DNA of 64,000 bases, taken from the NCBI RefSeq assembly GCF_003334765.1, contig NZ_QOWT01000022.1. One strand, written 5' to 3'. The DNA comes from Escherichia coli. Its GTDB lineage: Bacteria; Pseudomonadota; Gammaproteobacteria; Enterobacterales; Enterobacteriaceae. The translations under genes were made by a program, and so were the position numbers. The notes beneath the pieces are model-generated. The model made no database searches. It was not told the origin of the DNA and saw only the letters and a program-made list of their open reading frames with translations. Of the stretch, positions 1 to 64,000 are shown one piece after another. How positions within the stretch are numbered: the stretch's first letter is position 1; every line of letters starts with the position of its first letter.

Positions 1-1325
1 ATCCCGCCATCTGCGAATCCCTCAATATTTCTTATTGCATCCCCCTGTGAAGATAATAATTGTCGCCCGGCATCCACTCCACGTCCGTCATCCCAGCCAC
101 GAATAAATTCACCGCGTAAATCAGGCAATTTATTTGTCGGATAAACCTTTGCCAGTTCCGGGTATTCTTCAGCAGAAAAAGCCGCACCATTGCATTTTAG
201 CCAGCCTGTTGGCGGAGTGGCGGAAGGCCACGGGACAGGCACACCAACGGGTAATGCCGAACCTTCTCCCAAACCAAGGTATGTGAGAAGACCAGCTACA
301 TCCTTTCCACTCAAATTAGTCAGCGTATTGTCCAGCGGTTGTTTACCTGCCAGCGCATTAAGCATTGTCGTGGCAAAGTTCGGATCATTCCCCAGTGCCG
401 CCGCCAGTTCGTTCAGTGTATCCAGTGCCGCAGGTGCAGAACCCACCATTGCCGCAATCGCCGATTTCACAAAAGCCGTAGTGGCAATCTGTGTATTGTT
501 GACCGACTGCGCCGCCGTGGGGGCTGTTGGCGTTCCGGTGAGTGCCGGATTCGACAGCGGCGCTTTCAGTGCCAGCGCATTGTTAATGGTGGTACTGAAT
601 TTCGGGTCATTGTTAATGGCTGCGGCTATTTCTTTCAGCGTGTCCAGCGTGGCTGGCGCACCATTAATCAGGGCCGTCAGTGCCGCCTGAACAAATGCGG
701 TGGTCGCAAGCTGAGTGGTATTATTCCCCGCCGCTGGCGTTGGCGCTTTGGGGGTTCCGGTAAATGTCGGACTTTCTTTGGGTGCATACTGTGAATGCGG
801 GTCCAGTGCGGCAAGATGTTTTGCTATCAGGTCATCCACGTACACCTTCAGCTCCAGTGCCTTGTCATCCACATACTTGCGGGTTGCCAGCACTACAGCA
901 GGGTCGATTTTCAGGATGATATTGCCCGTACTGCTGGTAATCAGCACCATGCGCACGGTCTGGGTACGCCCACTGCCTTCAGCCAGTTGCGGCTTATAGC
1001 TTTCCGGGCAGTTACCCACGGCAATCAATGCCCCGGACTCATCAAACAAGCCCACTTCACGTATCCACCAACCGCCCTCGTTTTCAGGGATCACCTGTTC
1101 AGCAATAATCTGGCTGCTGTTCTGCGGGTCGATATAGAGCATATTCAGCGCAGCCCGGCGTTTCTCATTTACCAGTGCTGTCTGCTTTGCGTCCGGCGTT
1201 GGTAATGTTCCGCCGCCATCGCCGACCGCCATATGGGTAATTTTTAAAGGCACACCGAGCGCGGCGGCGCTGGCAAGTTTCGCCGCGCCAATATCCGTCA
1301 GCAGGGTATAAAATTTTGTGCTCAT
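1..1325 (-). CDS. Tail fibre protein (P2 gpH-like), N-terminal part only; 3' end lies beyond the window edge
   Basis: Hand translation of minus strand from ATG at 1325-1323 gives MSTKFYTLLTDIGAAKLA... with the conserved P2-type tail-fibre N-terminal domain; frame stays open to position 1; start overlaps gpI stop as ATGA; not in the ORF track because no stop lies inside the window. Confidence 0.8.
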   Translation of the reverse strand, partial: MSTKFYTLLTDIGAAKLASAAALGVPLKITHMAVGDGGGTLPTPDAKQTALVNEKRRAALNMLYIDPQNSSQIIAEQVIPENEGGWWIREVGLFDESGALIAVGNCPESYKPQLAEGSGRTQTVRMVLITSSTGNIILKIDPAVVLATRKYVDDKALELKVYVDDLIAKHLAALDPHSQYAPKESPTFTGTPKAPTPAAGNNTTQLATTAFVQAALTALINGAPATLDTLKEIAAAINNDPKFSTTINNALALKAPLSNPALTGTPTAPTAAQSVNNTQIATTAFVKSAIAAMVGSAPAALDTLNELAAALGNDPNFATTMLNALAGKQPLDNTLTNLSGKDVAGLLTYLGLGEGSALPVGVPVPWPSATPPTGWLKCNGAAFSAEEYPELAKVYPTNKLPDLRGEFIRGWDDGRGVDAGRQLLSSQGDAIRNIEGFADGG

Positions 1326-1927
1326 GGATTCACTCTCATTGTGTCAATAACATGGACCGCCCCGCCTTCATGCGCGGTGCCGCCGGAAATAATTGTTTCG
1401 TTGATATACGGATAGATCGTGATTTCTTCGCCAAGATAACTGGCGGCTCCCACCCAATGCGGGCCGCTGGTCTGCAGATTGATGGACATGCCGATCATGT
1501 GACGGCTACATGGTTTGGCATCGCTTATCAGTCGCTCAAGTTCCAGATAGGTATCTTCAGTGATGCCCTGATCCTGCACGCCGATATCCAGGCGAAACGT
1601 GCCTGGTGTTTCTCCGGTCTGCCACCACTCAATAATGCGGATCAGAAAGCCGAACGGCTCCACCACCCGCCGCACGGCACTGGTGGTTCCTTTATGCTGA
1701 TGAATATAAAAAGCATCCTTCACCACCTGGCGTTTGACACTTTCCGTCCAGTCCTCGTCCCAGCGATCCACAGAGAACGCCCAGGCGAGATAAGGCAGGA
1801 AACTGACCGGACAGGTCGTTGGATTCCACAAGTCACGCAGCGGCACCTGCAAATCAGAAATCCCGCTGCAGGTTTGCGCCAGTCGGCGCTCCAGTGAAGT
1901 TGAACCCGGTGGCAGCAGACTATTCAT
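1322..1927 (-). CDS. Baseplate assembly protein (P2 gpI-like)
   Basis: 201-aa ORF; position between J and H; ATGA-type overlaps with neighbours. Confidence 0.75.
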   Translation of the reverse strand: MNSLLPPGSTSLERRLAQTCSGISDLQVPLRDLWNPTTCPVSFLPYLAWAFSVDRWDEDWTESVKRQVVKDAFYIHQHKGTTSAVRRVVEPFGFLIRIIEWWQTGETPGTFRLDIGVQDQGITEDTYLELERLISDAKPCSRHMIGMSINLQTSGPHWVGAASYLGEEITIYPYINETIISGGTAHEGGAVHVIDTMRVNP

Positions 1928-2828
1928 CCGTTCCTCCGTTGGTTACGCTCCACTGCGTACATGATGCCGCCTGTGTTTTGTTCAGGACCACATCCGCCAG
2001 CGGCGAAGCCAGCTCCACACGCTGCACACCCTCAACATGCAGGGCGGCAAAGATGGCGCTACGGCGAATATCCCGGCCAAGACGCGTCTGACTGGCGATG
2101 TACTTCTGCAGACTGGCTTTTGCCGCTGCCATTACCGGCTCTGCTTCCGGTCCCGGATAGAGAAAAATGGTGGCTTCCACGCGGTACGGGATGATTTCTG
2201 CGCTGCGAACCGTCAGACGGTCAGCCACCGGGCGGACGTTCTCACTGTTCAGGGCTTTCTCCACCACATCCAGCAAGTCTTTTTCTGCTGTTCCATCGCC
2301 TTCGCGGCTAAGGACAGTCAGCACCACCTCTGCAGGTGCCGGACTGGTTGCACTGGCATCCGCCACCCGACCGTCGGCGCTTCGGGCATGAAATTCATAA
2401 GCTGCAGTTGGCCCCGCAACTGAAAGCCCTTCAAAGGCTGCAGGCACACGCAGGCGTAACGCTTCATCGCTTTCCATCACAGCTGCAACGGGCGGCACAG
2501 CGTCATCATCAGCAGGCGTCACCGTCAGGCGTTTCACGTTGTAGTTGGCAGCGAGCTGGTCAAGATCGCCGCCCATCGCATAAGCCACCATCACCGCCTG
2601 CGCGGCTTCGTTAATGCGCTGGCGCAGAAGCAACTCACGGTAAGCGTTCTCCTGCAACAATTTGGTGACGGGTTCAGATTCCAGTTCCAGCGTGCGGATC
2701 ACTGCTTCCTGCTCATCTTTCGGATGAAGCGCCACAAATTCTGCCTTGCGTTCGGCAAGCAGCGTCTCAAAGTCCGGCACATCCACAATCTGCGGCGCAG
2801 GCAACTGCGAAAGGTCAATCACTGCCAT
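1920..2828 (-). CDS. Baseplate assembly protein (P2 gpJ-like)
   Basis: ORF 1920-2867; start chosen at internal Met (MAVIDLSQLP...) giving 302 aa, the P2 gpJ size as recalled; position in W-J-I order. Confidence 0.75.
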   Translation of the reverse strand: MAVIDLSQLPAPQIVDVPDFETLLAERKAEFVALHPKDEQEAVIRTLELESEPVTKLLQENAYRELLLRQRINEAAQAVMVAYAMGGDLDQLAANYNVKRLTVTPADDDAVPPVAAVMESDEALRLRVPAAFEGLSVAGPTAAYEFHARSADGRVADASATSPAPAEVVLTVLSREGDGTAEKDLLDVVEKALNSENVRPVADRLTVRSAEIIPYRVEATIFLYPGPEAEPVMAAAKASLQKYIASQTRLGRDIRRSAIFAALHVEGVQRVELASPLADVVLNKTQAASCTQWSVTNGGTDE

Positions 2829-3174
2829 TCTCTGCTCCTGTTGATACGGAAAGGGAAACAGGCACACCGTTATTACGCCGCCCGGTCAGCTCCACCACCA
2901 TTGAACCGTCAAAATCGCTGTTGATGGTGATGGAATCCAGCGTCAGCCGTGGCTCCCAGCGACTCAGCGCCACATACACTGCCGACATGACCTGCAGGCG
3001 TAATGCCGGATTTTGTGGCTGGTCTATCAGTGCCGACAGCAGAGAACCATATTCCCGACGGGCAATACGGCTACCCTGCGGTGTCAGCAGAATGTCCCGC
3101 ACCGACTGGCGCAGATGGTCAATATCAGTAATGGCTTTGCCGCTGGTATTGTTCATCCCGCTATAAAGCGTCAT
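2815..3174 (-). CDS. Baseplate assembly protein (P2 gpW-like, GPW/gp25 family)
   Basis: 119-aa ORF; start overlaps gpV stop as ATGA; position between V and J. Confidence 0.75.
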   Translation of the reverse strand: MTLYSGMNNTSGKAITDIDHLRQSVRDILLTPQGSRIARREYGSLLSALIDQPQNPALRLQVMSAVYVALSRWEPRLTLDSITINSDFDGSMVVELTGRRNNGVPVSLSVSTGAENGSD

Positions 3175-3749
3175 ACCGGACCTCCGGTTGTGTCGCCGCC
3201 TTTCAGGACGCCAGTATGCTGATGCGCATCAACCACAATCCCGTTAGAGCTCATCGCTCCACCGCCCTGGGTAACGCCACCATTGATCACCACTTCGCTG
3301 TTAATACGCGTGCGGTCAGCCTCCAGCATAAACTCACTGGTTTTCAGGGTGATATTGTCAGCGGCCTCAATGACCATTGATTTGATGCCCCTGACATACC
3401 AGCGCCCGGTGGCGGGTTCGTATTCAAACCAGCCGCCGTCAGGATGTTCTGTCACGCAGGCGTCCGCCGACGTCGAAGGTGGCGCGAACTGATTCGAATA
3501 GATGGCGGGTAACGCAAAGGCGGTTTCCAGATTGCCGCCCAGACTCAGCAGCACCACCTGCTCACCTTCCGATGGTCGCCACCATGTGCGGGCATTACCC
3601 GCGCGCAGCGTCAGCCAGTTAATCCAGTTGGTTTCAAGGTCGCCCGTTTTCACCCGACAAAGCCAGTTTTCCCGGTCCACTTCGGTGACTACACCTATGC
3701 GGATCAGATTGGTGATAAGGCGCATGATTTCGGTTAGTTGTGCGTTCAT
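3171..3749 (-). CDS. Baseplate spike/assembly protein (P2 gpV-like)
   Basis: ORF 3171-3992; phage-like sequence begins at internal Met (MNAQLTEIMRLITNL...) at 3749; the upstream in-frame part is AT-rich insert DNA and unlikely to be coding. Confidence 0.7.
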   Translation of the reverse strand: MNAQLTEIMRLITNLIRIGVVTEVDRENWLCRVKTGDLETNWINWLTLRAGNARTWWRPSEGEQVVLLSLGGNLETAFALPAIYSNQFAPPSTSADACVTEHPDGGWFEYEPATGRWYVRGIKSMVIEAADNITLKTSEFMLEADRTRINSEVVINGGVTQGGGAMSSNGIVVDAHQHTGVLKGGDTTGGPV

Positions 3750-3852
3750 AGATATATGATGACAGCTGAAAACTTGTTTATAACTTCTTGCAAATTGTGG
3801 TATCGATGGTACAAATTGATAAAAGGATAAAAAACAACCAATAGGTGGATAA

Positions 3853-4659
3853 ATGAGTGTTATGAATCCAATAAGTTCTAATATATTTAATGCTGAATTT
3901 TTAAACACCCCGGCAGCGGCACTTGCCGCATGGATTTCCATTATTGGAGCTGTTATAACTTTGGTGACGATAGTTATAAGAGCACTATTCAAATATAGAA
4001 AATCTCATGATGTAATTTTGAAAAAATCAGGAATACCTGCGTTTATATTGAATTTTTTTCTTATACGAATATCATTAAAAAGGCTGCCTACTATCACATG
4101 GGCTGAAAAATCAATCACGGTTCTCTTTTCACTTCTTTTTTTGTGTGCAATTTATATTTTTGGTCCAGTTTTCATCCAAGCCATTAGAACCCCACCAAAT
4201 AGCACATTGCTTTATTGGATAAAATCCGGTGAATCATTTTATATGTCAAAAAAACTGGCGACTGCAGCTACAATATTAACCACTCCTGATTGGGAAATAT
4301 CAAAGGATGATTGCGAAGAGTCATCCTCTGCCAGTACAGAGAAGTACAAATCATTAACTATCGAACATAAAGAAATTCTTTGTAAACTACTAACCACTGA
4401 TGAAGGGAATGCTTACATTGATGAAGAAGTCAAGAATTTCGTTAAAGACAAATTCTTTATCTATTCCTTTGCCCCAACAACCATATTTATTCTATTATGG
4501 ATTTCTTTGGGTTTTATACTGACCATTCACTATTCTAAAAAAGTTAGGAAATATATTCTGACTGAACAAAAAAATGCAATTCATTGGGCATATGGTGAAT
4601 TCAAGACAGAAGGAATCTATTCAATATATCAAGAGTTAGAACGTAAGACTCACCATTAA
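3853..4659 (+). CDS. Hypothetical polytopic membrane protein (moron inserted between tail genes S and V)
   Basis: 268-aa ORF, strongly AT-rich unlike flanking tail genes; several hydrophobic segments (e.g. AALAAWISIIGAVITLVTIVI, ITVLFSLLFLCAIYIFGPVF, TTIFILLWISLGFILTI); no recognisable domain. Confidence 0.6.
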   Translation: MSVMNPISSNIFNAEFLNTPAAALAAWISIIGAVITLVTIVIRALFKYRKSHDVILKKSGIPAFILNFFLIRISLKRLPTITWAEKSITVLFSLLFLCAIYIFGPVFIQAIRTPPNSTLLYWIKSGESFYMSKKLATAATILTTPDWEISKDDCEESSSASTEKYKSLTIEHKEILCKLLTTDEGNAYIDEEVKNFVKDKFFIYSFAPTTIFILLWISLGFILTIHYSKKVRKYILTEQKNAIHWAYGEFKTEGIYSIYQELERKTHH

Positions 4660-5047
4660 GACCCAACAAACGACGCTCTGCGTAACGCACTTCCGGTCCT
4701 TTGCGGCTGACGCGATCGCGCAGGCCATAATGGTGAACGCGGGCAATGCGCTGCACCTTACCTTCAAACTGCACGCTGGCAGAATCGGCGCTGGCGGCAG
4801 TTTTCAGGTATTTGGTGGTGCGCAGCTTTGCAAACATCTGACGTTTGATGCGGCCTTTTTTACTGCGCGCCGTGACCTTGCGCGGTTCATAACTGCTGCC
4901 ATCTGGATTGCGCTGCATCCTGATATTCTGCTGCTGTGTCCGGCGCAGTTCCTGCGCCAGCTGGCGCATCATGCGGCTTCTTGCGACTGGTTCCAGATTC
5001 GCCAGTAAGGCACTAAGCCAGTCGTCCACCTTCTGCAGTTCAGCCAC
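4601..5047 (-). CDS. Tail completion / virion morphogenesis protein (P2 gpS-like); last ~19 codons encoded by AT-rich insert DNA
   Basis: 148-aa ORF with basic gpS-like sequence; position next to R; 3' end 4601-4659 overlaps the convergent moron ORF. Confidence 0.7.
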   Translation of the reverse strand: MAELQKVDDWLSALLANLEPVARSRMMRQLAQELRRTQQQNIRMQRNPDGSSYEPRKVTARSKKGRIKRQMFAKLRTTKYLKTAASADSASVQFEGKVQRIARVHHYGLRDRVSRKGPEVRYAERRLLGLNGESYVLTLDILNRFLLS

Positions 5048-5498
5048 GTTTCACCGTCCACATTTCTTCAGGTTCATCGGGTTCTGCTACCGCTTCAACG
5101 CTCGACACACTGCCGTCAGTGCTGACCAGCACACGTTCCGTCAGTTGCAGGTTAAGGCTGATATCACAGACATCGTTGCGCAGAATATCCACCTCAAAGG
5201 TAAATAGTTTTTCCCGTAACGCCGGGTTATTGATGGCATCGGGCTGGTTATCCCGCAGCCACAGCAAAACCGGGGCCATCAGCAGATTCTGGTCGCCGCT
5301 GAAATCCTCAATCACCACGTTCAGGGTGTAACCACGCAGCCCTACGAGTTCACTAAAGGCAGTATCTTTCACCTGATGGAGCCGGACCTGAACCAGGAAA
5401 TTTACGGCCTGCCGGAATATCTGTCCGCCATTCCGTCCGCCTTGCTGAACGAGTCCGCTACGCTGTTCCGGCGTAAATACTACATCAATGGCAGTCAT
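5040..5498 (-). CDS. Tail completion protein (P2 gpR-like); N-terminus possibly not native
   Basis: 152-aa ORF; C-terminal ~100 aa look gpR-like (YTLNVVIEDFSGD...LTERVLVS); N-terminal ~40 codons are antisense to the portal fragment. Confidence 0.65.
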   Translation of the reverse strand: MTAIDVVFTPEQRSGLVQQGGRNGGQIFRQAVNFLVQVRLHQVKDTAFSELVGLRGYTLNVVIEDFSGDQNLLMAPVLLWLRDNQPDAINNPALREKLFTFEVDILRNDVCDISLNLQLTERVLVSTDGSVSSVEAVAEPDEPEEMWTVKRG

Positions 5499-5906
5499 GC
5501 AGGGTTCATCATGTATATGACCGACGCCGCGCAGAACCAGGAGGACGTGAACAACATCCGCCAGGCCATGAAAAGCGCTAAAGGACCGGGCAACTTCCGC
5601 AACCTGTTTATGTATTCACCCAACGGCAAAAAGGACGGGATTCAGATAATCCCGCTGTCAGAGGTAGCGGCAAAGGATGAGTTTCTGAACATTAAGAACG
5701 TGAGCCGAGACGACATGATGGCTGCACACCGCGTTCCGCCGCAGATGATGGGGATTATGCCGAGTAATGTTGGGGGATTTGGGGATGTGGAAAAGGCGAG
5801 TAAGGTGTTTGTCCGTAACGAATTGATACCGCTGCAAAAGCGAATTAAAGAAATTAATGAATGGTTGAGTGATGAAATAATTTCTTTCCAACCATATGAA
5901 TTATAA
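5376..5906 (+). pseudogene. Portal protein fragment (P2 gpQ-like, C-terminal portion only)
   Basis: 176-aa ORF ending ...NVSRDDMMAAHRVPPQMMGIMP...; portal-like C-terminus, about half the expected length; directly abuts gpR on the opposite strand with no capsid, terminase or lysis genes between. Confidence 0.6.
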
Positions 5907-5907
5907 T

Positions 5908-5934
5908 AAAGTAGGGCAAATAATGCCCTACTTT
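5908..5934. terminator. Bidirectional stem-loop between convergent portal fragment and 285-aa cargo gene
   Basis: Perfect inverted repeat AAAGTAGGGC-(AAATAAT)-GCCCTACTTT flanked by A/T runs. Confidence 0.6.
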
Positions 5935-6785
5935 AACCAAATATTATAATCCAATCTTCCTACGTATCTTGAAAAAACAGCCAGAGCAATTGCTTGCCCT
6001 ACACTTGTTAATTCAATTCCTTGATAGTTGCTCTTTGAAAATTTTTCTAAAAATGCAGACACATGAGGGGCAACTAACTTAAGATTTGAAATATATGCAC
6101 TCTTATCTTTTATATCAGTCGGATATTTACTCATAAAATAGTCTTCAACATCCATCCCTAAAAAAGTATTCCATGAACAAGCCCCTGCATATTGAATGTG
6201 ATATATCTGGGCTTGAGACAAATTAAACCCATTAGTATACATTGATTCAAAGTTTCTAAAATTGTGCTCCAACAAATCCAATCGAACACCATTAACAGGG
6301 TCTTTGATCTCAACATTCTTGAGAAGAAAAACTATCGTTATAAGTGATATTTGTTGCTGTGTTAACTTGGGAACGACGGTAACTGCCTCCGTTAAAACTA
6401 TATCTCTAAAATCGTCATTGTTATTGGAGACTCGTTCAACTAACAACTGAGAAAGCACATCCATATTAGCTTTCTTTCCCTTCCTGGCTGATGACTTTAA
6501 TGCCTCAGTCAATGTAGCCTGAACGTCCGGATCGCAAAATTTATCAATAATCAATCTATCAACGTTTTTTGTTAAATCCGAAACGACACGCTCTTCAAAA
6601 TCTTTTGCATTCTCTTGAGCTGCAGCATAAGCAACATCTTTCAATTTTGGAAACTGATTTTCGAAGAGAATGTTGAATAGTTCTCTAACCTCGGAAAACG
6701 ACATCCCTGAAACATTTACATTATTTCCAGCTTGAATTGCATACGAATTATTACCTATTTGTTGCTTTTGCTTATCACTAAACAT
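5928..6785 (-). CDS. Hypothetical protein, 285 aa (AT-rich cargo, cos-proximal)
   Basis: Long ORF in AT-rich DNA; no domain recognised; N-terminal low-complexity motif IGNNSYAIQAGNNVNV. Confidence 0.65.
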   Translation of the reverse strand: MFSDKQKQQIGNNSYAIQAGNNVNVSGMSFSEVRELFNILFENQFPKLKDVAYAAAQENAKDFEERVVSDLTKNVDRLIIDKFCDPDVQATLTEALKSSARKGKKANMDVLSQLLVERVSNNNDDFRDIVLTEAVTVVPKLTQQQISLITIVFLLKNVEIKDPVNGVRLDLLEHNFRNFESMYTNGFNLSQAQIYHIQYAGACSWNTFLGMDVEDYFMSKYPTDIKDKSAYISNLKLVAPHVSAFLEKFSKSNYQGIELTSVGQAIALAVFSRYVGRLDYNIWLK

Positions 6786-6794
6786 ATATCCTCC

Positions 6795-7040
6795 TTATTT
6801 TTTATCACCTGTATTTATACAATCAATTTTAATATCACCTCTAGCCTGGACAGCAGTTGAATTATCACCAACTGATTGGCTCATAGAATTATATTTATTT
6901 TTTGTAGTGATAAGTAATCCAGCTAAAGCGCTAACTGCAGCCAAAAATGCAACAATAGAATCAAAACCAGGATCCATATAAAGCCATAATCCTGCAATCG
7001 ATGCCAGCATACATGTAATGACTATTGCAAAAATTTTCAT
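6795..7040 (-). CDS. Small membrane protein, 81 aa, two predicted TM helices; co-oriented 9 bp upstream of the 285-aa gene
   Basis: Hydrophobic segments IFAIVITCMLASIAGLWLY and IVAFLAAVSALAGLLIT; C-terminal tail VGDNSTAVQARGDIKI resembles the N-terminus of the downstream protein. Confidence 0.55.
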   Translation of the reverse strand: MKIFAIVITCMLASIAGLWLYMDPGFDSIVAFLAAVSALAGLLITTKNKYNSMSQSVGDNSTAVQARGDIKIDCINTGDKK

Positions 7041-7108
7041 AAATTCTCCTTCTAATGGAAGTGGTTATACCGAAAACAATTTCCTTTTACAACCACGCAC
7101 AGCGCGCG

Positions 7109-7127
7109 CTCGTATCCCCGCCACGCC
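7109..7127 (-). other. cos-like site (P2/186-type cohesive-end sequence)
   Basis: Minus strand reads GGCGTGGCGGGGATACGAG, close to the P2/186 cos overhang as I recall it (GGCG[A/T]GGCGGGGAAAGCA-); sits in a GC-rich island inside AT-rich DNA. Confidence 0.45.
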
Positions 7128-7345
7128 TGCCCGCTTTGTGTAGTGGTTTTCATGCACCTGCATGACATAAGTAAAAGCCCGCCAGAACTGGCGGGACTGA
7201 GCAAAAACGATCCTTTTGCGATCATTCATTTTCATGCGCTATAGTCATGCAACAAACGCATACGAACCATATGGTTAGATTACTCATCAAGTCAGATGGA
7301 TTTTCAGGCAGATTGCCACAGCAATTGTAAAGGAGCGAGATTGAA

Positions 7346-8347
7346 ATGGGTGGAGAGACTTCGGCTATACAACGAGTCGCGGGTAAGATTTCTGATGATA
7401 TTTTCTCAGTGTTCAAATGGGATCGTGCCGCTAGAGCGGACATGAATTGGGATTGTTGCCAAGAGGCTCATTCCAAGAAAACACATCCAAGCGATGTTGT
7501 ATTTTTCTACATAGATCCATATGAGGAGGAAATGGTCTATCTCAACACAGACCTCAAAAGCTATGCAGAAGGTACTATTGGGAAAAAAATAGTCGAGGGA
7601 GCTTTAACATCGCTTGCTTTAGCTACCGAGTGTGCAAATGTCAGTGAAGAATGGCGATTGAAATATGTTCATGATGATTCTTTAGGTTATAACGTAAGAG
7701 GGTTATTATTCTTATATAACCATGATAATTTATATGATAAAGACTTCTATGAGAATATTACAAAAAAATTAGATCACTCATCTATAAATTGCCCTCCAAA
7801 CATCAAACTACATTTGCTTGACCCTTATAAAATATCAGATTTGATAAACATATCTTCTGACATAACTAAGTTAATTGGTTCAGGCAAACTTCCTCAACCT
7901 GATAAGTTCACATATTATTATCCAGATCTTTCCCTAACAAGAATAAAGCACCCTATTAATCAGACAACACCTGCAACAATTGAATTATTAACATCACCAT
8001 ACATTATAATAAAGCATGAGGCTTTCAGTTGGCTCAGGGATAAAAACCCTGAGGGATATGTTGTTTATTACAATCAACCGGGGGATTCAGTAGACGAATT
8101 CGTTTACTTCTTTGATATGTTATCAACTTATCAGATATTAACCGAAGGTAAACCAATCGTATTACGCCATTGTCACATTCACCCAAATGAAAATGCCATT
8201 CATCATTTTGAAAGAGCGAAAAAGAAATACAGCACAGACTGGCTCTTAGGCGAGGATGAAAGACTTTTTCTTAAAATTGACTTCGACAAGACAGACAAAA
8301 TTGTTGTTGAATATAATCTTGAACAAATCGGCATGGAGCAACGATAA
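7346..8347 (+). CDS. Hypothetical protein A, 333 aa (first gene of three-gene cargo operon)
   Basis: ORF with AGGAG-like RBS ~10 nt upstream; AT-rich; stop overlaps next start (TAATG); no Walker A, RT or TIR motif seen. Confidence 0.7.
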   Translation: MGGETSAIQRVAGKISDDIFSVFKWDRAARADMNWDCCQEAHSKKTHPSDVVFFYIDPYEEEMVYLNTDLKSYAEGTIGKKIVEGALTSLALATECANVSEEWRLKYVHDDSLGYNVRGLLFLYNHDNLYDKDFYENITKKLDHSSINCPPNIKLHLLDPYKISDLINISSDITKLIGSGKLPQPDKFTYYYPDLSLTRIKHPINQTTPATIELLTSPYIIIKHEAFSWLRDKNPEGYVVYYNQPGDSVDEFVYFFDMLSTYQILTEGKPIVLRHCHIHPNENAIHHFERAKKKYSTDWLLGEDERLFLKIDFDKTDKIVVEYNLEQIGMEQR

Positions 8348-9426
8348 TGGCTAAAAAACTATATTTCGCAACTGATAAAAATATTTATGATGCATTACAT
8401 CATAAAAGGATAACCGCTGCAAAGTTGCATGAATTATTGTTGAATCGAGGTGTGTTTTTATCACCAGAACTCGACAAGGAAATACTAATCGAGGAAATAT
8501 CCAAACTTCCTCACGGATTTAATGAATTAGAACACATAAAAAAACTGGTCAAAACATATGACCCAAGGGAAAGCACTACTAGTGTGAGCTTCCAAACCTC
8601 AACAAATCAGGCCGAATTAAAAAGTGCTGCTGAAGCACTAAAAAAAACATGCTCCCCTAGTAAAGGTCAAAGCCTGAATATTGTAGCTAAAAAAGATGGC
8701 TCGCTTACAGTAGAATACAAATATGAAGAAATAGACCTGTCTAAAACTGCATTACGTCAGATCGACAAGCGGAATGTTATAATAGAACTTCGCCCTGGAG
8801 CTGACAAAGTTGAAGTACGTATGCCTCAAAACCCCGAGGCAAAAAAAGTTATTGAGAGCTTGCAAAACGAGCTATCTAAAATCAAGTCCGAACCTATCGA
8901 GCGCTTCGAAATATCATTACTAGCAATAACTGATCCTACATTGCGAAGTCAGTTTTTTCAGGAATTAATGAATGGTCTACGCGGTTATGAGACTGATGAC
9001 GTAACAAAAGTCGAATTAAATCGCAGTACTGATGCTAGTGAGGATGAAGACAAGGAAGAAACTATTGATACCGGATTTGTTAAGAAAGCCGTCCTTAATG
9101 GTGAAGGGGTAAATAGTTCAGCTATATTTTCTCAACTACATGAGAAAGGTTATTATATCGGGCGTATTGCATGGTCTTCAAAGCCGACAAGTGGAATTGG
9201 AGACAGAATCAACGTCGAAGCATTTTTCAAAGACTCAGAAAAATGCTGTGACTTTGCCTATCAAATTAAAGGTATAAACAATCAAAAAGAAGACGGTTTC
9301 AATGTAACCATTCGCGCGGCAACGGCACAAGAGAAAAAACATATTAGTGAATTAATTGAGTCCGCCGCTGAAAATGCCTATAATATAATAATAGGATCAG
9401 AGGTGAACGAAGATGAAAAAGGTTAA
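8347..9426 (+). CDS. Hypothetical protein B, 359 aa (second gene of three-gene cargo operon)
   Basis: ORF coupled to gene A by a 1-nt overlap and to gene C by a 14-nt overlap; acidic stretch DASEDEDKEE; no recognisable domain. Confidence 0.7.
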   Translation: MAKKLYFATDKNIYDALHHKRITAAKLHELLLNRGVFLSPELDKEILIEEISKLPHGFNELEHIKKLVKTYDPRESTTSVSFQTSTNQAELKSAAEALKKTCSPSKGQSLNIVAKKDGSLTVEYKYEEIDLSKTALRQIDKRNVIIELRPGADKVEVRMPQNPEAKKVIESLQNELSKIKSEPIERFEISLLAITDPTLRSQFFQELMNGLRGYETDDVTKVELNRSTDASEDEDKEETIDTGFVKKAVLNGEGVNSSAIFSQLHEKGYYIGRIAWSSKPTSGIGDRINVEAFFKDSEKCCDFAYQIKGINNQKEDGFNVTIRAATAQEKKHISELIESAAENAYNIIIGSEVNEDEKG

Positions 9427-10096
9427 ATGGCTTAAGTTAAACATACGGCTTGAGTTTGAAACAGCCGTTAGACGTCTTTCTCTTGATTCTTTTACAGAGG
9501 ATAAAGGGAAAGGGTTCATTTTTGATAAAATACGCCATGATTTTGCAAATGGTCGCTTTGTCGAGCGTATTGTTTATCATGATAAAATATTAAGCTTTGA
9601 CGGAAGCGAAACTACCGTTGAAAGAATCGAATATCGCACCACAAATTTTAGCGTGGCTTTAGACTCTCTTCCTGTAATGCAGATTACTAACCCACCCAGA
9701 ACTTTAAAGCCTTTTTCGCAGGCTTTGGTAAAAAATCTTGGCTTAGGTGTTAGTTTGGAAGAAATTGACATAAACCCTATAGACTGGCTTAATGAAATAT
9801 CTTCAAGTGTAAATATCAATTTAACACAACTTGATATTTCAAGGGTTAGAGTTTCTGATTACGCCACAGCTAAAATGCAAATAATTGGCAGCAATGATCT
9901 TAGGAAGTATTATAAAGAAGAATTAGAGGGTAAAAAAATAAGAATTGACAGGCTTGTTTGCTCTGTTAATTCATTAGAATATTCCGGTAAGCTCAAGATC
10001 ACCAATAGCGGCCTTGCTTATATTGATGTTAGAAATGAGAATGAGTTTACGAAAATCGTTTTTGATACGTTAAAAAAAGTCACCCTTCAATCATAG
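9413..10096 (+). CDS. Hypothetical protein C, 227 aa (third gene of three-gene cargo operon)
   Basis: ORF starting inside the end of gene B; followed by a strong hairpin; no recognisable domain. Confidence 0.65.
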   Translation: MKKVKWLKLNIRLEFETAVRRLSLDSFTEDKGKGFIFDKIRHDFANGRFVERIVYHDKILSFDGSETTVERIEYRTTNFSVALDSLPVMQITNPPRTLKPFSQALVKNLGLGVSLEEIDINPIDWLNEISSSVNINLTQLDISRVRVSDYATAKMQIIGSNDLRKYYKEELEGKKIRIDRLVCSVNSLEYSGKLKITNSGLAYIDVRNENEFTKIVFDTLKKVTLQS

Positions 10097-10152
10097 ATGG
10101 CTTATAAGGAGTTACTTCACCTAACGCCTCGCCTTACTCGTTGTTCAACCTC

Positions 10153-10183
10153 GTAGGCGTCAGAATCAAGTTCTGACGCCTAC
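10153..10183. terminator. Bidirectional stem-loop between cargo operon and DinI-like gene
   Basis: 13-bp perfect inverted repeat GTAGGCGTCAGAA-(TCAAG)-TTCTGACGCCTAC. Confidence 0.6.
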
Positions 10184-10191
10184 AATGTTTC

Positions 10192-10425
10192 TTAATGCAG
10201 CCAGCTATCGTCCTCCCAGACCTGCTGCATTATTTCCATCACTCGCTTTTTGTCTTCATCCAGTTTTAACCCGCTCAGCTCAACGCCATTGGCGCTGCCC
10301 TTACGGATACGAATTGCTGTTTTGGGATACAGAGGGCGCAAATTACGGTAAAGCTCGGATTCAAGGGCGTCCAGGGTAGACTGGCTAATCTTCTGCTCTT
10401 TATCGATCATTATTTCAATGCGCAT
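10192..10425 (-). CDS. DinI-like protein
   Basis: ORF 10192-10497; internal Met begins MRIEIMIDKEQ..., 77 aa, alignable by eye to E. coli DinI (MRIEVTIAK...WESADDW); downstream of a LexA box. Confidence 0.7.
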   Translation of the reverse strand: MRIEIMIDKEQKISQSTLDALESELYRNLRPLYPKTAIRIRKGSANGVELSGLKLDEDKKRVMEIMQQVWEDDSWLH

Positions 10426-10435
10426 AAAAGCCACC

Positions 10436-10624
10436 TCAGCTGATGACATCCATTGAGCGGTTGTATTCGTGGGTTCTGATTTTTGCCATGAGTTCATCTG
10501 TCAGTTCAGAAACCCACTGCAGAGCCAGCCCCTTCTCTTCATCACTACACTCACTAGCCGCTACAAGCTTAAGAAAAAAATCAATGCGCTGGAGCTTCAA
10601 AGACTCCAAAAAATAGTCCTGCAT
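10436..10624 (-). CDS. Small protein, 62 aa, first gene after the LexA box (possible Tum-like antirepressor)
   Basis: ORF ~40 bp downstream of the LexA box; position corresponds to the SOS-controlled tum module of 186-like phages; functional call is by position only. Confidence 0.35.
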   Translation of the reverse strand: MQDYFLESLKLQRIDFFLKLVAASECSDEEKGLALQWVSELTDELMAKIRTHEYNRSMDVIS

Positions 10625-10664
10625 CTTTCCTCCTATGACACCAAAGCAACACTGTATACATAAC

Positions 10665-10683
10665 CACTGTTTGTATTTACAGT
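10665..10683. promoter_or_regulatory. LexA operator (SOS box) upstream of the tum-like/DinI-like module
   Basis: ACTGTTTGTATTTACAGTA fits CTG-N10-CAG; AT-rich promoter-like context. Confidence 0.7.
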
Positions 10684-10775
10684 ATATAATAATATTACTG
10701 ATGTAAAACGTTTTTTACGTTCATCAGCCTGATATGCCTGGTATTATTAAGAGCACGAATTGTTAACCTGCGTAA

Positions 10776-13190
10776 TTAATACAGGTTCCGCCACTTATCA
10801 TCTTCCTGCAAACGCTGGTTCCGATAGAAGATACGCAGGCCTGCTCCTGACGGAATACTGCCACCACGTAGGAGTAAATCGACCTCTTTCTCGCTGCCAT
10901 CAAATCCTCTGGACTTCAGCTCATAGACGAGCTGCTGTCGCTGATGATCTGTAATTCGCTGTTTGTAGTCTTTACGCCGTTTCAGCTTAACTAGGCGTAA
11001 CCTCGCTGCCAGTTCCCGGCGCTCTTTTTTGCTCATACTGTGCAGGTAATCGTGCAATTCCTTGTCATCCATGCGGGTAATGTCCGTTCTGGTGTCCCCA
11101 TCAGCTGATTTATCTTTATCCTGTTGGTTCAAATTTTCAGCAAGGGGACAGTTATTGCCACGAGTCCAAGGGGCGCAAGCGCCCTGGTCGGCTGCCGCCT
11201 CCTGAACGTCAACGGCTTTACGAACCATTTTCCACTTCACTGCATGAGTGCAGATCTTGCCCTCTGCAATGGGTGACCAGATGCCATAAATACGAATGCC
11301 GTGATCGCCATAGGCGGTCGGCTCTTCGTTGATTTCATAAGCGGTTCTGATGAGGTGATATTTACGGGGAACCAGTACGCCGCCCTGCTTCATGATGTAG
11401 GTGGCAAAACAACCAGCATCAGCAGCAGCCAGAATGGCATCAAGACGCGGGTTATCCAGTACCGGCGCACCTGCTTTTTTGTCACCCTGTTGCCTTGCCG
11501 CCTGACCAGCCAGCAAGCGAAGTTCACGGTAAGCCTGACGCCCCGGAATACCAAAGAAGCGGAATTGCTGAACACGATGCAGAGACGCCCAGGCATTAAC
11601 GTATTCAGCGTTATCACGCAGGGATTTACCCGTTTCCTTGCTGATCTCGCCAGCCAGACCACGCCCGTCAATGTTCTTACTGATGTATTTCGCGATGTAG
11701 CTTGTTGGCGTACCTTTGCGCGGGTTTATCAGCTCAGACTTAAAGCGTGGCCCCGTGTTATTGCCCAGCTCCTCGCGGTCTTCACGGATGGCAAACTTAC
11801 GCAACAATGCAGTAATGGCGCGGCGGTCTTTTTTGCGCATGAAACACAACAGGTGCCAGTGAACTGTGCCGTCATGATGCGGTTCAGCCACCCGCACGCC
11901 ATACCAGCGCAACCCGGCTTTGTGCATAGCCTTACGAAATGCAGCAAACATGCCGACCAGATAATCGCTGCTTTGTCTTACCGTCGCGTTTGTCCAGGTC
12001 GGGTTTGGTCTGCCGTTATTGAGCGTGGAATGGAAACGCGACGGACAGGTGATAGTGTAGAAAACGGCACAGTCACTGCGCATTTCTGCGATAAGCTCCA
12101 GACCTTTAACACAGGCCATCATCTCATTGCGGCGATGCGCCGGGTTGCTGCTGCTGGCGTTTACCACATCCTCCATGTCCAGCGTGTCGCCGTCTTCGTT
12201 CACCAGTTCATGAGAACGGAAAAACTCCAGCGACTTACGGCGCTGCTCACGTTTATGCATCACGGCTTCATAGCTGACATAGGGAGATGCTTTTTTGCTG
12301 ACCAGGCAAACAGCACGCAACTGCTCTTCCCGCCATTCGCAACGCATCTTCCATAATTTCCGGTACCACCAATCGGCGCACAACATACGCGCCAGCGAAC
12401 CCGGAATGAGTTCATAGGGCACGGGTTTACGGCGGTTTCTTTTCCGACGAAGTTGCTCAAACGCAGGCGGGATAACATCCAGTCGCAGGGTTTCTGCTGC
12501 CACCTTTTCCCATGTCTTGCGGATTTCTTCTGGCTTAACATCATCGGTGGCGTACAAATCACCACAAGCGGCATCAAGACACATGCTCATATGCGCAGCG
12601 ACAAGAGTAGACAGGCGTTTCACCTGATCCTGACTCATTTCAGGCAGAATCAGCAGGCCGTCCAGCCCTACATGGCTTGCCATAAAACGAAAAGATGCAG
12701 ATAGCTGGCTGTCGCGTACATGCTCCAGTCGCTCCAAACATGGCTTAATCGTCTCACGCAAATAGCGGGAATAAGCCTTTGGCCTGCCCAGGCTGCTGAA
12801 GTATTCAATACGTTGCATCAGCGGCTTGCTGATATGGGAAGGCTGGGCATTGACGTCCGCCAGAATGACCATATCTGGATTAAAACGCTGCTGCTCATGC
12901 GCCAGCTTTGCCCGACTAATGAGCTTATCCTGCTCCATTTCGCGCTGGACAGGATCACGGGATTCATTAAAGAAATAACGCTCCCAGACCTGATCACTCA
13001 GTGCCTCGCGGCGCAGGTGTTCCTGTTCGTTATCGGCAGCGTACAGAGCGATCAGGTTTGAAAGCGCAGAAACCGGCGCAACTTCCGCCGGGTCCAGATA
13101 AGGGTTAATGGCCTTTTTCGGGCTGTTCCATGAGAACGCTGCGGCAGCCTCGTTAAAGCCGCAGCAGTTGTTCATATCGGCATGGCTCAT
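10776..13190 (-). CDS. Replication initiation protein A (P2/186 gpA-like rolling-circle replicase)
   Basis: 804-aa ORF, the size and position of P2-family gene A; start overlaps Dam stop. Confidence 0.75.
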
Positions 13191-14044
13191 GCACGTACTC
13201 CGTACACGGCAGAACTATCCACGCCACGCGAATAATCAAATCCCACCCAGCAGCGCGGCCCGGAAACAGCAATGATTTCTGTTGCTGATTTACCCTCGCC
13301 AGCTGCCACACCGATGCTGCGTTTTACCTTGATATAGTGGTGAGTAAAATTGCGATACAGCGAACGGATCAGGGATGTATCACTGTTAGAAACAATGACC
13401 GGATGTCCTTCTGATGACCGATGTTCAAGAACGGATGCCAGGTGATACTGGTCATCTTCAGTGAAACCATCAGTGTGATAGCCGGAAAACGTACCGTCAT
13501 ACGGCGGATCGCAATACACCACATCCCCCGCCTTCAACATCGCCAGCGTTTCATCAAAGCTGGCGCAGATAAACGTTGCTCGCTGGGCTTTTTCTGCAAA
13601 TGCGCGAATTTCTTTTTCAGGGAAATACGGATTTTTATAATTACCGTAGGGAATGTTGAAATGCCCGCTCTTGTTATAGCGACATAAACCACGGTAACCG
13701 TGACGATTGAGATACAGGAAATATACCGCTTTCATGAAATCAGTAATTTCAGTTGAGTAATTAAACTCCTGCCTTATGTTGTAATAAGCCCCCCCCCTGT
13801 TTGCGATCTCAAATAAAACTCTGGCGCGAGATATAAACGATTCACAATCAGCAGCAACCTTTTTATAGAGGTTGATTAAATCAGGATTAATATCCGCAAC
13901 AAGATAGCTGGGGTACTCCGTCTCCATCATCACTGCACAGGAACCCGCGAAAGGTTCAACCAGTCGCGGGCCAGCAGGAAGATGCTTTTTCAGTTCGGAC
14001 ATAATGGCGGTTTTATTTCCCGCCCATTTCAGGATGGTGCTCAT
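13187..14044 (-). CDS. DNA adenine methyltransferase (Dam-like, D12 class)
   Basis: ORF 13187-14104; start chosen at internal Met ([11 protein letters not shown]...); motifs EPFAGSCAV and DPPY typical of Dam-type N6-adenine methyltransferases. Confidence 0.85.
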
Positions 14045-14268
14045 ACAGCACCTCCGTTGTAATGTTTGCCTTTCAGCTCTGCGATTTCCTGACAGGTAAT
14101 GCAAAGCTGCACACCCGGAATGGCACGGCGGCGTGCTGGCGGAATTGGCGCTTCACACTCAATGCAAAGCACGCGGGACACGCCCGGCGTTTTGGCACGG
14201 GCAGCACGGATATGACGCTGGCGTTCTTCTTCAACGCGCTGCTGTACGAGATCCATTGCATCAGCCAT
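14041..14268 (-). CDS. TraR/DksA-family C4 zinc-finger protein
   Basis: 75 aa with CIEC...CITC cysteine pairs. Confidence 0.7.
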   Translation of the reverse strand: MADAMDLVQQRVEEERQRHIRAARAKTPGVSRVLCIECEAPIPPARRRAIPGVQLCITCQEIAELKGKHYNGGAV

Positions 14269-14507
14269 TAGTGGATCTCCTGCGCTTCGTTCTGGATTGC
14301 TTCAGCTGCCACACGCAGCAGTTCAGCCGCTTCAACGTGGTTTAGCTGGCGGGATGTGATATGGCACGCAAGGCTATCAAGGCGAGCTGCCATTGCTTCA
14401 GCTCTTGCCCGACGTTCTTCCAGACGAGCCTCTGTCAGTAAAATATTAAGTCCTGCGTCATCCGGTCCGGTTTTAGTCGAGAGGGTTTCAATATTACGCA
14501 TAATCAA
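14268..14507 (-). CDS. Hypothetical phage early-region protein, 79 aa
   Basis: ORF packed in the early operon between the TraR-like gene and upstream genes. Confidence 0.5.
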   Translation of the reverse strand: MIMRNIETLSTKTGPDDAGLNILLTEARLEERRARAEAMAARLDSLACHITSRQLNHVEAAELLRVAAEAIQNEAQEIH

Positions 14508-14568
14508 TTCTCCTGAATTTAGATAAAGGAATGCCCGGCGGGTTTACGCCATGAATTTCATTAATTGG

Positions 14569-14910
14569 TTAATTCGGCATGGCTAGCCGTCTGGGAAATA
14601 AGCTCACCACTGCACGAAGATGATTCATTACTTTAATCAACTCCCGCTTTTCGTCAGTGGTCAGCTCATTAATGCTGATGCTATGACGTTCAGCTGGAAT
14701 TTTTGCTATAAAGAATATAGCAGCCAGTGCTCGTTTATTTCGTTCATAATTAATATCCCGTGGATCACGCATATCTTTAATAAACCGCTCAAGCTCTGAC
14801 TCAATATTCAGGCCAAAAACTTTCGCCCTTAACTCTGCAATGTGATTAAGTCCATTCAGGCGTTCACCGGGGCTTAATGGAACAGTTGCTGCAGCGCCAT
14901 TAATTGCCAT
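14569..14910 (-). CDS. Hypothetical phage early-region protein, 113 aa
   Basis: ORF in early operon; no recognisable domain. Confidence 0.5.
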   Translation of the reverse strand: MAINGAAATVPLSPGERLNGLNHIAELRAKVFGLNIESELERFIKDMRDPRDINYERNKRALAAIFFIAKIPAERHSISINELTTDEKRELIKVMNHLRAVVSLFPRRLAMPN

Positions 14911-15027
14911 ACTTCATATCCCCCAAACGCAGCTATCGTTCTTTGTTCTTACGGTAACGCTCAAGAGGAGATACATTTTTTCGTATCGTCTCTTTAACCT
15001 GCTCTCCCCGTAAAAACGTCCCATCCT

Positions 15028-15324
15028 TTAACGTGAAAAAGTAACTGCCATCGCCCGACAATGACGGATAGCAACAGAGCAAATCATCTTCAGGTACTGA
15101 ATAACTCTCCCCTCTGTAACGAAACTGATAAACCACTTCACTTTCTGCCGCATACATTTGGACTTTCTCCGTTTCCTCGTGGTCAATTCAGACAGCAATT
15201 CATCTTGTGAATGACATGGATGCCAGCGTTTTCCATCCTCACCCGTGATCCAGCCGTGACCGTAGTGCATTGCCGGGCTTTGTTTTACCAGCAGCGATGC
15301 AAATGATGGTTCTTTCGTCAGCAT
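15028..15324 (-). CDS. Hypothetical early protein immediately downstream of cII (candidate Fil/Dhr-like); boundaries uncertain
   Basis: ORF 15028-15354 with start placed at internal Met (MLTKEPSF...); overlaps a second out-of-frame ORF 14933-15157, so only one is likely real. Confidence 0.35.
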   Translation of the reverse strand: MLTKEPSFASLLVKQSPAMHYGHGWITGEDGKRWHPCHSQDELLSELTTRKRRKSKCMRQKVKWFISFVTEGRVIQYLKMICSVAIRHCRAMAVTFSR

Positions 15325-15331
15325 AAGCACC

Positions 15332-15841
15332 TCACAGCAAACCGAATGAAGCACCGAGGCCAGTCACGGTATCAACTGCACTCGCCATCGCAGGATTAGC
15401 CTGTAAACGGGCCTGCAATGAAACAGCAGCCAGCGCCATCAGTCGTGTTACAGAGTTAATGCTGCTGATAGCATCACGACGACCGGCACTAGTTTTTACA
15501 TCACCAGATACCGCACCTGCTGCAACACGCCCGATCTCTGCAGTTGCGCTCATGACGTAATGCGGCAGTTTCTCTTTTGCTACCTCATTAATCGGTACAC
15601 ATGGCAGACAATGAATCTGTGCCAGAAAACCATCTACCAACGTTGAATCTTCAGTCAGATCGGTAAGCAGCCAGATTTCTGGTGCGGTTAATAAATGAGG
15701 TTGAGCTGGGTTCAGCTTGTTCCGCAGAATCTGCACATTCATGCCCGCACGTTCTGCCAGTTGCACCAGATTGTGGCGCAGTGCGAATGCACGACAGGCT
15801 TCATCAAAATGTGGATGTTTGGAAACTTGGTAATCAAACAT
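15332..15841 (-). CDS. cII: Phage regulatory protein CII (186-type, CP76 family)
   Basis: ORF 15332-15850; start at [19 protein letters not shown]... gives 169 aa; sequence matches what I recall of 186 CII. Confidence 0.75.
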
Positions 15842-15905
15842 GGTTTTCAACTCCGAACTTATCGCAAAATCGAACTCAGCGTCTTATTGCGAAAATAGAC
15901 GTCTA

Positions 15906-16109
15906 TTAAGCAGACAAAGCATCAACAGTCAGAGCAGCCAGGTTAATCATTACCTTTTCACGTTTTTTGTCTTTACGAAGACGATGACGAGGTAGTCGGC
16001 CATCAGCCAACATGTCGTTAATCGTATCAATAGAAAGGCCAGTCAGTTCGCTATAACGTTCGATTGTGACATGTGGTGTATTCAGAGTAATTGAAATGTT
16101 AGGTGTCAT
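15906..16109 (-). CDS. Apl/Cox-like excisionase and transcriptional regulator
   Basis: 67-aa ORF divergent from the repressor gene, first gene of the early operon. Confidence 0.6.
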
Positions 16110-16254
16110 AAGGCAACATTCCTTCTAGATATGGCTTGTGGCGAGCCGTTGTTTGTCGTGATTAGTAGTGAAGGCTCCAAAAGAACACTTCTGGTTCAAC
16201 TTTAAGATCGCTTTTGGAATCTGTCAACGAATTTTGGATTTCTTTGGAGGACTT
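16110..16254. promoter_or_regulatory. Lysis-lysogeny switch region between apl and cI
   Basis: Intergenic region between divergently oriented apl-like and CI-like genes; operators and promoters expected by analogy with 186 but not mapped. Confidence 0.5.
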
Positions 16255-16824
16255 GTGGATTTCAATAGCGGCGGTAAGAAAGCCATAGAACGTTTAGTTG
16301 AAGCATATGGGTTCGGTACCCGTCAGGCTCTATGTGATCATTTAGGTGTTTCTAAGAGCACCATGGCAACGCGCTATATGCGTGATATTTTTCCAGCAGA
16401 TTGGGTAATCCAGTGCGCCCTTGAAACGGGCACCTCGCTTAATTGGCTAACAACAGGGCATGGTTCAAAGCAAGCATCAGCAAATACAAATACTATAGAA
16501 GTAGAAAAATATTTATTGTCTGATGGAGCATTGCAGAAAGACGGTTTTTATATTTTTGATAAGGGATTTCTACCCTCTACGTTTAAAAAACCTTTTGTCA
16601 TCACAGATAACAATTCTGAATTTATTTGTGATAAAGAATTTGATGATATACGTGATGGTAAATGGGTAATAAGTATTGATGGCGAAATAACGATCCGTGA
16701 CATTACTCGTTTACCCGGTGGAAGAATCTTCGTCGAGGGTGGAAACAGAGCCTTCGAATGCAAGATAGAAGACATTGAAATAATTGGTAAAATTATAAGT
16801 TTAACAGTCAAGTATGTTAAATAG
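16255..16824 (+). CDS. cI: Immunity repressor (186 CI-type)
   Basis: ORF 16168-16824; start placed at GTG 16255 preceded by GGAGGA; product ...ERLVEAYGF...QCALETGTSLNWLTTG... fits the 186 CI N-terminal HTH region; length ~189 aa. Confidence 0.7.
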   Translation: MDFNSGGKKAIERLVEAYGFGTRQALCDHLGVSKSTMATRYMRDIFPADWVIQCALETGTSLNWLTTGHGSKQASANTNTIEVEKYLLSDGALQKDGFYIFDKGFLPSTFKKPFVITDNNSEFICDKEFDDIRDGKWVISIDGEITIRDITRLPGGRIFVEGGNRAFECKIEDIEIIGKIISLTVKYVK

Positions 16825-16839
16825 TACCGGGAGGAAACT

Positions 16840-17031
16840 ATGCTTGGTAAGGTATTTTTTGTGGTTTTGTCATGTTCTTTGTTATTAAACCCACTAACTA
16901 CCTATGCTAGAAATTATCCCTGCTCAGGGAAAAAGGGAGGTGTTTCTCACTGTACCTCAGATGGCAAATTCGTTTGCAATGATGGAACTATTAGTAAATC
17001 CAAAAAAATCTGTACTAAAAACTCACGATAA
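16840..17031 (+). CDS. Small cysteine-rich secreted peptide, 63 aa, between cI and int
   Basis: N-terminal hydrophobic signal-like segment [23 protein letters not shown] followed by ~40 residues with four Cys; AT-rich. Confidence 0.45.
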
Positions 17032-17219
17032 CTTTTGCTTTTATATCTGCGTCTAAAATAAAAATGAGCCGCAGGTTAACCGCAAAAGTTACATGCTCAC
17101 ATAGCAAAAAGAATAGCCAACTTAATTATGGCTTCAGTGAGATGTATGGTCGTAGGATTTCATACATTGACACTGGTTATACATACAGTGAAAATGCTCT
17201 CTACTGGAGGGCATTTTTT

Positions 17220-18296
17220 ATGGCAGTACGAAAACTCACCACTGGGAAATGGCTTTGCGAATGTTACCCCGCCGGACGAAGTGGGCGTCGTGTGCGTAAA
17301 CAATTCGTCACCAAAGGCGAAGCACTGGCTTTTGAGCGCCACACGATGGAAGAAACCGAAGCAAAGCCCTGGCTGGGTGAATCAGTGGATCGTCGAACAC
17401 TGAAAGACGTGGTTGAGCTATGGTTCAAACTACATGGTAAATCTCTGACAGCTGGGCAGCATGTCTATGACAAATTGCTGTTGATGGTTGACGCTCTGGG
17501 CAATCCTCTTGCAACCGATCTCACCTCTAAAATGTTTGCCCACTATCGAGATAAACGCCTGACAGGCGAGATCTACTTCAGCGAGAAATGGAAGAAAGGA
17601 GCAAGCCCGGTCACCATTAACCTGGAGCAAAGCTATCTAAGTAGTGTTTTTAGCGAACTATCCCGTCTGGGCGAATGGTCGTATCCGAACCCACTGGAGA
17701 ACATGCGAAAATTCACCATCGCAGAAAAAGAGATGGCATGGCTTACCCATGAGCAGATTGTTGAATTGCTGGCTGATTGCAAACGTCAGGACCCAATTCT
17801 GGCACTGGTAGTTAAGATATGCTTAAGCACAGGCGCACGCTGGCGTGAAGCCGTAAATCTTACCCGCTCACAGGTGACCAAATACCGAATTACCTTTGTC
17901 AGAACGAAGGGGAAGAAAAACAGAAGCATCCCTATCAGTAAAGAGCTTTACGAAGAGATCATGGCGCTTGATGGGTTCAATTTCTTCACAGACTGCTATT
18001 TTCAATTTTTATCCGTGATGGAAAAAACGTCTATCGTGCTCCCTCGCGGTCAACTCACACACGTTCTGCGCCATACGTTTGCGGCGCACTTCATGATGTC
18101 GGGTGGAAACATTCTGGCCTTACAAAAAATTCTCGGACACCACGATATAAAAATGACTATGCGTTACGCACATCTGGCACCGGATCATCTGGAAACGGCG
18201 CTCCGTTTCAATCCTCTGGCAACGCTGCCAAGTGGCGACAAAGTGGCGACAAAGTGGCGGCAGCGGTTGGCATTACCCCGTAATAACCACCACTGA
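17220..18296 (+). CDS. int: Tyrosine integrase (P2/186 type)
   Basis: ORF 17064-18296; start chosen at MAVRKLTTGKWLCECYP...; C-terminal region HVLRHTFAAH...MRYAHLAPDHL typical of tyrosine recombinases; 3' end abuts host DNA. Confidence 0.9.
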   Translation: MAVRKLTTGKWLCECYPAGRSGRRVRKQFVTKGEALAFERHTMEETEAKPWLGESVDRRTLKDVVELWFKLHGKSLTAGQHVYDKLLLMVDALGNPLATDLTSKMFAHYRDKRLTGEIYFSEKWKKGASPVTINLEQSYLSSVFSELSRLGEWSYPNPLENMRKFTIAEKEMAWLTHEQIVELLADCKRQDPILALVVKICLSTGARWREAVNLTRSQVTKYRITFVRTKGKKNRSIPISKELYEEIMALDGFNFFTDCYFQFLSVMEKTSIVLPRGQLTHVLRHTFAAHFMMSGGNILALQKILGHHDIKMTMRYAHLAPDHLETALRFNPLATLPSGDKVATKWRQRLALPRNNHH

Positions 18297-18301
18297 CCAC
18301 C

Positions 18302-18339
18302 AACCTAACTTATTGTTTTTAATCTAACTTATTGTTTTC
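18302..18339. repeat. Tandem 19-bp direct repeat just downstream of int (candidate att or arm-site region)
   Basis: AACCTAACTTATTGTTTTT followed by AATCTAACTTATTGTTTTC, 17/19 identical. Confidence 0.5.
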
Positions 18340-18387
18340 ATTAACCCGTTTACATAAATGGGTTTTTTGTTATCTAAAACTTATCTA

Positions 18388-18924
18388 CTACCCTGCAACC
18401 CTCTCAACCATCCTCAAAATCTCCTCGCGCGATAGCGGCTTACGGTCGGTGACAAAATGCAGCGTCATCCCCTCAATAAACGCATCAAGCGCGCGGGCGG
18501 TTCCGGGTTCAAACCATTGTTCGAGCGTTTGCTGACTGCGCTGCATCCAGTTTTGCATTACCGTTTTTAATAGCGGTTTTCGGCTAGCCAGCGCGTAGAG
18601 CTGGTACATCAGCTCCATGTTATCCGGCGTTGCAACCTGTGAGCTGTAGATCATATCGGTGATAGCCTGGCATGCGCCCGGAGCATCACTAACATCGCTA
18701 AAAAATGCCTGATATTGCCGGGACATGATCTCAGTAAAACTGCTGAACGCCTCCAGTAACAACTCATCAATTCCTGAAAAATAGTAGGTCATCGATCCCA
18801 ACGGTACCCCGGCAAGGGTAGCAATTTTGCGGTGCGTAACAGCATGTATTCCGTAAAGTTTCACCGCCTCCAGCGTGGCCTGGATAATTTTTTCTCGCCG
18901 TTGCGGATCGTTAGCGCGACGCAT
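18388..18924 (-). CDS. rcdA: TetR-family transcriptional regulator RcdA (YbjK)
   Basis: ORF 18388-18954; start at [14 protein letters not shown]... gives 178 aa. Confidence 0.85.
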
Positions 18925-19007
18925 GTCATTTCCTCTCTCTGCAATTGTGTACAAATGTACACAACCTTGCTAATGTTGTCTTCCCTCTTCTTATTTTGAC
19001 GTGATCT

Positions 19008-20216
19008 ATGACCGTAAATTCTTCACGTAATGCATTGAAACGCCGAACCTGGGCGCTGTTTATGTTCTTCTTTTTGCCAGGCCTGTTAATGGCGTCCTGG
19101 GCAACCCGTACGCCTGCTATCCGCGATATTCTCTCTGTCTCGATCGCTGAAATGGGCGGTGTTCTCTTTGGTCTGTCGATCGGTTCGATGAGCGGTATTC
19201 TCTGCTCGGCGTGGTTAGTGAAACGCTTTGGGACACGTAATGTCATCCTGGTCACGATGTCCTGCGCATTGATCGGGATGATGATATTAAGTCTGGCACT
19301 CTGGCTGACATCGCCCCTGCTCTTTGCCGTTGGTCTCGGCGTCTTTGGGGCAAGTTTTGGTTCTGCGGAAGTGGCGATAAACGTTGAAGGTGCTGCCGTT
19401 GAGCGAGAAATGAATAAGACGGTTTTGCCGATGATGCACGGTTTTTATAGCCTGGGCACGCTGGCAGGCGCAGGTGTCGGGATGGCACTGACGGCCTTTG
19501 GCGTTCCGGCAACGGTGCACATTTTATTGGCGGCGCTGGTAGGTATCGCACCTATTTATATCGCCATTCAGGCAATCCCTGACGGTACGGGCAAAAATGC
19601 TGCCGATGGCACCCAGCATGGCGAAAAAGGCGTACCTTTTTATCGCGATATCCAGTTGCTGCTGATAGGTGTTGTGGTGCTGGCGATGGCCTTTGCCGAA
19701 GGTTCTGCCAACGACTGGTTACCCTTATTAATGGTTGACGGTCACGGTTTTAGCCCTACTTCCGGCTCGCTGATTTATGCCGGTTTTACCCTGGGGATGA
19801 CCGTTGGACGCTTCACCGGCGGTTGGTTCATCGACCGTTACAGTCGCGTTGCCGTGGTTCGGGCCAGTGCACTAATGGGGGCGTTGGGTATTGGGCTGAT
19901 TATTTTTGTCGATAGCGCCTGGGTCGCTGGGGTGTCTGTTGTACTCTGGGGACTGGGTGCCTCGCTGGGCTTCCCGCTGACCATTTCTGCCGCCAGCGAT
20001 ACCGGCCCCGATGCACCAACCCGCGTCAGTGTGGTAGCAACGACCGGTTATCTGGCTTTCCTCGTCGGGCCGCCGCTGCTGGGCTATCTCGGCGAACATT
20101 ATGGATTACGTAGTGCAATGCTGGTTGTACTGGCGCTGGTTATTCTCGCGGCTATTGTCGCGAAAGCCGTCGCCAAACCCGATACCAAAACGCAGACGGC
20201 GATGGAGAATAGTTGA
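19008..20216 (+). CDS. ybjJ: MFS transporter YbjJ
   Basis: 402-aa multi-TM ORF; synteny. Confidence 0.85.
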
Positions 20217-21031
20217 TGAGCATTAAATTAATTGCGGTAGACATGGATGGTACTTTCTTAAGCGATCAAAAAACCTATAACCGTGAGCGGTTTATGGCTC
20301 AGTATCAGCAAATGAAAGCACAAGGAATTCGCTTTGTAGTCGCCAGCGGGAATCAATATTATCAGTTGATCTCTTTCTTCCCTGAAATTGCTAATGAAAT
20401 TGCCTTTGTGGCTGAAAACGGCGGCTGGGTAGTGAGCGAAGGCAAAGATGTTTTTAATGGCGAGCTATCGAAGGATGCGTTTGCTACTGTCGTGGAACAT
20501 TTGCTGACGCGCCCGGAAGTGGAAATTATTGCCTGCGGAAAAAATAGTGCCTATACACTCAAAAAATATGACGATGCCATGAAAACGGTGGCGGAAATGT
20601 ATTATCACCGTCTGGAATACGTCGATAACTTTGACAACTTAGAGGATATCTTCTTTAAGTTTGGCCTGAATCTTTCCGATGAACTGATTCCACAAGTACA
20701 AAAAGCATTACATGAGGCCATCGGCGATATTATGGTGTCGGTCCACACCGGCAACGGCAGCATCGATCTGATTATCCCCGGCGTACATAAAGCCAATGGC
20801 CTTCGCCAACTGCAGAAATTATGGGGAATAGACGACAGCGAAGTGGTGGTCTTTGGCGATGGCGGTAACGATATTGAGATGCTGCGTCAGGCAGGCTTTA
20901 GTTTTGCAATGGAAAATGCCGGTAGCGCGGTCGTCGCAGCGGCAAAATACCGCGCAGGCTCCAATAACCGTGAAGGCGTACTGGATGTGATCGATAAAGT
21001 TCTTAAACACGAAGCGCCATTTGACCAATAA
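20216..21031 (+). CDS. ybjI: HAD-family (Cof-like) phosphatase YbjI
   Basis: Motifs DMDGTF and GDGGND; 271 aa. Confidence 0.85.
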   Translation: MSIKLIAVDMDGTFLSDQKTYNRERFMAQYQQMKAQGIRFVVASGNQYYQLISFFPEIANEIAFVAENGGWVVSEGKDVFNGELSKDAFATVVEHLLTRPEVEIIACGKNSAYTLKKYDDAMKTVAEMYYHRLEYVDNFDNLEDIFFKFGLNLSDELIPQVQKALHEAIGDIMVSVHTGNGSIDLIIPGVHKANGLRQLQKLWGIDDSEVVVFGDGGNDIEMLRQAGFSFAMENAGSAVVAAAKYRAGSNNREGVLDVIDKVLKHEAPFDQ

Positions 21032-21116
21032 AACCGGCAGCACGCCCGGCAACACAATGCCTGAATGAAGGCTGCATAATTCGCGGAAATTAACCCGCTG
21101 CATTATTTCAGGCGAA

Positions 21117-21401
21117 ATGATTATGAAAAATTGTCTACTGTTGGGCGCGCTTTTAATGGGCTTTACTGGTGTGGCGATGGCGCAAAGTGTCACCGTCGAT
21201 GTGCCGAGTGGATACAAAGTGGTTGTGGTTCCTGATTCAGTCAGCGTTCCACAAGCGGTCAGCGTCGCGACTGTGCCGCAAACCGTCTATGTGGCTCCTG
21301 CGCCAGCTCCGGCTTACCGCCCGCATCCTTATGTTCGCCATCTTGCCAGCGTAGGTGAAGGGATGGTTATCGAACACCAGATTGACGACCATCACCATTA
21401 A
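21117..21401 (+). CDS. ybjH: Small secreted protein YbjH
   Basis: 94 aa with signal peptide; synteny. Confidence 0.75.
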   Translation: MIMKNCLLLGALLMGFTGVAMAQSVTVDVPSGYKVVVVPDSVSVPQAVSVATVPQTVYVAPAPAPAYRPHPYVRHLASVGEGMVIEHQIDDHHH

Positions 21402-21441
21402 TTCGAGAATGCCTGATCGCACAAAGCAGTCAGGCATTTTT

Positions 21442-22674
21442 TTACCCTTCGTGAGAATTTCCCATCTGTTTATCTTTTAAAAAGATAACCATCAGCGACA
21501 GCCACAAAATTCCGTTGACAAGGTTGAAGAGATTAAACAGTCCGTTGCCCCCGTTCAGCCAGGCATGTTTGCTGATTTCAATACCAACGGTAAAGATCAG
21601 CATTTGCAGCATTCCCATCGCGGCAGAAACCGTACCTTTACTCATATCGCTGGCAAACAGGGTTAATCGCACCAGTCCCGCATTCGCCAGACCAATACCG
21701 AAAGCATAAATACTTAACCCGGCAGTCATCCATAAATACGCGTGCGATGAGATAACCGTTGCCGCAGCAGCGACCAATAGACCAATCATAATCGGCCAGC
21801 CGCCCATAATAATCAGCGAACGTACGGTGCGGCGCGAGGTCAGACGCGCTAACAGCAAGTTACCCGCAATTAACGCCCCGAAAATAGGCACTTGCAGCAA
21901 GCCATATTCATAGCTGCTCAACTGCTCGCCGGTAATGATGATAATCGGCGACTGGGCGATCCACGCCAGCAACGGCAGACTAACGAATCCCAGCGCCAGC
22001 GCCCCCGCCACAAAGCGGCCGTTCTTCAGCACCAGCTTATAGTCACGACCGAGTTCTTTCAGTGACAGTTTCTCGCCTATACGCGTGGCGGTTTCAGGCA
22101 TGGCTCGTTGCAGACCGAAAAAGGAGATCGCTGCCAATGCGGCAAACAAAACAAACATCCCCTCCCAGGGCAGCACATGGATCCACGCCGCGCCCACCAG
22201 CGGACCAAGTAGCGGAGCAATCAGCGCCACGTTCGCCATCAGCGCGGTGATCTTGATACAAACCGCCTCTTCGAAGGATTCCTGAATTGCGGCGTATCCC
22301 ACAGCGCCAATGAAACAGAGGCTTATGCCCTGCAAGAAGCGCAACAGGGTGAATTGTTCAATGTTTTGCGCCAGCAATATTGCCAGACAGGTGACGATAA
22401 ACCACACCACTCCCGCCAGCATCACCGGACGGCGACCAATACGATCCGACAGCGGCCCCAGCAGCCATTGTAAAAACATCCCGCCCGCCAGATACGCGGT
22501 CATCGAAGTAGGAACCCAATCAATGCCCGCCTGATATTGTTCCACCACGGCCAACATACCGGGTTGAATCATATCGTTGCCGATATAGGTTGAAAATTCG
22601 TAAAGCACCAGACAGAGAGGGAAAAGTAACGCCTGACGTCCAAGCCTGGCACCGGAAGCTAATTTATTTTGCAT
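21442..22674 (-). CDS. mdfA: Multidrug efflux MFS transporter MdfA (Cmr)
   Basis: 410-aa multi-TM ORF; synteny next to ybjG. Confidence 0.9.
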
Positions 22675-22958
22675 GCAATTTCTTCGCCAATAATAATCGC
22701 GCAGAGTTTAATAAAAGCGCAGCTAACGAGAAAGCGAATTTTGTAGCTGAAACCACGGTTAAGCACATTCTTACATTATTACGAGTATAGCTACGCTTTC
22801 TTTAAGTTTTATTTAACCTATGCCCGTTACAATCACCCACCGTAAACAGGCCGCTTGAGGGAAATAAGACGATGCCGCTTTACCCAGTTTAACCTGCACT
22901 TTATTCTCAACGACTTGCCTGTATTGGCTCCCTTTTAATCACTTTGCGTCGGGAAGTT

Positions 22959-23555
22959 ATGCTGGAAAATTTGAATCTCTCTCTATTCTCTCTTATTAAC
23001 GCGACGCCAGACTCGGCTCCGTGGATGATCTCGTTGGCGATTTTTATTGCTAAAGATTTGATTACCGTGGTGCCGTTGCTGGCCGTGGTACTTTGGTTGT
23101 GGGGGCTTACAGCACAACGGCAACTGGTGATAAAAATCGCTATCGCGCTGGCGGTCAGCCTGTTTGTGTCCTGGACGATGGGACATCTTTTTCCGCACGA
23201 CCGACCCTTTGTCGAAAATATCGGCTATAACTTCCTGCATCATGCGGCGGATGACTCATTCCCAAGCGATCACGGTACGGTGATTTTCACCTTTGCACTG
23301 GCATTTTTATGCTGGCATCGCCTGTGGTCCGGCTCACTTTTAATGGTGCTGGCCGTCGTCATTGCCTGGTCGCGCGTTTATCTTGGCGTCCACTGGCCGC
23401 TGGATATGCTCGGTGGATTGCTGGCAGGTATGATTGGCTGCCTTAGTGCCCAGATTATCTGGCAAGCGATGGGGCATAAACTCTATCAACGTCTGCAATC
23501 GTGGTATCGCGTCTGTTTTGCATTACCGATCCGCAAAGGCTGGGTGCGTGACTGA
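22959..23555 (+). CDS. ybjG: Undecaprenyl-pyrophosphate phosphatase YbjG (PAP2 family)
   Basis: ORF 22944-23555; start at MLENLNL... gives 198 aa. Confidence 0.85.
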   Translation: MLENLNLSLFSLINATPDSAPWMISLAIFIAKDLITVVPLLAVVLWLWGLTAQRQLVIKIAIALAVSLFVSWTMGHLFPHDRPFVENIGYNFLHHAADDSFPSDHGTVIFTFALAFLCWHRLWSGSLLMVLAVVIAWSRVYLGVHWPLDMLGGLLAGMIGCLSAQIIWQAMGHKLYQRLQSWYRVCFALPIRKGWVRD

Positions 23556-23612
23556 TCTCTGCTAAAAAGTGTAGTATTGAGCGGCTCGCTTCAATAACTA
23601 TTCAGAGGGATT

Positions 23613-24371
23613 ATGGAAACACGTCGCGAAGAGCGTATCGGGCAGCTGCTGCAAGAATTAAAACGCAGCGATAAGTTACATCTTAAAGACGCCGCCGCCC
23701 TGCTTGGGGTTTCGGAGATGACGATTCGTCGCGATCTGAACAACCACAGTGCGCCCGTCGTTTTGCTCGGCGGCTATATTGTTCTGGAACCGCGCAGTGC
23801 CAGCCATTACCTGTTAAGCGATCAAAAATCCCGCCTGGTGGAAGAAAAACGCCGGGCGGCAAAACTGGCTGCGACGCTGGTAGAACCCGATCAGACCCTC
23901 TTTTTTGACTGTGGCACCACCACGCCGTGGATTATTGAAGCGATTGATAATGAAATCCCTTTTACCGCCGTTTGTTATTCGCTAAATACCTTTCTGGCGC
24001 TGAAAGAGAAACCCCATTGCCGCGCGTTTCTTTGCGGTGGTGAATTTCACGCCAGCAACGCCATTTTCAAACCCATCGATTTTCAGCAAACGCTGAATAA
24101 TTTTTGCCCGGATATCGCTTTTTATTCTGCGGCGGGCGTGCATGTCAGTAAAGGCGCTACCTGTTTTAATCTTGAAGAGTTGCCGGTAAAACACTGGGCC
24201 ATGTCGATGGCGCAAAAGCATGTGCTGGTTGTCGACCACAGTAAATTTGGCAAGGTGCGTCCGGCGCGCATGGGTGACCTGAAACGCTTTGATATTGTGG
24301 TGAGCGATTGTTGCCCGGAAGATGAGTATGTGAAGTACGCGCAGACGCAGCGCATTAAGTTGATGTATTAA
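23613..24371 (+). CDS. deoR: Deoxyribose operon repressor DeoR
   Basis: 252 aa with N-terminal HTH; synteny. Confidence 0.9.
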   Translation: METRREERIGQLLQELKRSDKLHLKDAAALLGVSEMTIRRDLNNHSAPVVLLGGYIVLEPRSASHYLLSDQKSRLVEEKRRAAKLAATLVEPDQTLFFDCGTTTPWIIEAIDNEIPFTAVCYSLNTFLALKEKPHCRAFLCGGEFHASNAIFKPIDFQQTLNNFCPDIAFYSAAGVHVSKGATCFNLEELPVKHWAMSMAQKHVLVVDHSKFGKVRPARMGDLKRFDIVVSDCCPEDEYVKYAQTQRIKLMY

Positions 24372-24417
24372 TGACGTATAACCGGATGACGTTTCGCGCC
24401 ATCCGGTTATCAGAAGA

Positions 24418-25620
24418 TTAAGAGAACCAGCTGCCGAACCACTGATGGAATTTCATCATCACGAAATCCCACACCCGACCAAAGAATCCGCCCTCTTCCA
24501 CATTTTCCATCACGATCAGCGGACGCTGCTCAATGGATTTACCGTTAAGCTGGAAATCAATGGTCCCGACAACCTGACCTTTTTTCAGCGGTGCGGTAAG
24601 CTGCGGTTCCGTTAACGTATAACTCGCTTTCAGGTTTTTCAGCTGCCCACGCGGTATGGTCACTGAGCCCGCTTCACCTGCCCCGAGATTCACTTCGCTC
24701 TTATCACCAAACCAGACGCGCTGAGTCACAAAGGTGGCATCAGGTTTAATTGGCGTCACGGTTTCAAAGAAGCGGAAACCCCAGGTCAATAATTTCTCAG
24801 ACTCATTAAAACGGATACGGTCGGTTTTCGCCCCCAACACTACGGAGATTAAACGCATATCGCCCTGGGTAGCCGAAGCAACCAGATTATATCCCGCGCC
24901 TGCCGTGGTTCCTGTCTTCATGCCATCAACATTCAGATTGCTGCTCCACAGCAGACGGTTACGGTTAGGCTGACGAATTTTGTTGAAGGTGAACTCTTTC
25001 TCTTTATGAATGGCGTACTCTTCCGGCACATCGTGGATCAATGCTTTACCCAGCAATGCCATATCGCGCGCGGTGCTGAACTGCCCCGGCGCATCCAGGC
25101 CGTGCACCGTCTGGAAGGTAGTGTTGGTCAGACCCAGTTTTTTGGCATAACCATTCATCAGACCAATAAATGACTCCTGGCTCCCGGCAACGTAATCAGC
25201 CAGCGCAATACAGGCGTCATTACCGGACTGGATAATCACACCTTTGTTCAAGTCTGCCACCGAAACCTGATCGCCCGGTTTGAGGAACATTACCGATGAA
25301 CCACGCAGTGCCGGATTTCCCGTCGCCCAGGCATCTTTACCGACCGTCACCATATCGGTGAGTTTAATCTTATCGGCCTTAAGCGCCTGCCCAACCACAT
25401 AGCTGGTCATGATTTTAGTCAGGCTCGCGGGATCCAGTTTCTCATCCGCATTGCCTTCTGCCAGCACTTTACCGCTGGCGTAATCCATTAAAATCCATGC
25501 ACGCGCATCCACGCTCGGCGCTTCAACGGTTTGTTCCGCCGCGAATGCCGTTGGGGCAAAAAGGAATAAAAATGCAGAACCCGCTGCAAGACCACGAAGG
25601 AGAGAGGAGTATTGCGTCAT
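24418..25620 (-). CDS. dacC: D-alanyl-D-alanine carboxypeptidase DacC (PBP6)
   Basis: ORF 24418-25641; start at [10 protein letters not shown]... gives 400 aa; SxxK motif SLTK. Confidence 0.9.
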
Positions 25621-25866
25621 AAATGCCACCCGAGTATCCATTCAAAAAAAATACGTTATATCGCCGTATGATAAGTTTGGTGATTAATAACGCACACACA
25701 AACTTAAAGAAACCGTAAGTTGGTAAAGTTTTTAAAGTTTATGCAATATCCTGCCGCTTCGCTGCTTCTGGTGTCATTTTTTTGCCAGCTGTTGCTTAAA
25801 AGTTAACTTTACTTCACCATCGGAGTCCTGTTCAGCCTGTGGCTGCCTGTCGGAAAAGGGGTGAGT

Positions 25867-26493
25867 ATGATTACGCTGTGGGGTCGGAATAATTCAACTA
25901 ACGTAAAAAAAGTATTGCTGACGCTCGAAGAACTGGAACTACCTTATGAGCAAATTCTCGCGGGCCGTGAGTTTGGGATAAATCACGATGCTGATTTTCT
26001 GGCGATGAACCCTAACGGGCTGGTGCCGTTGTTGCGTGACGACGAAAGTGATCTCATTCTTTGGGAATCAAACGCCATTGTCCGCTATCTGGCGGCACAG
26101 TACGGGCAAAAACGCCTGTGGATCGACTCACCGGCACGTCGTGCGGAAGCGGAAAAATGGATGGACTGGGCAAACCAGACGCTCAGTAATGCTCATCGCG
26201 GGATCCTGATGGGATTAGTCAGAACACCACCGGAAGAGCGCGATCAGGCCGCCATTGATGCCAGTTGCAAAGAGTGCGACGCCCTGTTTGCCCTGCTCGA
26301 TGCGGAACTGGCAAAAGTAAAATGGTTCTCTGGCGACGAGTTTGGTGTGGGCGATATCGCTATCGCACCGTTCATCTACAATTTGTTTAACGTTGGCCTG
26401 ACCTGGACACCGCGTCCAAATCTGCAACGCTGGTATCAGCAACTCACTGAACGCCCCGCAGTGCGCAAAGTGGTGATGATTCCCGTTAGCTAA
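25867..26493 (+). CDS. gstB: Glutathione S-transferase GstB (YliJ)
   Basis: 208 aa from MITLWGR...; synteny. Confidence 0.85.
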
Positions 26494-27605
26494 TTGCGTG
26501 GGCTAACTTTAAGTAATTCCCCACTGGACTCGTCGGTGAGAACGTATAAATAACCGTCGGGTCCAGTGCGAACATCACGAATTCGCTGCCCTCTGTCCGT
26601 TAAAATACGGCCATCTTCTGTCACTTTGTCGCCGTTGACGCTCATCACAATGACATCTTTATCTTTCAGCGCGCCAATAAATAATTTTTGCTGCCACTGG
26701 GGGAATTTATCGCTGTTATAGAAGGCCATGCCGCTCACAGCGGGCGAATCTTTCCAGTAAAAAACAGGTTGCTCGGTCCCGGCGACGATCTCCCCTTTCG
26801 CTTCCGGTATCTTAAAGCCTGAATAGTTGATTCCCCAGGTTGCCAGCGGCCAGCCGTAGTTTTTGCCTTTTTGCGGGATATTAATTTCATCACCACCGCG
26901 CGGGCCATGTTCATTCAGCCACAGTGCATTACTCCACGGATTCATCGCCATTCCTTGCGGATTACGAATGCCATAAGACCAGATCTCGGCGCGCGCACCG
27001 GATTCCTTTATAAAAGGATTATCATCCGGGATTTCGCCCTGGTCGGTCAGACGCACCAGTTTGCCCTGTAATTTATCCAGATCCTGCGCCGTCGGGCGCT
27101 GATTGTTTTCGCCCAGAGCAATAAAAAGATAACCTTTACCGTCGAATACCAGCCGCCCGCCAAAATGGTTGCCGGTAGACAGTTTTGGCATCTGGCGAAA
27201 GACGGTGCGGAAGTCGGTCACTTTTGAGAGATCATCACTTAAGCGGCCATAACCCACAGCAGTTCCGGCTTTGCCATCATCGCCAACTTCGGAATAACTT
27301 AACCAGATGCGGCGAGACTGAGCAAAATCAGGCGCTAAAACCACGTCCAGCAGGCCGCCCTGCCCGTGCGCCCAAACGTCCGGAACTCCGGAAAGCGGCG
27401 CAGATAATCCTTTTCCTGCTTGCCAGTGACGCAACTCGCCGCCGCGCAGAGTGATTAACATACCGTGATTATCGGGTAAAAAGGCCAGTGCCCAGGGATG
27501 GTCGAGTTTGTCTTGCAGTACTTCGACATTTACCGTTGCAGGAGCCGCCCAGAGAGCGGAAGAAAGACAAATAAGGGGCACAAGGAAAAAGGATTGTCGA
27601 TGCAT
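26490..27605 (-). CDS. yliI: Soluble aldose sugar dehydrogenase YliI (PQQ-dependent)
   Basis: 371 aa with signal peptide; synteny. Confidence 0.85.
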
Positions 27606-27715
27606 AACGCCTCCGGATTGACTCTGGCTTAAAGCGTAGTCAGTGGAGGAGATAACAAATTCATTTTTACAAAAACTTAAACATGAAGGGGGAGACGCTT
27701 TCTCCCCCTTAGTTT

Positions 27716-28099
27716 TCAGGCCTTCTCAAGCATGGCGTGCTTCTGCAGGCTCTGGATACTCAGCGTTAAGCTCATCAGACAATTTTCAAGCTTATCGGCG
27801 TTGACGGTAATAACAGTCGGGCAATCATGGTGCCCACTCATCAAACATACTGCGGCTGTCGCTAATGCTTCTTCAGCATGATGAAGAGCACTCCACTCTT
27901 CCTGATCCAGATGAAGATTCAACCGCAGCGATTTATCGTGCAGTTCGCGATTCAGTTTAAAAAAGTTATCTCGTAGATGATTGCTTTCGCTGACGGACAT
28001 GTATCCTTTTGCCTTCCTCAGTTGCACGTATGCGGCGAGGTCAACGCGTGCGTCGATCAACCGGTTCAGCAGATCGATTCGCTGTCTGTCAACGAACAT
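27716..28099 (-). CDS. bssR: Biofilm regulator BssR (YliH)
   Basis: ORF 27716-28132; start at MFVDRQRIDLL... gives 127 aa. Confidence 0.85.
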   Translation of the reverse strand: MFVDRQRIDLLNRLIDARVDLAAYVQLRKAKGYMSVSESNHLRDNFFKLNRELHDKSLRLNLHLDQEEWSALHHAEEALATAAVCLMSGHHDCPTVITVNADKLENCLMSLTLSIQSLQKHAMLEKA

Positions 28100-28311
28100 A
28101 CTTCGATCCTCCTCTTCCCAGCCTTGTTGCAATTAAATAGTATGGCTATTTTTTGAGCAAAATGCTGTCCAGGATCAATTCTTCACGCCGAATTAACAAA
28201 ATTTACATTTCCTTCGCCTCCGCCAGCGAATGAGATTGCGATACAAATTTTATCCAGAACTCTGTAGAATCCCTGCCCTGACCTTTCCTGTAACTGAATA
28301 TTTTTTAAGCT

Positions 28312-29637
28312 ATGAGCAAAGTAACTCCCCAGCCGAAAATCGGCTTTGTTTCCCTTGGCTGTCCGAAAAACCTTGTTGATTCAGAGCGTATTCTCACCGA
28401 ACTCCGCACTGAAGGTTATGACGTGGTACCGAGCTATGACGATGCGGACATGGTGATCGTCAACACCTGCGGCTTTATTGACAGCGCGGTACAAGAATCA
28501 CTGGAAGCCATTGGTGAAGCGTTGAATGAAAACGGCAAGGTTATTGTGACCGGTTGTCTGGGGGCAAAAGAAGATCAGATCCGCGAAGTCCACCCGAAAG
28601 TGCTGGAAATCACCGGGCCTCATAGCTATGAGCAGGTTCTGGAGCACGTTCATCACTACGTGCCAAAACCGAAACACAACCCATTCCTGAGCCTGGTGCC
28701 AGAACAAGGTGTGAAACTGACGCCGCGTCATTATGCCTATCTGAAAATTTCTGAAGGCTGTAATCACCGCTGCACCTTCTGCATTATTCCGTCTATGCGC
28801 GGCGACCTGGTGAGCCGTCCGATTGGCGAAGTGTTAAGTGAAGCGAAACGTCTGGTAGATGCGGGCGTTAAAGAGATTCTGGTGATCTCGCAGGATACTT
28901 CCGCCTATGGCGTTGATGTTAAACATCGTACTGGCTTCCACAACGGCGAGCCGGTAAAAACCAGCATGGTCAGCCTGTGCGAACAGTTATCGAAACTGGG
29001 GATCTGGACACGTCTGCACTACGTTTACCCTTATCCGCATGTGGACGACGTCATCCCACTGATGGCAGAAGGCAAAATCCTGCCGTATCTGGACATTCCG
29101 TTGCAGCACGCCAGCCCGCGCATTCTCAAACTGATGAAGCGTCCGGGTTCTGTAGATCGCCAACTGGCGCGCATCAAACAGTGGCGCGAAATCTGCCCGG
29201 AACTGACCCTACGCTCAACCTTTATTGTCGGCTTCCCTGGCGAGACAGAAGAAGATTTCCAGATGCTACTCGACTTCCTGAAAGAAGCGCGTCTGGATCG
29301 CGTTGGCTGCTTTAAATACAGCCCGGTTGAAGGTGCAGACGCCAATGCCCTGCCTGACCAGGTTCCGGAAGAAGTTAAAGAAGAACGCTGGAACCGTTTC
29401 ATGCAGCTGCAGCAGCAGATTTCCGCCGAGCGCCTGCAAGAGAAAGTGGGCCGTGAAATTCTGGTGATTATCGACGAAGTGGACGAAGAAGGCGCGATTG
29501 GTCGCAGCATGGCAGATGCACCGGAAATCGACGGCGCGGTTTATCTCAATGGTGAAACCAACGTTAAGCCGGGTGATATCCTGCGTGTGAAAGTCGAGCA
29601 CGCCGATGAGTACGATTTGTGGGGTAGCCGGGTTTAA
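28312..29637 (+). CDS. rimO: Ribosomal protein S12 methylthiotransferase RimO
   Basis: 441 aa radical-SAM MTTase with CxxxCxxC motif (CNHRCTFC). Confidence 0.9.
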
Positions 29638-29683
29638 TTAATTCAGGCCGGGCAAAATCATTTGTCCGGCCTGCGAATAATGA

Positions 29684-31012
29684 TTACTGCCAGCTAATCT
29701 GTGCCCTGCCGTTTTTCTTACTCTTATACAGCCGCTCATCCGCCAGCATTTTCAAGCGTTCGACGGTAGGACATTCATTTGAATGTGCTACACCGATACT
29801 GGTACTTAAATTAATGCTTCCCACCTGGAAATGAACGATTTCTTTTAGAATCGATAGCAACTCTTCCAGCGTTCCACCCGTATAAATCACCGCAAATTCG
29901 TCACCGCCGAAGCGGTAGACTTTACCTTTATCTACCGGGATCTGTGATTTAAGGATTTTCACCACTTTCATCAACACTTCATCGCCCAGCAAATGACCGA
30001 AGGTGTCGTTAATGTTTTTGAATTTATCGACGTCAAACAGGCACAAATAACCGCCTTTTTCCGGCAGCGCTTTTAAATCTTCGTCAAAGGATTTTCTGCC
30101 CATTGCTTTGGTCAGGTCGTCCAGGAACGCCGAGTTATACATACTGTAGAGTTTTTTGACATCGGCAGCCGAAAAGAAAAGCCCGCCATCCAGTACGCGT
30201 TCAAAATGGTTATTAATGATGGCTTCTTTCTCCACAATACCACGATTAATCACTCTGCGTACCAGATAGAGGCAACTGGCACCCGATATCACTGCCACCA
30301 ATGCGGCAAAGAAAATAATCAATGTACAAACCCGCAAATAAACATCTTTTTTATACGCAAATACATACAATCCGGTCGGCAAATAGGCGAAGTGCTCCAT
30401 CGCTTCCGAAACGGTGAAGATGGCGTTTTTAGCATTATATTCATCACCGGTCACCGGTTTACCGTTCTTAAATAGAGAGAACATCAGGTTCTCGCTGTCC
30501 ATCGCCAGCGATTTTGACAGTAAAGAAAAACGCTCCAGACCAAGCAAAAATATCAGACTACGATTGTGAGTTACCGGATAGAGGTAATAGACGAAGGTTT
30601 TACCGTCAAAAGAGATAAACCCTGTATTTTTGACATGTCGATACTTCACAACCTGCATAATATCTGCACAATAATTTTTCTCGAACTCCTTTACCTGAAT
30701 ACATTCGTCACTGGAAATCAGATAAGGACCGACATCGTACAAATAAGAGGGGGAAACCGAGTCGGCGTAAGCTGTGCGCAAACCAACCAACAGCTGTTCC
30801 TCCGTGGGATTTAGCGTGTTGATAAGATCAATTGCCACGCTACGCCGATATTCAGCAATATTTGCCACCGCAAAAGCAGTATCAATAACGGACTGTTTCA
30901 GGCTATACACCCGTTCCTTTACCATTTGAGTGTAGATCCCGCAGGCAACTGCTGAAATCATGATAAAAATCAGCAGACTGACTGTAAGTACGAACTTATT
31001 GATTCTGGACAT
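29684..31012 (-). CDS. dgcI: Diguanylate cyclase DgcI (YliF)
   Basis: 442 aa, TM region plus GGDEF domain (RFGGDEF). Confidence 0.85.
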
Positions 31013-31019
31013 ACGTAAA

Positions 31020-33368
31020 CTACTCTTTTACTAATTTTCCACTTTTATCCCAGGCGGAGAATGGCATGGGTTTCTGGTACAGATACCCCTGAGCCTGAAC
31101 ACATCCTAATTTGATTAATTCGCGCGCAACGTCTTCGCTCTCTACGCCTTCCGCAATCACCGGGATCCGGTTATAGCGTGCCAGGTCGAAAATAATGCGC
31201 ACAATTTTTCCCGCAGTACCGAAAATATCGCCGGTGAATTGCGAGTCCACCTTTATGCTGTCTGGATTAATTTCATAAAAACGTTTCAGGTTTGACAAAC
31301 CGGTGCCAAAGTCATCAATCGATATCCGTACCCCTTGTTTACGCAGTTGTTCAATATTGAGATAAAAATGTTCATTAATTCGCTCGATCACGGTTTCAGT
31401 GATCTCAACACAGAGGCTGTTCGCCTTCAGGCCATTTTCTTTCATGATGGTGGTAAAACGCTCATGAAAGTGTGGTTCGTTTAACTGCCAGGGCGAAACA
31501 TTAATATGCAGTAAGAAATCATCCTTCAGCGACGCACGCTGACTAAAATGTCTGAATTCACCCATTGCCGTTTTAATAATCTGATAACCCAGCTCATTGA
31601 TAAACCCGATATCTTCAGCAATGGTAATGAACTTCAGCGGTGAAATGATCCCCCGCTCCGCAGACACCCAACGGCACAACGCCTCCGCGCCCAGAATGGC
31701 GCGGGTGTTAATATCAACGATCGGTTGATAGACGAGGAATAGTTCGCCAATTTCCATTGCATGGCGAATATTACGCGCAATCCAGATATTCTCTTCTATT
31801 TCGTTGAGTTTCGCGTCATCACAGAAAATAAACTCTGAGAACATATGGTCACGGATACTGGAAATCGCCAGTTTCAGTTTTTCTGCGTAACTCCAGGCGT
31901 TTTCCCCCTGCAAAGGTTCACAAATGGCAGACTTATGGATGCGCAGATTGCGGTAGCCAAAGCTGCTGTCAAAATCGTTTACCATCGCTATTTTACGGGT
32001 AAATGTCTGTACATTTTCCCGACACAGAAGTAAATAGAGATCGGCATTGAATGTCACGATATCGCAGCATTGCGCATATTTCTCGGCAATTCGCTGACAC
32101 AATTTCCTGACGATTTTATTGCGCTCATCAACACCAAACACCGCTTCCACGGCTTCCAGACCACACAGTTTGATGATCCCCACAGCCAGATACTGATTAT
32201 TGTTAGACTCAATAATCGCCATATTTTTAATAAAACCACTTTCCTGATCGTAAGAGATCAGTGAGAGCAATTTATTTGACCGTTCAATTTCGGCATCTTT
32301 CATTTCCGCGATCGAATTTTTGATGCTGATAATCTCTTTCGCATCGCCTTCACGAATTTTCAGAGCCTCGATTTGATCCGTTGAGTCAGGCAAAAACGCC
32401 AGCGTATTAACCAGCTCTGTCATTTCAGAAAATTGCCGACGGAACACACGAGTGGTCATTAAATAAACCACCAGCAATACGATAATAATGAACGCAAACG
32501 GCAGATAAAAAAGTTTATCTGATGCGTTCAATAAATTACCGCCAGGATAATAAAAATAGATTTCGAATAATGCGTTGTTTGGCACCGCTGATGTTTTTTC
32601 GATATATTCAGTATCGACAGAATCAATAATATTATAATTACCTTCGCTATTATAAATAATCAGTTTTTCACGAGCGAGTTGATTCTTGGCAATGATCTCA
32701 TGGCCTTGTTTCAAAAATAGAACTTCATCATTAGCGCTGATTTGATCAAGATACTCGTTCAGATATCGCCAGTTTAAATCGACATGAATTTTATCCACCG
32801 CTAACAAATCGTGATCTTTGCCGTTGATGTGTAGCGTAAAAGAGATACATTTTTTACCCGGACGATCAAAGCAATTGTATGCCGGATTCCAGCTGTTGTT
32901 AGAGTCATCTGAAGCCACCGACCACGGTCGTTTCGATGGGTTAAAATCGGCAAAAATAACCCGCCCTGACTCGTCGACAAGCGGTCCATTTACTTGTTCC
33001 TGATGATAAACAACGATTTTATCATTCGCCCTCCGCGAAAAAAGATAATATTTATTATCATCAAGTACCAGTCCCACCGAGTCTAAAAATGGCATCATTT
33101 CCATTTTAAGAATCACGGCGCGTTGAATCTCCTCTGTATTTTTTAATAAATACAGTGAGTCCTTTAATGTCAGGGCCGAACGTTCAATATCTTTAAAGAA
33201 ATAGCCAACGTTTTTCTGAATAAGTTCAAAGCGGCTATCGGCACGTTTTACCGCGCGCTCCGATACCAGTTGATAGTTAATGATGAAAAAAAGACCAATA
33301 AATGACAGTGCTGCCAATAAAAATAAAATTATCAGCCTTATCTTTATCTTTTCGTATAAACTCAGCAT
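31020..33368 (-). CDS. pdeI: c-di-GMP phosphodiesterase PdeI (YliE)
   Basis: ORF 31020-33446; start at [10 protein letters not shown]... gives 782 aa; EAL domain. Confidence 0.85.
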
Positions 33369-33545
33369 GTTAATACATTTAACAAAATAACTATCTGAAC
33401 GCTGTGCCGCTGCAAAAATTGTCCCTTGCTGCGGCTTTTTAACCAAATTACCCGATTCTACAAAATCAGCAGAAAGTTACAACACTTGCTTAGGGCAATA
33501 ATTTCCTGTGAGGTGATTACCCTTTCAAGCAATATTCAAACGTAA

Positions 33546-34457
33546 CTATCCTTTAATTTTCGGATCCAGCGCATCGCGTAAACCATCGCCCAACAAATTG
33601 AACGCCAGTACGGTCAGAAAAATAGCCAGGGCCGGAAAAACAGCGACATGCGGCGCGATAACCATATCCGCTCGAGCCTCATTGAGCATTGCTCCCCACT
33701 CTGGTGTCGGCGGCTGCGCACCGAGGCCGAGAAATGAGAGGCTGGCGGCAGAGATAATCGAGGTACCAATGCGCATGGTGAAAAACACCACGATAGAAGA
33801 GACGGTCCCAGGCAGGATATGACGCAACAAAACGGTCATATCGCTGGCACCAATACTGCGTGCTGACTCAATAAAGGTTTGCTGTTTCAACACCAGCGTG
33901 TTGCCGCGCACCAGGCGGGCAAACGCGGGGATGGAAAAAATGGCGACTGCAATAATCACGTTAGCAATGCCGCTTCCCAACACCGCAACAACAGCGATCG
34001 CCAGTAAAATACCCGGGAAGGCAAACAGCACATCGCAAATGCGCATGATCAGCCGATCCCACCAGCCTTCATAATATCCAGTGAGCAAGCCCAGCAACGT
34101 CCCGATCGCCGCACCGATAAACACGGCAAACACGCCCGCCGCCAGCGAGATTTGCGCACCAACCAGGACACGGCTGAAAATGTCACGCCCCAGTGAATCG
34201 ACGCCAAACCAGTGCTGCAAAGAAGGTCCGTTATTCAGATTGTCATAATCAAAATAATTTTCGGCGTCATAGGGAGCGATCCAGCGTGCAAAAATGGCCA
34301 CCACAATCAATAAAATAACGAATAATGCGGCGGTCATCGCCATATGCTGACGGCGAAATCGTCGCCAGAATTCATGCCACGGTGTACGTACCTGGTCAGG
34401 TTTGACCAGTGGCATGGCGTTTAACACCGCCTGACGTCGCCAGTTAAATAGTCGCAT
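33546..34457 (-). CDS. gsiD: Glutathione ABC transporter permease GsiD
   Basis: 303-aa permease; synteny. Confidence 0.9.
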
Positions 34458-34459
34458 CC

Positions 34460-35380
34460 TTACTTGTACCTGATAGCCGGGTTAATGGCGGCGTAAAGCA
34501 CATCCACCACTAAGTTGATAAGAATAAATTCCAGCGAGAAAAGCAGAATTTCCGCCTGAATCACCGGGTAATCACGCATTTCTACGGAGTCAACGAGTAA
34601 GCGTCCAAGTCCCGGCCAGTTGAAAACTTTCTCCACAACGATGGAACCACCGAGCAAAAAGCCAAACTGTAAGCCCATCATGGTCACTACCGGGATCATC
34701 GCGTTACGTAGCCCGTGTTTGAGGACAACCCAGGTTTCGCTCACCCCTTTCGCCCTCGCGGTACGCATATAATCTTCGCTTAAAACATCGACAAACGACG
34801 CGCGGGTAAAGCGCGCCATCACGGCGGCCACTGCCGCGCCGAGCGTCAGGGAGGGTAAAATGTAGTGCTGCCAACTGTCTGCTCCCACGGTAGGCAGCCA
34901 GCCCAGTTCAACGGAGAATACCTGAATTAAAAGCATCCCCAGAGCAAATGCCGGAAACGAGATCCCCGACACCGCAATGGTCATACTCAATCGATCCGGC
35001 CAACGGTTACGCCAGACGGCGGCGATAATTCCCGCCGCCATACCAAATATAACCGCCCAGACCATACTGGTTATGGTCAGCCACAGCGTTGGCATAAAGC
35101 GGCTGGCAATCTCATCGGCAACCGGACGACGCGACACCATCGACAGGCCAAAATCCCCCTGCACAGCATTGCTGATATAGTGCCAGAACTGGTGATACAG
35201 CGGCTGATCCAACCCCAGCTGCTGACGCACCAGTTCTATAACCTGCGCATCAGCTTCGGGCCCGGCAATCAATCGCGCCGGATCGCCGGGCAGCATATGG
35301 ACAAATAAAAACACCAGCACCGAGACGATAAACAGCGTCGGAATCAACCCCAGTAAGCGTTTGATAACGTAATTAAGCAT
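34460..35380 (-). CDS. gsiC: Glutathione ABC transporter permease GsiC
   Basis: 306-aa permease; synteny. Confidence 0.9.
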
Positions 35381-35397
35381 TCCACTCCCTGCGTTGC

Positions 35398-36936
35398 TTA
35401 TTGCAAATCCGCGTCTTCAAAGCTGAAGCCGGTGTCTGGCATGATCCAAAAACCGGTCAGGTTTTTACTGTGTGCCGACACCAGTTTTTCTACCACCAGC
35501 GGGATCCACGGCGATTCTTGCCAGATGATATCCTGCGCCGCCTTATATAAGCGGGTCTTTTCCGCCGGATCATTAGTTTTCAGTGCCTGAGCCAGGAAGT
35601 CATCCACCTGTTTATTGCTGTAAAACGCGGTATTAAACAGCGTCGGTGGCCAGTTCTGCGAGGCAAACAGCGGCGATAGTGCCCAGTCCGCTTCGCCGGT
35701 TGAAGCCGACCAGCCAGTGTAGAACATCCGCACGCCGCTCTCTTTTTGCCCTTTACCTTCAACTTCTGCCGCCCGCTGTCCGGCATCCATCGCAGTCACC
35801 TGGGCTTTAATCCCGACCTGCGCTAACTGCTGCTGGGTAAATTGCAGCACTTTCTGCGCGGTGCTGTGGTTATGTGACGACCACAGCGTGGTACTGAAAC
35901 CGTTGGGATATCCCGCCTCTTTCAGTAATTCGCGCGCTTTCACTGGATCGTAAGGCCACGGTTTATAACTTTGCGCGTAGGCGATACTTGGCGGTACCAC
36001 ACCAGTAGCTGGCGTTGCATAGCCCGCAAAGGCAACTTTCACCAGCGCCGGACGGTTAATGGCGTAATTCAGCGCCTCACGGACCTTCGGGTTATCGAAC
36101 GGCTTTTGCGTCACGTTCATACTGATATAACGCTGCATAATTGACGGACTGGCCATCAACTCGATATTTTTGTTTTTCTCCAGCAGTGTGGCCTGCTCGT
36201 AAGGAATGGGGAAAGCAAACTGCGCTTCACCGGTTTGCAGCATTGCCGCGCGGGTGTTGTTATCCGCCACCGGACGCCAGGTTATGCTGTCCAGTTTGGG
36301 CAATCCTGGCTGCCAGTAACCCGCGAATTTTTTCACCTTCACAAAATCGGTCTGATTCCAGGTATCCAGTTCATACGGTCCGGTTCCCACCGGATAAAAA
36401 CCAATCTCCTTGCCATATTTTTCCAGCGCTGCCGGTGAAATCATCGCGGTCGCCGGATGGGCAAGAATATTAATAAACGCTGAGAACGGCTGTTTGAGGG
36501 TAATCTTTACCGTTGTCGGATCGATCGCTTCCGTTTTAGCAATATTCTTATACAGGTTATAGCGTTTAAGATGATTCGCCGGATCGCTGGCCCGGTCCAG
36601 ATTCGCTTTCACCGCCGCGGCGTTGAAATCGGTGCCATCCTGGAATTTAATGCCTTCCCGCAATTTCACGGTGTAAGTAATGCCGTCATCGGAAACGGTA
36701 TAACTCTCCGCCAGCACGTTTTTCAGTTTCATCTCTTTATCCAGACCGAACAGCCCCTGGTAAAACGATTTCGCTACGGCCTGAGATAACGTGTCATTTG
36801 CGTCATACGGATCGAGCGTGGTGAAATTCGATCCTACCGCCACCACCACATCTTTGGCAGCGAATGCACAAGATGCCATCAACGCTGTCGCAATGCCCAG
36901 CGCCACTAACCCACTACGGTGTACAGCTCTTGCCAT
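35398..36936 (-). CDS. gsiB: Glutathione-binding periplasmic protein GsiB
   Basis: ORF 35398-37203; start at [21 protein letters not shown]... gives 512 aa with signal peptide. Confidence 0.9.
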
Positions 36937-36955
36937 TTTATTCTCCGCCTGAATG

Positions 36956-38827
36956 TTATCTACGCATGAATGCGTATTCTGATTGTGGTTGTGCGACGTA
37001 ATGCCCCGGCCCGACGCATTGCAACGAGACGGCTGCCACCTCTTCGCCACGCAGATGAATATTGCTGGGAAGATCGTCCGACAGCAGTACACGCTGCGGT
37101 CGTTGTCGGGACGGTTCAGCGACCGGAACTGCCGCCAGTAATTTACGCGTATAAGGATGCTGCGGGTTTTCGAAGACCGCGCGCCGTGGACCAATTTCAA
37201 CAATTTGCCCGAGATACATCACCGCCACACGATGACTAATCCGCTCTACCACCGCCATATCGTGGGAGATAAACAGATACGCAATGCCGAAATCACGCTG
37301 GAGATCGAGCAACAAGTTGATAATCTGCCCGCGAATAGAAACATCCAGCGCCGAAACGGCTTCGTCGGCAATGATCACTTTTGGATTCAATGCCAACGCG
37401 CGAGCAATGCAGATGCGCTGGCGCTGACCGCCGGAAAACTCATGCGGGTAACGCCAGGCATGTTCAGGTAACAGGCCCACGCGCTCCAGCAACCACGCAA
37501 CGCGTGCAGCCGCGTCTTTACCTGGCAATAAACCGTGTACACGCAGCGGTTCGATAATCGAATCACCGATGGTCTGACGTGGGTCCAGCGAAGCGTAAGG
37601 GTCCTGAAAAATAAACTGAATATCCCGGCGTAATGCCTGAAGTTTGCCGGGTGACAAGGTATCGATTCGCTGACCGTTAAAGATAATTTCGCCGCCCTGC
37701 GATTCGACCAGGCGCAGCAACGCCCGCCCGGTAGTGGATTTACCGCTGCCAGACTCGCCCACCAGCGATAGCGTTTCGCCAGGCCAGAGATCAAAACTGA
37801 CTTTCTCAACGGCATGCACTTCCCGCGTTACGCGATTCAACAAACCGCTGCGCAAAGGGAAACGGGTGACAAGATTACGCACTCGTAAAACAGGTTCGCC
37901 ATCCACCACCGTTTTCTGCTCGATGGGGGGGGCCTGTTTCGCTGGATGTTCAAGCGATATCAACGGGAAACGTCGGGGATAATCTAACCCTTTCATCGCA
38001 CCAAGTTGCGGAACAGCAGCTAACAGCGCACGGGTGTAAGGATGTTGCGGTGCATGAAAAATCTGTTCGACGGTACCCGTTTCCACCGCCTCGCCCTGAT
38101 ACATCACCAGTACCCGATCGGCAATCTCTGCCACCACGCCCATATCGTGAGTGATAAAGATAACGCCCATCGACATCTCTTTTTGCAATACTTTGATTAA
38201 TTGCAGGATCTGCGCCTGAATAGTGACATCCAGCGCGGTGGTTGGCTCATCGGCAATCAGCACCGCCGGGCGGCATGACAGCGCCATCGCAATCATCACT
38301 CGCTGGCGCATCCCGCCAGAGAGTTGATGCGGATAACGTGAAAGAATGGTTTGTGCCTCAGGAATGCGTACCTGATCCAGCATCCGCTTCGCCTCGACCA
38401 TCGCTTCTTCACGACTGGCGTTCTGATGCAGACGAATTGATTCGGCAATCTGTTCACCCACAGTAAATACCGGGTTCAGCGATGTCATCGGCTCCTGAAA
38501 TATCATCGCCATATCCGCACCGCGAACATGGCGCATTTGTGCAGCGTTCTGCTCGCTAAGTTCAATCACTTCGCGACTGCGCCGCTGCAACAGCATTTTA
38601 TCGCACTGTACTAAACCGCCCGCCTGTTCCAACAGGCGCATCAATGCCAACGCAGTCACTGACTTACCGGAGCCGGATTCGCCAACAATTGCCAGCGTCT
38701 CACCGCGTTGCAGACTAAAAGAGAGATTGCGGACCGCAGCTATTTTCTGCTGGTCCTGCATAAAGGCAATATTCAGATTTTCAACCGCCAGCACATTACC
38801 GGCATCAAGTTCATCACTGTGTGGCAA
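36956..38827 (-). CDS. gsiA: Glutathione ABC transporter ATP-binding protein GsiA (probable TTG start)
   Basis: Two ABC domains (two GESGSGKS Walker A motifs); 623 aa if initiated at TTG 38827-38825, which reproduces the K-12 N-terminus MPHSDEL as I recall it; no in-frame ATG at that position. Confidence 0.85.
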
Positions 38828-39779
38828 CGGTGTCCCCTTTTTCACGGTAGATACCGGTGGTTGGCGTATCGCCTGCGTAGCCCCAGGCGCGATACATTCC
38901 TTCGGTGTTAAACGGTAGCGCGACATTCCCTTCATGGTCGATAGCGATTAAGCCACCGCTACCGCCAAGCGCAGGGAGTTTTTCCATTACTACCCGCTCG
39001 CAGGCTTCCGCGAGACTTAATCCGCCGTAATCCATTAACGCGGCGATGTCATATGCCGCCAGCGCGCGGATGAAGACTTCGCCCGTGCCGGTACAAGAAA
39101 CCGCCACACTGGCGTTATTGGCGTAGCATCCGGCACCCACTAAGGGACTATCGCCAACTCGTCCGGGTAATTTATTGGTCATTCCGCCTGTGGACGTGGC
39201 TGCCGCCAAATTGCCGTCTAAATCCAACGCCACGGCCCCCACGGTGCCCATTTTCTGTTTTTCATCCAGTGGCGCACCGCTATGGTCGAGGACGGTTGCC
39301 CCTTCCTTGCGCGCTGCCAGTAGTTGTTCATAACGCAAAGGCGTGGAGAAAATCTCCGGCGAGACGCGCTCCATGCCACGAGCAAACGCAAAATTTTCTG
39401 CCCCTTCGCCAATCATCATCACATGCGGGCTTTGCTCCATCACCAGCCGGGCGGCAAGAACCGGATTACGCAGATGACTAACGCCCGCCACCGCACCGGC
39501 TTTCAGGGTGTTACCATCCATCACACAGGCGTCCAGTTCATGGGTTTCATCACGCGTAAAGACAGCGCCAATTCCGGCGTTAAACAGTGGACACTCTTCC
39601 AGCAGACGCACCGCTTCCGTCACCACATCCAGCGCACTTTCGCCCGCTTCCAGCATTTTCTGCCCGGTTTCAACAATGGCAGACAACGCCTCGATGTAGC
39701 GTAATTCCTGTTGCAGACTCATCTGCGCGCGGCTAATTGCACCTGCGCCACCATGAATTGCAATGACTGCTTTGCCCAT
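38814..39779 (-). CDS. iaaA: Isoaspartyl peptidase / L-asparaginase IaaA
   Basis: 321 aa Ntn-hydrolase; synteny. Confidence 0.9.
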
Positions 39780-39982
39780 AGTATTCGTCCATTAAGGGTG
39801 GTTCGCCACTTTTGCTATAAATATCAGAATTTTTATGAATTACTCATTCAATTTTTGAATATAGAAAGATGGATATGGCATGTAAAGGCAGGACCCAGCG
39901 CTACGCCCGAGGTGGCATACAGTCTGTGGCGTTTTTCTGACATAATAGGCAAATTCGATTTTGCCTCCGCAGGAGTGTTTTC

Positions 39983-41218
39983 ATGGAATTTACCACCGGA
40001 TTGATGTCGCTCGACACCGCGCTTAATGAGATGCTTTCTCGCGTCACCCCACTGACCGCCCAGGAAACGCTGCCACTGGTACAGTGTTTTGGTCGTATTC
40101 TGGCGAGCGATGTCGTTTCGCCGCTTGATGTTCCGGGGTTTGATAACTCCGCAATGGACGGCTACGCGGTGCGTTTAGCCGATATTGCCTCCGGGCAACC
40201 GCTGCCCGTTGCCGGTAAATCCTTTGCCGGTCAGCCATACCATGGTGAATGGCCTGCGGGTACCTGCATTCGTATTATGACCGGTGCGCCGGTGCCGGAA
40301 GGCTGCGAAGCGGTGGTGATGCAGGAGCAGACTGAACAAATGGACAATGGCGTGCGTTTTACTGCTGAAGTGCGTAGCGGGCAAAATATTCGCCGTCGCG
40401 GTGAAGATATCTCTGCAGGTGCGGTTGTTTTCCCGGCGGGAACTCGCCTGACTACCGCAGAGCTGCCAGTAATTGCTTCACTGGGGATTGCCGAAGTTCC
40501 GGTGATTCGTAAAGTGCGTGTAGCGCTTTTTTCTACCGGTGATGAACTCCAGTTGCCCGGTCAGCCGCTGGGCGACGGCCAAATCTACGATACCAACCGT
40601 CTCGCCGTACACCTGATGTTAGAACAGTTGGGATGCGAGGTAATTAACTTAGGGATTATCCGCGACGATCCCCATGCCCTGCGCGCCGCATTTATTGAAG
40701 CCGACAGCCAGGCGGATGTGGTGATCAGTTCCGGCGGTGTTTCAGTGGGTGAGGCGGATTACACCAAAACGATTCTTGAAGAGCTGGGGGAGATCGCCTT
40801 CTGGAAGCTGGCGATTAAACCAGGTAAACCGTTCGCGTTCGGTAAACTCAGCAATAGCTGGTTCTGCGGCCTGCCGGGCAACCCGGTTTCAGCGACGCTG
40901 ACCTTCTATCAACTGGTACAGCCTTTGCTGGCAAAACTAAGCGGTAACACCGCCAGCGGCCTGCCCGCGCGCCAGCGCGTACGCACAGCGTCCCGCCTGA
41001 AAAAAACGCCAGGACGTCTTGATTTCCAGCGCGGCGTGCTGCAACGCAACGCCGATGGCGAACTGGAAGTGACGACCACCGGACATCAGGGTTCACATAT
41101 ATTTAGCTCCTTTAGCCTCGGCAACTGCTTTATCGTGCTGGAACGCGATCGCGGCAATGTGGAAGTGGGCGAATGGGTGGAAGTAGAACCGTTTAACGCG
41201 TTGTTCGGAGGCCTGTAA
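39983..41218 (+). CDS. moeA: Molybdopterin molybdenumtransferase MoeA
   Basis: 411 aa; stop overlaps moeB start. Confidence 0.9.
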
Positions 41219-41967
41219 TGGCGGAACTCAGCGATCAGGAGATGCTGCGCTACAACCGGCAAATCATTCTGCGCGGCTTTGATTTTGACGGCCAGGAGGC
41301 GCTGAAAGATTCTCGCGTGCTGATAGTGGGCCTGGGCGGCCTCGGCTGTGCAGCCTCGCAGTATCTGGCAAGCGCCGGTGTCGGTAACCTGACGCTGCTC
41401 GACTTCGACACGGTTTCGCTCTCGAATCTGCAACGCCAGACACTGCACAGTGATGCCACGGTCGGGCAACCGAAGGTGGAATCCGCCCGTGACGCCCTGA
41501 CGCGGATCAACCCACATATCGCGATTACGCCAGTCAATGCACTGCTGGATGACGCAGAACTTGCAGCATTGATTGCTGAACACGATCTGGTGCTCGACTG
41601 TACGGATAACGTTGCGGTACGTAATCAACTGAACGCAGGCTGTTTTGCCGCGAAGGTACCGCTGGTTTCCGGCGCGGCAATTCGTATGGAAGGTCAAATC
41701 ACCGTCTTTACTTATCAGGACGGTGAACCGTGCTATCGCTGCCTTAGCCGTTTGTTTGGTGAAAATGCATTAACCTGCGTGGAAGCAGGCGTAATGGCAC
41801 CGTTGATCGGCGTAATTGGTTCGTTGCAGGCAATGGAAGCGATCAAAATGCTGGCAGGTTATGGCAAACCGGCCAGCGGGAAAATCGTCATGTACGATGC
41901 GATGACCTGTCAGTTTCGCGAAATGAAACTGATGCGTAATCCGGGGTGTGAGGTGTGTGGGCAGTAA
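41218..41967 (+). CDS. moeB: Molybdopterin-synthase adenylyltransferase MoeB
   Basis: 249 aa, ThiF/MoeB fold with GLGGLG and C-terminal CxxC. Confidence 0.9.
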   Translation: MAELSDQEMLRYNRQIILRGFDFDGQEALKDSRVLIVGLGGLGCAASQYLASAGVGNLTLLDFDTVSLSNLQRQTLHSDATVGQPKVESARDALTRINPHIAITPVNALLDDAELAALIAEHDLVLDCTDNVAVRNQLNAGCFAAKVPLVSGAAIRMEGQITVFTYQDGEPCYRCLSRLFGENALTCVEAGVMAPLIGVIGSLQAMEAIKMLAGYGKPASGKIVMYDAMTCQFREMKLMRNPGCEVCGQ

Positions 41968-42042
41968 TTGCCACCTCCAGGCCTGATAAGACGCGGCACT
42001 CCGCCACGTCATCAGCAATTTATGAGGATGCAGAACGTCCGG

Positions 42043-42705
42043 TTAAATCGACGTTCTGCCAAACGCTCCCTGCCAGTCCTGCTCAAACTTCGCCACAGCG
42101 GCATCAACCGCCGGATAGCTAATCATCTGTTGTGCCACATCCAGTGGCAGAGTAATTGATTCACATCCTGCCAGTAAGCAGTCCAGCGCCTGACGCGGGG
42201 TTTTGAAACTCGCTGCCAGCACTTTCGCCTGCGGCGCATGCATTTTCAATAACTGGTGTAAGTCGGTCACAGTCTGAATGCCGCTACCGCCCTGAGCATC
42301 AATACGATTAACGTAAGGCGCAACATATTCCGCACCTGCCAGCGCCGACAGCAGCCCTTGTGCTGCGCCATATACCGCGGTTCCCAGCGTCGGAATCCCT
42401 TCCGCTTTTAACATCTTAATAGCTGCCAGCCCCTCGGCGGTCACCGGAACTTTCACCACGATATCCGCAATAATAGAACGCAGCTTAAGCGCGTCATTAA
42501 CCATCCCTTCGGCAGTGGTAGCCATTACCTGGGCAAACAGACGCCCCTGACCGCCCATCGCTTCATGAAGTTGCGGAAGCACAACATCCAGCGGTTTTTT
42601 ACCCGCGGCGATAATGCTTGGGTTAGTGGTCACACCCGCCAGCGGAAAAATACGTGACAGCGCCTTCACCGCAACAACGTCTGAAGTATCCAGATACAGT
42701 TCCAT
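42043..42705 (-). CDS. fsaA: Fructose-6-phosphate aldolase 1
   Basis: ORF 42043-42777; start at [10 protein letters not shown]... gives 220 aa. Confidence 0.9.
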
Positions 42706-42835
42706 AACCATCCTCAAAATGTACTTTTTGTCTGAATGTAGACTATCACGGGAAAACTCTCTGAACAGTTGACGCACATCAATCTAACTTTCATTCGAAA
42801 GTATTTTAATGCTTGAACGAAATAGAGAGGCAACT

Positions 42836-43735
42836 ATGATTTTCAATATTCAGCGCTACTCGACCCATGATGGCCCCGGTATCCGCACGGTCGTATTTCT
42901 TAAAGGCTGTTCGCTGGGCTGCCGCTGGTGTCAGAACCCGGAAAGCCGCGCCCGCACGCAGGATCTGCTGTATGACGCACGACTGTGTCTGGAAGGCTGC
43001 GAGCTGTGCGCTAAGGCCGCGCCGGAAGTGATTGAGCGCGCGCTGAATGGTTTGCTTATTCATCGGGAAAAGTTAACCCCGGAGCATCTGACGGCGTTAA
43101 CCGACTGCTGTCCGACACAGGCATTAACCGTGTGTGGTGAAGTGAAAAGCGTTGAGGAGATCATGACGACCGTTCTGCGCGATAAACCGTTTTACGATCG
43201 CAGCGGCGGCGGTTTAACGCTTTCGGGTGGTGAGCCCTTTATGCAGCCGGAAATGGCGATGGCGCTACTGCAAGCCAGCCACGAGGCAGGCATTCATACT
43301 GCGGTAGAAACCTGTCTGCATGTGCCGTGGAAATATATCGCCCCTTCTCTGCCCTATATCGATCTGTTTCTTGCCGATTTAAAACACGTTGCCGACGCGC
43401 CGTTTAAACAGTGGACCGACGGTAACGCCGCCAGAGTGCTGGATAACCTGAAAAAACTCGCCGCAGCGGGCAAAAAAATCATTATCCGCGTGCCGCTGAT
43501 TCAGGGCTTTAATGCCGACGAAACCTCTGTAAAAGCCATTACCGATTTTGCCGCCGACGAGCTGCACGTTGGCGAAATTCATTTTCTGCCCTACCACACG
43601 CTGGGCATCAACAAATATCACTTACTTAATCTGCCCTATGACGCCCCGGAAAAACCGCTTGATGCGCCAGAACTGCTCGACTTTGCCCAGCAGTATGCCT
43701 GCCAGAAAGGGTTAACCGCGACCTTACGAGGATAA
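42836..43735 (+). CDS. ybiY: Glycyl-radical enzyme activating protein YbiY (PflE)
   Basis: ORF 42809-43735; start at [18 protein letters not shown]... gives 299 aa; CxxxCxxC radical-SAM motif. Confidence 0.85.
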
Positions 43736-43740
43736 CAACC

Positions 43741-46173
43741 ATGACCACACTGAAACTGGACACGCTCAGCGACCGCATTAAAGCGCACAAAAATGCGCTG
43801 GTGCATATTGTGAAACCGCCAGTCTGTACCGAGCGCGCGCAGCACTATACCGAGATGTATCAACAACATCTCGATAAGCCGATCCCGGTACGTCGCGCGC
43901 TGGCACTGGCGCATCACCTGGCGAATCGCACCATCTGGATCAAACACGATGAGTTGATCATTGGCAACCAGGCAAGCGAAGTTCGCGCCGCGCCGATCTT
44001 CCCGGAATATACTGTCTCGTGGATCGAAAAAGAGATTGATGATCTGGCAGATCGTCCCGGTGCTGGCTTTGCGGTGAGCGAAGAGAACAAACGCGTTCTG
44101 CATGAAGTGTGCCCGTGGTGGCGCGGTCAGACCGTACAGGATCGCTGCTACGGCATGTTTACCGATGAGCAAAAAGGTCTGCTGGCGACCGGAATCATTA
44201 AAGCGGAAGGCAATATGACCTCCGGCGATGCGCACCTGGCGGTGAATTTCCCGCTGCTGCTGGAAAAAGGGCTTGATGGTCTGCGCGAGAAAGTAGCGGA
44301 ACGTCGCTCGCGCATCAACCTGACGGTGCTGGAAGATTTACACGGTGAGCAATTCCTGAAAGCGATTGATATCGTGCTGGTGGCAGTCAGTGAACACATT
44401 GAACGTTTCGCTGCCCTGGCGCGTGAAATGGCCGCGACCGAAACCCGCGAAAGCCGTCGCGATGAACTGCTGGCGATGGCAGAAAACTGCGATCTTATCG
44501 CCCACCAGCCGCCGCAGACTTTCTGGCAGGCGCTGCAACTGTGTTACTTCATCCAGTTGATTTTGCAGATCGAATCTAACGGTCACTCAGTATCGTTTGG
44601 TCGTATGGACCAGTATCTCTACCCGTACTATCGCCGCGACGTTGAACTCAACCAGACGCTGGATCGCGAACACGCCATCGAGATGCTGCATAGCTGCTGG
44701 CTGAAACTGCTGGAAGTGAACAAGATCCGCTCCGGCTCACACTCAAAAGCCTCTGCGGGAAGTCCGCTGTATCAGAACGTCACTATTGGCGGGCAAAATC
44801 TGGTTGATGGTCAACCAATGGACGCGGTGAATCCACTCTCTTACGCGATCCTCGAATCCTGCGGTCGCCTGCGTTCCACTCAGCCTAACCTCAGCGTGCG
44901 TTACCATGCAGGAATGAGCAACGATTTCCTCGACGCCTGCGTACAGGTGATCCGTTGCGGCTTCGGGATGCCGGCGTTCAACAACGACGAAATCGTGATC
45001 CCGGAATTTATTAAACTCGGTATTGAACCGCAGGACGCTTATGACTACGCAGCGATTGGTTGTATAGAAACCGCCGTCGGTGGCAAATGGGGCTATCGCT
45101 GTACCGGCATGAGCTTTATCAACTTCGCCCGCGTGATGCTGGCGGCGCTGGAAGGCGGGCATGATGCCACCAGCGGCAAAGTGTTCCTGCCACAAGAAAA
45201 AGCGTTGTCGGCAGGTAACTTCAACAACTTCGATGAAGTGATGGACGCGTGGGATACGCAAATCCGTTACTACACCCGCAAATCAATCGAAATCGAATAT
45301 GTCGTCGACACCATGCTGGAAGAGAACGTGCACGATATTCTCTGCTCGGCGCTGGTGGATGACTGTATTGAGCGAGCGAAAAGTATCAAGCAAGGCGGCG
45401 CGAAATATGACTGGGTTTCTGGCCTGCAGGTCGGCATTGCCAACCTCGGCAACAGCCTGGCGGCAGTGAAGAAACTGGTGTTTGAACAAGGTGCGATTGG
45501 TCAGCAACAGCTTGCTGCCGCACTGGCAGATGACTTCGACGGCCTGACTCACGAGCAGCTGCGTCAGCGGCTGATTAACGGTGCGCCGAAGTACGGCAAC
45601 GACGATGATACTGTCGATACGCTGCTGGCTCGCGCTTATCAGACCTATATCGACGAACTGAAACAGTACCATAATCCGCGCTACGGTCGTGGTCCGGTTG
45701 GCGGCAACTATTACGCGGGTACGTCATCAATCTCCGCTAACGTACCGTTTGGCGCGCAGACTATGGCAACACCGGACGGGCGTAAAGCCCACACCCCGCT
45801 GGCAGAAGGCGCAAGCCCGGCCTCCGGTACTGACCATCTTGGCCCTACTGCGGTCATTGGCTCAGTGGGTAAACTGCCTACGGCAGCGATTCTCGGCGGC
45901 GTGTTGCTCAACCAGAAACTGAATCCGGCAACGCTGGAGAACGAATCTGACAAGCAGAAACTGATGATCCTGCTGCGTACCTTCTTTGAAGTGCATAAAG
46001 GCTGGCATATTCAGTACAACATCGTTTCCCGCGAAACGCTGCTGGATGCGAAAAAACATCCCGATCAGTATCGCGATCTGGTAGTGCGTGTCGCGGGCTA
46101 TTCCGCGTTCTTCACCGCGCTCTCTCCAGACGCTCAGGACGATATCATCGCCCGTACTGAACATATGCTGTAA
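43741..46173 (+). CDS. ybiW: Glycyl radical enzyme YbiW (PflD-like)
   Basis: 810 aa; C-terminal glycyl-radical motif RVAGYSA. Confidence 0.9.
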   Translation: MTTLKLDTLSDRIKAHKNALVHIVKPPVCTERAQHYTEMYQQHLDKPIPVRRALALAHHLANRTIWIKHDELIIGNQASEVRAAPIFPEYTVSWIEKEIDDLADRPGAGFAVSEENKRVLHEVCPWWRGQTVQDRCYGMFTDEQKGLLATGIIKAEGNMTSGDAHLAVNFPLLLEKGLDGLREKVAERRSRINLTVLEDLHGEQFLKAIDIVLVAVSEHIERFAALAREMAATETRESRRDELLAMAENCDLIAHQPPQTFWQALQLCYFIQLILQIESNGHSVSFGRMDQYLYPYYRRDVELNQTLDREHAIEMLHSCWLKLLEVNKIRSGSHSKASAGSPLYQNVTIGGQNLVDGQPMDAVNPLSYAILESCGRLRSTQPNLSVRYHAGMSNDFLDACVQVIRCGFGMPAFNNDEIVIPEFIKLGIEPQDAYDYAAIGCIETAVGGKWGYRCTGMSFINFARVMLAALEGGHDATSGKVFLPQEKALSAGNFNNFDEVMDAWDTQIRYYTRKSIEIEYVVDTMLEENVHDILCSALVDDCIERAKSIKQGGAKYDWVSGLQVGIANLGNSLAAVKKLVFEQGAIGQQQLAAALADDFDGLTHEQLRQRLINGAPKYGNDDDTVDTLLARAYQTYIDELKQYHNPRYGRGPVGGNYYAGTSSISANVPFGAQTMATPDGRKAHTPLAEGASPASGTDHLGPTAVIGSVGKLPTAAILGGVLLNQKLNPATLENESDKQKLMILLRTFFEVHKGWHIQYNIVSRETLLDAKKHPDQYRDLVVRVAGYSAFFTALSPDAQDDIIARTEHML

Positions 46174-46318
46174 TCTCCTCGGCCCGGCGGCGTCGTCGCC
46201 GGGCTAAATCATTCACATCATCAATTTCATCCTTACTTTCATTCGAAATATAATTTGTGCTCTGCGTCACATTGTTATTACACTGTTACGGTTTCATTTT
46301 CGAGCCAGGAGCACACCT

Positions 46319-47134
46319 ATGAGCGTAAAAGTTATCGTCACAGACATGGACGGTACTTTTCTTAACGACGCCAAAACGTACAACCAACCACGTTTTATGG
46401 CGCAATATCAGGAACTGAAAAAGCGCGGCATTAAGTTCGTTGTTGCCAGCGGTAATCAGTATTACCAGCTTATTTCATTCTTTCCTGAGCTAAAGGATGA
46501 GATCTCTTTTGTCGCGGAAAACGGCGCACTGGTTTACGAACATGGCAAGCAGTTGTTCCACGGCGAACTGACCCGACATGAATCGCGGATTGTTATTGGC
46601 GAGTTGCTAAAAGATAAGCAACTCAATTTTGTCGCCTGCGGTCTGCAAAGTGCATATGTCAGCGAAAATGCCCCCGAAGCATTTGTCGCACTGATGGCAA
46701 AACACTACCATCGCCTGAAACCTGTAAAAGATTATCAGGAGATTGACGACGTACTGTTCAAGTTTTCGCTCAACCTGCCGGATGAACAAATCCCGTTAGT
46801 GATCGACAAACTGCACGTAGCGCTCGATGGCATTATGAAACCCGTTACCAGTGGTTTTGGCTTTATCGACCTGATTATTCCCGGTCTACATAAAGCAAAC
46901 GGTATTTCGCGGTTACTGAAACGCTGGGATCTGTCACCGCAAAATGTGGTAGCGATTGGCGACAGCGGTAACGATGCGGAGATGCTGAAAATGGCGCGTT
47001 ATTCCTTTGCGATGGGCAATGCTGCGGAAAACATTAAACAAATCGCCCGTTACGCTACCGATGATAATAATCATGAAGGCGCGCTGAATGTGATTCAGGC
47101 GGTGCTGGATAACACATCCCCTTTTAACAGCTGA
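46319..47134 (+). CDS. ybiV: Sugar phosphatase YbiV (SupH), HAD/Cof family
   Basis: 271 aa; motifs DMDGTF and GDSGND. Confidence 0.9.
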
Positions 47135-47285
47135 CCTCTCTACCGGAGCCGTGCGCTCCGGTTTTCCCTTCTTTTTACATCCTGTACATCACATCAAATC
47201 ATTAAACTTGCATTAACTTATTTATAACTTATATTGTCACATGCAAATCAGAATGGTTTCGAATGAAAGTTAATGAGAGGTGGTT

Positions 47286-48551
47286 ATGGCTTCTACTTTT
47301 ACCAGCGACACATTGCCTGCCGATCACAAAGCAGCTATCCGTCAGATGAAGCACGCGCTGCGGGCGCAGCTTGGCGACGTCCAGCAGATCTTTAATCAGC
47401 TAAGCGATGACATTGCCACGCGAGTGGCTGAAATCAACGCACTCAAAGCACAGGGCGATGCCGTCTGGCCGGTGCTGTCTTATGCCGATATCAAAGCAGG
47501 TCATGTTACTGCAGAGCAGCGCGAACAGATTAAACGTCGCGGTTGTGCGGTGATAAAAGGCCATTTCCCCCGCGAACAAGCGCTAGGCTGGGATCAGTCG
47601 ATGCTGGACTATCTGGACCGCAACCGCTTTGACGAGGTCTACAAAGGCCCCGGCGATAATTTCTTCGGGACGCTCAGCGCTTCACGTCCCGAGATTTACC
47701 CCATCTACTGGTCGCAGGCGCAAATGCAGGCCCGCCAGAGTGAAGAAATGGCGAATGCGCAGTCGTTTCTCAATCGTCTGTGGACATTTGAAAGTGATGG
47801 AAAGCAATGGTTTAACCCGGATGTGAGCGTCATCTACCCTGACCGTATCCGCCGCCGTCCGCCCGGAACGACCTCCAAAGGTCTTGGAGCGCATACCGAC
47901 TCCGGGGCACTGGAACGCTGGCTGCTTCCAGCGTATCAGCGCGTTTTCGCCAACGTCTTTAATGGCAATCTGGCGCAATATGATCCCTGGCATGCGGCAC
48001 ATCGTACGGAAGTTGAAGAGTACACGGTGGACAACACCACCAAATGTTCCGTGTTTCGGACATTCCAGGGCTGGACAGCGCTCTCTGATATGCTGCCTGG
48101 TCAGGGGCTGCTGCACGTCGTGCCCATTCCTGAAGCTATGGCGTACGTACTGTTACGTCCGCTGCTTGATGATGTGCCGGAGGATGAACTGTGCGGCGTA
48201 GCGCCCGGAAGAGTATTGCCGGTATCAGAGCAATGGCATCCACTGTTGATTGAGGCGTTAACCAGCATTCCAAAACTCGAAGCCGGAGACTCCGTCTGGT
48301 GGCACTGCGACGTCATCCATTCCGTTGCCCCCGTTGAAAATCAACAAGGTTGGGGCAACGTGATGTACATTCCTGCGGCACCGATGTGCGAGAAAAATCT
48401 TGCCTACGCGCACAAGGTGAAGGCCGCACTGGAAAAAGGCGCATCGCCGGGCGACTTCCCGCGCGAGGACTATGAAACAAACTGGGAAGGACGCTTTACG
48501 CTTGCCGACCTCAACATTCACGGTAAGCGAGCGTTGGGCATGGATGTTTGA
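47286..48551 (+). CDS. ybiU: DUF1479-family protein YbiU
   Basis: ORF 47280-48551; start at MASTFTSD... gives 421 aa. Confidence 0.85.
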   Translation: MASTFTSDTLPADHKAAIRQMKHALRAQLGDVQQIFNQLSDDIATRVAEINALKAQGDAVWPVLSYADIKAGHVTAEQREQIKRRGCAVIKGHFPREQALGWDQSMLDYLDRNRFDEVYKGPGDNFFGTLSASRPEIYPIYWSQAQMQARQSEEMANAQSFLNRLWTFESDGKQWFNPDVSVIYPDRIRRRPPGTTSKGLGAHTDSGALERWLLPAYQRVFANVFNGNLAQYDPWHAAHRTEVEEYTVDNTTKCSVFRTFQGWTALSDMLPGQGLLHVVPIPEAMAYVLLRPLLDDVPEDELCGVAPGRVLPVSEQWHPLLIEALTSIPKLEAGDSVWWHCDVIHSVAPVENQQGWGNVMYIPAAPMCEKNLAYAHKVKAALEKGASPGDFPREDYETNWEGRFTLADLNIHGKRALGMDV

Positions 48552-48633
48552 GAATTAATGGAAGTGAATTGATGTGGGATTAAGAAAATCGATTCGACGT
48601 TACTCAGATTGCTGACAAATGCGCTTTGTTAAT

Positions 48634-48731
48634 GCCTGATGCGGCGTTAACGCCTTATCCGGCCTACAAAGTCCTGCAGATTCAATATATTGCAGGTACT
48701 GCGTAGGCCTGATAAGCGTAGCGCATCAGGC
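48634..48731. repeat. REP/BIME elements between ybiU and ybiT
   Basis: GCCTGATGCGGCGTTAACGCCTTATCCGGCCTAC and inverted GTAGGCCTGATAAGCGTAGCGCATCAGGC are typical E. coli REP palindromes. Confidence 0.8.
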
Positions 48732-48791
48732 TATTTTGCATTTGTCATCAGCCGCCGTCACCCCGACAGTATCGGGGTGACGGATAATCAC

Positions 48792-50384
48792 TTACTCGAT
48801 CCCTTTACTACGCAGGTAATCTTCGTAATTACCGCTAAAGTCGATCACGCGTTCCGGGGTGATTTCCAGAATGCGGGTCGCCAGGGAGCTTACGAACTCA
48901 CGGTCGTGTGAAACAAAGATCAGCGTGCCCTGATACAGTTCCAGTGCCATGTTCAGCGACTCAATGGATTCCATATCCAGGTGGTTGGTCGGTTCGTCCA
49001 TGATCAGAATGTTCGGCTTCTGCATCATTAACTTACCAAACAGCATCCGCCCTTTTTCCCCACCGGAAAGCACTTTAGCTGGCTTTTTGATGTCGTCCTG
49101 GCTGAACAGCAAACGACCGAGAATACTGCGTACCGCCTGCTCGTCATCGCCTTCCTGCTTCCACTGGCTCATCCATTCGAACACGGTCAGATCATTTTCA
49201 AACTCATATTCGTGGTCCTGAGCATAGTAACCAATGCGCGCGTTCTCAGACCATTTTACGGTGCCGCTGTCCGGTTGCAGATCGCCCACCAGCGTTTTCA
49301 GCAGCGTTGATTTACCGACGCCGTTGGTACCCAGTACCGCCAGTTTTTCACCCACTTCCAGCAGCAGGTTGAGATTTTTAAACAGCGGACCGTTATCAAA
49401 CCCTTTGGTCAGACCTTCCACTTCCAGCGCGTTACGGAACAGTTTCTTATCCTGTTCAAAACGGATGAACGGGTTCTGACGGCTGGAGGCTTTCACCTCT
49501 TCCAGTTTGATTTTATCAATCTGGCGCGCGCGCGAAGTTGCCTGGCGAGATTTCGAGGCGTTGGCGCTAAAGCGGCTAACGAAAGATTGCAACTCAGCAA
49601 TCTGCGCTTTCTTCTTGGCGTTATCGGCCAGCAGACGTTCACGCGCCTGGGTCGCCGCCGTCATGTACTCATCGTAGTTACCCGGATAAACGCGCAGCTC
49701 GCCGTAATCCAGATCCGCCATGTGGGTACAGACCATGTTAAGGAAGTGACGGTCGTGCGAGATGATGATCATGGTGCTGTCACGCTCGTTCAGCACCTGT
49801 TCCAGCCAGCGAATGGTGTCGATGTCGAGGTTGTTGGTCGGTTCGTCGAGCAGGAGAATATCCGGATCAGCAAACAGCGCCTGCGCCAGAAGCACACGCA
49901 GCTTCCAGCCAGGAGCAACTTCACTCATCGGGCCGTAGTGCTGTTCCACTGGAATTCCCACGCCAAGCAACAGTTCACCGGCGCGAGCTTCCGCAGAGTA
50001 ACCGTCCATTTCGCCGTATTTAACTTCCAGATCGGCCACTTTATAGCCGTCTTCTTCACTCATTTCCGGCAAAGCATAGATGCGGTCGCGCTCCTGCTTC
50101 ACTTCCCACAACTCTTTATGCCCCATGATCACCGTATCCAGCACAGTGAACTCTTCAAAGGCAAACTGATCCTGACGCAGTTTACCAATGCGCTCGTTGG
50201 GATCGAGGGAAACGTTACCCAGCGTCGGCTCAAGGTCGCCGCCGAGGATCTTCATAAAGGTGGATTTACCACTACCGTTCGCGCCAATCAGGCCGTAACG
50301 GTTGCCGCCGCCAAATTTGACGGAAATGTTTTCAAACAACGGCTTACTGCCGAACTGCATGGTGACGTTACTGGAAACTAACAC
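48792..50384 (-). CDS. ybiT: ABC-F family ATPase YbiT
   Basis: 530 aa with two ABC cassettes. Confidence 0.9.
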
Positions 50385-50602
50385 AGGCGTATCCTGAAAA
50401 GAGATATGACAAACCGCGCATTATGCCATAAGTCTGAAAGAAGATCCTGCTCCTCGCTTAAGGTCTACACTCAAGCCAAAGGCAAAAAATGTGATTTCGT
50501 ACACATCTGATTTCACTGTGAGCTGGAATGAACTTATAATGCGCTTCCAATACTCTAATATTCTCAACCCAATGGCCTGCCAGGCACAAAATCTCGCTTA
50601 AC

Positions 50603-51523
50603 ATGAATATGAAATTGAAAACATTATTCGCAGCGGCCTTCGCTGTTGTCGGCTTTTGCAGTACCGCCTCTGCGGTAACTTATCCTCTGCCAACCGACGG
50701 GAGTCGCCTGGTTGGTCAGAATCAGGTGATCACCATTCCTGAAGGTAACACTCAGCCGCTGGAGTATTTTGCCGCCGAGTACCAGATGGGGCTTTCCAAT
50801 ATGATGGAAGCGAACCCGGGTGTGGATACCTTCCTGCCGAAAGGCGGTACTGTACTGAACATTCCGCAGCAGCTGATCCTGCCGGATACCGTTCATGAAG
50901 GCATCGTCATTAACAGTGCTGAGATGCGTCTTTATTACTATCCGAAAGGGACCAACACCGTTATCGTGCTGCCGATCGGCATTGGTCAGTTAGGCAAAGA
51001 TACGCCTATCAACTGGACCACCAAAGTTGAGCGTAAAAAAGCAGGCCCGACCTGGACGCCGACCGCCAAAATGCACGCAGAGTACCGCGCTGCGGGCGAA
51101 CCGCTTCCGGCTGTCGTTCCGGCAGGTCCGGATAACCCGATGGGGCTGTATGCACTCTATATCGGTCGCCTGTATGCTATCCATGGCACCAACGCCAACT
51201 TCGGTATCGGCCTGCGTGTAAGTCATGGTTGTGTGCGTCTGCGTAACGAAGACATCAAATTCCTGTTCGAGAAAGTACCGGTCGGTACCCGCGTACAGTT
51301 TATTGATGAGCCGGTAAAAGCGACCACCGAGCCAGACGGCAGCCGTTATATTGAAGTCCATAACCCGCTGTCTACCACCGAAGCCCAGTTTGAAGGTCAG
51401 GAAATTGTGCCAATTACCCTGACGAAGAGCGTGCAGACAGTGACCGGTCAGCCAGATGTTGACCAGGTTGTTCTTGATGAAGCGATTAAAAACCGCTCCG
51501 GGATGCCGGTTCGTCTGAATTAA
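50603..51523 (+). CDS. ldtB: L,D-transpeptidase LdtB (YbiS)
   Basis: 306 aa with signal peptide; YkuD-type active site SHGCVRL. Confidence 0.9.
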
Positions 51524-51540
51524 TCTTCAAAACTTAAAGC

Positions 51541-51572
51541 AAAAGGCGGACTCATAATCCGCCTTTTTTATT
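51541..51572. terminator. Rho-independent terminator after ldtB (bidirectional with ybiR)
   Basis: AAAAGGCGGA-(CTCATAA)-TCCGCCTTTT stem-loop followed by TTTTATTT. Confidence 0.7.
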
Positions 51573-51581
51573 TGCCAGACC

Positions 51582-52700
51582 CTAGTTGGCCGGGAGTATA
51601 ACTAACAAAACATATCCCACCAACGCCGCCCACAACAGCATCGGTATTGAATAGAGATGGAAACGCCACCAGATGCGGCGATCGTTCGCCATACGTAGCG
51701 CAATCAAATTTGCCAGCGATCCGGGTAATAACCCAAAGCCACCTACGTTTACCGCCCATACCAGTAATAAAGACGGCGGCACATAGTTCAGCAACAATAT
51801 GGTACTCGGCACGTTACTGATCACCTGCGATAAACCGATTGCCGTTAACCATAACCCGGGTTCAGATAGATGACTCACGTTACCCAACACGCCTTGCAAC
51901 GCTGGAAGCTGGGTCAGTAAATGGACGTCGATAAACATCGCCATAAACACCAGCAGCAGCGTCCAGTCCACACTGAGCACCACGCGACGTGCCAGCAGCG
52001 CAAAGCCTGCCGCCACAATCACCAGTCCCCACAGCTCTTGTTTGAACTCCAGCGCCGTCAGAAAGACGATATACAGCCCCAGACAACTCCACACCAGCCG
52101 CGGTTTCCACTCCGGTGTTTGCACCCCCGTATGGTATTGCATCGCCTTTCCAGGGAAACAACACCAGCACAGGAGCAGGAGCGTCAGCATCATTGCGCCA
52201 GCCAGCGGTGCCATTTGGGCAATAAATCCGGCAAACGAAAGACCAGAACGTCCCCAGATAAGAATATTTTGCGGGTTGCCAATTGGCGTCAGTAGCGAAC
52301 CAGCGTTGACTGCCAGCGCCTCAAAAATAATCAGCCGATTAACCGGGATCTCACACAGTCTTTTTAGCGTGATAGTCAGCGGAACAACAATAAACAGCGC
52401 GACATCGTTGGTCAGAAAGGTAGAAAGCAGCGCCGCCGCCAGCACCATAAACATCGCCAGCCGACGCTCCGTAGCAAAGCGGCGCACCATTTTGCGCCCC
52501 AGCACATCAAAATAACCGCTTAACTCCACACCTTTGGTCAGCAGCATCAGGCCGCTTAAGGTGATGATGGTGTGCCAGTCGATAGCAGCAGGCCAGGATT
52601 TCGGTGCAAAGGGCACGAAAAAGCTTAATCCGATACCAACAAGAATTAATAACTGAAAAAAACGATCGCCTTGCAGCGTGCGTAAAAAAGGCAGGCTCAT
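51582..52700 (-). CDS. ybiR: Putative transporter YbiR
   Basis: 372-aa multi-TM ORF; stop overlaps mntR start. Confidence 0.85.
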
Positions 52701-53164
52701 TTGGCACCGTGTTTCTGGGTAAACAAACGAAAAGCGTCGAGCGTCTCTTCACTAACATGGTGCTCCATGCCTTCCGCGTCGCGACGGGCGATTTCCGGAC
52801 TGACGCCCAACACCAACAAGAAATTTTCGACTATCTGATGTCGCTCGCGGCTTTCCTGCGCCAGCTTCTCTCCTTCTGCCGTTAAAAACACGCCACGCCA
52901 GGGGATCATTTCAATCAGCCCCATGGTTGCCAGCCGCTTAAGCATTTTAGCCACCGTCGGTTGCGAAACTCCCAGACGAGCAGCCATGTCCACCTGACGA
53001 GCTTCCCCCACTTCCCTGATCAAGTCAGAAATCAGCTCAACGTAATCATCAATAAGCTCGCGCCGATGCGCCTCTCTGACCTGGCGGAACCCTTCAACGT
53101 GCTCTTCCACGTTCACTAACTGCGTCACTTTTTTTGCTGTTGGCGTACCTGCGCGACGACTCAT
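52697..53164 (-). CDS. mntR: Manganese transport regulator MntR
   Basis: 155 aa DtxR-family repressor. Confidence 0.9.
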
Positions 53165-53749
53165 TGTGCTTCCTCATTATGGTGACGCATACATAGCGTT
53201 CTCATTTCGTGCGCACATTGTAAACCAGAGTTGCGAAGGTACAAAAAATTAACGTTTTAGCAATAGCTATATAATATAGCCTGTGCTATATCTGTATGTA
53301 ATGCAATCATCCCTCAAGGATCGACGGGATTAGCAAGTCAGGAGGTCTTATGAATGAGTTCAAGAGGTGTATGCGCGTGTTTAGTCATTCTCCCTTTAAA
53401 GTACGGTTAATGCTGCTCTCTATGTTGTGCGATATGGTCAACAACAAACCGCAGCAAGATAAACCTTCCGATAAATAGCGGCGTCGCGGTACGCCGCTTC
53501 ACTCCTGCTTTCATGCAGGCATAACGCGTTTTGGTCTGAAAAACCCCACTTTTTGTCGGATTTGCAATCCCCTTCGCAAAAGATTTGTTCGTCAGTAGTT
53601 GACCTGAACGGCGGCTCGCTCTATCTTCTTGCAGCCCTGCGTATATTGCGGCTCGCGGATGCGGACCCCTTTCCACTCTTCACGCACTCTTGCAGGTATT
53701 GACCCTTGACGCCAGGGTAAGCACATGGCGTTTGTTACGATAGTGGCAT

Positions 53750-55333
53750 ATGAATTTAACCCTCAAAGAATCGCTTGTTACCCGTAGCCGGGTATTTAGC
53801 CCGTGGACTGCGTTCTACTTTTTACAGTCGCTATTAATTAACCTCGGCTTAGGTTACCCCTTCAGTTTGCTCTACACCGCTGCGTTTACGGCTATTTTGC
53901 TTTTGCTATGGCGAACATTGCCTCGCGTACAAAAAGTTCTGGTCGGTGTCAGTTCGCTGGTGGCGGCTTGTTATTTCCCTTTTGCTCAGGCCTACGGCGC
54001 GCCTAATTTCAATACATTGCTGGCATTGCACTCCACCAATATGGAAGAGTCGACCGAAATCCTGACGATTTTTCCGTGGTACAGCTACCTGGTCGGCTTA
54101 TTTATTTTTGCGCTCGGCGTAATAGCAATCAGGCGAAAAAAAGAGAATGAAAAAGCGCGCTGGAATACCTTCGACAGCCTGTGTCTGGTATTCAGTGTGG
54201 CGACATTTTTTGTTGCTCCCGTGCAAAACCTGGCCTGGGGTGGCGTATTTAAACTGAAAGATACTGGCTATCCGGTATTTCGTTTTGCTAAGGATGTCAT
54301 CGTCAATAATAACGAGGTGATTGAAGAGCAAGAACGGATGGCAAAACTTTCCGGAATGAAAGATACCTGGACGGTCACTGCCGTTAAGCCGAAGTATCAG
54401 ACCTATGTGGTGGTGATCGGTGAAAGCGCGCGTCGCGATGCCCTCGGTGCCTTTGGCGGTCACTGGGACAATACCCCGTTTGCCAGCAGCGTTAACGGTT
54501 TGATATTTGCTGACTACATTGCCGCCAGTGGCTCCACGCAGAAATCGCTTGGCTTAACGCTCAATCGCGTTGTCGATGGCAAACCACAGTTTCAGGATAA
54601 CTTTGTCACCCTGGCAAATCGCGCGGGCTTCCAGACCTGGTGGTTTTCCAACCAGGGTCAAATCGGCGAATACGATACCGCTATCGCCAGCATCGCCAAA
54701 CGAGCAGATGAAGTGTACTTCCTGAAAGAAGGTAATTTTGAAGCAGATAAAAACACCAAAGACGAAGCGTTACTGGATATGACCGCTCAAGTGCTGGCGC
54801 AAGAGCACTCGCAACCGCAGCTGATTGTTCTACATCTGATGGGCTCACATCCGCAGGCCTGCGACAGGACACAAGGAAAATACGAAACCTTTGTGCAATC
54901 GAAAGAAACGTCGTGCTATCTCTATACCATGACGCAAACGGACGATTTACTGCGCAAGCTGTACGATCAGTTACGCAACAGCGGCAGCAGCTTCTCGCTG
55001 GTTTACTTTTCTGACCACGGTCTGGCCTTTAAAGAGCGCGGTAAAGACGTGCAATACCTTGCCCATGATGATAAATATCAGCAAAATTTCCAGGTGCCTT
55101 TTATGGTCATTTCCAGCGACGATAAAGCGCATCGTGTGATTAAAGCCCGCCGCTCAGCCAATGACTTCTTAGGCTTTTTCTCCCAGTGGACGGGGATTAA
55201 AGCGAAGGAAATTAACATCAAATACCCGTTTATATCTGAGAAGAAAGCCGGGCCGATATACATCACCAACTTCCAGTTACAGAAGGTGGATTACAACCAT
55301 CTCGGAACCGATATTTTCGACCCGAAACCTTAA
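53750..55333 (+). CDS. opgE: Phosphoethanolamine transferase OpgE (YbiP)
   Basis: 527 aa, N-terminal TM region plus sulfatase-like domain. Confidence 0.85.
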   Translation: MNLTLKESLVTRSRVFSPWTAFYFLQSLLINLGLGYPFSLLYTAAFTAILLLLWRTLPRVQKVLVGVSSLVAACYFPFAQAYGAPNFNTLLALHSTNMEESTEILTIFPWYSYLVGLFIFALGVIAIRRKKENEKARWNTFDSLCLVFSVATFFVAPVQNLAWGGVFKLKDTGYPVFRFAKDVIVNNNEVIEEQERMAKLSGMKDTWTVTAVKPKYQTYVVVIGESARRDALGAFGGHWDNTPFASSVNGLIFADYIAASGSTQKSLGLTLNRVVDGKPQFQDNFVTLANRAGFQTWWFSNQGQIGEYDTAIASIAKRADEVYFLKEGNFEADKNTKDEALLDMTAQVLAQEHSQPQLIVLHLMGSHPQACDRTQGKYETFVQSKETSCYLYTMTQTDDLLRKLYDQLRNSGSSFSLVYFSDHGLAFKERGKDVQYLAHDDKYQQNFQVPFMVISSDDKAHRVIKARRSANDFLGFFSQWTGIKAKEINIKYPFISEKKAGPIYITNFQLQKVDYNHLGTDIFDPKP

Positions 55334-55338
55334 AAACA

Positions 55339-55367
55339 AAAATCCGCCCCGAGAGGCGGATTTTTTA
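55339..55367. terminator. Bidirectional Rho-independent terminator between opgE and ompX
   Basis: AATCCGCC-(CCGAGA)-GGCGGATT stem followed by TTTTT. Confidence 0.7.
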
Positions 55368-55381
55368 TATCACCAAAGTGA

Positions 55382-55897
55382 TTAGAAGCGGTAACCAACA
55401 CCGGCAATCCAGGTGCCTACGTCAACGCTACGAATACGGCTCTGCTCGTAAGAGAAGTCCAGAGCAACGTTTTCCATCGGGTTGAACTGCAGACCCGCAC
55501 CGTAGGAGAAACCGTAGTCGCTGGTGTCGTGTTTGTAGGTCGGGTATTCAGTGGTCTGGAATTTACCATAACCCACACCCACTACACCGTAGATGCTTGC
55601 CCAGTCGTTAATGCGGTAAGCCGGACCAGCAGTGATGCCGTAGTACTGGTTTTTGTTGTAGTCACCAGAGCTTGCAGTACGGCTTTTCTCGGTGTAAGTG
55701 AAAGAACCGATCACACCCAGCGGGCTGTTGTCTTCTTCATAGCGGTATTTCAGGTTGAAACCGCCCATTTTGTTCATTTGGCCCTGAGCGTCGCTCTGTG
55801 CGTAACCGCCAGTTACAGTAGAAGTCGCAGCTACGGAAGTACCTGCGGTGAAAGCCAGAACTGCGGCCAGTGCTGAAAGACATGCAATTTTTTTCAT
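55382..55897 (-). CDS. ompX: Outer membrane protein OmpX
   Basis: ORF 55382-55903; start at MKKIACLSALAAVLAFTAGTSVA... gives 171 aa, ends in the beta-barrel signature ...GVGYRF. Confidence 0.95.
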   Translation of the reverse strand: MKKIACLSALAAVLAFTAGTSVAATSTVTGGYAQSDAQGQMNKMGGFNLKYRYEEDNSPLGVIGSFTYTEKSRTASSGDYNKNQYYGITAGPAYRINDWASIYGVVGVGYGKFQTTEYPTYKHDTSDYGFSYGAGLQFNPMENVALDFSYEQSRIRSVDVGTWIAGVGYRF

Positions 55898-56249
55898 AAC
55901 CACCTCAAATGTGATTCAAATAAGTCCTAAGTTTTAAATATATCAAAAATTAATGGGAAACTCTTCGCGATTTGTGATGTCTAACGGGCCATTTCATGTA
56001 ACAGAACGTTTCCATACACCGCTATCCATCTAAATTTAAATCACTTTTTCAGAGAACTGCGTAAGTATTACGCATGTTTTCCCTGTCATTCATCCAGATT
56101 ATTCCTAATCACCAGACTAATGATTCCATCAATCCTGGCGCATTTTAGTCAAAACGGGGGAAAATTTTTTCAACAAATGCTCAACCAGCATTGGGTATAT
56201 CCAGTACACTCCACGCTTTACTTAAGTCTAGATATTTGTGGGAGAAAGG

Positions 56250-57137
56250 ATGCCTGGTTCATTACGTAAAATGCCGGTCTGGTTACCAATAGTCATATTG
56301 CTCGTTGCCATGGCGTCTATTCAGGGTGGAGCCTCGTTAGCTAAGTCACTTTTTCCTCTGGTGGGCGCACCGGGTGTCACTGCGCTGCGTCTGGCATTAG
56401 GAACGCTGATCCTCATCGCGTTCTTTAAGCCATGGCGACTGCGCTTTGCCAAAGAGCAACGGTTACCGCTGTTGTTTTACGGCGTTTCGCTGGGTGGGAT
56501 GAATTATCTTTTTTATCTTTCTATTCAGACAGTACCGCTGGGTATTGCGGTGGCGCTGGAGTTCACCGGACCACTGGCGGTGGCGCTGTTCTCTTCTCGT
56601 CGCCCGGTAGATTTCGTCTGGGTTGTGCTGGCGGTTCTTGGTCTGTGGTTCCTGCTACCGCTGGGGCAAGACGTTTCCCATGTCGATTTAACCGGCTGTG
56701 CGCTGGCACTGGGGGCCGGGGCTTGTTGGGCTATTTACATTTTAAGTGGGCAACGCGCAGGAGCGGAACATGGCCCTGCGACGGTGGCAATTGGTTCGTT
56801 GATTGCAGCGTTAATTTTCGTGCCAATTGGAGCGCTTCAGGCTGGTGAAGCACTCTGGCACTGGTCGGTTATTCCATTGGGTCTGGCTGTCGCTATTCTC
56901 TCGACCGCTCTGCCTTATTCGCTGGAAATGATTGCCCTCACCCGTTTGCCAACACGGACATTTGGTACGCTGATGAGCATGGAACCGGCGCTGGCTGCCG
57001 TTTCCGGGATGATTTTCCTCGGAGAAACACTGACACCCATACAGCTACTGGCGCTCGGCGCTATCATCGCCGCTTCAATGGGGTCTACGCTGACAGTACG
57101 CAAAGAGAGCAAAATAAAAGAATTAGACATTAATTAA
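56250..57137 (+). CDS. rhtA: Threonine/homoserine exporter RhtA (YbiF), DMT family
   Basis: ORF 56238-57137; start at MPGSLRKMPVWLP... gives 295 aa. Confidence 0.85.
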   Translation: MPGSLRKMPVWLPIVILLVAMASIQGGASLAKSLFPLVGAPGVTALRLALGTLILIAFFKPWRLRFAKEQRLPLLFYGVSLGGMNYLFYLSIQTVPLGIAVALEFTGPLAVALFSSRRPVDFVWVVLAVLGLWFLLPLGQDVSHVDLTGCALALGAGACWAIYILSGQRAGAEHGPATVAIGSLIAALIFVPIGALQAGEALWHWSVIPLGLAVAILSTALPYSLEMIALTRLPTRTFGTLMSMEPALAAVSGMIFLGETLTPIQLLALGAIIAASMGSTLTVRKESKIKELDIN

Positions 57138-57291
57138 ATTTACATTTCTGCATGGTTATGCATAACCATGCAGAATTTCTCGCTACTTTTCCTCTACACC
57201 GTCTTTATATATCGAATTATGCAAAAGCATATTTATTCCGAAAATTCCTGGCGAGCAGATAAATAAGAATTGTTCTTATCAATATATCTAA

Positions 57292-57939
<648 letters not shown>

Positions 57940-58149
57940 ATCCATCGCTGATGGTGCAGAACTTTAGTACCCGATAAAAGCGGCTTCCTGACAGGAGGCC
58001 GTTTTGTTTTGCAGCCCACCTCAACGCACTTATTTAGTGCATCCATCTGCTATCTCCAGCTGATTAAGTAAATTTTTTGTATCCACATCATCACACAATC
58101 GTTACATAAAGATTGTTTTTTCATCAGGTTTTACGCTAAATAATCACTG

Positions 58150-58201
58150 TGTTGAGTGCACAATTTTAGCGCACCAGATTGGTGCCCCAGAATGGTGCAT
58201 C
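58150..58201. promoter_or_regulatory. NtrC (NRI) binding sites upstream of glnH
   Basis: Palindrome GCACCAGATTGGTGC and adjacent TGGTGCA half-site resemble NtrC sites. Confidence 0.55.
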
Positions 58202-58272
58202 TTCAGGGTATTGCCCTATAAATCGTGCATCACGTTTTTGCCGCATCTCGAAAAATCAAGGAGTTGCAAAAC

Positions 58273-58288
58273 TGGCACGATTTTTTCA
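58273..58288 (+). promoter_or_regulatory. Sigma-54 promoter glnHp2
   Basis: TGGCACGATTTTTTCA, -24 GG / -12 element spacing, ~55 bp upstream of glnH start. Confidence 0.6.
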
Positions 58289-58327
58289 TATATGTGAATG
58301 TCACGCAGGGGATCGTCCCGTGGATAG

Positions 58328-59089
<762 letters not shown>

Positions 59090-59227
59090 TAACGCTACAC
59101 CTGTAAAACGCACTGGCAGTTCCCTCTCCCCTATGGGGAGAGGATTAGGGTGAGGGGCGCAAACCCGCTCCGGGGCCATTAATTACCCTGAATTTGATTA
59201 TTTACACCACGGTAACAGGAACAACAT

Positions 59228-59887
59228 ATGCAGTTTGACTGGAGTGCCATCTGGCCTGCCATTCCGCTTCTGATTGAAGGTGCCAAAATGACCCTGTGGA
59301 TTTCGGTCCTCGGTCTGGCAGGCGGTCTGGTAATCGGATTGCTGGCAGGTTTTGCACGCACCTTCGGAGGTTGGATAGCCAACCACGTCGCGCTGGTCTT
59401 TATTGAAGTGATCCGCGGCACACCTATCGTCGTCCAGGTGATGTTTATTTATTTCGCCCTGCCGATGGCGTTTAACGACTTACGCATCGACCCATTTACT
59501 GCGGCGGTGGTCACCATCATGATCAACTCCGGCGCGTATATTGCGGAAATCACGCGTGGTGCGGTGCTGTCTATCCACAAAGGTTTTCGTGAAGCAGGAC
59601 TGGCGCTCGGTCTTTCACGTTGGGAAACCATTCGCTACGTCATTTTACCGCTGGCACTGCGTCGTATGCTGCCGCCGCTGGGTAACCAGTGGATCATCAG
59701 CATTAAAGACACCTCGCTGTTTATTGTGATCGGCGTGGCGGAACTGACCCGTCAGGGGCAAGAAATTATTGCCGGTAACTTCCGCGCCCTTGAGATCTGG
59801 AGCGCCGTGGCGGTGTTCTATCTGATTATTACCCTGGTGCTGAGCTTTATTCTGCGTCGTCTGGAAAGAAGGATGAAAATCCTGTGA
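59228..59887 (+). CDS. glnP: Glutamine ABC transporter permease GlnP
   Basis: 219-aa permease; stop overlaps glnQ start. Confidence 0.95.
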
Positions 59888-60606
59888 TTGAATTTAAAAA
59901 CGTCTCCAAGCACTTTGGCCCAACCCAGGTGCTGCACAATATCGATTTGAACATTGCCCAGGGCGAAGTCGTGGTGATTATCGGGCCGTCCGGTTCCGGT
60001 AAATCGACCCTGCTGCGCTGCATCAACAAACTGGAAGAAATCACCTCCGGCGATCTGATTGTCGATGGCCTGAAGGTTAACGATCCGAAAGTTGACGAGC
60101 GCCTGATTCGCCAGGAAGCAGGTATGGTGTTCCAGCAGTTTTACCTCTTCCCGCATCTGACAGCGCTGGAAAACGTCATGTTTGGCCCGCTACGCGTGCG
60201 TGGCGCGAACAAAGAAGAGGCGGAAAAACTGGCACGTGAGCTGCTGGCGAAAGTCGGTCTGGCAGAACGTGCACATCACTACCCTTCCGAACTTTCTGGT
60301 GGTCAACAGCAGCGTGTGGCGATTGCCCGCGCGCTGGCGGTGAAGCCGAAAATGATGCTGTTTGATGAACCGACTTCCGCTCTTGACCCGGAACTGCGCC
60401 ATGAAGTGCTGAAGGTTATGCAGGATCTGGCTGAAGAAGGGATGACGATGGTGATCGTGACCCACGAAATCGGTTTTGCCGAGAAAGTAGCTTCGCGGCT
60501 GATCTTTATCGACAAAGGCCGGATTGCGGAAGATGGCAATCCGCAGGTGTTGATCAAGAACCCGCCGAGCCAGCGCTTGCAGGAATTTTTGCAGCACGTC
60601 TCTTAA
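59884..60606 (+). CDS. glnQ: Glutamine ABC transporter ATP-binding protein GlnQ
   Basis: 240 aa; Walker [10 protein letters not shown] and LSGGQQQR signature. Confidence 0.95.
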
Positions 60607-60617
60607 TAAGACACATT

Positions 60618-60717
60618 GCCTGATGCGCTACGCTTATCAGGCCTACAGGATATCTGGCAACTTATTAAAATTGCATGAACTTGTAGGACGGATAAGGCGT
60701 TCACGCCGCATCCGGCA
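60618..60717. repeat. REP elements between glnQ and ybiO
   Basis: GCCTGATGCGCTACGCTTATCAGGCCTAC and GTAGGACGGATAAGGCGTTCACGCCGCATCCGGCA are typical REP palindromes. Confidence 0.8.
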
Positions 60718-60866
60718 AAAAAGCCCGCACGTTGTCAGCAACCTGCTTAATATCCCTTCCTCCCTTTCACCCGAAAGGGAGGCACACCAGATTCCTCTCA
60801 TTTAAAATCGCCCCTCCTCCAGCATCTATACTTATCTTTTTGCTCTATTTTCTCACTGGAGGAGTC

Positions 60867-63092
60867 ATGCGGTGGATCCTGTTCATCCTCTTCTGCCTGC
60901 TGGGCGCACCTGCCCACGCGGTATCCATACCCGGCGTTACAACCACAACGACAACGGACTCAACGACTGAACCGGCCCCGGAACCGGATATCGAACAAAA
61001 AAAAGCAGCCTATGGCGCACTGGCGGATGTGCTGGATAATGACACCTCGCGTAAAGAGTTGATCGACCAGTTGCGCACCGTTGCCGCTACGCCCCCTGCT
61101 GAACCGGTACCAAAAATAGTGCCGCCGACGCTGGTCGAAGAGCAAACCGTGCTGCAAAAGGTCACCGAAGTCAGCCGCCATTATGGTGAAGCCCTTTCCG
61201 CCCGCTTCGGGCAACTTTATCGCAATATCACCGGCTCCCCGCATAAGCCGTTTAATCCACAAACCTTCAGCAATGCGCTGACCCATTTTTCAATGTTAGC
61301 GGTATTAGTGTTTGGTTTTTACTGGCTGATTCGCCTGTGCGCACTGCCGCTGTATCGCAAAATGGGTCAGTGGGCGCGGCAAAAAAATCGTGAGCGCAGC
61401 AACTGGTTGCAGCTTCCGGCGATGATTATCGGGGCGTTTATTATCGACCTGCTGTTACTGGCCCTGACATTATTTGTCGGCCAGGTATTAAGCGACAACC
61501 TGAATGCAGGCAGTCGCACCATCGCTTTCCAACAAAGTTTGTTTCTCAACGCCTTTGCCCTCATTGAATTTTTCAAAGCCGTACTACGCCTGATTTTTTG
61601 CCCAAACGTGGCGGAGCTGCGCCCGTTCACGATTCAGGACGAGAGCGCCCGTTACTGGAGTCGTCGCCTGAGCTGGTTAAGCAGTTTGATAGGTTATGGC
61701 CTGATTGTGGCCGTGCCGATTATCTCTAATCAGGTGAATGTACAGATAGGTGCGCTGGCGAACGTCATCATTATGCTGTGCATGACCGTCTGGGCGTTGT
61801 ACCTGATCTTTCGTAATAAAAAAGAGATTACCCAGCATTTGCTCAACTTCGCGGAGCATTCGCTGGCCTTTTTCAGCCTGTTTATCCGCGCCTTTGCGCT
61901 GGTGTGGCACTGGCTGGCAAGCGCCTATTTTATCGTGCTGTTTTTCTTTTCGTTGTTCGATCCGGGCAACAGCCTGAAATTTATGATGGGTGCAACGGTG
62001 CGCAGCCTGGCGATTATTGGTATCGCAGCGTTTGTTTCCGGTATGTTTTCCCGCTGGCTGGCGAAAACCATCACTCTCTCGCCACATACTCAGCGTAACT
62101 ATCCGGAGCTGCAAAAACGGTTGAATGGCTGGCTGTCGGCGGCGCTGAAAACGGCGCGTATTCTGACAGTCTGCGTGGCGGTAATGTTGCTGTTGAGCGC
62201 ATGGGGATTGTTCGATTTCTGGAACTGGCTGCAAAACGGCGCGGGGCAGAAAACCGTAGATATCCTGATCCGTATCGCACTCATTCTTTTCTTCTCGGCG
62301 GTTGGCTGGACGGTGCTCGCCAGTTTGATCGAAAACCGGCTGGCTTCGGATATTCATGGCCGCCCGCTACCCAGCGCCCGCACGCGTACCCTGCTTACGC
62401 TGTTTCGTAACGCGCTGGCGGTGATTATCAGTACCATCACCATCATGATTGTGTTGTCGGAAATCGGCGTCAATATCGCGCCATTGCTGGCAGGTGCCGG
62501 GGCATTAGGTCTGGCTATCTCGTTTGGTTCGCAAACGCTGGTGAAAGATATTATCACCGGGGTATTTATTCAGTTTGAAAACGGCATGAACACTGGAGAT
62601 TTGGTGACTATCGGGCCGTTGACCGGCACAGTGGAACGGATGTCGATTCGCTCCGTGGGCGTACGACAGGATACCGGGGCGTATCACATCATTCCGTGGT
62701 CTTCGATAACCACCTTTGCTAACTTTGTCCGCGGCATTGGTTCGGTGGTGGCAAATTATGATGTTGATCGCCATGAAGATGCTGATAAAGCCAATCAGGC
62801 ACTGAAAGATGCGGTAGCGGAATTAATGGAAAACGAAGAAATTCGCGGGCTGATTATTGGTGAACCGAATTTTGCCGGGATTGTCGGCTTAAGCAATACC
62901 GCGTTTACACTGCGTGTTTCGTTCACCACGCTGCCACTCAAACAGTGGACGGTACGCTTTGCCCTCGACAGCCAGGTGAAAAAACATTTCGACCTGGCGG
63001 GCGTTCGCGCGCCAGTGCAGACTTATCAGGTGCTGCCTGCTCCGGGCGCGACCCCGGCTGAACCGTTACCGCCGGGGGAACCAACGCTTTAA
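60867..63092 (+). CDS. ybiO: Mechanosensitive channel YbiO (MscS family)
   Basis: ORF 60732-63092; start at [18 protein letters not shown] (signal peptide) preceded by GGAGG gives 741 aa. Confidence 0.9.
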
Positions 63093-64000
63093 CGCTGGCG
63101 ATTGACAAAACGGCGGCGCTGCTCGTCGTTCATAAAGGTCCAGGCAATAAAGCGACTCTGCTTTTGCCCCTGGGCCATCTCTTTTTTAACCACCTTCACC
63201 GCGCCCACGTCCGTCAGGGCACGATACAACGGCGGTAAGTTTTCACCACGAGATACCAGTGATGTAAACCACATCACCTGCTTCGCGAAGCCTTTGCTCT
63301 CTTCAATCATCTTTTTGATAAAGGTGACTTCACCGCCTTCACACCACAACTCCTGTTGCTGGCCGCCAAAGTTCAGTGCATCGTCTTTGTTCAGCCCCAG
63401 GTTACGGCGTTTACGCTCACTACCTGCCCGTGCCGCAGCGGCGGAATCGTGGAATGGCGGGTTACACAAGGTCGCGTCGTATTGCTCGTTTTTATGGATG
63501 ATGCCGTTAAAAATCGCCCCACTCTCTTTTTGCCGACGCAGACGAATGGCGCGGTTAAGCCCCGGATTAGAACTGATAATCGCCTGCGCACTGCTTAACG
63601 CCTGGCTGCTGGTTTCACTACCGGTAAAACGCCAGCCATATTCATGTACGCCAATCAGCGGATAAATACAGTTCGCACCAACGCCGATATCCAGAATGCT
63701 GGCATTCGCTGGAATTGTTCCGCTTGCTTCTGCCAGTAAATCGGCAAGGTGATGAATATAATCCGCCCGGCCCGGTACTGGTGGGCAGAGAAAACCGTCG
63801 GGGATATCCCAGTTCGCTACGGCGTAAAAATGGGCCAGCAACGCCTTATTGAGCGCCTTCACCGCCAGCGGATTGGCAAAGTCTACGCTTTGCTCCCCGG
63901 CGGGTGTAAGCGTGAGGAATTGCCTGAGTTCAGGATTGACCTGACAAAGCGTGGCGAGATCGTAGCGGCTGTGATGACGGTTGCGCGGATGCAACCCCGG
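63089..64000 (-). CDS. rlmF: 23S rRNA m6A1618 methyltransferase RlmF (YbiN); 5' end beyond the window edge
   Basis: Product ...[26 protein letters not shown]... with DPPF-like motif NPPFH; frame stays open upstream of the listed Met to the window end. Confidence 0.85.

Follow-up and report, generated by a model that had tools for sequence, protein, structure and literature searches.

The region studied here is a P2-like prophage in the chromosome of Escherichia coli, contained in a stretch of 64,000 nucleotides (GCF_003334765.1, NZ_QOWT01000022.1) that we call the window and from whose first letter all positions are counted. From 5325 to 11000, the window is 100% identical to the prophage of E. 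coli strain H3 and to four other records. In the RefSeq annotation of H3, the genes follow each other in the order portal, LPO_1073 family, small hypothetical, three hypotheticals, DinI family, small ORF, replication endonuclease and Dam methylase, after which the prophage continues to the CI repressor and the integrase beside rcdA and ybjJ. The minus strand of the window corresponds to the P2 '+' strand, and in that orientation the order reads A, DinI (Tum), a three-gene operon on the other strand, cos, a two-gene cassette and the portal gene Q. The DinI/Tum-like gene, the small ORF and A are all transcribed towards cos, on which Q, lying on the opposite strand, converges. This layout is that of P2 and 186 and is also observed in 104 P2-like loci among the matches listed, so that the site has both the position and the orientation of a P2-family cos. 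The main features are the following (offsets are counted from the first base of the 19-mer).

5325-5906, plus: portal gene Q, truncated, residues 151-343 (comparison with H3)
5928-6785, minus: LPO_1073/Vpar_1526 family protein (NCBIfam NF045477, 243 bits for a cut-off of 45)
6795-7040, minus: predicted membrane protein of 81 aa (portal-side cassette)
7102-7251, minus: whole conserved cos block, 150 bp, offsets +25 to -124 (BLAST and alignment)
7102-7108, minus: CGCGCGC, sole conserved bases on the portal side (also in P2, 186 and P4)
7109-7127, minus: cosN, 19-nt cohesive-end sequence GGCGTGGCGGGGATACGAG (identity to 186 and P2, and to the SEN8 cos)
7128-7136, minus: AAGCGGGCA, in the proximal replication-side flank (7128-7163)
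7145-7156, minus: TGCATGAAAACC, in the same flank
7159-7163, minus: ATGCA, in the same flank
7171-7195, minus: dyad and T-run (terminator scan)
7178-7195, minus: GC-rich dyad CCCGCCAG-TT-CTGGCGGG, followed by CTTTTAC at 7171-7177 (terminator scan)
7223-7228, minus: TGAATG, distal GCAT repeat, variant (alignment columns)
7233-7237, minus: GCATG, distal repeat (alignment columns)
7246-7251, minus: TGCATG, distal repeat (alignment columns)
7346-10096, plus: 3HP anti-phage operon (full-length PADLOC Hp1, Hp2 and Hp3)
7346-8347, 8347-9426 and 9413-10096, plus: the three 3HP genes (Hp1, 1e-239; Hp2, 3e-248; Hp3, 2e-157)
10192-10425, minus: DinI/Tum-like gene (PHROG 189, NCBIfam DinI, H3 RefSeq)
10436-10624, minus: small ORF (H3 RefSeq)
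10776-13190, minus: replication endonuclease A (H3 RefSeq)

The prophage region is also present, at 100% identity, in two records from human E. coli strains (NZ_CP148585.1 and NZ_CP148400.1), each about 55 kb long, which may represent the element in an extrachromosomal or unplaced state. Elsewhere in the prophage, a DUF6216 gene of about 33% GC (3853-4659, plus strand) separates the tail/baseplate genes V and S, which are read from the other strand. It has no match in PADLOC, NCBIfam or PHROG, and looks like a second cargo slot, within the late operon.

Likeness to the Cos Sites of P2-Family Phages

An earlier note, made from the sequence, had singled out a GC-rich island at 7081-7200 and proposed it as the prophage cos site, on the strength of a likeness between a minus-strand 19-mer and the cohesive ends of P2 and 186. 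The 19-mer lies exactly where it was placed (7127-7109) and the likeness is close, with 15/19 identities to 186 and 14/19 to P2, all differences but one falling in the last six bases. In sites of the cos family, GGCGNGGCGGGGA precedes six variable bases, and the window 19-mer is built likewise. A search of the window for the 186 19-mer, exact and with three mismatches, returned nothing because the window allele differs from it at 4/19 positions; a degenerate family pattern (GGCGWGGCGGGGAN7GCGCGC) was needed, and it occurs once in the 64 kb, both strands included, for 0.01 occurrences expected.

The circular cos junctions of P2, 186 and P4 were rebuilt by joining the right and left ends of their records, and these P2-family regions were aligned to the window, as the earlier note had advised. 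All three align without gaps, at a unique place, with high significance and in the correct orientation with respect to Q and A. The pattern common to the window and the three junctions is ...ATGCAnnTGCATkAAAAyC...AAGCGGGCr, then the 19-mer, then yGCGCGC. When the 66-nt cos cores (-40 to +26) were slid over both strands of the window, this site scored 48/66 with P2, 51/66 with 186 and 48/66 with P4, while the next-best score anywhere in the window was 33-34 and the background 16.5 +/- 3.6 (z ~9). The conserved core around cosN is thus present in the window at a single best site; it corresponds to the '55-bp cos region' of Ziermann and Calendar (1990), in the excerpt quoted in PMC3931495.

The closest counterpart is found in the Salmonella phage SEN8, a relative of Fels-2 with an annotated cos sequence (PMC5427200), which is exactly GGCGTGGCGGGGATACGAG. 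Moreover, the match to the linear SEN8 record ends at the last base of that record, which corresponds to window position 7128 (offset -1), just before the 19-mer; the genome end chosen by the depositors therefore coincides with the nick position predicted by homology. With its unique gapless match, its orientation and its identity to the SEN8 cos, the reading of the site as the prophage cos is supported, and we put the probability that 7102-7251 is a P2-family (Peduoviridae) cos of a Fels-2/SEN8-like lineage at about 0.9.

Anatomy and Conservation of the Block

The GC enrichment of the island is real (56.7% at 7081-7200, for 34.3% in the flank at 5928-7080 and 36.5% in that at 7253-10096), but its limits have to be moved. 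In BLAST searches, homology starts and stops at 7102/7251 in 91 phage records, and a block with identical boundaries is found in 1,251 of 5,426 complete E. coli genomes (positions 7-157 of a query made of window 7095-7260). Boundaries recurring in this way across genomes identify 7102-7251 as the real feature, slightly offset from 7081-7200.

Conservation within the block was studied on an alignment of 119 sequences (116 distinct) from P2-like and P4-like elements, gathered by an allele-neutral scan of IMG/VR (pattern GGCGNGGCGGGGAN7GCGCGC) that recovered at least 120 loci. Motif columns reach 1.6-2.0 bits, spacer columns about 0-0.3 bits, and conservation extends as far as +25 towards the portal gene and about -124 towards the replication genes. 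As cosN and GCGCGC were fixed in the search pattern, their conservation in this alignment carries no evidential weight. The upstream motifs played no part in the pattern, and their contrast with the spacers points to a constraint acting at fixed spacing, beyond what shared ancestry alone would leave.

On the portal side, identity to relatives collapses from +26 onward. Among the matches listed, GCGCGC is kept in 70 of the 80 P4-like loci anchored on psu, nine others having TGCGCGT, TGCGCAC or TGTGTAA. On the replication side, the proximal motifs AAGCGGGCA, TGCATGAAAACC and ATGCA are common to P2, 186 and P4, and are followed further out by three distal repeats, of family consensus TGCATG-N7-TGCATG-N5-GCATG (1.6-1.9 bits per column), found in both P2-like and P4-like elements. 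The window departs from the highly conserved positions only once, by a C-to-A change in TGAATG (7223-7228), in a column where at least 90% of the sequences agree; the same GAATG variant is found in other loci (e.g., L074).

By homology with P2, this block would be recognised by the terminase (gpM, small subunit; gpP, large subunit). With one nick in each strand, placed 19 nt from each other at the two ends of GGCGTGGCGGGGATACGAG, the enzyme would generate 5' cohesive ends before threading the DNA into the procapsid. Recognition would be strongly asymmetric, extending over some 124 bp towards the replication genes but over only 7 bp (CGCGCGC) towards the portal gene. Candidate binding sites for the small subunit are AAGCGGGCA, the TGCAT/ATGCA pair beside AAAACC and the three distal GCAT repeats, a role that we infer for the latter from their conservation. 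Since little flank appears to be required (7 bp on the portal side and a sharp edge at about -124), cassettes could abut cos, or be exchanged, on both of its sides.

Two further observations concern the block. It contains two GATC (Dam) sites 11 bp apart, at 7209-7212 and 7220-7223 (offsets -85 and -96). Both are conserved in position in 122 of the 132 window-allele loci, whereas 15 of 19 P2-allele cos blocks contain no GATC; no clear association was observed between the GATC pair and a phage-encoded Dam methylase gene (5/12 dam-positive and 10/45 dam-negative loci). In addition, a 'hypothetical protein' CDS is annotated across the cos block in MK416011.1 (L002 4003-4152) and in PP599993.1 (L128 1153-1296).

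The Hairpin at 7178-7195

A perfect palindrome, CCCGCCAG-AA-CTGGCGGG, had been reported at about 7171-7188, some 45 bp from the 19-mer. The perfect 8+8 repeat does exist, but 7 bp further right, at 7178-7195, and it starts 50 bp from the 19-mer. With 22 perfect 8-bp inverted repeats in the window, of which 7 are GC-rich, such structures are not rare there, and the significance of the hairpin can come only from its conservation in relatives. A terminator scan flags 7171-7195 on the minus strand, where a 7-bp stem and a 4-nt loop are followed by CTTTTACTTA, with a short T-run of four Ts; the predicted fold has an energy of -14.5 kcal/mol (z = -3.0). In Rfam, at gathering and permissive thresholds alike, no family was found at or near the cos site, so that the hairpin is not a known RNA. 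The sole match of the window at the gathering threshold is the ES036 (CssrF) sRNA at 48668-48710 (plus strand), which is chromosomal and unrelated to cos.

Within the lineage the structure is typical: 99 of the 132 window-allele loci preserve at least 7 of its 8 pairs, and stem and T-run occur together in 15/22 loci with the window allele versus 0/17 P2-like loci with the P2 allele, among the matches listed. Family-wide, a dyad CGCCAG-NN-CTGGCG stands at a constant distance from the nick; its pairing amounts to 67%, compared with 30-43% in slid controls, a value reached by none of 500 shuffles, and at least five of the six inner pairs are kept in 57/119 sequences. The hairpin can thus be called a feature of the cos block, inside which it lies, and a typical one for the lineage, but not a general one, since P2 itself has no dyad. 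The cos of P2 being functional in this state, the hairpin is not essential to a cos site.

We read the hairpin as most probably a terminator or an insulator, a preference that we hold with only a little more confidence than doubt. It is favoured because, in relatives devoid of replication-side cargo, the DinI gene stops at -206 and its transcription runs directly into the block; in MLG42 (see below), 80 bp separate the end of this gene from the block, into which it is likewise transcribed. The hairpin would then stop transcription coming from DinI/Tum and the A side before cosN, sparing the portal operon from antisense run-in. In the window, the 3HP operon adjoining the hairpin points away from it.

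A less probable, though still serious, reading is that the palindrome is not a terminator and acts at the DNA level, as an accessory cos site bound by a dimeric terminase or by a host protein. Its fixed distance from the nick (-68 to -51) and its pairing above both slid controls and shuffles would agree with such a role. The core CCAG-NN-CTGG reaches 1.1-1.4 bits over the whole family, including P4-like elements without a T-run, and the dyad is kept whichever gene lies upstream (at least 7 of 8 pairs in 21/21 loci with DinI directly upstream and in 62/71 of the others, i.e., no difference). It is this persistence, with or without an adjacent DinI gene or a T-run, that makes a DNA-level role possible. 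Against it, P2 and most P2-allele loci are devoid of the palindrome and yet the P2 cos works, all six inner pairs are found in only 26/119 sequences, and the frequent G-T 'pairs' are easier to reconcile with an RNA hairpin formed from the minus strand than with a symmetric site for a protein.

The centre of the dyad (7186-7187) is polymorphic, reading GAAC in 77 loci and GTTC in 29. The two forms are mutual reverse complements, as expected from hairpin flip or template switch at a perfect palindrome.

Cargo on Both Sides of Cos

The earlier note had placed a three-gene operon on the replication/tum side of cos and a two-gene cassette on its portal side, and both assignments are confirmed: the former (7346-10096) is found towards A and DinI (Tum), the latter (5928-7040) towards the portal gene. 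The three co-oriented genes of the operon match Hp1, Hp2 and Hp3 over their full length, which identifies them as 3HP. Rousset et al. (2022) validated a three-gene system with no clear predicted domain, which originates from the gpA-gpQ hotspot and protects against P1; the same work locates the hotspot 'adjacent to the cos site', and a 2026 preprint has revisited it. Hp2 also shows a weak match to GapS4b in NCBIfam, well below threshold (23.5 bits for a cut-off of 300). We take the PADLOC Hp1/Hp2/Hp3 models to represent that same three-gene system (3HP).

The two genes of the portal-side cassette belong to PHROG families of unknown function and have no match in PADLOC; they may be a pair, so far uncharacterised, acting in defence or exclusion. 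Among the allele-specific matches listed, only two loci have this cassette at 80% identity or above, on the same side of cos in both. Its possible promoter is TTGTAA (7087-7092) with TATAAC (7064-7069), while an outward promoter for the 3HP operon is predicted inside the cos block (7216-7245). Both cassettes start close to cos and each is transcribed away from it. Distant homologues of 3HP occupy the portal side in L039 (+124 to +2829 from cos) and the replication side in L091 and L042, reading away from cos in every case; either slot can therefore house this type of system. At the far end of the operon, a strong hairpin with a 14-bp stem (10153-10183) separates the end of Hp3 from the end of the DinI gene, and is probably the shared terminator of these two converging units.

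That cargo has accumulated on both sides of cos, as the earlier note had stated, is correct and is the normal state in this lineage. Portal-side cargo, defined as a gap of over 400 bp from cos to the portal stop, is distributed as follows among the matches listed.

P2-like loci, allele-neutral sample: 46/89
P2 allele: 1/14
Window allele, allele-neutral sample: 14/16
Window allele, allele-specific sample: 92/100

In the allele-specific sample, 71/92 loci also carry cargo between DinI and cos.

Loss of the Packaging Genes

Compared with H3 (locus L001; segments 1398-5332 and 5325-14910 of the window), the prophage is devoid of L001 3936-9000, a deletion of 5,065 bp that fuses the region of the tail gene R to codon 151 of the portal gene at 5325-5332. 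It removes the remnants of lysC and gpM, the capsid gene N, the scaffold gene O, the terminase gene P and the 5' end of Q; the H3 prophage itself already has an internal lysC-gpM deletion. The junction shows a short, imperfect microhomology (GTGTAAC vs GTCTAAC) and was found in none of the 5,426 complete E. coli genomes; it may be strain-specific or an assembly artefact. In tblastn searches over the 64 kb, no terminase, capsid or scaffold gene was detected, and the portal is represented by residues 151-343 only. The prophage thus has no terminase of its own (gpM, gpP), which is needed for function in cis and not for the identity of the cos site. Having lost terminase, capsid, scaffold and portal residues 1-150, it is unable to package itself.

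What remains is a cos site that appears intact but orphaned, and that could be cut only by a helper with a compatible terminase, either a co-resident or a superinfecting relative. Full activity may not be preserved, given the C-to-A change in the distal repeat. One might go further and regard the site as a cos by descent that is now a dead fossil, kept because the deletion is recent or because the block serves the cassettes as promoter, terminator or spacer. The missing packaging and head genes and the degenerate repeat would fit this view, as would the predicted outward 3HP promoter and the terminator-like hairpin within the block. We nevertheless regard it as unlikely: the block is 100% identical to that of H3 and other genomes, it agrees with the lineage consensus in all the other highly conserved columns, the GAATG variant also exists in other loci such as L074, and its sequence bears no sign of decay.

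Cos Alleles and P4-like Satellites

Among the matches listed, the main forms of the last seven bases of the 19-mer are the following.

ATAGCAT: 40/120
ATACGAG (window allele, second commonest): 23/120
AAAGCAC (P2 allele): 19/120
AAAGCAT (186 allele): 16/120

In the allele-neutral scan, the window allele is found in 22 of 104 P2-like loci (about a fifth), and all 137 loci recovered with an allele-specific search are P2-like, in both cases among the matches listed. It was seen in none of 95 P4-like loci among the matches listed (0/15 in the neutral sample and 0/80 in the psu-anchored one, an anchor that recovers only close relatives of P4), and the P4-like alleles listed all end in GCAC or GCAT. 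The flanks of the window allele co-vary with it, CGCGCGC taking the place of TGCGCGC, and GGTGCATGAAAACCAC that of CTGCATTAAAACCGAC.

One conceivable explanation is that the ATACGAG allele and its co-varying flanks mark a P2-like lineage with a packaging specificity beyond the reach of P4-like satellites, the divergence of cos being an escape from satellite piracy. We consider this improbable as it stands. That the lineage may not be served by the known P4-like satellites should be taken as a lead, not as a result.

The site itself is not the cos of a P4-like satellite, or of some other hitchhiking element inserted in the prophage, a candidate that we rejected and to which we give practically no weight: P4-like satellites do share the cos core and an adjoining cargo hotspot, but the flanking genes are here the P2-type A, DinI and portal, the allele is the one just described as confined to P2-like loci (137/137, and 0/95 P4-like, among the matches listed), no homologue of psu, sid, delta or alpha lies beside it, and the flanks of a P4 satellite (psu/sid/delta on one side, an int-side hotspot on the other) are found neither in the window nor in the 137 loci listed. 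Finally, the notion that the GC-rich island is a mere terminator or divergent promoter between cassettes, resembling P2 and 186 by coincidence, can invoke the terminator-like hairpin and the promoter-like site but is refuted by the alignment statistics (a 150-bp cos match, unique in 64 kb, z ~9; 0.01 occurrences expected; 48-51 for a next best of 33-34), as well as by the canonical position and orientation and the identity to an annotated cos.

Comparison with Known Cos Systems

The nearest relatives of the block are found in SEN8, Fels-2, RE-2010, Klebsiella Gegevirus prophages and the Yersinia phage vB_YpM_MLG42 (isolated as a phage on Y. pestis EV76), with 83-94% identity (about 85% for Fels-2 and RE-2010, 89% for MLG42). 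The 19-mer of SEN8 and MLG42 is identical to that of the window, so that MLG42 has the same allele, and it also has the same terminator-like dyad. In this group, DinI/Tum and A are neighbours of cos of the same type as in the window. The difference is that these relatives are complete or virion-forming phages, whereas the window copy is devoid of packaging and head genes, has the C-to-A repeat and carries other cargo.

Phage 186 (NC_001317) resembles the window in its cosN (15/19), its core (51/66), a CGCCAG-NN-CTGGCG dyad at equal distance and a Tum/DinI SOS module upstream. It differs in the last six cohesive-end bases (AAGCAT instead of TACGAG), in its dyad without a T-run (its annotated terminator, t95b, is about 100 bp further from cos) and in having no portal-side cargo, the portal stop being about 190 bp from cos. 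P2 (NC_001895) shares the Q/A architecture and orientation, the distal TGCAT repeats and, at a lower level, cosN (14/19) and the core (48/66). Its cargo (old, tin) adjoins cos, is transcribed outward and starts about 150 bp from the nick; unlike the window, however, P2 has no dyad, no DinI/Tum gene and cargo on the replication side only. In P4 (NC_001609), which has a similar core (48/66) and TGCAT repeats, the variable cargo begins a few bases past GCGCGC, on the same side as the two-gene cassette of the window (hotspot of Rousset et al. 2022), but P4 is another type of element, and the window allele is absent from the 95 P4-like loci listed.

More distantly, the cos of lambda (cosQ-cosN-cosB) combines a nicking site with a one-sided, asymmetric array of sites for the small terminase subunit. 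The block is comparable in principle, with a nicking site and an asymmetric one-sided array, but there is no sequence relationship, the overhangs are of 12 nt in lambda and 19 nt here, and the names of the lambda subsites are not established for P2.

Implications

The element, the cos allele and the hotspot are all of kinds already known, while the loss of packaging and head genes by the window prophage is a new point of the present analysis. Its main use is in annotation, as a cos at 7102-7251 orients the prophage map. It also splits the known gpA-gpQ hotspot into two cargo slots, with boundaries defined to the base pair at +26 and about -125, and presents the two cassettes as independent units reading outward. 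The two records with a 'hypothetical protein' CDS across cos can be flagged, these calls being probably spurious. The prophage being a defective remnant, its defence cargo is now effectively chromosomal, and cos would matter only if a related helper were to cut it. The current understanding of the biology of the P2 family is left unchanged by this finding.

Follow-up and report, generated by a model that had tools for sequence, protein, structure and literature searches.

An AT-rich operon of three genes lies beside the cos site of a P2-like prophage in a 64,000-nucleotide stretch of Escherichia coli DNA (the whole stretch analyzed, hereafter the window). The question raised by this locus is whether it constitutes an undescribed anti-phage system without an assignable family, as a preliminary description of the sequence had proposed, or a system that is already known, and by what mechanism its products may act.

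Organization and Identity of the Operon

The operon comprises three co-directional open reading frames, here termed Hp1, Hp2, and Hp3, in the following setting:

5376-5906, strand not given: portal C-terminus, a neighbor of the locus
7072-7179, strand not given: P2-type cos-like region (colinear local alignment to the P2 cos region)
7216-7245, + strand: candidate sigma-70 promoter, TTGCGA-18-TATAGT (9/12 consensus match; weak evidence)
7346-8347, + strand: Hp1 ORF, 333 aa (ORF map)
8347-9426, + strand: Hp2 ORF, 359 aa (ORF map)
9413-10096, + strand: Hp3 ORF, 227 aa (ORF map)
10153-10183, + strand: terminator hairpin with a 14-bp stem (terminator scan), separating the operon from the convergent DinI-like gene
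10192-13190, strand not given: DinI-like gene and gpA, neighbors beyond the terminator

The genes are translationally coupled at the positions first reported: Hp1 and Hp2 through a TAATG stop/start overlap (8345-8349; the two ORFs share 1 nt), and Hp2 and Hp3 through a 14-nt overlap (9413-9426). Ribosome-binding sites precede the starts of Hp1 (AAGGAG) and Hp3 (GAGG). The GC content of the operon (0.364) is lower than that of the window (0.495) and of the adjoining gpA gene (0.528), which bears out the AT-richness relative to the flanks, and the cos-like site on one side and the terminator hairpin on the other were both recovered as described. Within the cos-like region, the 19-nt cohesive end of P2 has a counterpart at 7109-7127 (14/19 identical in local alignment), and the exact P2 cos 19-mer was not found with three or fewer mismatches; the local alignment shows a diverged cos. 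The cargo module has its left edge at ∼7103; matches in other E. coli genomes start at query position 59-64, equivalent to window position ∼7100, and a block of ∼155 bp (∼7100 to 7255) is present in 1252 of 5426 complete E. coli genomes.

The operon occupies the cos-proximal gpA-gpQ cargo hotspot of a P2-like prophage. This prophage has a deletion, and the portal-side neighbor of the operon is a pair consisting of LPO_1073 and a 2-TM gene.

All three translations are 100% identical to the proteins of pFR109, as determined by string comparison with Table S2A of Rousset et al. (2022). This construct, listed as "hp + hp + hp" and cloned from E. coli E1114, protected E. coli against P1, and only P1, in a panel of eight phages (Rousset et al., 2022, Cell Host Microbe 30:740). 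Full-length, end-to-end matches to the PADLOC models were obtained for Hp1 (E 1.1e-239), Hp2 (E 2.7e-248), and Hp3 (E 2e-157), and DefenseFinder names the system, which is mostly prophage-borne, Rst_3HP. We are virtually certain that the operon is 3HP (Rst_3HP), an anti-phage system carried by P2-like prophages; the system is published, experimentally validated, and detected by both standard annotation tools. The preliminary description was correct in placing an anti-phage system in this hotspot. Its term "undescribed" does not survive the identity to pFR109, nor does the absence of an assignable family survive the assignments by PADLOC (Hp1/Hp2/Hp3) and DefenseFinder; together these place the operon in an already named defense system, an outcome which that description had itself named as contrary to its proposal.

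The published clone also informs the transcriptional signals. The promoter at 7216-7245 falls within the fragment that gave defense from native upstream sequence in pFR109; it is retained as a candidate because such matches do not exceed the shuffled expectation in this region. The reverse primer of pFR109 anneals immediately downstream of the hairpin (∼10184-10203), so the terminator was included in the validated clone.

The three genes recur in colinear order across 63 distinct viral loci (intergenic distances, −92 to +14 nt), where Hp1 identity goes down to ∼31%, and are therefore real genes and not chance ORFs. The triad also adjoins integrases in unrelated elements. Hp3 diverges much faster than Hp1, such that the Hp3 HMM misses the third gene of locus L062 and barely detects the one from Delftia, and the Hp1 family further includes two-gene relatives, which do not have Hp3.

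As a discovery the locus has no importance, being the published prototype of a named defense system. It retains some value because the literature searched yielded neither a mechanism nor a mechanistic experiment for 3HP (census-type mentions only); no paper linking 3HP to GAPS4 or to RdgC was found there either. The modest new lead is the link to GAPS4 and RdgC. The relation of Hp1 and Hp2 to GAPS4, the RdgC-like fold of Hp2 and Hp3, and a third gene that phage-borne copies strictly conserve together provide a concrete, testable hypothesis and a set of point mutants.

A Predicted Nuclease and Two RdgC-Like Proteins

In agreement with the preliminary description, no Walker, reverse transcriptase, TIR, or HNH signatures were found. 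Pfam-A scans of the three proteins returned nothing significant, using a version that predates PF26115 and PF26110, and neither NCBIfam nor PHROGs gave a function for Hp1 or Hp3. The precomputed annotation, by comparison, assigns Pfam PF26115 (PDDEXK_GAPS4) to a 333-aa protein identical to Hp1 as well as to each of the 120 relatives listed, and in some genomes the PGAP name of Hp1 is PD-(D/E)XK nuclease domain protein. Hp1 itself has no NCBIfam match even at E ≤ 10, but members of its family match GapS4a (E 5e-9 to 8e-14), in one case along the entire length. A profile search of 1.84 billion proteins with Hp1 returned 558 relatives, and the best 150 of the 558 are all Hp1-type.

Conservation was assessed in 44 homologs sharing 35-75% identity with Hp1. 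Ten residues are invariant (E4, H42, H47, P48, D50, D69, K71, S72, Y73, and N125), and the PD-(D/E)xK order, E ... D ... (D/E)xK, is satisfied by E4, D50, D69, and K71. The segment FFYIDPYEEEMVYLNTDLK, earlier pointed out as a possible degenerate PD-(D/E)xK core, does supply the (D/E)xK part, since D69 and K71 are invariant in the 44 homologs; the partner aspartate is D50. The His-rich patch at residues 275-287, the other cue offered for this protein, is not conserved and was rejected as a catalytic site. At the level of sequence, the assignment of Hp1 to the PD-(D/E)xK nucleases of the PDDEXK_GAPS4 family is supported, and Hp1 is the predicted effector of the system.

Hp2 matches NCBIfam GapS4b weakly (23.5 bits; cut-off, 300), as does its Vibrio homolog, and precomputed annotation assigns PF26110 (GAPS4b_N) to Hp2 relatives. 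The AlphaFold monomer of Hp2 has an N-terminal helical domain and a body with the RdgC fold, and the fold of the Hp3 monomer (227 aa) is likewise that of RdgC. Hp2 is thus predicted to be a remote GAPS4b relative, serving as a ring-forming, DNA-binding scaffold, and Hp3 is the component that sets 3HP apart from two-gene GAPS4. The resemblance of both proteins to RdgC is a property of the predicted models: by sequence they share 9-10% identity with RdgC and match neither Pfam RdgC nor PDB RdgC, and searches of PDB sequences with single proteins and profiles gave nothing credible and no solved structure of 3HP or of a close relative. Recent duplication was considered as an origin of Hp3 and rejected despite the common fold, because profile-profile comparison of Hp2 with Hp3 gave a probability of 0.1%, that is, no sequence relationship.

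RdgC dimerizes into rings whose central pore binds DNA, and the fold is also that of the Iml3-Chl4 heterodimers (PMC11077077). Protein scaffolds, among them CENP-L/N and KA1 domains, adopt this fold as well.

Proposed Mechanism and Alternatives

In the GAPS4 system, two genes, GAPS4a and GAPS4b, are necessary and sufficient for defense (Mahata et al., bioRxiv 2023.03.28.534373; 2025.09.07.674715). The complex is an a2b2 assembly with the b subunits arranged in a ring; it is a DNase activated by DNA breaks and acts by abortive infection, degrading host DNA as well and lowering viability at high MOI (10.1101/2025.09.07.674715). Incoming lambda DNA is also degraded, and no escape mutants could be isolated (10.1101/2025.09.07.674715). 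The reported ring of GAPS4b fits the RdgC fold of the predicted Hp2 monomer, which suggests that GAPS4b may be an RdgC-type ring; if so, this would offer a structural account of possible DNA-end sensing by such systems.

For 3HP, we incline, if only slightly, toward a GAPS4-like mechanism, in which a DNase is triggered by DNA ends or breaks, an extra RdgC-fold subunit takes part, and the outcome is abortive. Hp1 would be the DNase of the GAPS4a lineage, with E4, D50, and D69-x-K71 as its putative catalytic residues. Hp2 would be the GAPS4b-like partner, with an RdgC-fold body that dimerizes to surround DNA as a ring or horseshoe and a helical domain at the N terminus that docks Hp1, and Hp3, as a second RdgC-fold protein, might join the ring, in the manner of the Iml3-Chl4 heterodimer, or gate it. 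If 3HP behaves like GAPS4, its complex would stay silent on intact circular DNA and would be activated by free DNA ends or breaks arising during infection, whereupon Hp1 would degrade DNA non-selectively and the infection would be aborted. Against this mechanism, the sequence similarity to GAPS4 is remote (Hp1 without an NCBIfam match, Hp2 at 23.5 of 300 bits), Hp3 may change the logic, since GAPS4 needs two genes only, and protection against P1 alone is not obviously explained by a general break sensor. More tentatively, 3HP could represent a branch of the GAPS4 superfamily with three components, where a hetero-ring or gated ring of Hp2 and Hp3 would read free DNA ends and license Hp1, with the RdgC fold as a widespread sensor. 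If this were true, the fold would be a widespread, so far unrecognized DNA-state sensor module of bacterial immunity, spanning RexA, Hp2, probably GAPS4b, and hundreds of uncharacterized Hp3-like proteins of ∼225 aa.

The outcome need not be abortive. The DNA of P1 enters the cell linear and terminally redundant, and recombination is needed to circularize it. The three proteins might thread onto incoming linear phage DNA alone and degrade it, as with P1 DNA that has yet to cyclize, leaving the circular host chromosome intact so that infected cells survive. The mode of P1 entry and the observation of protection against P1 alone both speak for such direct restriction, as do the expectation that free ends would be the easiest loading point for closed rings of the RdgC type and the degradation of incoming lambda DNA by GAPS4. 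We nonetheless consider it unlikely, given that the homologous GAPS4 also degrades host DNA and reduces viability at high MOI, and that 3HP has no sign of self/non-self marking. Somewhat less probable still is an arrangement akin to toxin-antitoxin pairs, in which Hp3 and/or Hp2 keep the Hp1 nuclease inactive until it is freed by a specific P1 protein; the RdgC-like folds would then be protein-protein scaffolds, like CENP-L/N and KA1 domains of the same fold, and not DNA sensors. A one-phage spectrum is typical of protein-recognizing sensors, and the fast evolution of Hp3 is as expected of an arms-race component, but the lack of escape mutants in the sister system GAPS4 argues against a protein trigger, and the existence of two-gene relatives implies that Hp3 is not an indispensable antitoxin for the family.

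It is also conceivable, albeit very improbable, that the operon is not primarily a defense system but a prophage module tuning host recombination or the SOS response through a nuclease and RdgC-like RecA antagonists, with the P1 phenotype as a side effect. E. coli RdgC inhibits RecA functions (PMC11077077), and the operon adjoins a gene of the DinI family, another RecA modulator. This DinI-like gene, however, is a conserved backbone gene of P2 irrespective of the cargo, and the triad lies beside integrases in unrelated elements too. Moreover, the identical clone confers phage resistance when it is plasmid-borne and away from the prophage, and neither Hp2 nor Hp3 matches the RdgC family in sequence.

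Relationship to Known Systems

The closest counterpart is the prototype, pFR109, which has the same upstream region from the cos-like site onward, the same hotspot, and the same gene order and overlaps. Nothing differs within the system itself; the differences are in the portal-side neighbor and the prophage deletion.

With GAPS4, the 3HP system shares a nuclease of ∼330 aa with an N-terminal PD-(D/E)xK domain, followed by a translationally coupled partner of ∼360 aa (GAPS4b_N), and apparently the motif H-x-x-D ... x-K at an equal position (D50 in Hp1, D49 and D59 in GAPS4). The motif is HPSD...DLK in Hp1 and HGxD...SxK in published GAPS4a, with P for G and D for S, and 3HP differs further in its conserved third gene, Hp3, present in the 63 colinear triads. 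Scores fall far below the curated NCBIfam cut-offs (GapS4a, 270 bits; GapS4b, 300 bits), with relatives at 18-52 bits. The spectra differ as well: 3HP is reported to act against P1 only, whereas GAPS4-RiKo protects against many phages (10.1101/2025.09.07.674715). 3HP looks like a distant three-gene relative of GAPS4.

RdgC itself, the recombination-associated, ring-shaped DNA-binding dimer of E. coli (PDB 2OWL), has the fold of the predicted Hp2 and Hp3 monomers, but is ∼300 aa long compared with 227 aa for Hp3, and Hp2 has the additional N-terminal helical domain. RexA, from the RexAB exclusion system of lambda, gives a structural match far weaker than that of RdgC; RexA is partnered by the membrane protein RexB and not by a nuclease.

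In Shedu and Hachiman, the proposed logic is the same, with a PD-(D/E)xK nuclease licensed by free ends or by damaged or aberrant DNA, a common theme for which both are cited by the authors of the GAPS4 study (10.1101/2025.09.07.674715). The locus differs in that homology to their sensor parts was not detected and PADLOC gave no match to either. Lastly, the P2 genes old and tin, which encode the OLD ATPase-nuclease and Tin, are unrelated in their proteins. They occupy the same genomic slot of P2-family phages, between cos and the orf91/DinI-gpA end, and likewise exclude other phages (Rousset et al., 2022).

The Three-Gene Operon Is 3HP

The three co-directional genes at 7346-10096 encode the proteins termed Hp1, Hp2, and Hp3 and lie in a P2-family prophage, between a cos-like region and a terminator hairpin.

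Features of the operon and its flanks
5376-5906: PBSX/P2-type portal, C-terminal half (P2-family flank)
7072-7179: P2-type cos-like region (colinear alignment with the P2 cos region)
7346-8347: Hp1 ORF, 333 aa, co-directional with Hp2 and Hp3 (ORF map)
8347-9426: Hp2 ORF, 359 aa, co-directional with Hp1 and Hp3 (ORF map)
9413-10096: Hp3 ORF, 227 aa, co-directional with Hp1 and Hp2 (ORF map)
10153-10183: terminator hairpin, 14-bp stem (terminator scan)
10192-10497: DinI-family gene (P2-family flank)
10776-13190: gpA-like replication endonuclease (P2-family flank)

The Hp1/Hp2 junction is TAATG (1-nt overlap), Hp2 and Hp3 overlap by 14 nt, and Shine-Dalgarno-like sequences occur upstream of the Hp1 and Hp3 starts. 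GC content is 0.364 in the operon, versus 0.495 in the window and 0.528 in the adjoining gpA gene. The counterpart of the P2 cohesive end (19 nt, 7109-7127) is identical to P2 at 14 of 19 positions, and the exact P2 cos 19-mer had no occurrence at three or fewer mismatches. The three-gene feature is real and its limits were correctly drawn in the preliminary description, whose sequence features (ORFs, overlaps, AT-richness, cos-like site, and hairpin) are borne out in every detail.

By every testable criterion, the locus is a member, and in fact the prototype, of 3HP ("hp + hp + hp"), named Rst_3HP in DefenseFinder and described there as mostly prophage-encoded. The PADLOC-DB models Hp1, Hp2, and Hp3 align with the three proteins over their full length (E 1.1e-239, 2.7e-248, and 2e-157, respectively). 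Rousset et al. 2022 (PMC9122126) studied the gpA-gpQ hotspot near cos in P2-like prophages, and Table S2A of that study includes the clone pFR109, "hp + hp + hp", from E. coli E1114; in a string comparison, the three window translations are identical to the pFR109 proteins. The upstream DNA of the clone agrees with the window from the cos-like site on, and its reverse primer site lies directly beyond the hairpin. Cloned 3HP protected against P1 only, in a panel of eight phages (Rousset et al. 2022, PMC9122126), and the locus is already known and experimentally validated in published work. The proposal that the operon is a defense system occupying the P2 cargo hotspot is upheld by protein identity to this hotspot system. 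The accompanying claim that the operon is undescribed, with no assignable family, is therefore wrong, given the PADLOC matches, the identity to pFR109, and the Rst_3HP entry; PADLOC and DefenseFinder, the two resources suggested for a check, both include it under a name.

Distribution and Prophage Context

Of 5426 complete E. coli genomes, 17 carry the full locus (12 at at least 99.8% identity, five at about 86%), which is also present in Klebsiella P2-like phage records (96% identity). A close Hp1/Hp2 variant, in which the third protein has a different N-terminus, has 116 occurrences and stands beside the label "Putative nuclease" (Table S5B, Rousset et al. 2022, PMC9122126); its Hp1 and Hp2 are roughly 90-95% identical to those of the window, as estimated by eye from the printed sequences. 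Hp1 homologs are also found in Vibrio fluvialis and Delftia acidovorans (about 42% identity) and in Photorhabdus (61%), in operons encoding proteins of 326-334, 366-369, and 206-228 aa that adjoin integrases or recombinases. The Vibrio and Delftia homologs are recognized by the PADLOC Hp1 and Hp2 models and those of Photorhabdus by Hp2, while the Hp3 model matched the third genes of Vibrio and Photorhabdus. The Delftia third gene had no match to this model, and is an Hp3 homolog in profile comparison (probability 94%).

Scanning IMG/VR gave 80 loci; HMMs built in this analysis detect Hp1, Hp2, and Hp3 in 74 of them. When the five loci from genomes and metagenomes are added, there are 63 distinct Hp1 sequences in a colinear 1-2-3 triad, with inter-gene distances of -92 to +14 nt and Hp3 lengths of 211-249 aa. 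Six viral loci are incomplete, five of them truncated by contig ends. The sixth (L062, 7948-8709), the only non-truncated viral locus without an Hp3 HMM match, still has a third ORF where Hp3 would be expected and of fitting length, which indicates that Hp3 evolves much faster than the other two proteins. Two-gene versions are present in the metagenomic loci L007 and L008/L009, where the second genes are Hp2 homologs (probability 99.1 and 99.9%) and no gene of ~225 aa lies 3' of them, other large genes being found there instead. Because the triad is conserved in phage loci while these loci have two genes, Hp1-Hp2 is the core, and Hp3 a fast-evolving component kept in the phage-borne clade. The next gene encodes a 688-aa SLFN/AlbA_2 + HATPase_c_4 protein in L007 (1793-6289) and a product of >906 aa in L008 (3512-8492); they may act as third partners in place of Hp3 or just be defense genes that lie nearby.

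Relative to its counterpart, the same prophage as found in E. coli H3 (comparison locus L006, 5221-10285), the window prophage is without about 5.07 kb at a junction near ~5325-5332, where the flanks overlap by 8 bp. This segment holds the gpR N-terminus, lysC, gpM, major capsid, scaffold, terminase ATPase, and the portal's N-terminal half, and its loss makes the prophage defective, with its defense cargo kept.

An AT-rich gene pair (5928-7040, - strand, GC 0.343), located between the portal gene and cos, forms a second, separate cargo module. It codes for a 285-aa member of the LPO_1073/Vpar_1526 family (243 bits in NCBIfam) and for a product of 81 aa to which Table S5B assigns two TM segments; in that table the pair is system 141, "DUF6358 | Abi_alpha" (14 occurrences), catalogued but not tested (Rousset et al. 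2022, PMC9122126). The pair had no significant PADLOC or Pfam-A match. The adjoining stretch 7040-7100 is matched in only five of the 17 3HP-bearing E. coli genomes, which suggests that those five alone carry the module. Between baseplate gene V and the tail-completion genes, a 268-aa AT-rich ORF (3853-4659, + strand, GC about 0.33-0.45) overlaps the end of a gpS-like gene; the E. coli H3 annotation at the matching position is a DUF6216 family protein, and the ORF, which had no PADLOC match, may be another moron.

Predicted Properties of the Three Proteins

The Pfam family PF26115, named PDDEXK_GAPS4 in the annotation of genomic context, is a precomputed match on an Hp1-identical protein in a large protein collection, and on 120 of the 120 relatives listed. 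One Hp1 relative in UniRef is named "GAPS4 PD-(D/E)XK nuclease domain-containing protein", and PGAP labels the Hp1 gene of some genomes as a PD-(D/E)XK nuclease domain protein; the link between Hp1 and GAPS4 (a two-gene defense system, GAPS4a + GAPS4b) is already implicit in the Pfam and UniRef labels. Our Pfam-A scan library was without PF26115 and PF26110, both known here from precomputed annotations, and the empty Pfam-A scan obtained here therefore does not equate to the absence of a family. In an alignment of 44 homologs (35-75% identity to Hp1), the residues E4, H42, H47, P48, D50, D69, K71, S72, Y73, and N125 are invariant, forming the canonical E...D...(D/E)xK arrangement. The segment FFYIDPYEEEMVYLNTDLK, previously offered as a PD-(D/E)xK cue, includes a real D69-x-K71, invariant in the 44 homologs; a second cue, the His-rich patch at 275-287, is unconserved in the same alignment and was rejected. 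The Hp1 family is large, with 558 representatives recovered (profile search, 50% clustering, E <= 1e-3). Weak NCBIfam GapS4a matches (E 1e-3 to 8e-14), one of them full-length and all far under the curated cut-off, were obtained for the Delftia homolog and for six members out of ten sampled.

Hp2 matches NCBIfam GapS4b over residues 14-314 (E 2.2e-5; 23.5 bits, cut-off 300), and PF26110 (GAPS4b_N) is found on several close Hp2 relatives. Sequence-based searches gave no annotation for Hp3, and a Foldseek search of AFDB50 with its model returned 376 structural relatives (E <= 1e-3). Among the matches listed, these are about 225 aa, mostly from Proteobacteria and almost all "uncharacterized", with stray labels of RdgC (one), DUF4747, and TIGR04255; together they form a large family of short proteins with the RdgC fold that lacks annotation. 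Hp2 and Hp3 have no detectable sequence similarity to each other (hhalign probability 0.1%), and both are predicted from their models to have the RdgC fold, yet fall outside the RdgC family by sequence. The GAPS4 homology and the RdgC folds are direct results of these tools. RdgC itself forms ring-shaped dimers with a basic central pore that binds DNA non-specifically, and Iml3-Chl4 forms DNA-contacting heterodimers with an RdgC-type fold (PMC11077077).

Proposed Mechanism and Relation to GAPS4

Our search of the searchable literature found no mechanism for 3HP. Mahata et al. first described GAPS4, a system of two genes. Its GAPS4a component is a divergent PD-(D/E)xK enzyme whose N-terminal part bears the motif HGxD...SxK, and the substitutions D59A (Vibrio system) and D49A (E. 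coli homolog) abolish defense (10.1101/2025.09.07.674715). GAPS4a and GAPS4b assemble into an a2b2 heterotetramer whose two b subunits make a ring, the helical domains of b serving as docking sites for the a subunits; the complex degrades host and phage DNA, is triggered by nalidixic acid and other DNA-break inducers, and acts by abortive infection (10.1101/2025.09.07.674715). By analogy with GAPS4, we infer the assembly, trigger, and abortive outcome of 3HP: Hp1 would be the DNase effector, with D50 as the counterpart of GAPS4a D49/D59, Hp2 would be a GAPS4b-like ring-forming scaffold, and Hp3, the other subunit with an RdgC fold, would be either part of the ring or its gate; free ends or breaks in DNA arising in infection would license the complex. 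Taken as a whole, we consider this mechanism somewhat probable.

The main difficulty is one of spectrum, in that 3HP protects only against P1 within its eight-phage panel, whereas GAPS4-RiKo protects against many phages, and three other explanations stay alive as a result. The narrow spectrum counts in favor of an end-specific, non-abortive restriction of incoming linear DNA, which we regard as unlikely overall, and it also counts for a phage protein as the trigger, with Hp3 as an evolving sensor or inhibitor, an explanation to which we give slightly less credence still. A non-defense role of 3HP in RecA modulation also persists through this difficulty, but is very improbable, given that phage resistance was seen from plasmid-borne 3HP.

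No paper linking 3HP with GAPS4 or RdgC was found; the GAPS4 preprint (10.1101/2025.09.07.674715) makes no mention of 3HP, Rousset, or P2 hotspots, and the only defense paper found to discuss RdgC at length is the RexA structure paper. 3HP resembles GAPS4 in that Hp1 falls within the Pfam PDDEXK_GAPS4 domain family, and differs from it in scoring below the curated NCBIfam cut-offs, in having three genes rather than two, and in the variant motif of Hp1. Because of these differences, 3HP is a relative of GAPS4 that should not be classified as a GAPS4 system; tentatively, it could represent a three-subunit branch of GAPS4 with two RdgC-fold, DNA-sensing subunits.

Follow-up and report, generated by a model that had tools for sequence, protein, structure and literature searches.

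An Escherichia coli prophage remnant carries two small ORFs downstream of its replication gene A, preceded by a LexA-box-like sequence. This arrangement raises the question of whether the ORFs constitute a DNA-damage switch of the kind formed by the tum gene of phage 186, and whether such a switch could still act in an element unable to form particles. Here, the whole stretch of 64,000 nucleotides that was analyzed is termed the window. A sequence-only reading had proposed a LexA-controlled, Tum-like module at the gene A-proximal end of a 186-type remnant, a proposal that is supported by the box, by homology and by gene order. Taken as a whole, with a scheme running from LexA through an antirepressor to the CI repressor, the locus is very likely the split-tum SOS operon of a Fels-2/DuoHS-type P2-like prophage (Peduoviridae).

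A LexA-boxed promoter after gene A

The module was correctly placed downstream of gene A: A ends at 10776, and the operon follows it on the same strand, all elements being on the minus strand (Table 1). An intergenic gap of 151 bp separates A from the ORF for a 62-aa protein. The gene order is identical in 186, PSP3, Fels-2, Cartapus and DuoHS, and the counterparts of gene A are labelled as replication endonuclease or P2 gpA homologue in Cartapus, Fels-2, E. coli HS and strain H3.

Table 1. Features of the tum operon, its flanks and the presumed target repressor (positions in the window)
Feature	Position	Strand	Basis and remarks
GC-rich hairpin, strong, stem of 14-15 bp	10153-10183		Terminator-like scan and fold
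DinI-family protein, 77 aa, TumB/Tum72 equivalent	10192-10425	-	Pfam DinI; identity to Tum; PHROG 189
Shine-Dalgarno GAGGTGG of the dinI-like gene	10431-10437	-	Sequence
TumA-type small protein, 62 aa, putative antirepressor	10436-10624	-	Homology; ATG at 10624
Shine-Dalgarno AGGAGG of the 62-aa ORF	10629-10634	-	4 nt before ATG; invariant in relatives
Degenerate box-like element GTGGTTATGTATACAG	10652-10667	-	Right half-site alone intact
LexA (SOS) box, minus-strand 20-mer TACTGTAAATACAAACAGTG, palindromic	10665-10684		Perfect CTGT-N8-ACAG core at 10667-10682
Putative -10 TACTGT	10679-10684	-	17-nt spacer after TTTACA; inside LexA box
AT-rich hairpin in the gap between gene A and the tum promoter	10697-10728	-	RNA fold
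Putative -35 TTTACA	10702-10707	-	Read by eye; invariant in HS, Fels-2 and Cartapus
Replication endonuclease gene A (804 aa)	10776-13190	-	ORF list; stop codon at 10776-10778
186-type CI immunity repressor, presumed antirepressor target	16255-16824	+	Pfam; GTG start; GGAGG ribosome-binding site

The AT-rich hairpin in this gap has a folding energy of -11.7 kcal/mol (z = -4.25), a stability equalled by none of 200 shuffled sequences, and is kept in the alignment of HS, Fels-2 and Cartapus. The hairpin, whose 3' arm contains the putative -35 hexamer, probably insulates the operon from early-lytic read-through or terminates this read-through. The LexA box overlaps the promoter, with the putative -10 hexamer TACTGT inside it as in p95 of 186; an alternative putative -10, TATACT at 10681-10686, would leave a spacer of 15 nt and likewise lies inside the box. 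A generic sigma-70 promoter scan did not call the tum promoter, because TACTGT fits TATAAT at only three of six positions.

Further downstream, the Shine-Dalgarno sequence of the dinI-like gene overlaps the TGA of the 62-aa ORF (10436-10438), a layout also found in HS, suggesting that translation of the 62-aa and 77-aa ORFs is coupled. The strong GC-rich hairpin (-26.4 and -23.8 kcal/mol; z = -8 and -7) separates the tum operon from the Hp1-3 cargo operon, which converges on it. This hairpin has a T-run on the plus strand only, and is terminator-like there.

The consensus of the LexA box is the 20-mer TACTGTATATATATACAGTA, with which the 20-mer of this locus agrees at 16 of 20 positions. The SOS box of the sequence-only reading is present, but its 19-mer, ACTGTTTGTATTTACAGTA, sits at 10666-10684 rather than at 10665-10683, an offset of one. 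Its distance from the 62-aa ORF had been put at about 40 bp, which agrees with the 42 nt found between the end of the box and the ATG. Searched with the 16-mer consensus at three mismatches or fewer, the 64 kb yields two matches where 0.12 are expected, and none of 100 shuffled windows reached two.

Homologous loci point in the same direction. Each of the nine inspected, namely the window, E. coli HS, Fels-2, Yersinia phage MLG42, ESSI2_ev040, Cronobacter phage ESSI-2, the Yersinia locus annotated 'tum protein', PSP3 tumA and 186 tum, has a perfect box 36-65 bp ahead of the start codon. These include loci whose DNA cannot be aligned to the window: in the distant ESSI-2 and ESSI2_ev040, where the small protein is 41-49% identical, the DNA is unalignable and the box is still perfect. 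In the 50-kb E. coli HS locus, the tum box is the sole perfect CTGT-N8-ACAG, and the same holds for most of the other loci. Enrichment over shuffled sequences, together with presence in nine of nine loci, makes a chance origin of the LexA box unlikely.

Two other box-like sequences occur in or near the operon. A second perfect CTGT-N8-ACAG at 10317-10332 was considered as an additional operator and rejected: it lies within the dinI-like coding sequence, spanning the codons for LYPKT, its spacer is GC-rich and E. coli HS shows ACGG there, so that it probably just reflects codon content. The degenerate element just downstream of the LexA box, of uncertain significance, is paired by MAFFT with the LexA boxes of 186 and PSP3 and could represent either a vestige or an artefact of the alignment.

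Two adjacent ORFs corresponding to one tum

The 77-aa ORF that follows the 62-aa ORF had been called DinI-like, and this holds: it matches the Pfam DinI model PF06183 over its full length (E = 3.9e-24; residues 14-76 covering model positions 1-63 of 63). It is also 41% identical to residues 71-145 of 186 Tum (E = 1e-24). Against the host DinI equivalog model NCBIfam NF007893, it scores 51.6 bits, below the cut-off of 111, indicating a phage paralogue and not the chromosomal dinI. A DinI-like module is thus present as the next gene, as opposed to a fused domain. Lemire et al. (2011; PMC3121763) noted that Tum looks like an antirepressor-DinI fusion; as 186 Tum has this composition, the two ORFs together correspond to tum, and not to tum plus an extra DinI. 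The sequence-only reading, which listed a small tum-like ORF and a DinI-like one, had both members right, but missed that the pair itself equals tum. By sequence, the pair is a split tum like tumA/tumB of PSP3.

A comparison of the 62-aa ORF with 186 Tum, which the sequence-only reading had put forward as a check, is informative only at the profile level. BLASTP gave no alignment between the two, and searches of Pfam, NCBIfam, PADLOC and PDB sequence profiles returned nothing significant for the 62-aa ORF; the PDB profile search found no solved structure for the family either. PHROGs gave unnamed families only, the ORF belonging to PHROG 698, 'unknown function'. A first homologue search recovered only relatives of >80% identity, all 'hypothetical', and a profile restricted to these close relatives matched the Tum N-terminal domain with an hhalign probability of 38%. 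The profile was then widened to 88 representative relatives from an exhaustive profile search, with distant members added. The widened profile matches the Tum N-terminal-domain family at 96.7% (P = 3.3e-10; columns 2-44 on both sides, ungapped) and 186 Tum itself with 32 bits (E = 5e-12), at an identity between the 62-aa protein and 186 Tum of about 19%.

The distant members of the 88-representative set are progressively more Tum-like, and a search with the N-terminal 70 residues of Tum commonly finds stand-alone proteins of 63-72 aa that NCBI names 'Tum protein'. In a joint alignment, the two groups form a continuum with intermediates, E7 and R13 are near-invariant, and a Cys at the inter-helix turn is frequently conserved. 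The AlphaFold2 model of the 62-aa protein is a two-helix hairpin (pLDDT 88.5; helices 2-23 and 28-61). The protein is highly conserved across Enterobacterales, with conservative substitutions, which indicates that the 62-aa ORF is a real gene. It is identical at 61 of 62 residues to Fels-2 STM2728 and to E. coli HS ECHS_RS04495, and at all residues to the protein of many complete phages.

Published work on these relatives bears on function. According to the passages on these phages in Lemire et al. (2011; PMC3121763), a stop codon divides tum in Fels-2 and PSP3, leaving an antirepressor gene upstream and a dinI homologue downstream; the split Fels-2 tum was first described by Bunny et al. (2002, as cited by PMC3121763). 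The upstream gene of PSP3 carries antirepressor activity (Lemire et al., 2011; PMC3121763), and 186 Tum binds CI and blocks its binding to the operator (Shearwin et al., 1998, as cited by PMC3121763). Sequence records agree: that of 186 annotates full-length Tum (146 aa) as inhibiting CI DNA binding and internally initiated DinI-like products as modulating SOS induction, that of PSP3 annotates tumA/tumB with the small upstream gene for 'UV induction of prophage', and in Fels-2 the gene after STM2728 belongs to the DinI family and is noted to resemble PSP3 TumB. In the literature found, direct CI binding is shown for 186 Tum only, with no report for the present subfamily.

Genetic evidence comes from the Phollow study, in which an in-frame tum deletion in DuoHS abolishes mitomycin C induction, while the host SOS reporter response stays intact, and lexA(Ind-) blocks induction of the DuoHS prophage (PMC12055606). 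The deletion primers NHR24 and NHR28 map exactly to the ATG (24619) and TGA (24805), in HS-locus coordinates, of ECHS_RS04495, which is therefore the 'tum' of that study; the deletion spares the dinI-like gene. As the deleted gene product is identical at 61 of 62 residues, the 62-aa gene family has direct genetic support as an SOS-controlled inducer. Profile homology, these genetics and the literature on split tum together support the assignment of the 62-aa ORF as a TumA-type antirepressor.

Repressor, prophage remnant and competing explanations

The presumed target of the antirepressor is an intact CI protein with the domains Phage_CI_repr (PF07022) and Phage_CI_C (PF16452), matching the 186 CI structure 2fjr (E = 1.5e-31); in Pfam, its S24 peptidase match is not significant (E = 0.023). 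By its domains, HTH and CI_C, it is a 186-type repressor and would not be a LexA-like self-cleaving one. Its identity is 87% to DuoHS CI and 33% to 186 CI. The differences from DuoHS CI (13% of residues) are mostly in the N-terminal domain, which is 81% identical; relative to Fels-2 CI, the N-terminal and C-terminal domains are 61% and 26% identical, respectively. Pairing of the 62-aa protein with the CI of the window is assumed.

The early region at 10194-14910 is 95.7% identical to that of DuoHS, within an early-region range of 90-96%, and the ORFs from apl to A, as well as those of CI, cII and int, are all open. The prophage adjoins rcdA, as does DuoHS, and a LexA-like box lies in the putative int promoter (17173-17188). 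A counterpart of DuoHS coordinates 28128-35558 is missing in the window, so that most of the portal gene and the genes for terminase subunits, scaffold, capsid, head completion, holin, lysozyme and spanins are deleted; what is left of the portal gene, a fragment at 5325-5812, directly borders the tail gene region at about 5325-5331. Comparison with DuoHS thus confirms a defective prophage, in keeping with the earlier view of a remnant that cannot form particles. A tailocin, for which the kept tail and lost head might speak, is disfavored, as the holin, lysozyme and spanin genes are deleted too.

In the proposed mechanism, host LexA in undamaged cells would occupy the box over the -10 of the sigma-70 promoter and keep the operon off. 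Upon DNA damage, activated RecA would promote LexA self-cleavage and the promoter would fire, yielding two translationally coupled products, the 62-aa protein and the DinI-like protein. By analogy with 186 Tum, the 62-aa helical-hairpin protein would bind CI and block its operator binding; inactivation of CI would in turn derepress the early lytic operon (apl, cII, fil ... dam, A). The DinI-like protein (equivalent to Tum72/TumB) probably modulates RecA filaments, and thereby how strong or long-lasting the SOS signal is, and would be dispensable for induction, given that dinI deletions in Gifsy prophages have no significant effect (PMC3121763) and that in ESSI-2-type phages the LexA-boxed small gene has no dinI partner. 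In this remnant, early and tail genes could be expressed, possibly with excision or replication, but without virions or phage-encoded lysis. We infer that this copy is active and that its induction would be abortive, the latter because the prophage no longer has its terminase, capsid and lysis genes.

Could the module instead be a silent relic, its antirepressor mismatched to the CI allele or its derepression leading nowhere? Loss of most of the portal gene and of the terminase, capsid and lysis genes would have relaxed selection for induction, and the N-terminal domain of this CI is only 81% identical to that of the DuoHS CI behind the genetics. Yet the 62-aa protein is the very one encoded by many complete phages, functional relatives share the promoter, box and ribosome-binding sites with few or no differences, and no ORF among CI, apl, cII, A and int has closed. 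A Tum identical at 61 of 62 residues also pairs with the far more divergent CI of Fels-2, suggesting that variation in CI is tolerated. A silent relic is accordingly judged improbable, and it can reasonably be inferred that this copy still answers to SOS.

Other explanations accept the operon but assign it differently, or dispute LexA control altogether. If the 62-aa protein were not a CI antirepressor, it might, for example, act on RecA or LexA together with the DinI-like protein, or be an SOS-induced moron of benefit to the host; the low identity to 186 Tum and the subfamily's standing in databases as hypothetical or of unknown function leave some room for this. Such a role fits poorly with the DuoHS in-frame deletion, which blocks prophage induction and leaves the host SOS response intact, with homology to the Tum N-terminal domain and the antirepressor activity described for PSP3 tumA, and with the ESSI-2-type phages whose boxed gene lacks a dinI neighbor, so that we regard it as very improbable. 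Smaller still, to the point of being negligible, is the chance that CTGT-N8-ACAG is fortuitous and the promoter constitutive, or that the operon is transcribed by read-through from gene A. The motif is short, the other perfect match (10317-10332) itself appears to be due to chance and the generic promoter scan was negative, but nine of nine homologous loci have the box at a similar position amid unrelated flanking DNA, the motif is clearly enriched relative to shuffled sequence and 186 p95 is built in the same way. In addition, the near-identical DuoHS prophage is not induced in a lexA(Ind-) background, and a hairpin stands between the promoter and gene A.

Significance and relation to known systems

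The system and the phage lineage are already known, and annotation is the sole gap; the current understanding of the mechanism is unchanged by this locus. Of 5426 complete E. coli genomes, 1125 (about 21%) carry the 62-aa gene, which PGAP labels 'hypothetical protein' and which no Pfam or NCBIfam model covers. The main value of the analysis is hence in annotation: the E. coli HS genetics and the Fels-2 and PSP3 literature mark the gene as an SOS-controlled inducer. Judged from its sequence, the defective prophage here keeps a DNA-damage switch that is probably live. Without yielding virions, this switch could turn on genes for replication, filamentation (Fil), excision and the tail, and it could also affect co-resident prophages.

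A more speculative extension, which we consider rather unlikely, is that the antirepressor is promiscuous because it targets the conserved HTH domain, in which case the switch of the remnant could serve as a damage sensor in trans, cross-inducing heteroimmune Fels-2-like prophages of the same cell, and could also, together with the box at 17173-17188, drive SOS-dependent excision of the remnant with its defence cargo. Targeting of the HTH domain is hinted at by the pairing of 61/62-identical antirepressors with CIs that are 61% identical in the N-terminal domain versus 26% in the C-terminal domain.

Among known systems, the closest are DuoHS (ECHS_RS04495 with the DinI-like ECHS_RS04500) and Fels-2 (STM2728/STM2726.1), in which gene A, a LexA-boxed promoter, the 62-aa gene and the 77-aa dinI-like gene follow one another as in the window. 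The promoter region is about 91% identical to theirs, with the same box, -35 and ribosome-binding site, and the DinI-like protein is identical to that of HS at 68 of 77 residues. The prophage in the window differs from DuoHS in lacking the head and lysis genes, and from both DuoHS and Fels-2 in its downstream cargo, Hp1-3. In E. coli strain H3, the module is 100% identical to that of the window, whereas the CI allele is different and the deletion smaller.

PSP3 tumA/tumB shares with the window the split layout under a LexA box after gene A, but the sequence of PSP3 TumA (60 aa) has diverged strongly from that of the 62-aa ORF, and the distance from the first base of the box to the start is 38 nt in PSP3 and 58 nt in the window. 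In 186, tum likewise lies after A, is accompanied by a 186-type CI and has homologous N-terminal and DinI-like C-terminal modules; the annotated -10 of p95, TACTGT, forms the left end of the LexA site, and the window has the same hexamer in its box. Unlike the split genes of the window, the two modules of 186 are fused in one protein of 146 aa, from which internal starts give Tum72, and orf97, downstream in 186, is absent in the window.

The Gifsy dinI-gfoA/gftA-irsA and N15 AntC systems follow the same logic: a LexA-repressed promoter after a terminator-like palindrome, as reported for the Gifsy LexA boxes (PMC3121763), a small trans-acting antirepressor, a co-transcribed dinI homologue and a repressor that is not cleaved. 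These systems, however, belong to lambdoid phages and have the reversed order, with dinI first, and their antirepressors and repressors are described as unrelated in sequence to those of the window.

Constancy of the small Tum-like gene

The 62-aa putative antirepressor is nearly constant, with 61/62 residues identical among the window, E. coli HS and Fels-2, whereas the CI repressors, which are its presumed targets, have diverged. When the CI proteins of the window (16255-16824), HS (L005:18700-19269) and Fels-2 (L014:1592-2224) are compared, the N-terminal HTH domain of the window or HS protein is 61% identical to that of Fels-2, and the C-terminal domain is only 26% identical. On the basis of these sequences, either the antirepressor would recognise the N-terminal domain of CI, or the A-tum block would recombine independently of immunity.

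Among the distant homologues in the 62-aa family, many carry a glycine-rich C-terminal tail ending in a hydrophobic residue followed by Q (for example ...GGSRFQ, ...GGGGFQ or ...SGLLQ; noted in homologues P0266, P0272, P0278, P0280, P0297, P0301 and P0309), and this tail is absent from both the window's protein and 186 Tum. In the Peduoviridae phages ESSI2_ev040 (L007) and ESSI-2 (L008), the LexA-boxed small Tum-like gene has no dinI homologue after it; its next neighbours are an oppositely oriented transcriptional regulator gene and the portal gene, indicating that the small gene is the constant part of the module.

Cargo genes and independent decay of related remnants

The Hp1-3 operon lies between the tum operon, on which it converges, and the largely deleted portal gene; E. 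coli HS and Fels-2 carry unrelated cargo genes at this spot. Its matches to the PADLOC models are very strong (E-values of 1e-239 for Hp1, 3e-248 for Hp2 and 2e-157 for Hp3), the PHROGs matched by its proteins are of unknown function, and a match of the middle protein to antiphage GapS4b is weak and falls below threshold. The operon is a candidate anti-phage system. The neighbouring pair of genes encoding a 285-aa protein and an 81-aa, seemingly hydrophobic product is further cargo, and is also found in strain H3, an E. coli strain with an identical tum module. The 268-aa ORF is annotated in strain H3 as a DUF6216 family protein and had no match in the PHROG search; only ~116 bp separate S and V in DuoHS, the inducible prophage of HS, and this ORF is probably a moron.

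Coordinates of cargo, remnant and LexA-related features in the window
Feature	Position	Strand	Description
268-aa ORF	3853-4659	+	Between tail genes S and V, on the opposite strand to them
Deletion junction	~5325-5331		Located by comparison with DuoHS
Portal gene fragment	~5325-5812		488 bp, 85% identical to DuoHS
LPO_1073/Vpar_1526 family protein (285 aa) and upstream 81-aa ORF	5928-7040	-	NCBIfam 243 bits (285-aa protein)
Hp1-3 operon	7346-10096	+	AT-rich, three genes; full-length matches to PADLOC models Hp1, Hp2 and Hp3
Second CTGT-N8-ACAG motif	10317-10332		Within dinI-like coding sequence (codons LYPKT)
Putative int promoter region	17166-17222		TTGACA (17166-17171), 17-nt spacer, GAAAAT
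LexA-like box	17173-17188		CTGGTTATACATACAG, in int promoter spacer

The portal fragment is fused directly to the tail gene region, and the junction is a deletion scar. Absent from the window are ~7.4 kb of DuoHS, comprising the rest of the portal gene and the terminase, scaffold, capsid, head completion, holin, lysozyme and spanin genes. Strain H3 shares the cargo as well as the tum module, but its deletion is different and smaller, extending from gpM to lysC; related remnants therefore decay independently.

LexA-like boxes outside the tum promoter

The second perfect CTGT-N8-ACAG motif, which probably does not serve as an operator, has a GC-rich spacer; strain H3 and phage MLG42 share it, and E. 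coli HS has ACGG instead. When up to three mismatches are allowed, the LexA 16-mer consensus has only one match in the window besides the tum box: the LexA-like box upstream of int, the reverse complement of which has the form CTGT-N8-CCAG. Judged from its sequence, the surrounding region looks like a dedicated promoter for int. E. coli HS, strain H3 and phage 4LV2017 all conserve the box, and phage 813R9, which is more diverged, has an altered spacer but retains CTGG...ACAG. Located 3' of the putative promoter are a hairpin and a T-run (GCTCTCTACTGGAGGGC ATTTTTT), with the int ribosome-binding site in the 3' arm of the hairpin; 813R9 has a hairpin of different sequence at the equivalent position. 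This arrangement may allow SOS-controlled Int expression in the lineage carrying cargo between cI and int. Fels-2 and 186 have neither the int promoter nor the LexA-like box and hairpin, because in these phages int abuts cI.

Follow-up and report, generated by a model that had tools for sequence, protein, structure and literature searches.

A Dam-family adenine methyltransferase gene overlapping a TraR-like zinc-finger gene in the early operon of a defective 186/Fels-2-like prophage of Escherichia coli

The window, a stretch of 64,000 nucleotides of Escherichia coli DNA (contig NZ_QOWT01000022.1 of assembly GCF_003334765.1), contains a 186/Fels-2-like prophage (Peduoviridae) that is integrated adjoining rcdA. 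Its early region carries on the minus strand a DUF2732 gene, a gene for a small zinc-finger protein, a dam-like gene and the replication gene A (Table 1). The coding sequence of dam starts with the ATG at 14044-14042 and ends with the stop codon at 13189-13187. The RefSeq annotation of the identical gene has the same start and names the product (WP_000104169.1) 'DNA adenine methylase'; the start of a longer open reading frame, which is initiated by TTG and reaches 14104, is not the one annotated. The zinc-finger stop codon TGA (14043-14041) and the ATG of dam overlap as ATGA at 14044-14041, with a GGAGG 6 nt upstream, and the dam stop and the start of A overlap in another ATGA at 13190-13187. 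Both ATGA overlaps are accompanied by Shine-Dalgarno sequences. The TAA stop of the DUF2732 gene and the ATG of the zinc-finger gene share a single base (TAATG at 14270-14266). These junctions suggest that DUF2732, the TraR-like protein, Dam and A may form a translationally coupled block. In the record of phage 186, translation of the A protein apparently needs translation to the end of orf84, a gene whose position is equivalent to that of dam.

Table 1. Features of the prophage early region and of the deletion, in window coordinates
Feature	Coordinates	Strand	Basis
Deletion junction (7,058 bp missing), 8-bp microhomology	5325..5332	.	blastn vs NZ_CP148585
Gene A, 804-aa replication (ori-nicking) endonuclease	10776..13190	(-)	phrog_91, E=1e-289
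dam-like gene, 285-aa orphan Dam-family N6-adenine DNA methyltransferase	13187..14044 (stop included)	(-)	ORF, profiles, RefSeq
Catalytic motif IV, DPPY, aa 179-182	13499..13510	(-)	aligns to EcoDam D181-Y184
Start of DNA-recognition beta-hairpin, GYRGLCRYN (= EcoDam G118-N126)	13673..13699	(-)	alignment
Motif I region, EPFAGSCAV, aa 30-38 (AdoMet-binding FxGxG, here F-A-G-S-C)	13931..13957	(-)	alignment
Gene for 75-aa TraR-family C4 zinc-finger protein	14041..14268 (stop included)	(-)	PF01258, TIGR02419, phrog_54
DUF2732 gene	14268..14501	(-)	phrog_128; same-position homologues in P2 (Orf80) and 186
Sequence conserved with the tR1 terminator of phage 186, just upstream of DUF2732-zinc finger-dam-A	14522..14551	(-)	alignment
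pR-like sigma-70 promoter, TTGACA-17-TAAAGT, facing the apl/cII/.../dam/A operon	16199..16227	(-)	consensus match only
CI-type immunity repressor gene	16255..16824	(+)	phrog_4; RefSeq 'phage repressor protein CI' on identical relative

The product of dam matches the D12-class methyltransferase model PF02086 over its entire length (E=4e-76, model positions 1-253 of 253) and scores 319 bits with the Dam family model TIGR00571, whose cut-off is 114.85. It shares 46% identity with the Dam of E. coli (EcoDam) over 266 aa and matches the EcoDam structure PDB 2G1P with E=1.7e-73. With the equivalog model of host Dam (NF008152) it scores 289 bits, which is under the cut-off of 441, and the enzyme is a phage paralogue and not an orthologue of the chromosomal dam. 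No restriction endonuclease gene is adjacent to dam, given that its neighbours, with overlapping ends, are the TraR-like gene and gene A, and the protein is an orphan methyltransferase with no restriction-modification partner. Contigs that carry exactly this protein number 293, and 4,038 members fall into its 90% cluster. The original prediction had described a D12-class, Dam-type methyltransferase borne by a P2-family prophage of E. coli, located in the early lytic operon, with its start overlapping the stop of an upstream 75-aa TraR/DksA-type C4 zinc-finger gene, and both genes retained in a defective element. All of these points, including the host, are borne out by the results given here and below.

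The same prediction had proposed a comparison of the motifs and target-recognition residues with those of the host Dam. In this alignment the catalytic motif is undisrupted, given that DPPY is intact and invariant across the phage lineage and EcoDam, and six of the seven EcoDam GATC-contact residues that were checked are identical. The residues that read GATC in EcoDam are K9, Y119, L122, R124, P134 and Y138 (PMC4417163). They correspond to K6, Y117, L120, R122, P132 and Y136 of the prophage Dam, and all six are invariant in the eight phage-lineage sequences. In sequences as distant as that of Fels-2 (73% identity), and in EcoDam itself, the residues for catalysis and DNA contact do not vary. 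The exception among the seven is N120, which makes a base hydrogen bond in the EcoDam complexes (PMC4417163) and is replaced by an arginine (R118) lineage-wide. The phosphate-contacting R137 of EcoDam is an asparagine across the phage lineage, five residues are deleted lineage-wide directly after DPPY, and the prophage Dam has a C-terminal extension of 22 aa. The motif I region is invariant in all eight aligned phage-lineage sequences. It keeps the phenylalanine and the first glycine of FxGxG, while the second glycine, present in EcoDam (FVGAG), is a cysteine throughout the lineage (G39C).

The changes N120R and R137N and the loss of five residues after DPPY mean that flank preference, processivity and even specificity could differ from those of EcoDam. 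An active Dam with a relaxed or extended target, or with another flank preference or processivity, is consistent with the fixation of the two substitutions and of the shortened loop in all eight aligned members of the lineage, and with the hydrogen bond made by N120. This is nonetheless unlikely, because the six main discriminating residues are all conserved and because Dam methylase function has been described for a homologue. The homologue is encoded by the retron-Ec67 element, which, according to Dodd and Egan in 1996, is reportedly a 186-related prophage. The Dam of Fels-2 and one member of the 90% cluster owe their annotation to similarity with 'retron EC67 DNA adenine methylase'. In PMC7826664, where Hsu et al. 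1990 is quoted, the element is said to code for 'Dam methylase functions', and the F-A-G-S-C form of motif I is compatible with activity only if this report applies to the present enzyme. The replaced glycine would also fit a catalytically dead Dam, the reading frame of which is kept only as a translational leader for A, as would the need, noted for phage 186, to translate the reading frame upstream of A. Such a vestigial enzyme is scarcely credible, given that the dN/dS of dam versus that of phage Cartapus is 0.15, that the Ec67 element is reported to have Dam function, and that a mere leader would not conserve the catalytic and DNA-contact residues found to be invariant.

The 75-aa protein encoded upstream of dam has a CxxC-N17-CxxC arrangement of cysteines (C35, C38, C56 and C59). 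It matches PF01258 (zf-dskA_traR, E=3e-11), TIGR02419 of the TraR family (65.8 bits versus a cut-off of 59.7) and phrog_54, 'DksA-like zinc-finger protein' (E=1e-30). Its identity is 91% to the Fels-2 homologue, 68% to that of 186, 46% to P2 Orf82 and 39% to F TraR, and D3, D6 and the four cysteines are invariant among the homologues compared. As in Orf82 and TraR, 75 residues comprise a single helix and a C4 zinc finger, and D3 and D6 are kept in the N-terminal DxxDxA motif, on which inhibition depends. Position 8 of the motif is a valine instead of an alanine, whereas the 186 homologue retains A8. P2 Orf82, encoded at the same position of the early operon, competes with DksA for binding to RNA polymerase and is an inhibitor of rrnB P1 (IC50, 250 nM); it is also without A8, and is active but weaker, for which the missing A8 has been suggested as the reason (PMC9239242). 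Phages are known to use TraR-like proteins to reprogram the RNA polymerase of the host (PMC9239242) and, by analogy with Orf82, this is most likely what the prophage protein does.

The zinc-finger and dam pair is found in 1,240 of 5,426 complete E. coli genomes (approximately 23%); among sequenced phages, RE-2010, Cartapus, Fels-2 and SopEPhi have it, as reportedly does the retron-Ec67 element of 1990. The constant adjacency of the two genes in 1,231 E. coli genomes and many phages, together with the ATGA overlap, might be taken to indicate a dedicated module of two cooperating genes, for example with the TraR-like protein targeting or regulating Dam. This is hardly tenable, being largely refuted by synteny. 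In P2 the zinc-finger gene has the same position, but a DUF5405 gene lies between it and A, and in 186 this interval is occupied by genes for an exonuclease subunit, a DUF5405 protein and a PAPS-reductase-like protein. Given that both phages keep the zinc-finger gene with other genes in the Dam slot, the pairing reflects the synteny of the conserved P2/186 backbone, to which the zinc-finger gene belongs and in which Dam fills a variable slot between that gene and A. Furthermore, one E. coli variant (H6) has a DUF3850 gene inside the span from zinc finger to dam, which aligns in two pieces, and TraR homologues need no methyltransferase for their action on RNA polymerase (PMC9239242).

When compared by blastn with a 99.9%-identical prophage in NZ_CP148585, the prophage of the window is missing 7,058 bp. 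The deletion takes out DNA from lysC/lysB onwards, with the lysozyme and holin genes and those for capsid, scaffold and terminase, and reaches into the portal gene. It is thus confirmed that the prophage is defective through the removal of lysis and head genes, while the reading frames of dam and of the zinc-finger gene are intact. The deletion is private, given that its junction was found in none of the 5,426 complete E. coli genomes, and retention of dam in this prophage need not, for that reason, reflect selection in the defective state. What remains of the prophage includes cI, int/apl, the complete early operon and a switch of the LexA-box/Tum-like type. Its variable region holds a 3HP defence system instead of a retron. 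The frequency of GATC in the prophage shows neither avoidance nor enrichment, with an observed/expected ratio of 0.71 versus 0.77 in host DNA and no notable clustering. This unremarkable frequency provides no independent signal for a role related to restriction.

The assignment of these genes to the early operon is based on PHROG assignments, on the annotation of the 99.9%-identical relative and on comparison with 186, P2 and Fels-2. The gene order cI/apl/cII/fil/DUF5347/tR1-like/DUF2732/zinc finger/dam/A agrees with that of 186 and Fels-2. NCBIfam yielded no models for DUF2732, DUF5347 or A, and neither the DinI-like gene nor the small open reading frame near dam had a match in PADLOC. The putative pR-like promoter has the position of the 186 pR, between cI and apl. 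The hairpin of the tR1-like sequence is weak when folded alone, and tR1 is annotated in 186 as anti-terminated in the early lytic phase. No strong minus-strand terminator was found between the pR-like site and A. The pR-like site is the only minus-strand promoter-like site that a consensus scan found upstream, with none between it and dam, though a weak internal promoter could escape such a scan. A perfect CTGT-N8-ACAG box at 10667-10682, upstream of a DinI-family gene, resembles a LexA box and is comparable to p95-tum in 186.

Given that dam is placed under a CI-repressed pR-like promoter and that the consensus scan found no separate promoter-like site for it, the prophage is unlikely to affect GATC methylation of its host permanently in the lysogenic state, and any such effect would follow derepression. 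The contrary possibility is lysogenic conversion, in which the Dam of the resident prophage is expressed in normal growth and alters the level or timing of host GATC methylation and thereby affects gene regulation, mismatch repair or the sequestration of oriC. The persistence of an intact dam in a prophage unable to make particles is in line with it, and the weak internal promoters that a consensus scan may miss could supply the expression. It is nonetheless quite unlikely, since dam lies within the CI-repressed early operon, downstream of the tR1-like site, and the scan found no promoter-like site in between. The silence of other prophage methyltransferases points the same way, given that these enzymes are in general often transcriptionally silent in lysogens (PMC4659465).

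The gene identities, motif integrity, gene overlaps, operon position, conservation and distribution observed at this locus are probably those of an active orphan Dam-family GATC methyltransferase, encoded in the replication segment of a 186/Fels-2-like early lytic operon, silenced by CI until induction and supplementing the host Dam. From them we infer the GATC specificity, the expression timing, the translational coupling and the biological role of the enzyme as follows. In the lysogen, CI would repress the pR-like promoter and Dam would be essentially silent. Upon inactivation of CI, probably by way of the DinI/Tum-like gene that lies downstream of A under LexA control, transcription from pR would pass the tR1-like site. 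The four reading frames from DUF2732 to A, with their TAATG, ATGA and ATGA overlaps, would then be translated in a coupled manner, and translation through dam would also bring ribosomes to gene A. For high-copy DNA the activity of host Dam is a limiting factor, and an anti-restriction function is ascribed to phage Dams (bioRxiv 10.1101/2020.06.22.160242). The prophage Dam may add to this limiting activity and thereby complete the GATC methylation of phage DNA during rapid rolling-circle replication, which would shield that DNA from nucleases specific for unmethylated or hemimethylated GATC, namely restriction of the MboI/DpnII type and MutH. The TraR-like protein would independently enter the secondary channel of RNA polymerase, repress rRNA and ribosomal protein promoters and redirect host transcription for the lytic phase. 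To our knowledge, all enterobacterial hosts already methylate GATC, so any selective benefit of a second Dam is hypothetical.

Whether the remnant without head and lysis genes has itself been put to use by the host can also be considered. It would then be a domesticated, SOS-triggered module that subjects surviving host cells to GATC hyper-methylation and to transcription of a stringent-like kind, and DNA damage could switch on Dam and the TraR-like protein without lysis, with a transient hyper-methylation of GATC that dampens the functions of MutH and SeqA. This is very improbable.

Other candidate properties were rejected. A run of nine G inside dam, at 13789-13797, is the only homopolymer of at least nine bases in the window. 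Phase variation at this run was discarded because the run is specific to the allele (AGGGGGGGGGC, RGG); six close relatives have AGGGAGGTGGC (REV) or AGTGAGCTGGC (SEL) instead, and Fels-2 is unrelated at this point. The sole frameshifted copy of dam that was found (CP019275) is without the run, and that record has many frameshifted genes and looks like an assembly error. M.EcoMIV, a prophage 'Dam homolog' of the ST131 strain EC958, has been reported to be transcriptionally silent (PMC4659465). A link to it was dismissed, given that Phi2 of EC958 is a Mu-like prophage with a different methylase of 254 aa, and that the P2-like prophage of the same strain, which adjoins dmsA, is without dam. Papers on Dam and prophages of Salmonella concern the action of host Dam, a different enzyme, on other prophages (ST64B and others).

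The arrangement of dam and zinc-finger gene is already known, being annotated in named phages and in common prophages of E. coli, Salmonella and Klebsiella. The locus represents a further intact example of a very common gene pair, and its sole particular feature is the private head and lysis deletion of the prophage. Phage-borne copies of Dam are relevant to the interpretation of dam-mutant methylomes, to anti-restriction and to the triggering of methylation-sensing defences such as retron-Sen2 (bioRxiv 10.1101/2020.06.22.160242).

The closest known systems are the Fels-2-type members of the P2 family, considered here as Salmonella RE-2010, Escherichia Cartapus, Fels-2 (STM2730), SopEPhi and the Felsduovirus prophages of Klebsiella. 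Their Dams are 97-98% (RE-2010, Cartapus), 93% (Klebsiella phi4.2) and 73% (Fels-2) identical to that of the window, and the order DUF2732, DksA-like zinc finger, Dam and gpA and the overlapping junctions are the same. The prophage of the window differs from them in being without head and lysis genes, and in having RGG instead of REV at aa 83-85 of Dam, which gives rise to the run of nine G. The Dam of retron-Ec67 (M.Eco67Dam; Hsu, Inouye and Inouye 1990) is likewise a 285-aa Dam homologue from a 186-related E. coli prophage, which carries a retron where the present one has 3HP. EcoDam of K-12 (2G1P) shares the fold family, the order of motifs, DPPY and the six GATC-reading residues, whereas the prophage enzyme is phage-borne in a CI-repressed operon, outside the host dam operon. 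Other phage orphan Dams (T4 Dam, P1 Dmt and M.EcoVT2Dam of a Stx phage) are also of the Dam family or GATC type and without partner nuclease, but T4 Dam (approximately 24% identity) and P1 Dmt (36%) are distant, and their genome contexts differ.

The original prediction had placed two genes on the minus strand of the window, and ORF calling returned both at exactly the claimed coordinates (see table). The mechanically called ORF of dam reaches an upstream TTG at 14104; in a 100%-identical relative, the RefSeq start for the identical gene is the ATG. The claimed overlap of the dam start with the stop of the upstream gene for a 75-aa C4 zinc-finger protein (ZnF) is borne out by an ATGA common to both, with GGAGG 6 nt 5' of the ATG. 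Gene A likewise starts within an ATGA that it shares with the dam stop, and the end of the DUF2732 gene runs across the ZnF start within a TAATG.

Coordinates of the features discussed, in window positions
Feature	Position	Strand	Detail
DUF6216 gene	3853-4659	+	268 aa
Deletion junction	5325-5332		8 bp microhomology
LPO_1073/Vpar_1526-family gene	5928-6785	-	285 aa
Hp1-Hp3 genes	7346-10096	+	333, 359, 227 aa; GC ~36-37%
DinI-family gene	10192-10425	-	77 aa; downstream of LexA-type box
Small ORF	10436-10624	-	62 aa; downstream of LexA-type box
LexA-type box	10667-10682		CTGTTTGTATTTACAG
Gene A	10776-13190	-	804 aa; replication (ori-nicking) endonuclease
dam stop/A start	13190-13187	-	ATGA
dam	13187-14044	-	285 aa; ATG 14044-14042, stop 13189-13187
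DPPY	13499-13510	-	Dam aa 179-182
C9/G9 run	13789-13797		C9 on plus strand
EPFAGSCAV	13931-13957	-	Dam aa 30-38
ZnF stop/dam start	14044-14041	-	ATGA
ZnF gene	14041-14268	-	75 aa; CxxC-N17-CxxC finger
DUF2732 end/ZnF start	14270-14266	-	TAATG
DUF2732 gene	14268-14501	-	
tR1-like stretch	~14522-14551		30 nt
GATC	16206-16209		
pR-like promoter	16227-16199	-	TTGACA-17-TAAAGT

The dam product matches end to end the Pfam model of D12-class N6-adenine methyltransferases (PF02086, E=4e-76) and scores 319 bits against the NCBIfam Dam-family model TIGR00571 (cut-off 115), and 289 bits against the host-Dam equivalog model, under its 441-bit cut-off. It matches the crystal-structure sequences of E. coli K-12 Dam (EcoDam; E=1.7e-73), with 46% identity to EcoDam. 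In the reading of GATC by EcoDam, R124 touches the fourth-position guanine, L122 and P134 are among the reported residues, Y119 intercalates, and K9 and Y138 serve the first base pair (PMC4417163). In the alignment these correspond, in the same order, to R122, L120, P132, Y117, K6 and Y136 of the phage Dam, all unvaried in the eight phage-lineage Dam sequences aligned (8/8). The motif comparison with host Dam proposed as a check finds DPPY intact and the principal GATC-reading residues kept. The dN/dS of dam versus phage Cartapus is 0.15, and neither the ORFs nor the annotation of the neighbours includes a nuclease gene adjacent to dam. From the conserved GATC-reading residues, the intact DPPY and the dN/dS, we infer that the phage Dam is an active, GATC-specific orphan methyltransferase. 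This dN/dS and the residue conservation across the lineage speak against a dead enzyme whose gene persists solely as a leader for A. Fixed across the lineage, and different from EcoDam, are the substitutions N120R and R137N, Cys for the second Gly of FxGxG, the loss of 5 residues after DPPY and a C-terminal tail of 22 residues. N120R and the loop deletion make an altered target specificity conceivable, but the principal discriminating residues are kept.

The coding strand of dam contains a G9 run encoding RGG, the only homopolymer of at least 9 bases in the 64-kb window, which could be slippage-prone. Two substitutions separate it from the common allele AGGGAGGTGG (REV), and NZ_CP148585.1, the record with a 99.9%-identical prophage, has it too. 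A slippage site or switch in dam was considered and rejected, given that the run is specific to one allele and that close relatives lack it; its lack of conservation makes a programmed switch improbable. The ST131 "Dam homolog" M.EcoMIV was also rejected as the same locus, being a Mu-like prophage gene unrelated to it.

The zinc-finger protein matches Pfam zf-dskA_traR, TIGR02419 (TraR family, above cut-off) and PHROG 54 ("DksA-like zinc-finger protein"), and among proteins of solved structure E. coli YbiI and F-plasmid TraR are nearest to it. It is 68% identical to the phage 186 homologue (noted "not essential"), 46% to P2 Orf82 and 39% to F TraR, with D3, D6 and the four cysteines unvaried among the relatives compared. 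In purified form, Orf82 and DksA compete for RNA polymerase, and Orf82 inhibits rrnB P1 (IC50 250 nM); the missing A8 in its DxxDxA is one suggested reason for its weaker activity (PMC9239242). Like Orf82, the window protein is without A8, having Val at position 8. By analogy, it would use the same secondary-channel mechanism as Orf82 during lytic development.

PHROG assignments and the annotation of the relative identify the neighbourhood as a P2-family prophage of the 186/Fels-2-like kind, adjoining rcdA in E. coli chromosomal DNA. Integrase and CI repressor genes on the plus strand head the gene order, followed on the minus strand by those for the Cox/Apl-like excisionase, CII, Fil, DUF5347, DUF2732, ZnF, Dam and A, with a small ORF and the DinI-family gene after A. 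The consensus scan gave a single minus-strand promoter-like site upstream of dam, resembling the early lytic promoter pR, and no strong minus-strand terminator was found by scanning from there to the end of A. Just 5' of the DUF2732 gene, a short stretch is conserved with the phage 186 region annotated tR1, a terminator described in the phage 186 record as anti-terminated in early lytic development. Given these three features, the original placement of dam within the early operon is right; more precisely, dam is part of the replication segment that follows tR1. The -10 hexamer of the pR-like promoter is directly preceded by a GATC, a lone site mentioned solely because the operon encodes Dam.

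From the position of dam in the operon, CI is predicted to repress dam in the lysogen, and derepression would lead to Dam being made together with A. Constitutive expression of Dam, with lysogenic conversion, is disfavoured by the operon position and by a consensus scan that gave no internal promoter-like site. Besides control by CI, the ATGA overlaps predict translational coupling of dam with its neighbours; according to the GenBank record of phage 186, translation of the positionally equivalent ORF there "appears necessary for translation of A protein". The perfect LexA-type box (CTGT-N8-ACAG) and the two genes downstream are laid out similarly to the LexA-controlled p95-tum antirepressor unit of phage 186, although here the DinI domain is in a separate small gene, and this likeness makes SOS induction of the early operon plausible. 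The most economical role for the phage Dam would be to supplement host Dam, a limiting factor for high-copy DNA (bioRxiv 10.1101/2020.06.22.160242). Extra Dam would keep replicating phage DNA fully methylated and resistant to nucleases acting on unmethylated or hemimethylated GATC. This topping-up role is putative, and GATC frequency gives it no independent support (observed/expected 0.71 in the prophage versus 0.77 in host DNA).

The element had been described as defective but retaining both genes, and this is confirmed: 7,058 bp present in the prophage of NZ_CP148585.1 are absent from the window, and dam and the ZnF gene are kept. The junction joins a truncated R-like tail gene to an internal part of the portal gene, with the loss of every lysis and head gene. 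In the NZ_CP148585.1 annotation, the deleted DNA comprises lysC, lysB, lysozyme, holin, tail X, head completion, terminase endonuclease subunit, major capsid, scaffold and terminase ATPase, along with the initial portion of the portal gene. Among 5,426 complete E. coli genomes, not one gave a contiguous match across the junction, and therefore the deletion is private to the source genome. NZ_CP148585.1 and NZ_CP148400.1 are 55-kb records deposited as circular "plasmids"; they contain the P2-like prophage and ~30 kb of chromosomal genes (rcdA, mdfA, deoR, dacC, rimO, gsiD and others), and are probably assembly artefacts, not true plasmids.

Between gene A and cos, in the variable region that holds tin/old in P2 and the retron in Ec67, a 186-related prophage, are three co-directional, low-GC genes. 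They are full-length, near-perfect matches to PADLOC Hp1, Hp2 and Hp3 (E=1e-239, 3e-248 and 2e-157), which correspond to "3HP", a candidate anti-phage system from hotspots in P2-like prophages. An LPO_1073/Vpar_1526-family gene, whose protein has no PADLOC match, and then a small hypothetical gene lie beside the truncated portal gene within this variable hotspot. The DUF6216 gene, on the opposite strand within the tail/baseplate cluster between gpV-like and gpS-like genes, is also found in the intact relative and looks moron-like; its protein has no PADLOC match.

The 1,082-bp dam-ZnF pair occurs in 1,240 of the 5,426 complete genomes, where the annotation nearly always reads [quoted passage not shown]. 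Contigs with an identical Dam protein number 293, and the 90% cluster to which it belongs contains 4,038 members; an identical ZnF protein is on at least 1,000 contigs. The ZnF/Dam/A trio is annotated in the sequenced Escherichia phage Cartapus (Dam identity 98%), Salmonella phage RE-2010 (97%), Klebsiella Felsduovirus prophage phi4.2 (93%), Fels-2 (73%) and SopEPhi (72%). The similarity name "retron EC67 DNA adenine methylase" appears in the Fels-2 record and in one Dam-cluster member; the retron-Ec67 element reportedly has Dam methylase functions, by the title of Hsu et al. (1990) and a summary in PMC7826664, where Dodd and Egan 1996 is also cited. The original finding is accurate and its interpretation reasonable; Fels-2/186-type prophages very commonly carry this locus, which is annotated already and has been characterised in part.

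A functional module of Dam and the TraR-like protein is contradicted by synteny with P2 and 186, where other genes lie between the zinc finger and A. In both phages the DUF2732 and zinc-finger genes are in the same place as in the window prophage; in P2, Orf83 (DUF5405) follows before A, and in phage 186 the slot of dam (3891-5748 of that genome) holds an exonuclease-subunit homologue, a DUF5405 gene and a PAPS-reductase-like ORF. One E. coli variant has a DUF3850 gene inside the span of its ZnF-dam match. Judged by gene order, the ZnF gene is part of the backbone shared with P2 and 186, and dam fills a slot between it and A whose content varies across the family.

Follow-up and report, generated by a model that had tools for sequence, protein, structure and literature searches.

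The window, that is, the whole 64,000-nucleotide stretch of Escherichia coli DNA that was analysed (contig NZ_QOWT01000022.1), carries a small gene between a phage repressor gene and an integrase gene. A preliminary description had placed a 63-aa ORF at 16840-17031 between cI and int, and this arrangement was confirmed by the sequence and by the phrog_4 and phrog_1 matches of the flanking genes. Read from the sequence, the ORF starts with an ATG at 16840, has 63 codons and ends with a stop codon at 17029-17031. The locus contains the following features:

16255..16824, + strand: cI repressor gene with a GTG start, 189 aa, gene 1 of the lysogenic transcript (phrog_4 transcriptional repressor, 5.3e-42)
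16830..16834, + strand: Shine-Dalgarno sequence GGAGG, 5 nt before the ATG of the ydcA-like gene, read directly from the sequence
16840..17031, + strand: YdcA-family gene encoding a 63-aa precursor (NF007463, 115.8 bits; phrog_6000, 1.9e-34; RefSeq WP_000900883.1)
16840..16908, + strand: predicted Sec signal peptide spanning residues 1-23; cleavage following T-Y-A is inferred from the leader alignment
16909..17028, + strand: mature 40-residue peptide with Cys28, Cys38, Cys46 and Cys58 and the SKSKK motif (conserved columns in alignments A1, A3 and A4)
17032..17219, no strand assigned: AT-rich spacer, or variable cargo slot, from the ydcA-like gene to int, containing an inverted repeat (17069-17085) and, in front of int, a sigma-70-like site (17167-17195)
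17220..18296, + strand: tyrosine integrase gene, which closes the lysogenic unit (phrog_1 integrase, 3.3e-74; start as in the identical RefSeq locus)
18343..18364, + strand: intrinsic-terminator-like hairpin and T-run after int, a 9-pair stem followed by TTTTTGTT; the first such element on the + strand downstream of cI

The cI-int interval and its product

The cI gene ends with TAG (16822-16824), leaving a gap of 15 nt before the ydcA-like gene. At the matching coordinates of an identical locus, RefSeq gives the label 'phage repressor protein CI', and the domains Phage_CI_repr and Phage_CI_C are present in sibling loci. An Apl/Cox-like gene and a CII-like gene lie upstream of cI on the opposite strand. 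The integrase shares 95-97% identity with integrases of P2-like Escherichia and Klebsiella phages, and homology of the int module to other phages begins at about 17142. The host genes rcdA and ybjJ were found beyond int, indicating that the locus is the right end of a 186/P2-like prophage. As described earlier, the DNA is AT-rich: the GC content is 0.354 for the ydcA-like gene, 0.382 for cI and 0.367 for the spacer, compared to 0.495 for the whole window.

A terminator scan detected no terminator-like site on the + strand between cI and int, and the hairpin in the spacer received a terminator-like score on the - strand only. Since this interval is free of such sites and the first terminator-like element comes after int, the simplest reading is that transcription from the repressor promoter runs through all three genes. 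It is plausible that the ydcA-like gene is co-transcribed with cI and int, and the earlier proposal of a shared lysogenic transcript can be retained at that level. With the gene so close behind cI and no terminator ahead of int, constitutive expression in lysogens would be expected. An Rfam scan of 15800-18500 returned nothing relevant, and a reading of the locus as non-coding RNA was rejected on these grounds. No secretion-system genes were found near the ydcA-like gene (a neighbourhood of about 13-20 kb was examined), the neighbours being the prophage genes cII, apl, cI and int; immunity, processing or dedicated export genes were not present nearby either.

The ORF product has the organization proposed in the preliminary description, with a hydrophobic leader, a mature part of about 40 residues and four cysteines. 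The best 10-residue Kyte-Doolittle mean of the leader is 2.73. The cysteines of the mature part are residues 28, 38, 46 and 58; the leader adds another one, Cys12, which is not conserved. The mature peptide has a net charge of +7, a pI of 9.7 and a mass of 4.3 kDa. It ends 5 residues past the fourth cysteine and contains no catalytic nuclease domain.

The proposed cleavage after T-Y-A (positions -3 to -1) agrees with the family alignment, in which this triplet falls on the conserved Ala of the family. Ala23, at position -1, is invariant in 24 aligned relatives. Among 87 stand-alone members, 69 have Ala at the cleavage offset of the window protein and 82 have a hydrophobic leader. K-12 YdcA is reportedly cleaved after residue 20. 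The product is most likely exported, with a Sec leader of 23 residues that is predicted from these alignments to be cleaved. In E. coli, a Sec leader delivers its protein to the periplasm. Of the two destinations that had been considered, periplasmic or secreted, the export features fit the periplasm, while secretion beyond it is not indicated. A lipoprotein was also considered and rejected, as there is no lipobox ([LVI][ASTVI][GAS]C) at the end of the leader; in V-L-S-C12, Leu is at position -2 and the hydrophobic stretch before Cys12 comprises just 7 residues.

The YdcA family: conservation and genomic settings

The protein matched NCBIfam NF007463 with 115.8 bits (cut-off 93), residues 5-63 covering all model positions (1-58 of 58). 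NF007462, the K-12 model, gave 68.5 bits and thus remained below its threshold of 118. The match to phrog_6000 reached 1.9e-34. The identical protein WP_000900883.1 is named 'YdcA family protein' in RefSeq; gene and family name are therefore already known. A precomputed match to PF27300 ("YdcA") exists for a protein differing by one residue (P0001) and for 57 other relatives. Our own Pfam-A scan of the 63-aa protein yielded a noise match only; the library version used is older than PF27300. A similarity to LDL-receptor class A repeats (E = 0.011-0.06) covers the F-x-C-x-[ND]-G hairpin only and was dismissed, as the protein has four rather than six cysteines and no acidic calcium-binding cluster (DxxDxxDxSDE). 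For the UniRef label "Conjugal transfer protein" nothing was found in support, and there are no transfer genes nearby.

The relatives, which fall into 683 clusters when grouped at 90% identity and into 464 at 50%, are distributed over Enterobacterales, Acinetobacter, Moraxella, Haemophilus and Betaproteobacteria. The best 120 matches listed in the large protein index are all stand-alone proteins. The conservation of the reading frame and its cysteines in related prophages, which had been named as a check on the ORF, proved to be strong. The four cysteines are invariant in the 24 aligned relatives and at least 90% conserved family-wide. The window protein carries the motifs PCSG-x-KGG, F[VI]C-x-[DN]G and S-x-SK within residues 27-58, and these columns show little or no variation in alignments A1, A3 and A4. 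Leaders vary freely among relatives, whereas the mature 40 residues, including the four cysteines, are almost invariant. When the window copy was compared with two other prophage copies (P0012 and P0019), third codon positions were shared at 34-41%, which corresponds to synonymous saturation; over the 34-codon core these proteins differ by 1-2 residues, and dN is 0.02-0.045. Such codon comparisons point to strong purifying selection, confined to the mature part.

Taken together, the 63-codon ORF very probably encodes a YdcA-family (PF27300) pre-protein, with a Sec leader of 23 residues and a basic periplasmic beta-hairpin module of 40 residues and four cysteines, which would become oxidised after export; the gene is accessory cargo of a 186/P2-like prophage by rcdA and should be made constitutively with cI in lysogens.

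K-12 itself encodes a member of the family, YdcA (b1419; family records Pfam PF27300, NCBIfam NF007462/NF007463 and PRK10040). Like the window protein, it has a signal peptide followed by PCSG-KGG-C-FVC-DG-S-SKK-C with the same four cysteines, in 57 rather than 63 aa. The K-12 gene lies between rydC and hokB, whereas the window copy is located in a prophage lysogeny operon, is more basic and fits NF007463 instead of NF007462. Neither the named YdcA family nor the chromosomal K-12 paralogue had been noticed in the preliminary description. Literature searches with the protein accessions and with "YdcA family" retrieved no functional report. The genes called "ydcA" in publications on Bacillus, the F plasmid and a gonococcal island are, we assume, unrelated and share the name only.

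The 1151-bp cI-ydcA-int junction was detected in 970 of 5426 complete E. coli genomes, in 590 of them at a coverage of at least 80%. Thus, the window-type prophage alone brings the family into about a tenth of complete E. coli genomes, in addition to its presence in K-12 as ydcA; the laboratory strain BL21(DE3) is among the genomes with the junction. In BL21(DE3), cI-ydcA-int is intact with one change (R24K), while the genes for replication and cII have decayed to pseudogenes. In E. coli and Enterobacter prophages of other kinds, divergent copies whose leaders differ stand behind different CI proteins. The Haemophilus phages HP2 and S2 have an unannotated 60-aa homologue behind cI; in HP2 the homologue belongs to the annotated pL lysogeny operon, and its start codon (ATG) overlaps the stop codon of cI. 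In another phage-like contig, the stop codon of an HTH repressor gene is overlapped by a gene that joins the module to an HNH-like C-terminal segment.

Other settings were found as well. In Moraxella and Acinetobacter siphophages, the gene is located between tail genes and the tape-measure gene. Acinetobacter contexts also include HicAB, SocA/Panacea and other accessory genes, and a pairing of YdcA with DUF4236 was seen in Acinetobacter prophages only. Carriers in A. baumannii comprise a very large number of assemblies; the copy examined is in prophages, among cargo genes for periplasmic proteins and lipoproteins such as YedD and LprI. Relatives are further carried by Acinetobacter and Psychrobacter plasmids of 4-5 kb and by phages of five genera. 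In IMG/VR, 494 contigs encode a relative, the 80 loci that were returned being essentially one prophage. Chromosomal copies in housekeeping contexts are K-12 ydcA and P0052. Among 18 neighbour proteins from phages, plasmids and chromosomes, we found no generally conserved partner gene; the sole similarity was a weak one between two membrane proteins from small plasmids.

The module in longer proteins and its likeness to Dis2

To see the module in other architectures, we surveyed the 48 family members of at least 110 aa. In these long members the module lies directly behind the signal peptide, and the sole catalytic domains found downstream are nucleases. Endonuclease_NS was found in three members (best E = 1e-32), SNase in one (7e-24) and PLDc_2 in one (7e-19). 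One further member gave a weaker match to Endonuclea_NS_2 (1.2e-3), and another has an HNH-like tail, recognized by a weak match (0.022) and a motif read by eye. According to these domain matches, the module is fused to three unrelated nuclease families, and to a fourth with weaker evidence. The SNase fusion is located in a P2-like phage beside gpD, gpU and the tape-measure gene. The other partners are VasL, DUF4124 and, in 2-6 members, a second, PBCV_basic_adap-like cysteine module, and some members consist of tandem repeats of two or three modules. The modules fused to nucleases retain the basic positions of GxKGG and SK[KR]; their net charge is 0 to +3, and charge alone is therefore no argument for DNA binding.

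AlphaFold2 predicted a short beta-hairpin fold, the precursor reaching a pLDDT of 76.7 and the mature peptide one of 80.6. The best Foldseek match was Dis2 (Lpg0823) of the Legionella Dot/Icm system, with a probability of 0.80-0.87, a TM-score of 0.58-0.64 and 38% identity; the next match had a probability of at most 0.14. The full-length profile matched Dis2 with E = 1.3e-5, a value partly owed to the aligned leaders. With the mature-only profile E was 0.024, level with LDL-receptor class A repeats. Comparison with a Dis2-like protein by hhalign gave a probability of 82%, and that protein carries PF27300. A single-sequence search of the PDB with a two-repeat family member did not recover Dis2. 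We conclude that homology between a Dis2 lobe and the YdcA module is probable, not proven.

Dis2 was described as Legionella-specific and without structural relatives; it has two lobes (residues 40-115 modelled) and five disulfides, adjoins the outer membrane, contacts DotK, DotC and DotD, and can be deleted with almost no phenotype (PMC8486379, PMC12716638). As is predicted for the YdcA module, Dis2 is exported, stapled by disulfides and built of beta-hairpins, and the motifs MGGI-x-C and L/FVCN-D/N-G are common to both. The two proteins differ in that Dis2 is a stoichiometric part of a secretion machine with two lobes in tandem, whereas the window protein has just one lobe and four cysteines. 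An assignment of the window protein as a Dis2 orthologue was rejected for this reason, and because no type IV secretion genes were found in the roughly 13-20 kb examined around the gene.

Possible roles of the stand-alone protein

Sibling prophages that share this integrase and attachment site show other gene orders, namely cI, a 558-aa ATPase gene and int, or cI, ydcA, a gene for a 443-aa KAP NTPase and int. The ATPase matched PD-Lambda-1 (3e-120), a validated defence system, and the NTPase matched PDC-S20 (1.3e-171), a defence candidate. The window protein itself did not match any PADLOC-DB 2.0 model, even at E values up to 10. In K139-like, P2-related Vibrio phages, the interval between cI and int is a defence hotspot (Rousset et al., PMC9122126). 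K139 has glo in this interval, annotated as "periplasmic protein; involved in phage exclusion" (cf. PMC4870250). The window gene and glo each occupy the cI-int interval of the PL lysogenic operon in a P2-related phage, and each encodes a small protein with a leader, cleavable by prediction in the window protein, that would direct it to the periplasm. Unlike the window protein, Glo has 137 aa, is largely non-basic and lacks the four-cysteine motif, and homology was rejected (hhalign probability 0.1%). Glo is thus an analogue by position and compartment only. The cI-int interval is a recognised slot for cargo and defence genes. The earlier suggestion of a candidate lysogenic-conversion factor remains a reasonable category, with a role that is plausible though unproven.

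Tentatively, we propose that the gene specifies a lysogen-expressed periplasmic mini-protein which binds DNA or other polyanions and interferes with incoming foreign DNA. Once exported and oxidised, the strongly basic module would be a periplasmic binder of nucleic acids or polyanions, which mobile elements may deploy either fused to secreted nucleases or alone, as in the window. At the periplasmic face of the envelope, the stand-alone copy could bind DNA or the apparatus through which it enters, and thereby hamper the entry of superinfecting phage, conjugative or transforming DNA, which would make it a functional counterpart of K139 Glo. What suggests such a role is that nucleases are the only catalytic partners of the module, that the slot otherwise holds defence or exclusion genes, that the mature peptide has a net charge of +7, and that periplasmic DNases of mobile elements, namely IdeA, SxnA and Dns, block DNA uptake (PMC12378983). 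IdeA and SxnA of Vibrio ICEs are exported to the periplasm as mobile-element cargo, and Dns of Campylobacter CJIE1 to the periplasm or outside the cell; their target there is incoming DNA (PMC12378983). Fusions of YdcA to nucleases, of which one lies in a P2-like phage, resemble this class; the window protein differs from it, having no catalytic domain and corresponding to the accessory module only. A second group of possible counterparts, Cor of phi80 and N15, Llp of T5 and Streptococcus Ltp, are small envelope proteins which temperate phages express in lysogens and which block the entry of competitors. These proteins are lipid-anchored, whereas the window protein has no lipobox, its Cys12 is not conserved and there is no sequence similarity.

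Several observations speak against interference with DNA. The modules in the nuclease fusions carry little charge, the protein matches no PADLOC model, and the relative Dis2 can be lost with almost no phenotype. Dis2 makes contacts with proteins rather than with DNA, and the housekeeping contexts together with a mutant phenotype (sensitivity to 3-hydroxypropionate) point to a physiological role in the envelope. Phage DNA is normally shielded by a conduit on its way across the periplasm. Given this, and given that E. coli is not readily transformable, a free peptide that binds DNA has no obvious target in this host. The more general form of the proposal is that the PF27300 module is an unrecognised periplasmic DNA-binding mini-domain, used alone or fused to nucleases by phages, plasmids and ICE-like elements to intercept DNA. 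We regard this generalization as doubtful, though worth considering.

A rival explanation takes the module for an envelope-docking adaptor that attaches to a protein or lipid component at the periplasmic side of the outer membrane, much like Dis2 within the Dot/Icm cap. On its own, such a module might alter or occupy a machine or receptor associated with the outer membrane and so exclude competitors in the manner of Cor or Llp, but with no lipid to anchor it. In the fusions, its part might be to tether nucleases where DNA enters. Dis2 is the only credible structural relative (by Foldseek and by hhalign), it adjoins the outer membrane with its partners DotK, DotC and DotD, the modules in nuclease fusions are not very basic, and the A. 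baumannii prophage copies are placed among periplasmic and lipoprotein cargo (YedD, LprI). We nevertheless consider docking rather unlikely: a general anchor would be expected on many kinds of enzymes, whereas nucleases are the only catalytic partners found, and no conserved partner gene accompanies the ydcA-like genes. In addition, the mature-only match to Dis2 is weak and no better than the LDL-receptor noise, and Dis2, with its two lobes and five disulfides, is confined to Legionella. Alternatively, the prophage gene could be host-fitness cargo that shares the physiological role of chromosomal YdcA, as a periplasmic factor for stress or envelope homeostasis, e.g., tolerance of organic acids, regardless of phages. 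Indeed, deletion of ydcA in K-12/W leads to sensitivity to 300 mM 3-hydroxypropionate, the only ydcA mutant phenotype reported, and ydcA is reported to be acid-induced under the control of YdcI (PMC7642389). Chromosomal members reside among housekeeping genes, the extreme conservation of the mature sequence across Gamma- and Betaproteobacteria suggests a universal target, and the gene has stayed intact with cI and int in BL21(DE3) next to decayed prophage genes. However, the 3-hydroxypropionate phenotype comes from a single study, is suppressed by deletion of yieP and has no mechanism attached (PMC7642389). The family is moreover strongly enriched on mobile elements, as seen in the IMG/VR contigs, the five phage genera and the 4-5 kb plasmids, and a role in host fitness leaves the nuclease fusions and the defence-hotspot location unexplained. 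Hence, this explanation appears unlikely to us.

Two further readings together have very little probability. With 40 residues, a net charge of +7, a pI of 9.7 and four cysteines, the mature peptide is formally defensin-like, and it could be a cationic, cysteine-stabilised antimicrobial or bacteriocin-like peptide that is freed by lysis or in vesicles and harms competitors. The locus offers no genes for immunity, processing or dedicated export, a plain Sec leader ends at the periplasm, the chromosomal single-copy paralogues also come without immunity genes, and use as the N-terminal part of nucleases would be ill-fitting for a toxin, so that we judge this highly improbable. That the ORF is spurious, an artefact of AT-rich intergenic DNA, had been offered as an alternative in the preliminary description. 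It is short, its GC content is low, and its homologue is unannotated in several phage records (HP2, S2). Conservation of residues in hundreds of clusters, a dN far below dS, an NF007463 score above the curated threshold and a strong ribosome-binding site leave this alternative with a negligible probability, and we consider it excluded.

Three observations come together: the fixed place of the gene behind repressors in a defence-type slot, the nuclease fusions and the resemblance to Dis2. None of these links, i.e., the repressor and defence-hotspot position, the fusions and the likeness to Dis2, was present in searchable papers, and the Pfam entry PF27300 may already note some of them. The gene itself is already known, and the new part is the proposed mechanism. 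Should the inferred role fail, the gene would be a conserved envelope cargo gene only. The analysis gives an uncharacterised family a testable handle. If the proposal is correct, the module would represent a new small DNA-binding periplasmic fold and a new route by which prophages exclude competing DNA. It would add a compartment-specific layer of exclusion and defence against gene transfer, assign a function to E. coli ydcA and explain the origin of Dis2.

Variable cargo between the repressor and integrase genes

The interval between cI and int was compared in sibling prophages which have the same integrase and rcdA attachment site as the prophage in the window. In one sibling, ydcA was replaced by PD-Lambda-1 (match 3e-120), and in others a KAP NTPase gene was inserted 3' of ydcA (PDC-S20 match, 1.3e-171). 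Alternative cargo was located in three of the compared loci (L numbers):

L005, 822-2498: alternative cargo in the cI-int slot
L086, 4198-5529: alternative cargo in the cI-int slot
L111, 3937-5268: alternative cargo in the cI-int slot

Since PD-Lambda-1 and PDC-S20 occupy this position in different siblings, the cI-int slot of E. coli 186-like prophages behaves as a defence hotspot.

The reference genomes of the Haemophilus phages HP2 (NC_003315.1) and S2 (Z71579.1) both contain a 60-aa YdcA-family ORF that is annotated in neither. Its ATG overlaps the stop codon of cI, and orf1(S) and int lie downstream.

L002, 2920-3102 (NC_003315.1, about 2486-2668 on the complementary strand): YdcA-family ORF of HP2

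Other settings, fusions and longer forms of the YdcA module

Prophages of A. baumannii carry the ydcA-like gene followed by a DUF4236 gene; the gap is 8 nt in four out of five loci. Both genes belong to a variable cargo cluster flanked by tail-tube and tape-measure genes, which also holds HicAB, SocA_Panacea, KilA-N, YedD and LprI genes. Furthermore, a YdcA homologue is one of five genes on very small Acinetobacter and Psychrobacter plasmids, where it is followed by the gene for a weakly conserved membrane protein.

L112-L116, 4001-4177: ydcA-like gene of A. baumannii, with the DUF4236 neighbour starting at 4186 (4269 in L113)
L105, pApiMCR53a, 3.9 kb: small plasmid with a YdcA homologue
L106, pA40P1, 5.4 kb: small plasmid with a YdcA homologue

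The YdcA module, the PF27300 region with its four cysteines, was also found directly after the signal peptide in fusions whose other part is a nuclease domain (SNase, Endonuclease_NS or PLD-type) or, with a weaker match, an HNH-like segment (proteins P0094, P0149, P0173, P0177, P0166, P0204, P0127 and P0211; loci L099-L104). The SNase fusion is located in a P2-like phage, and the gene for the HNH-like fusion overlaps an HTH repressor gene at the stop codon of the latter. Forms of 100-137 aa contain a further cysteine module with the pattern C-x-C-x5-C-[TA]-G-x-R-x-G-x-[YF]-C (P0056, P0058, P0060, P0062, P0089, P0101 and P0141, one of them from Herbaspirillum). This second module is probably the source of the Pfam PBCV_basic_adap match, which was obtained for two to six of the 48 family members of at least 110 aa.

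An HxsD gene (His-Xaa-Ser system) was observed near YdcA-module genes in two unrelated contexts (L098, 1757-2080; L100, 2622-4021), one of which also has a radical SAM gene nearby. This may reflect coincidence or a common island type.

The integrase gene and flanking signals

The 11-bp unit AAGTGGCGACA at the 3' end of int (window 18230-18262) is present three times in the window and twice in strain VTB97584v. Because of this additional copy, the frame of the C-terminal tail of the integrase is shifted, giving 358 aa in the window and 350 aa in VTB97584v. Upstream of the RefSeq start at 17220, the frame stays open for 52 codons (17064-17219), and ORF lists therefore contain a 410-aa product. 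Homology with the int module of other phages begins only at about 17142.

Two signals were detected around the ydcA-like gene:

16792-16820, minus strand: sigma-70-like site TTAACA-17-TATAAT (11/12 to consensus)
17069-17085: spacer hairpin, with a terminator-like score on the minus strand only

The sigma-70-like site faces left, into the 3'-terminal part of cI and antisense to it. Both elements could be due to chance in AT-rich DNA, or they could provide antisense control of the lysogenic transcript.

A decayed copy in BL21(DE3)

The window's prophage is present in decayed form in E. coli BL21(DE3) (L110; NC_012892.2, 871979-875927). In this copy, the replication endonuclease gene and cII are pseudogenes, but cI and int are intact, as is the ydcA-like gene, whose product has the change R24K. 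BL21(DE3) is thus a handy laboratory strain for expression tests of the ydcA-like gene.
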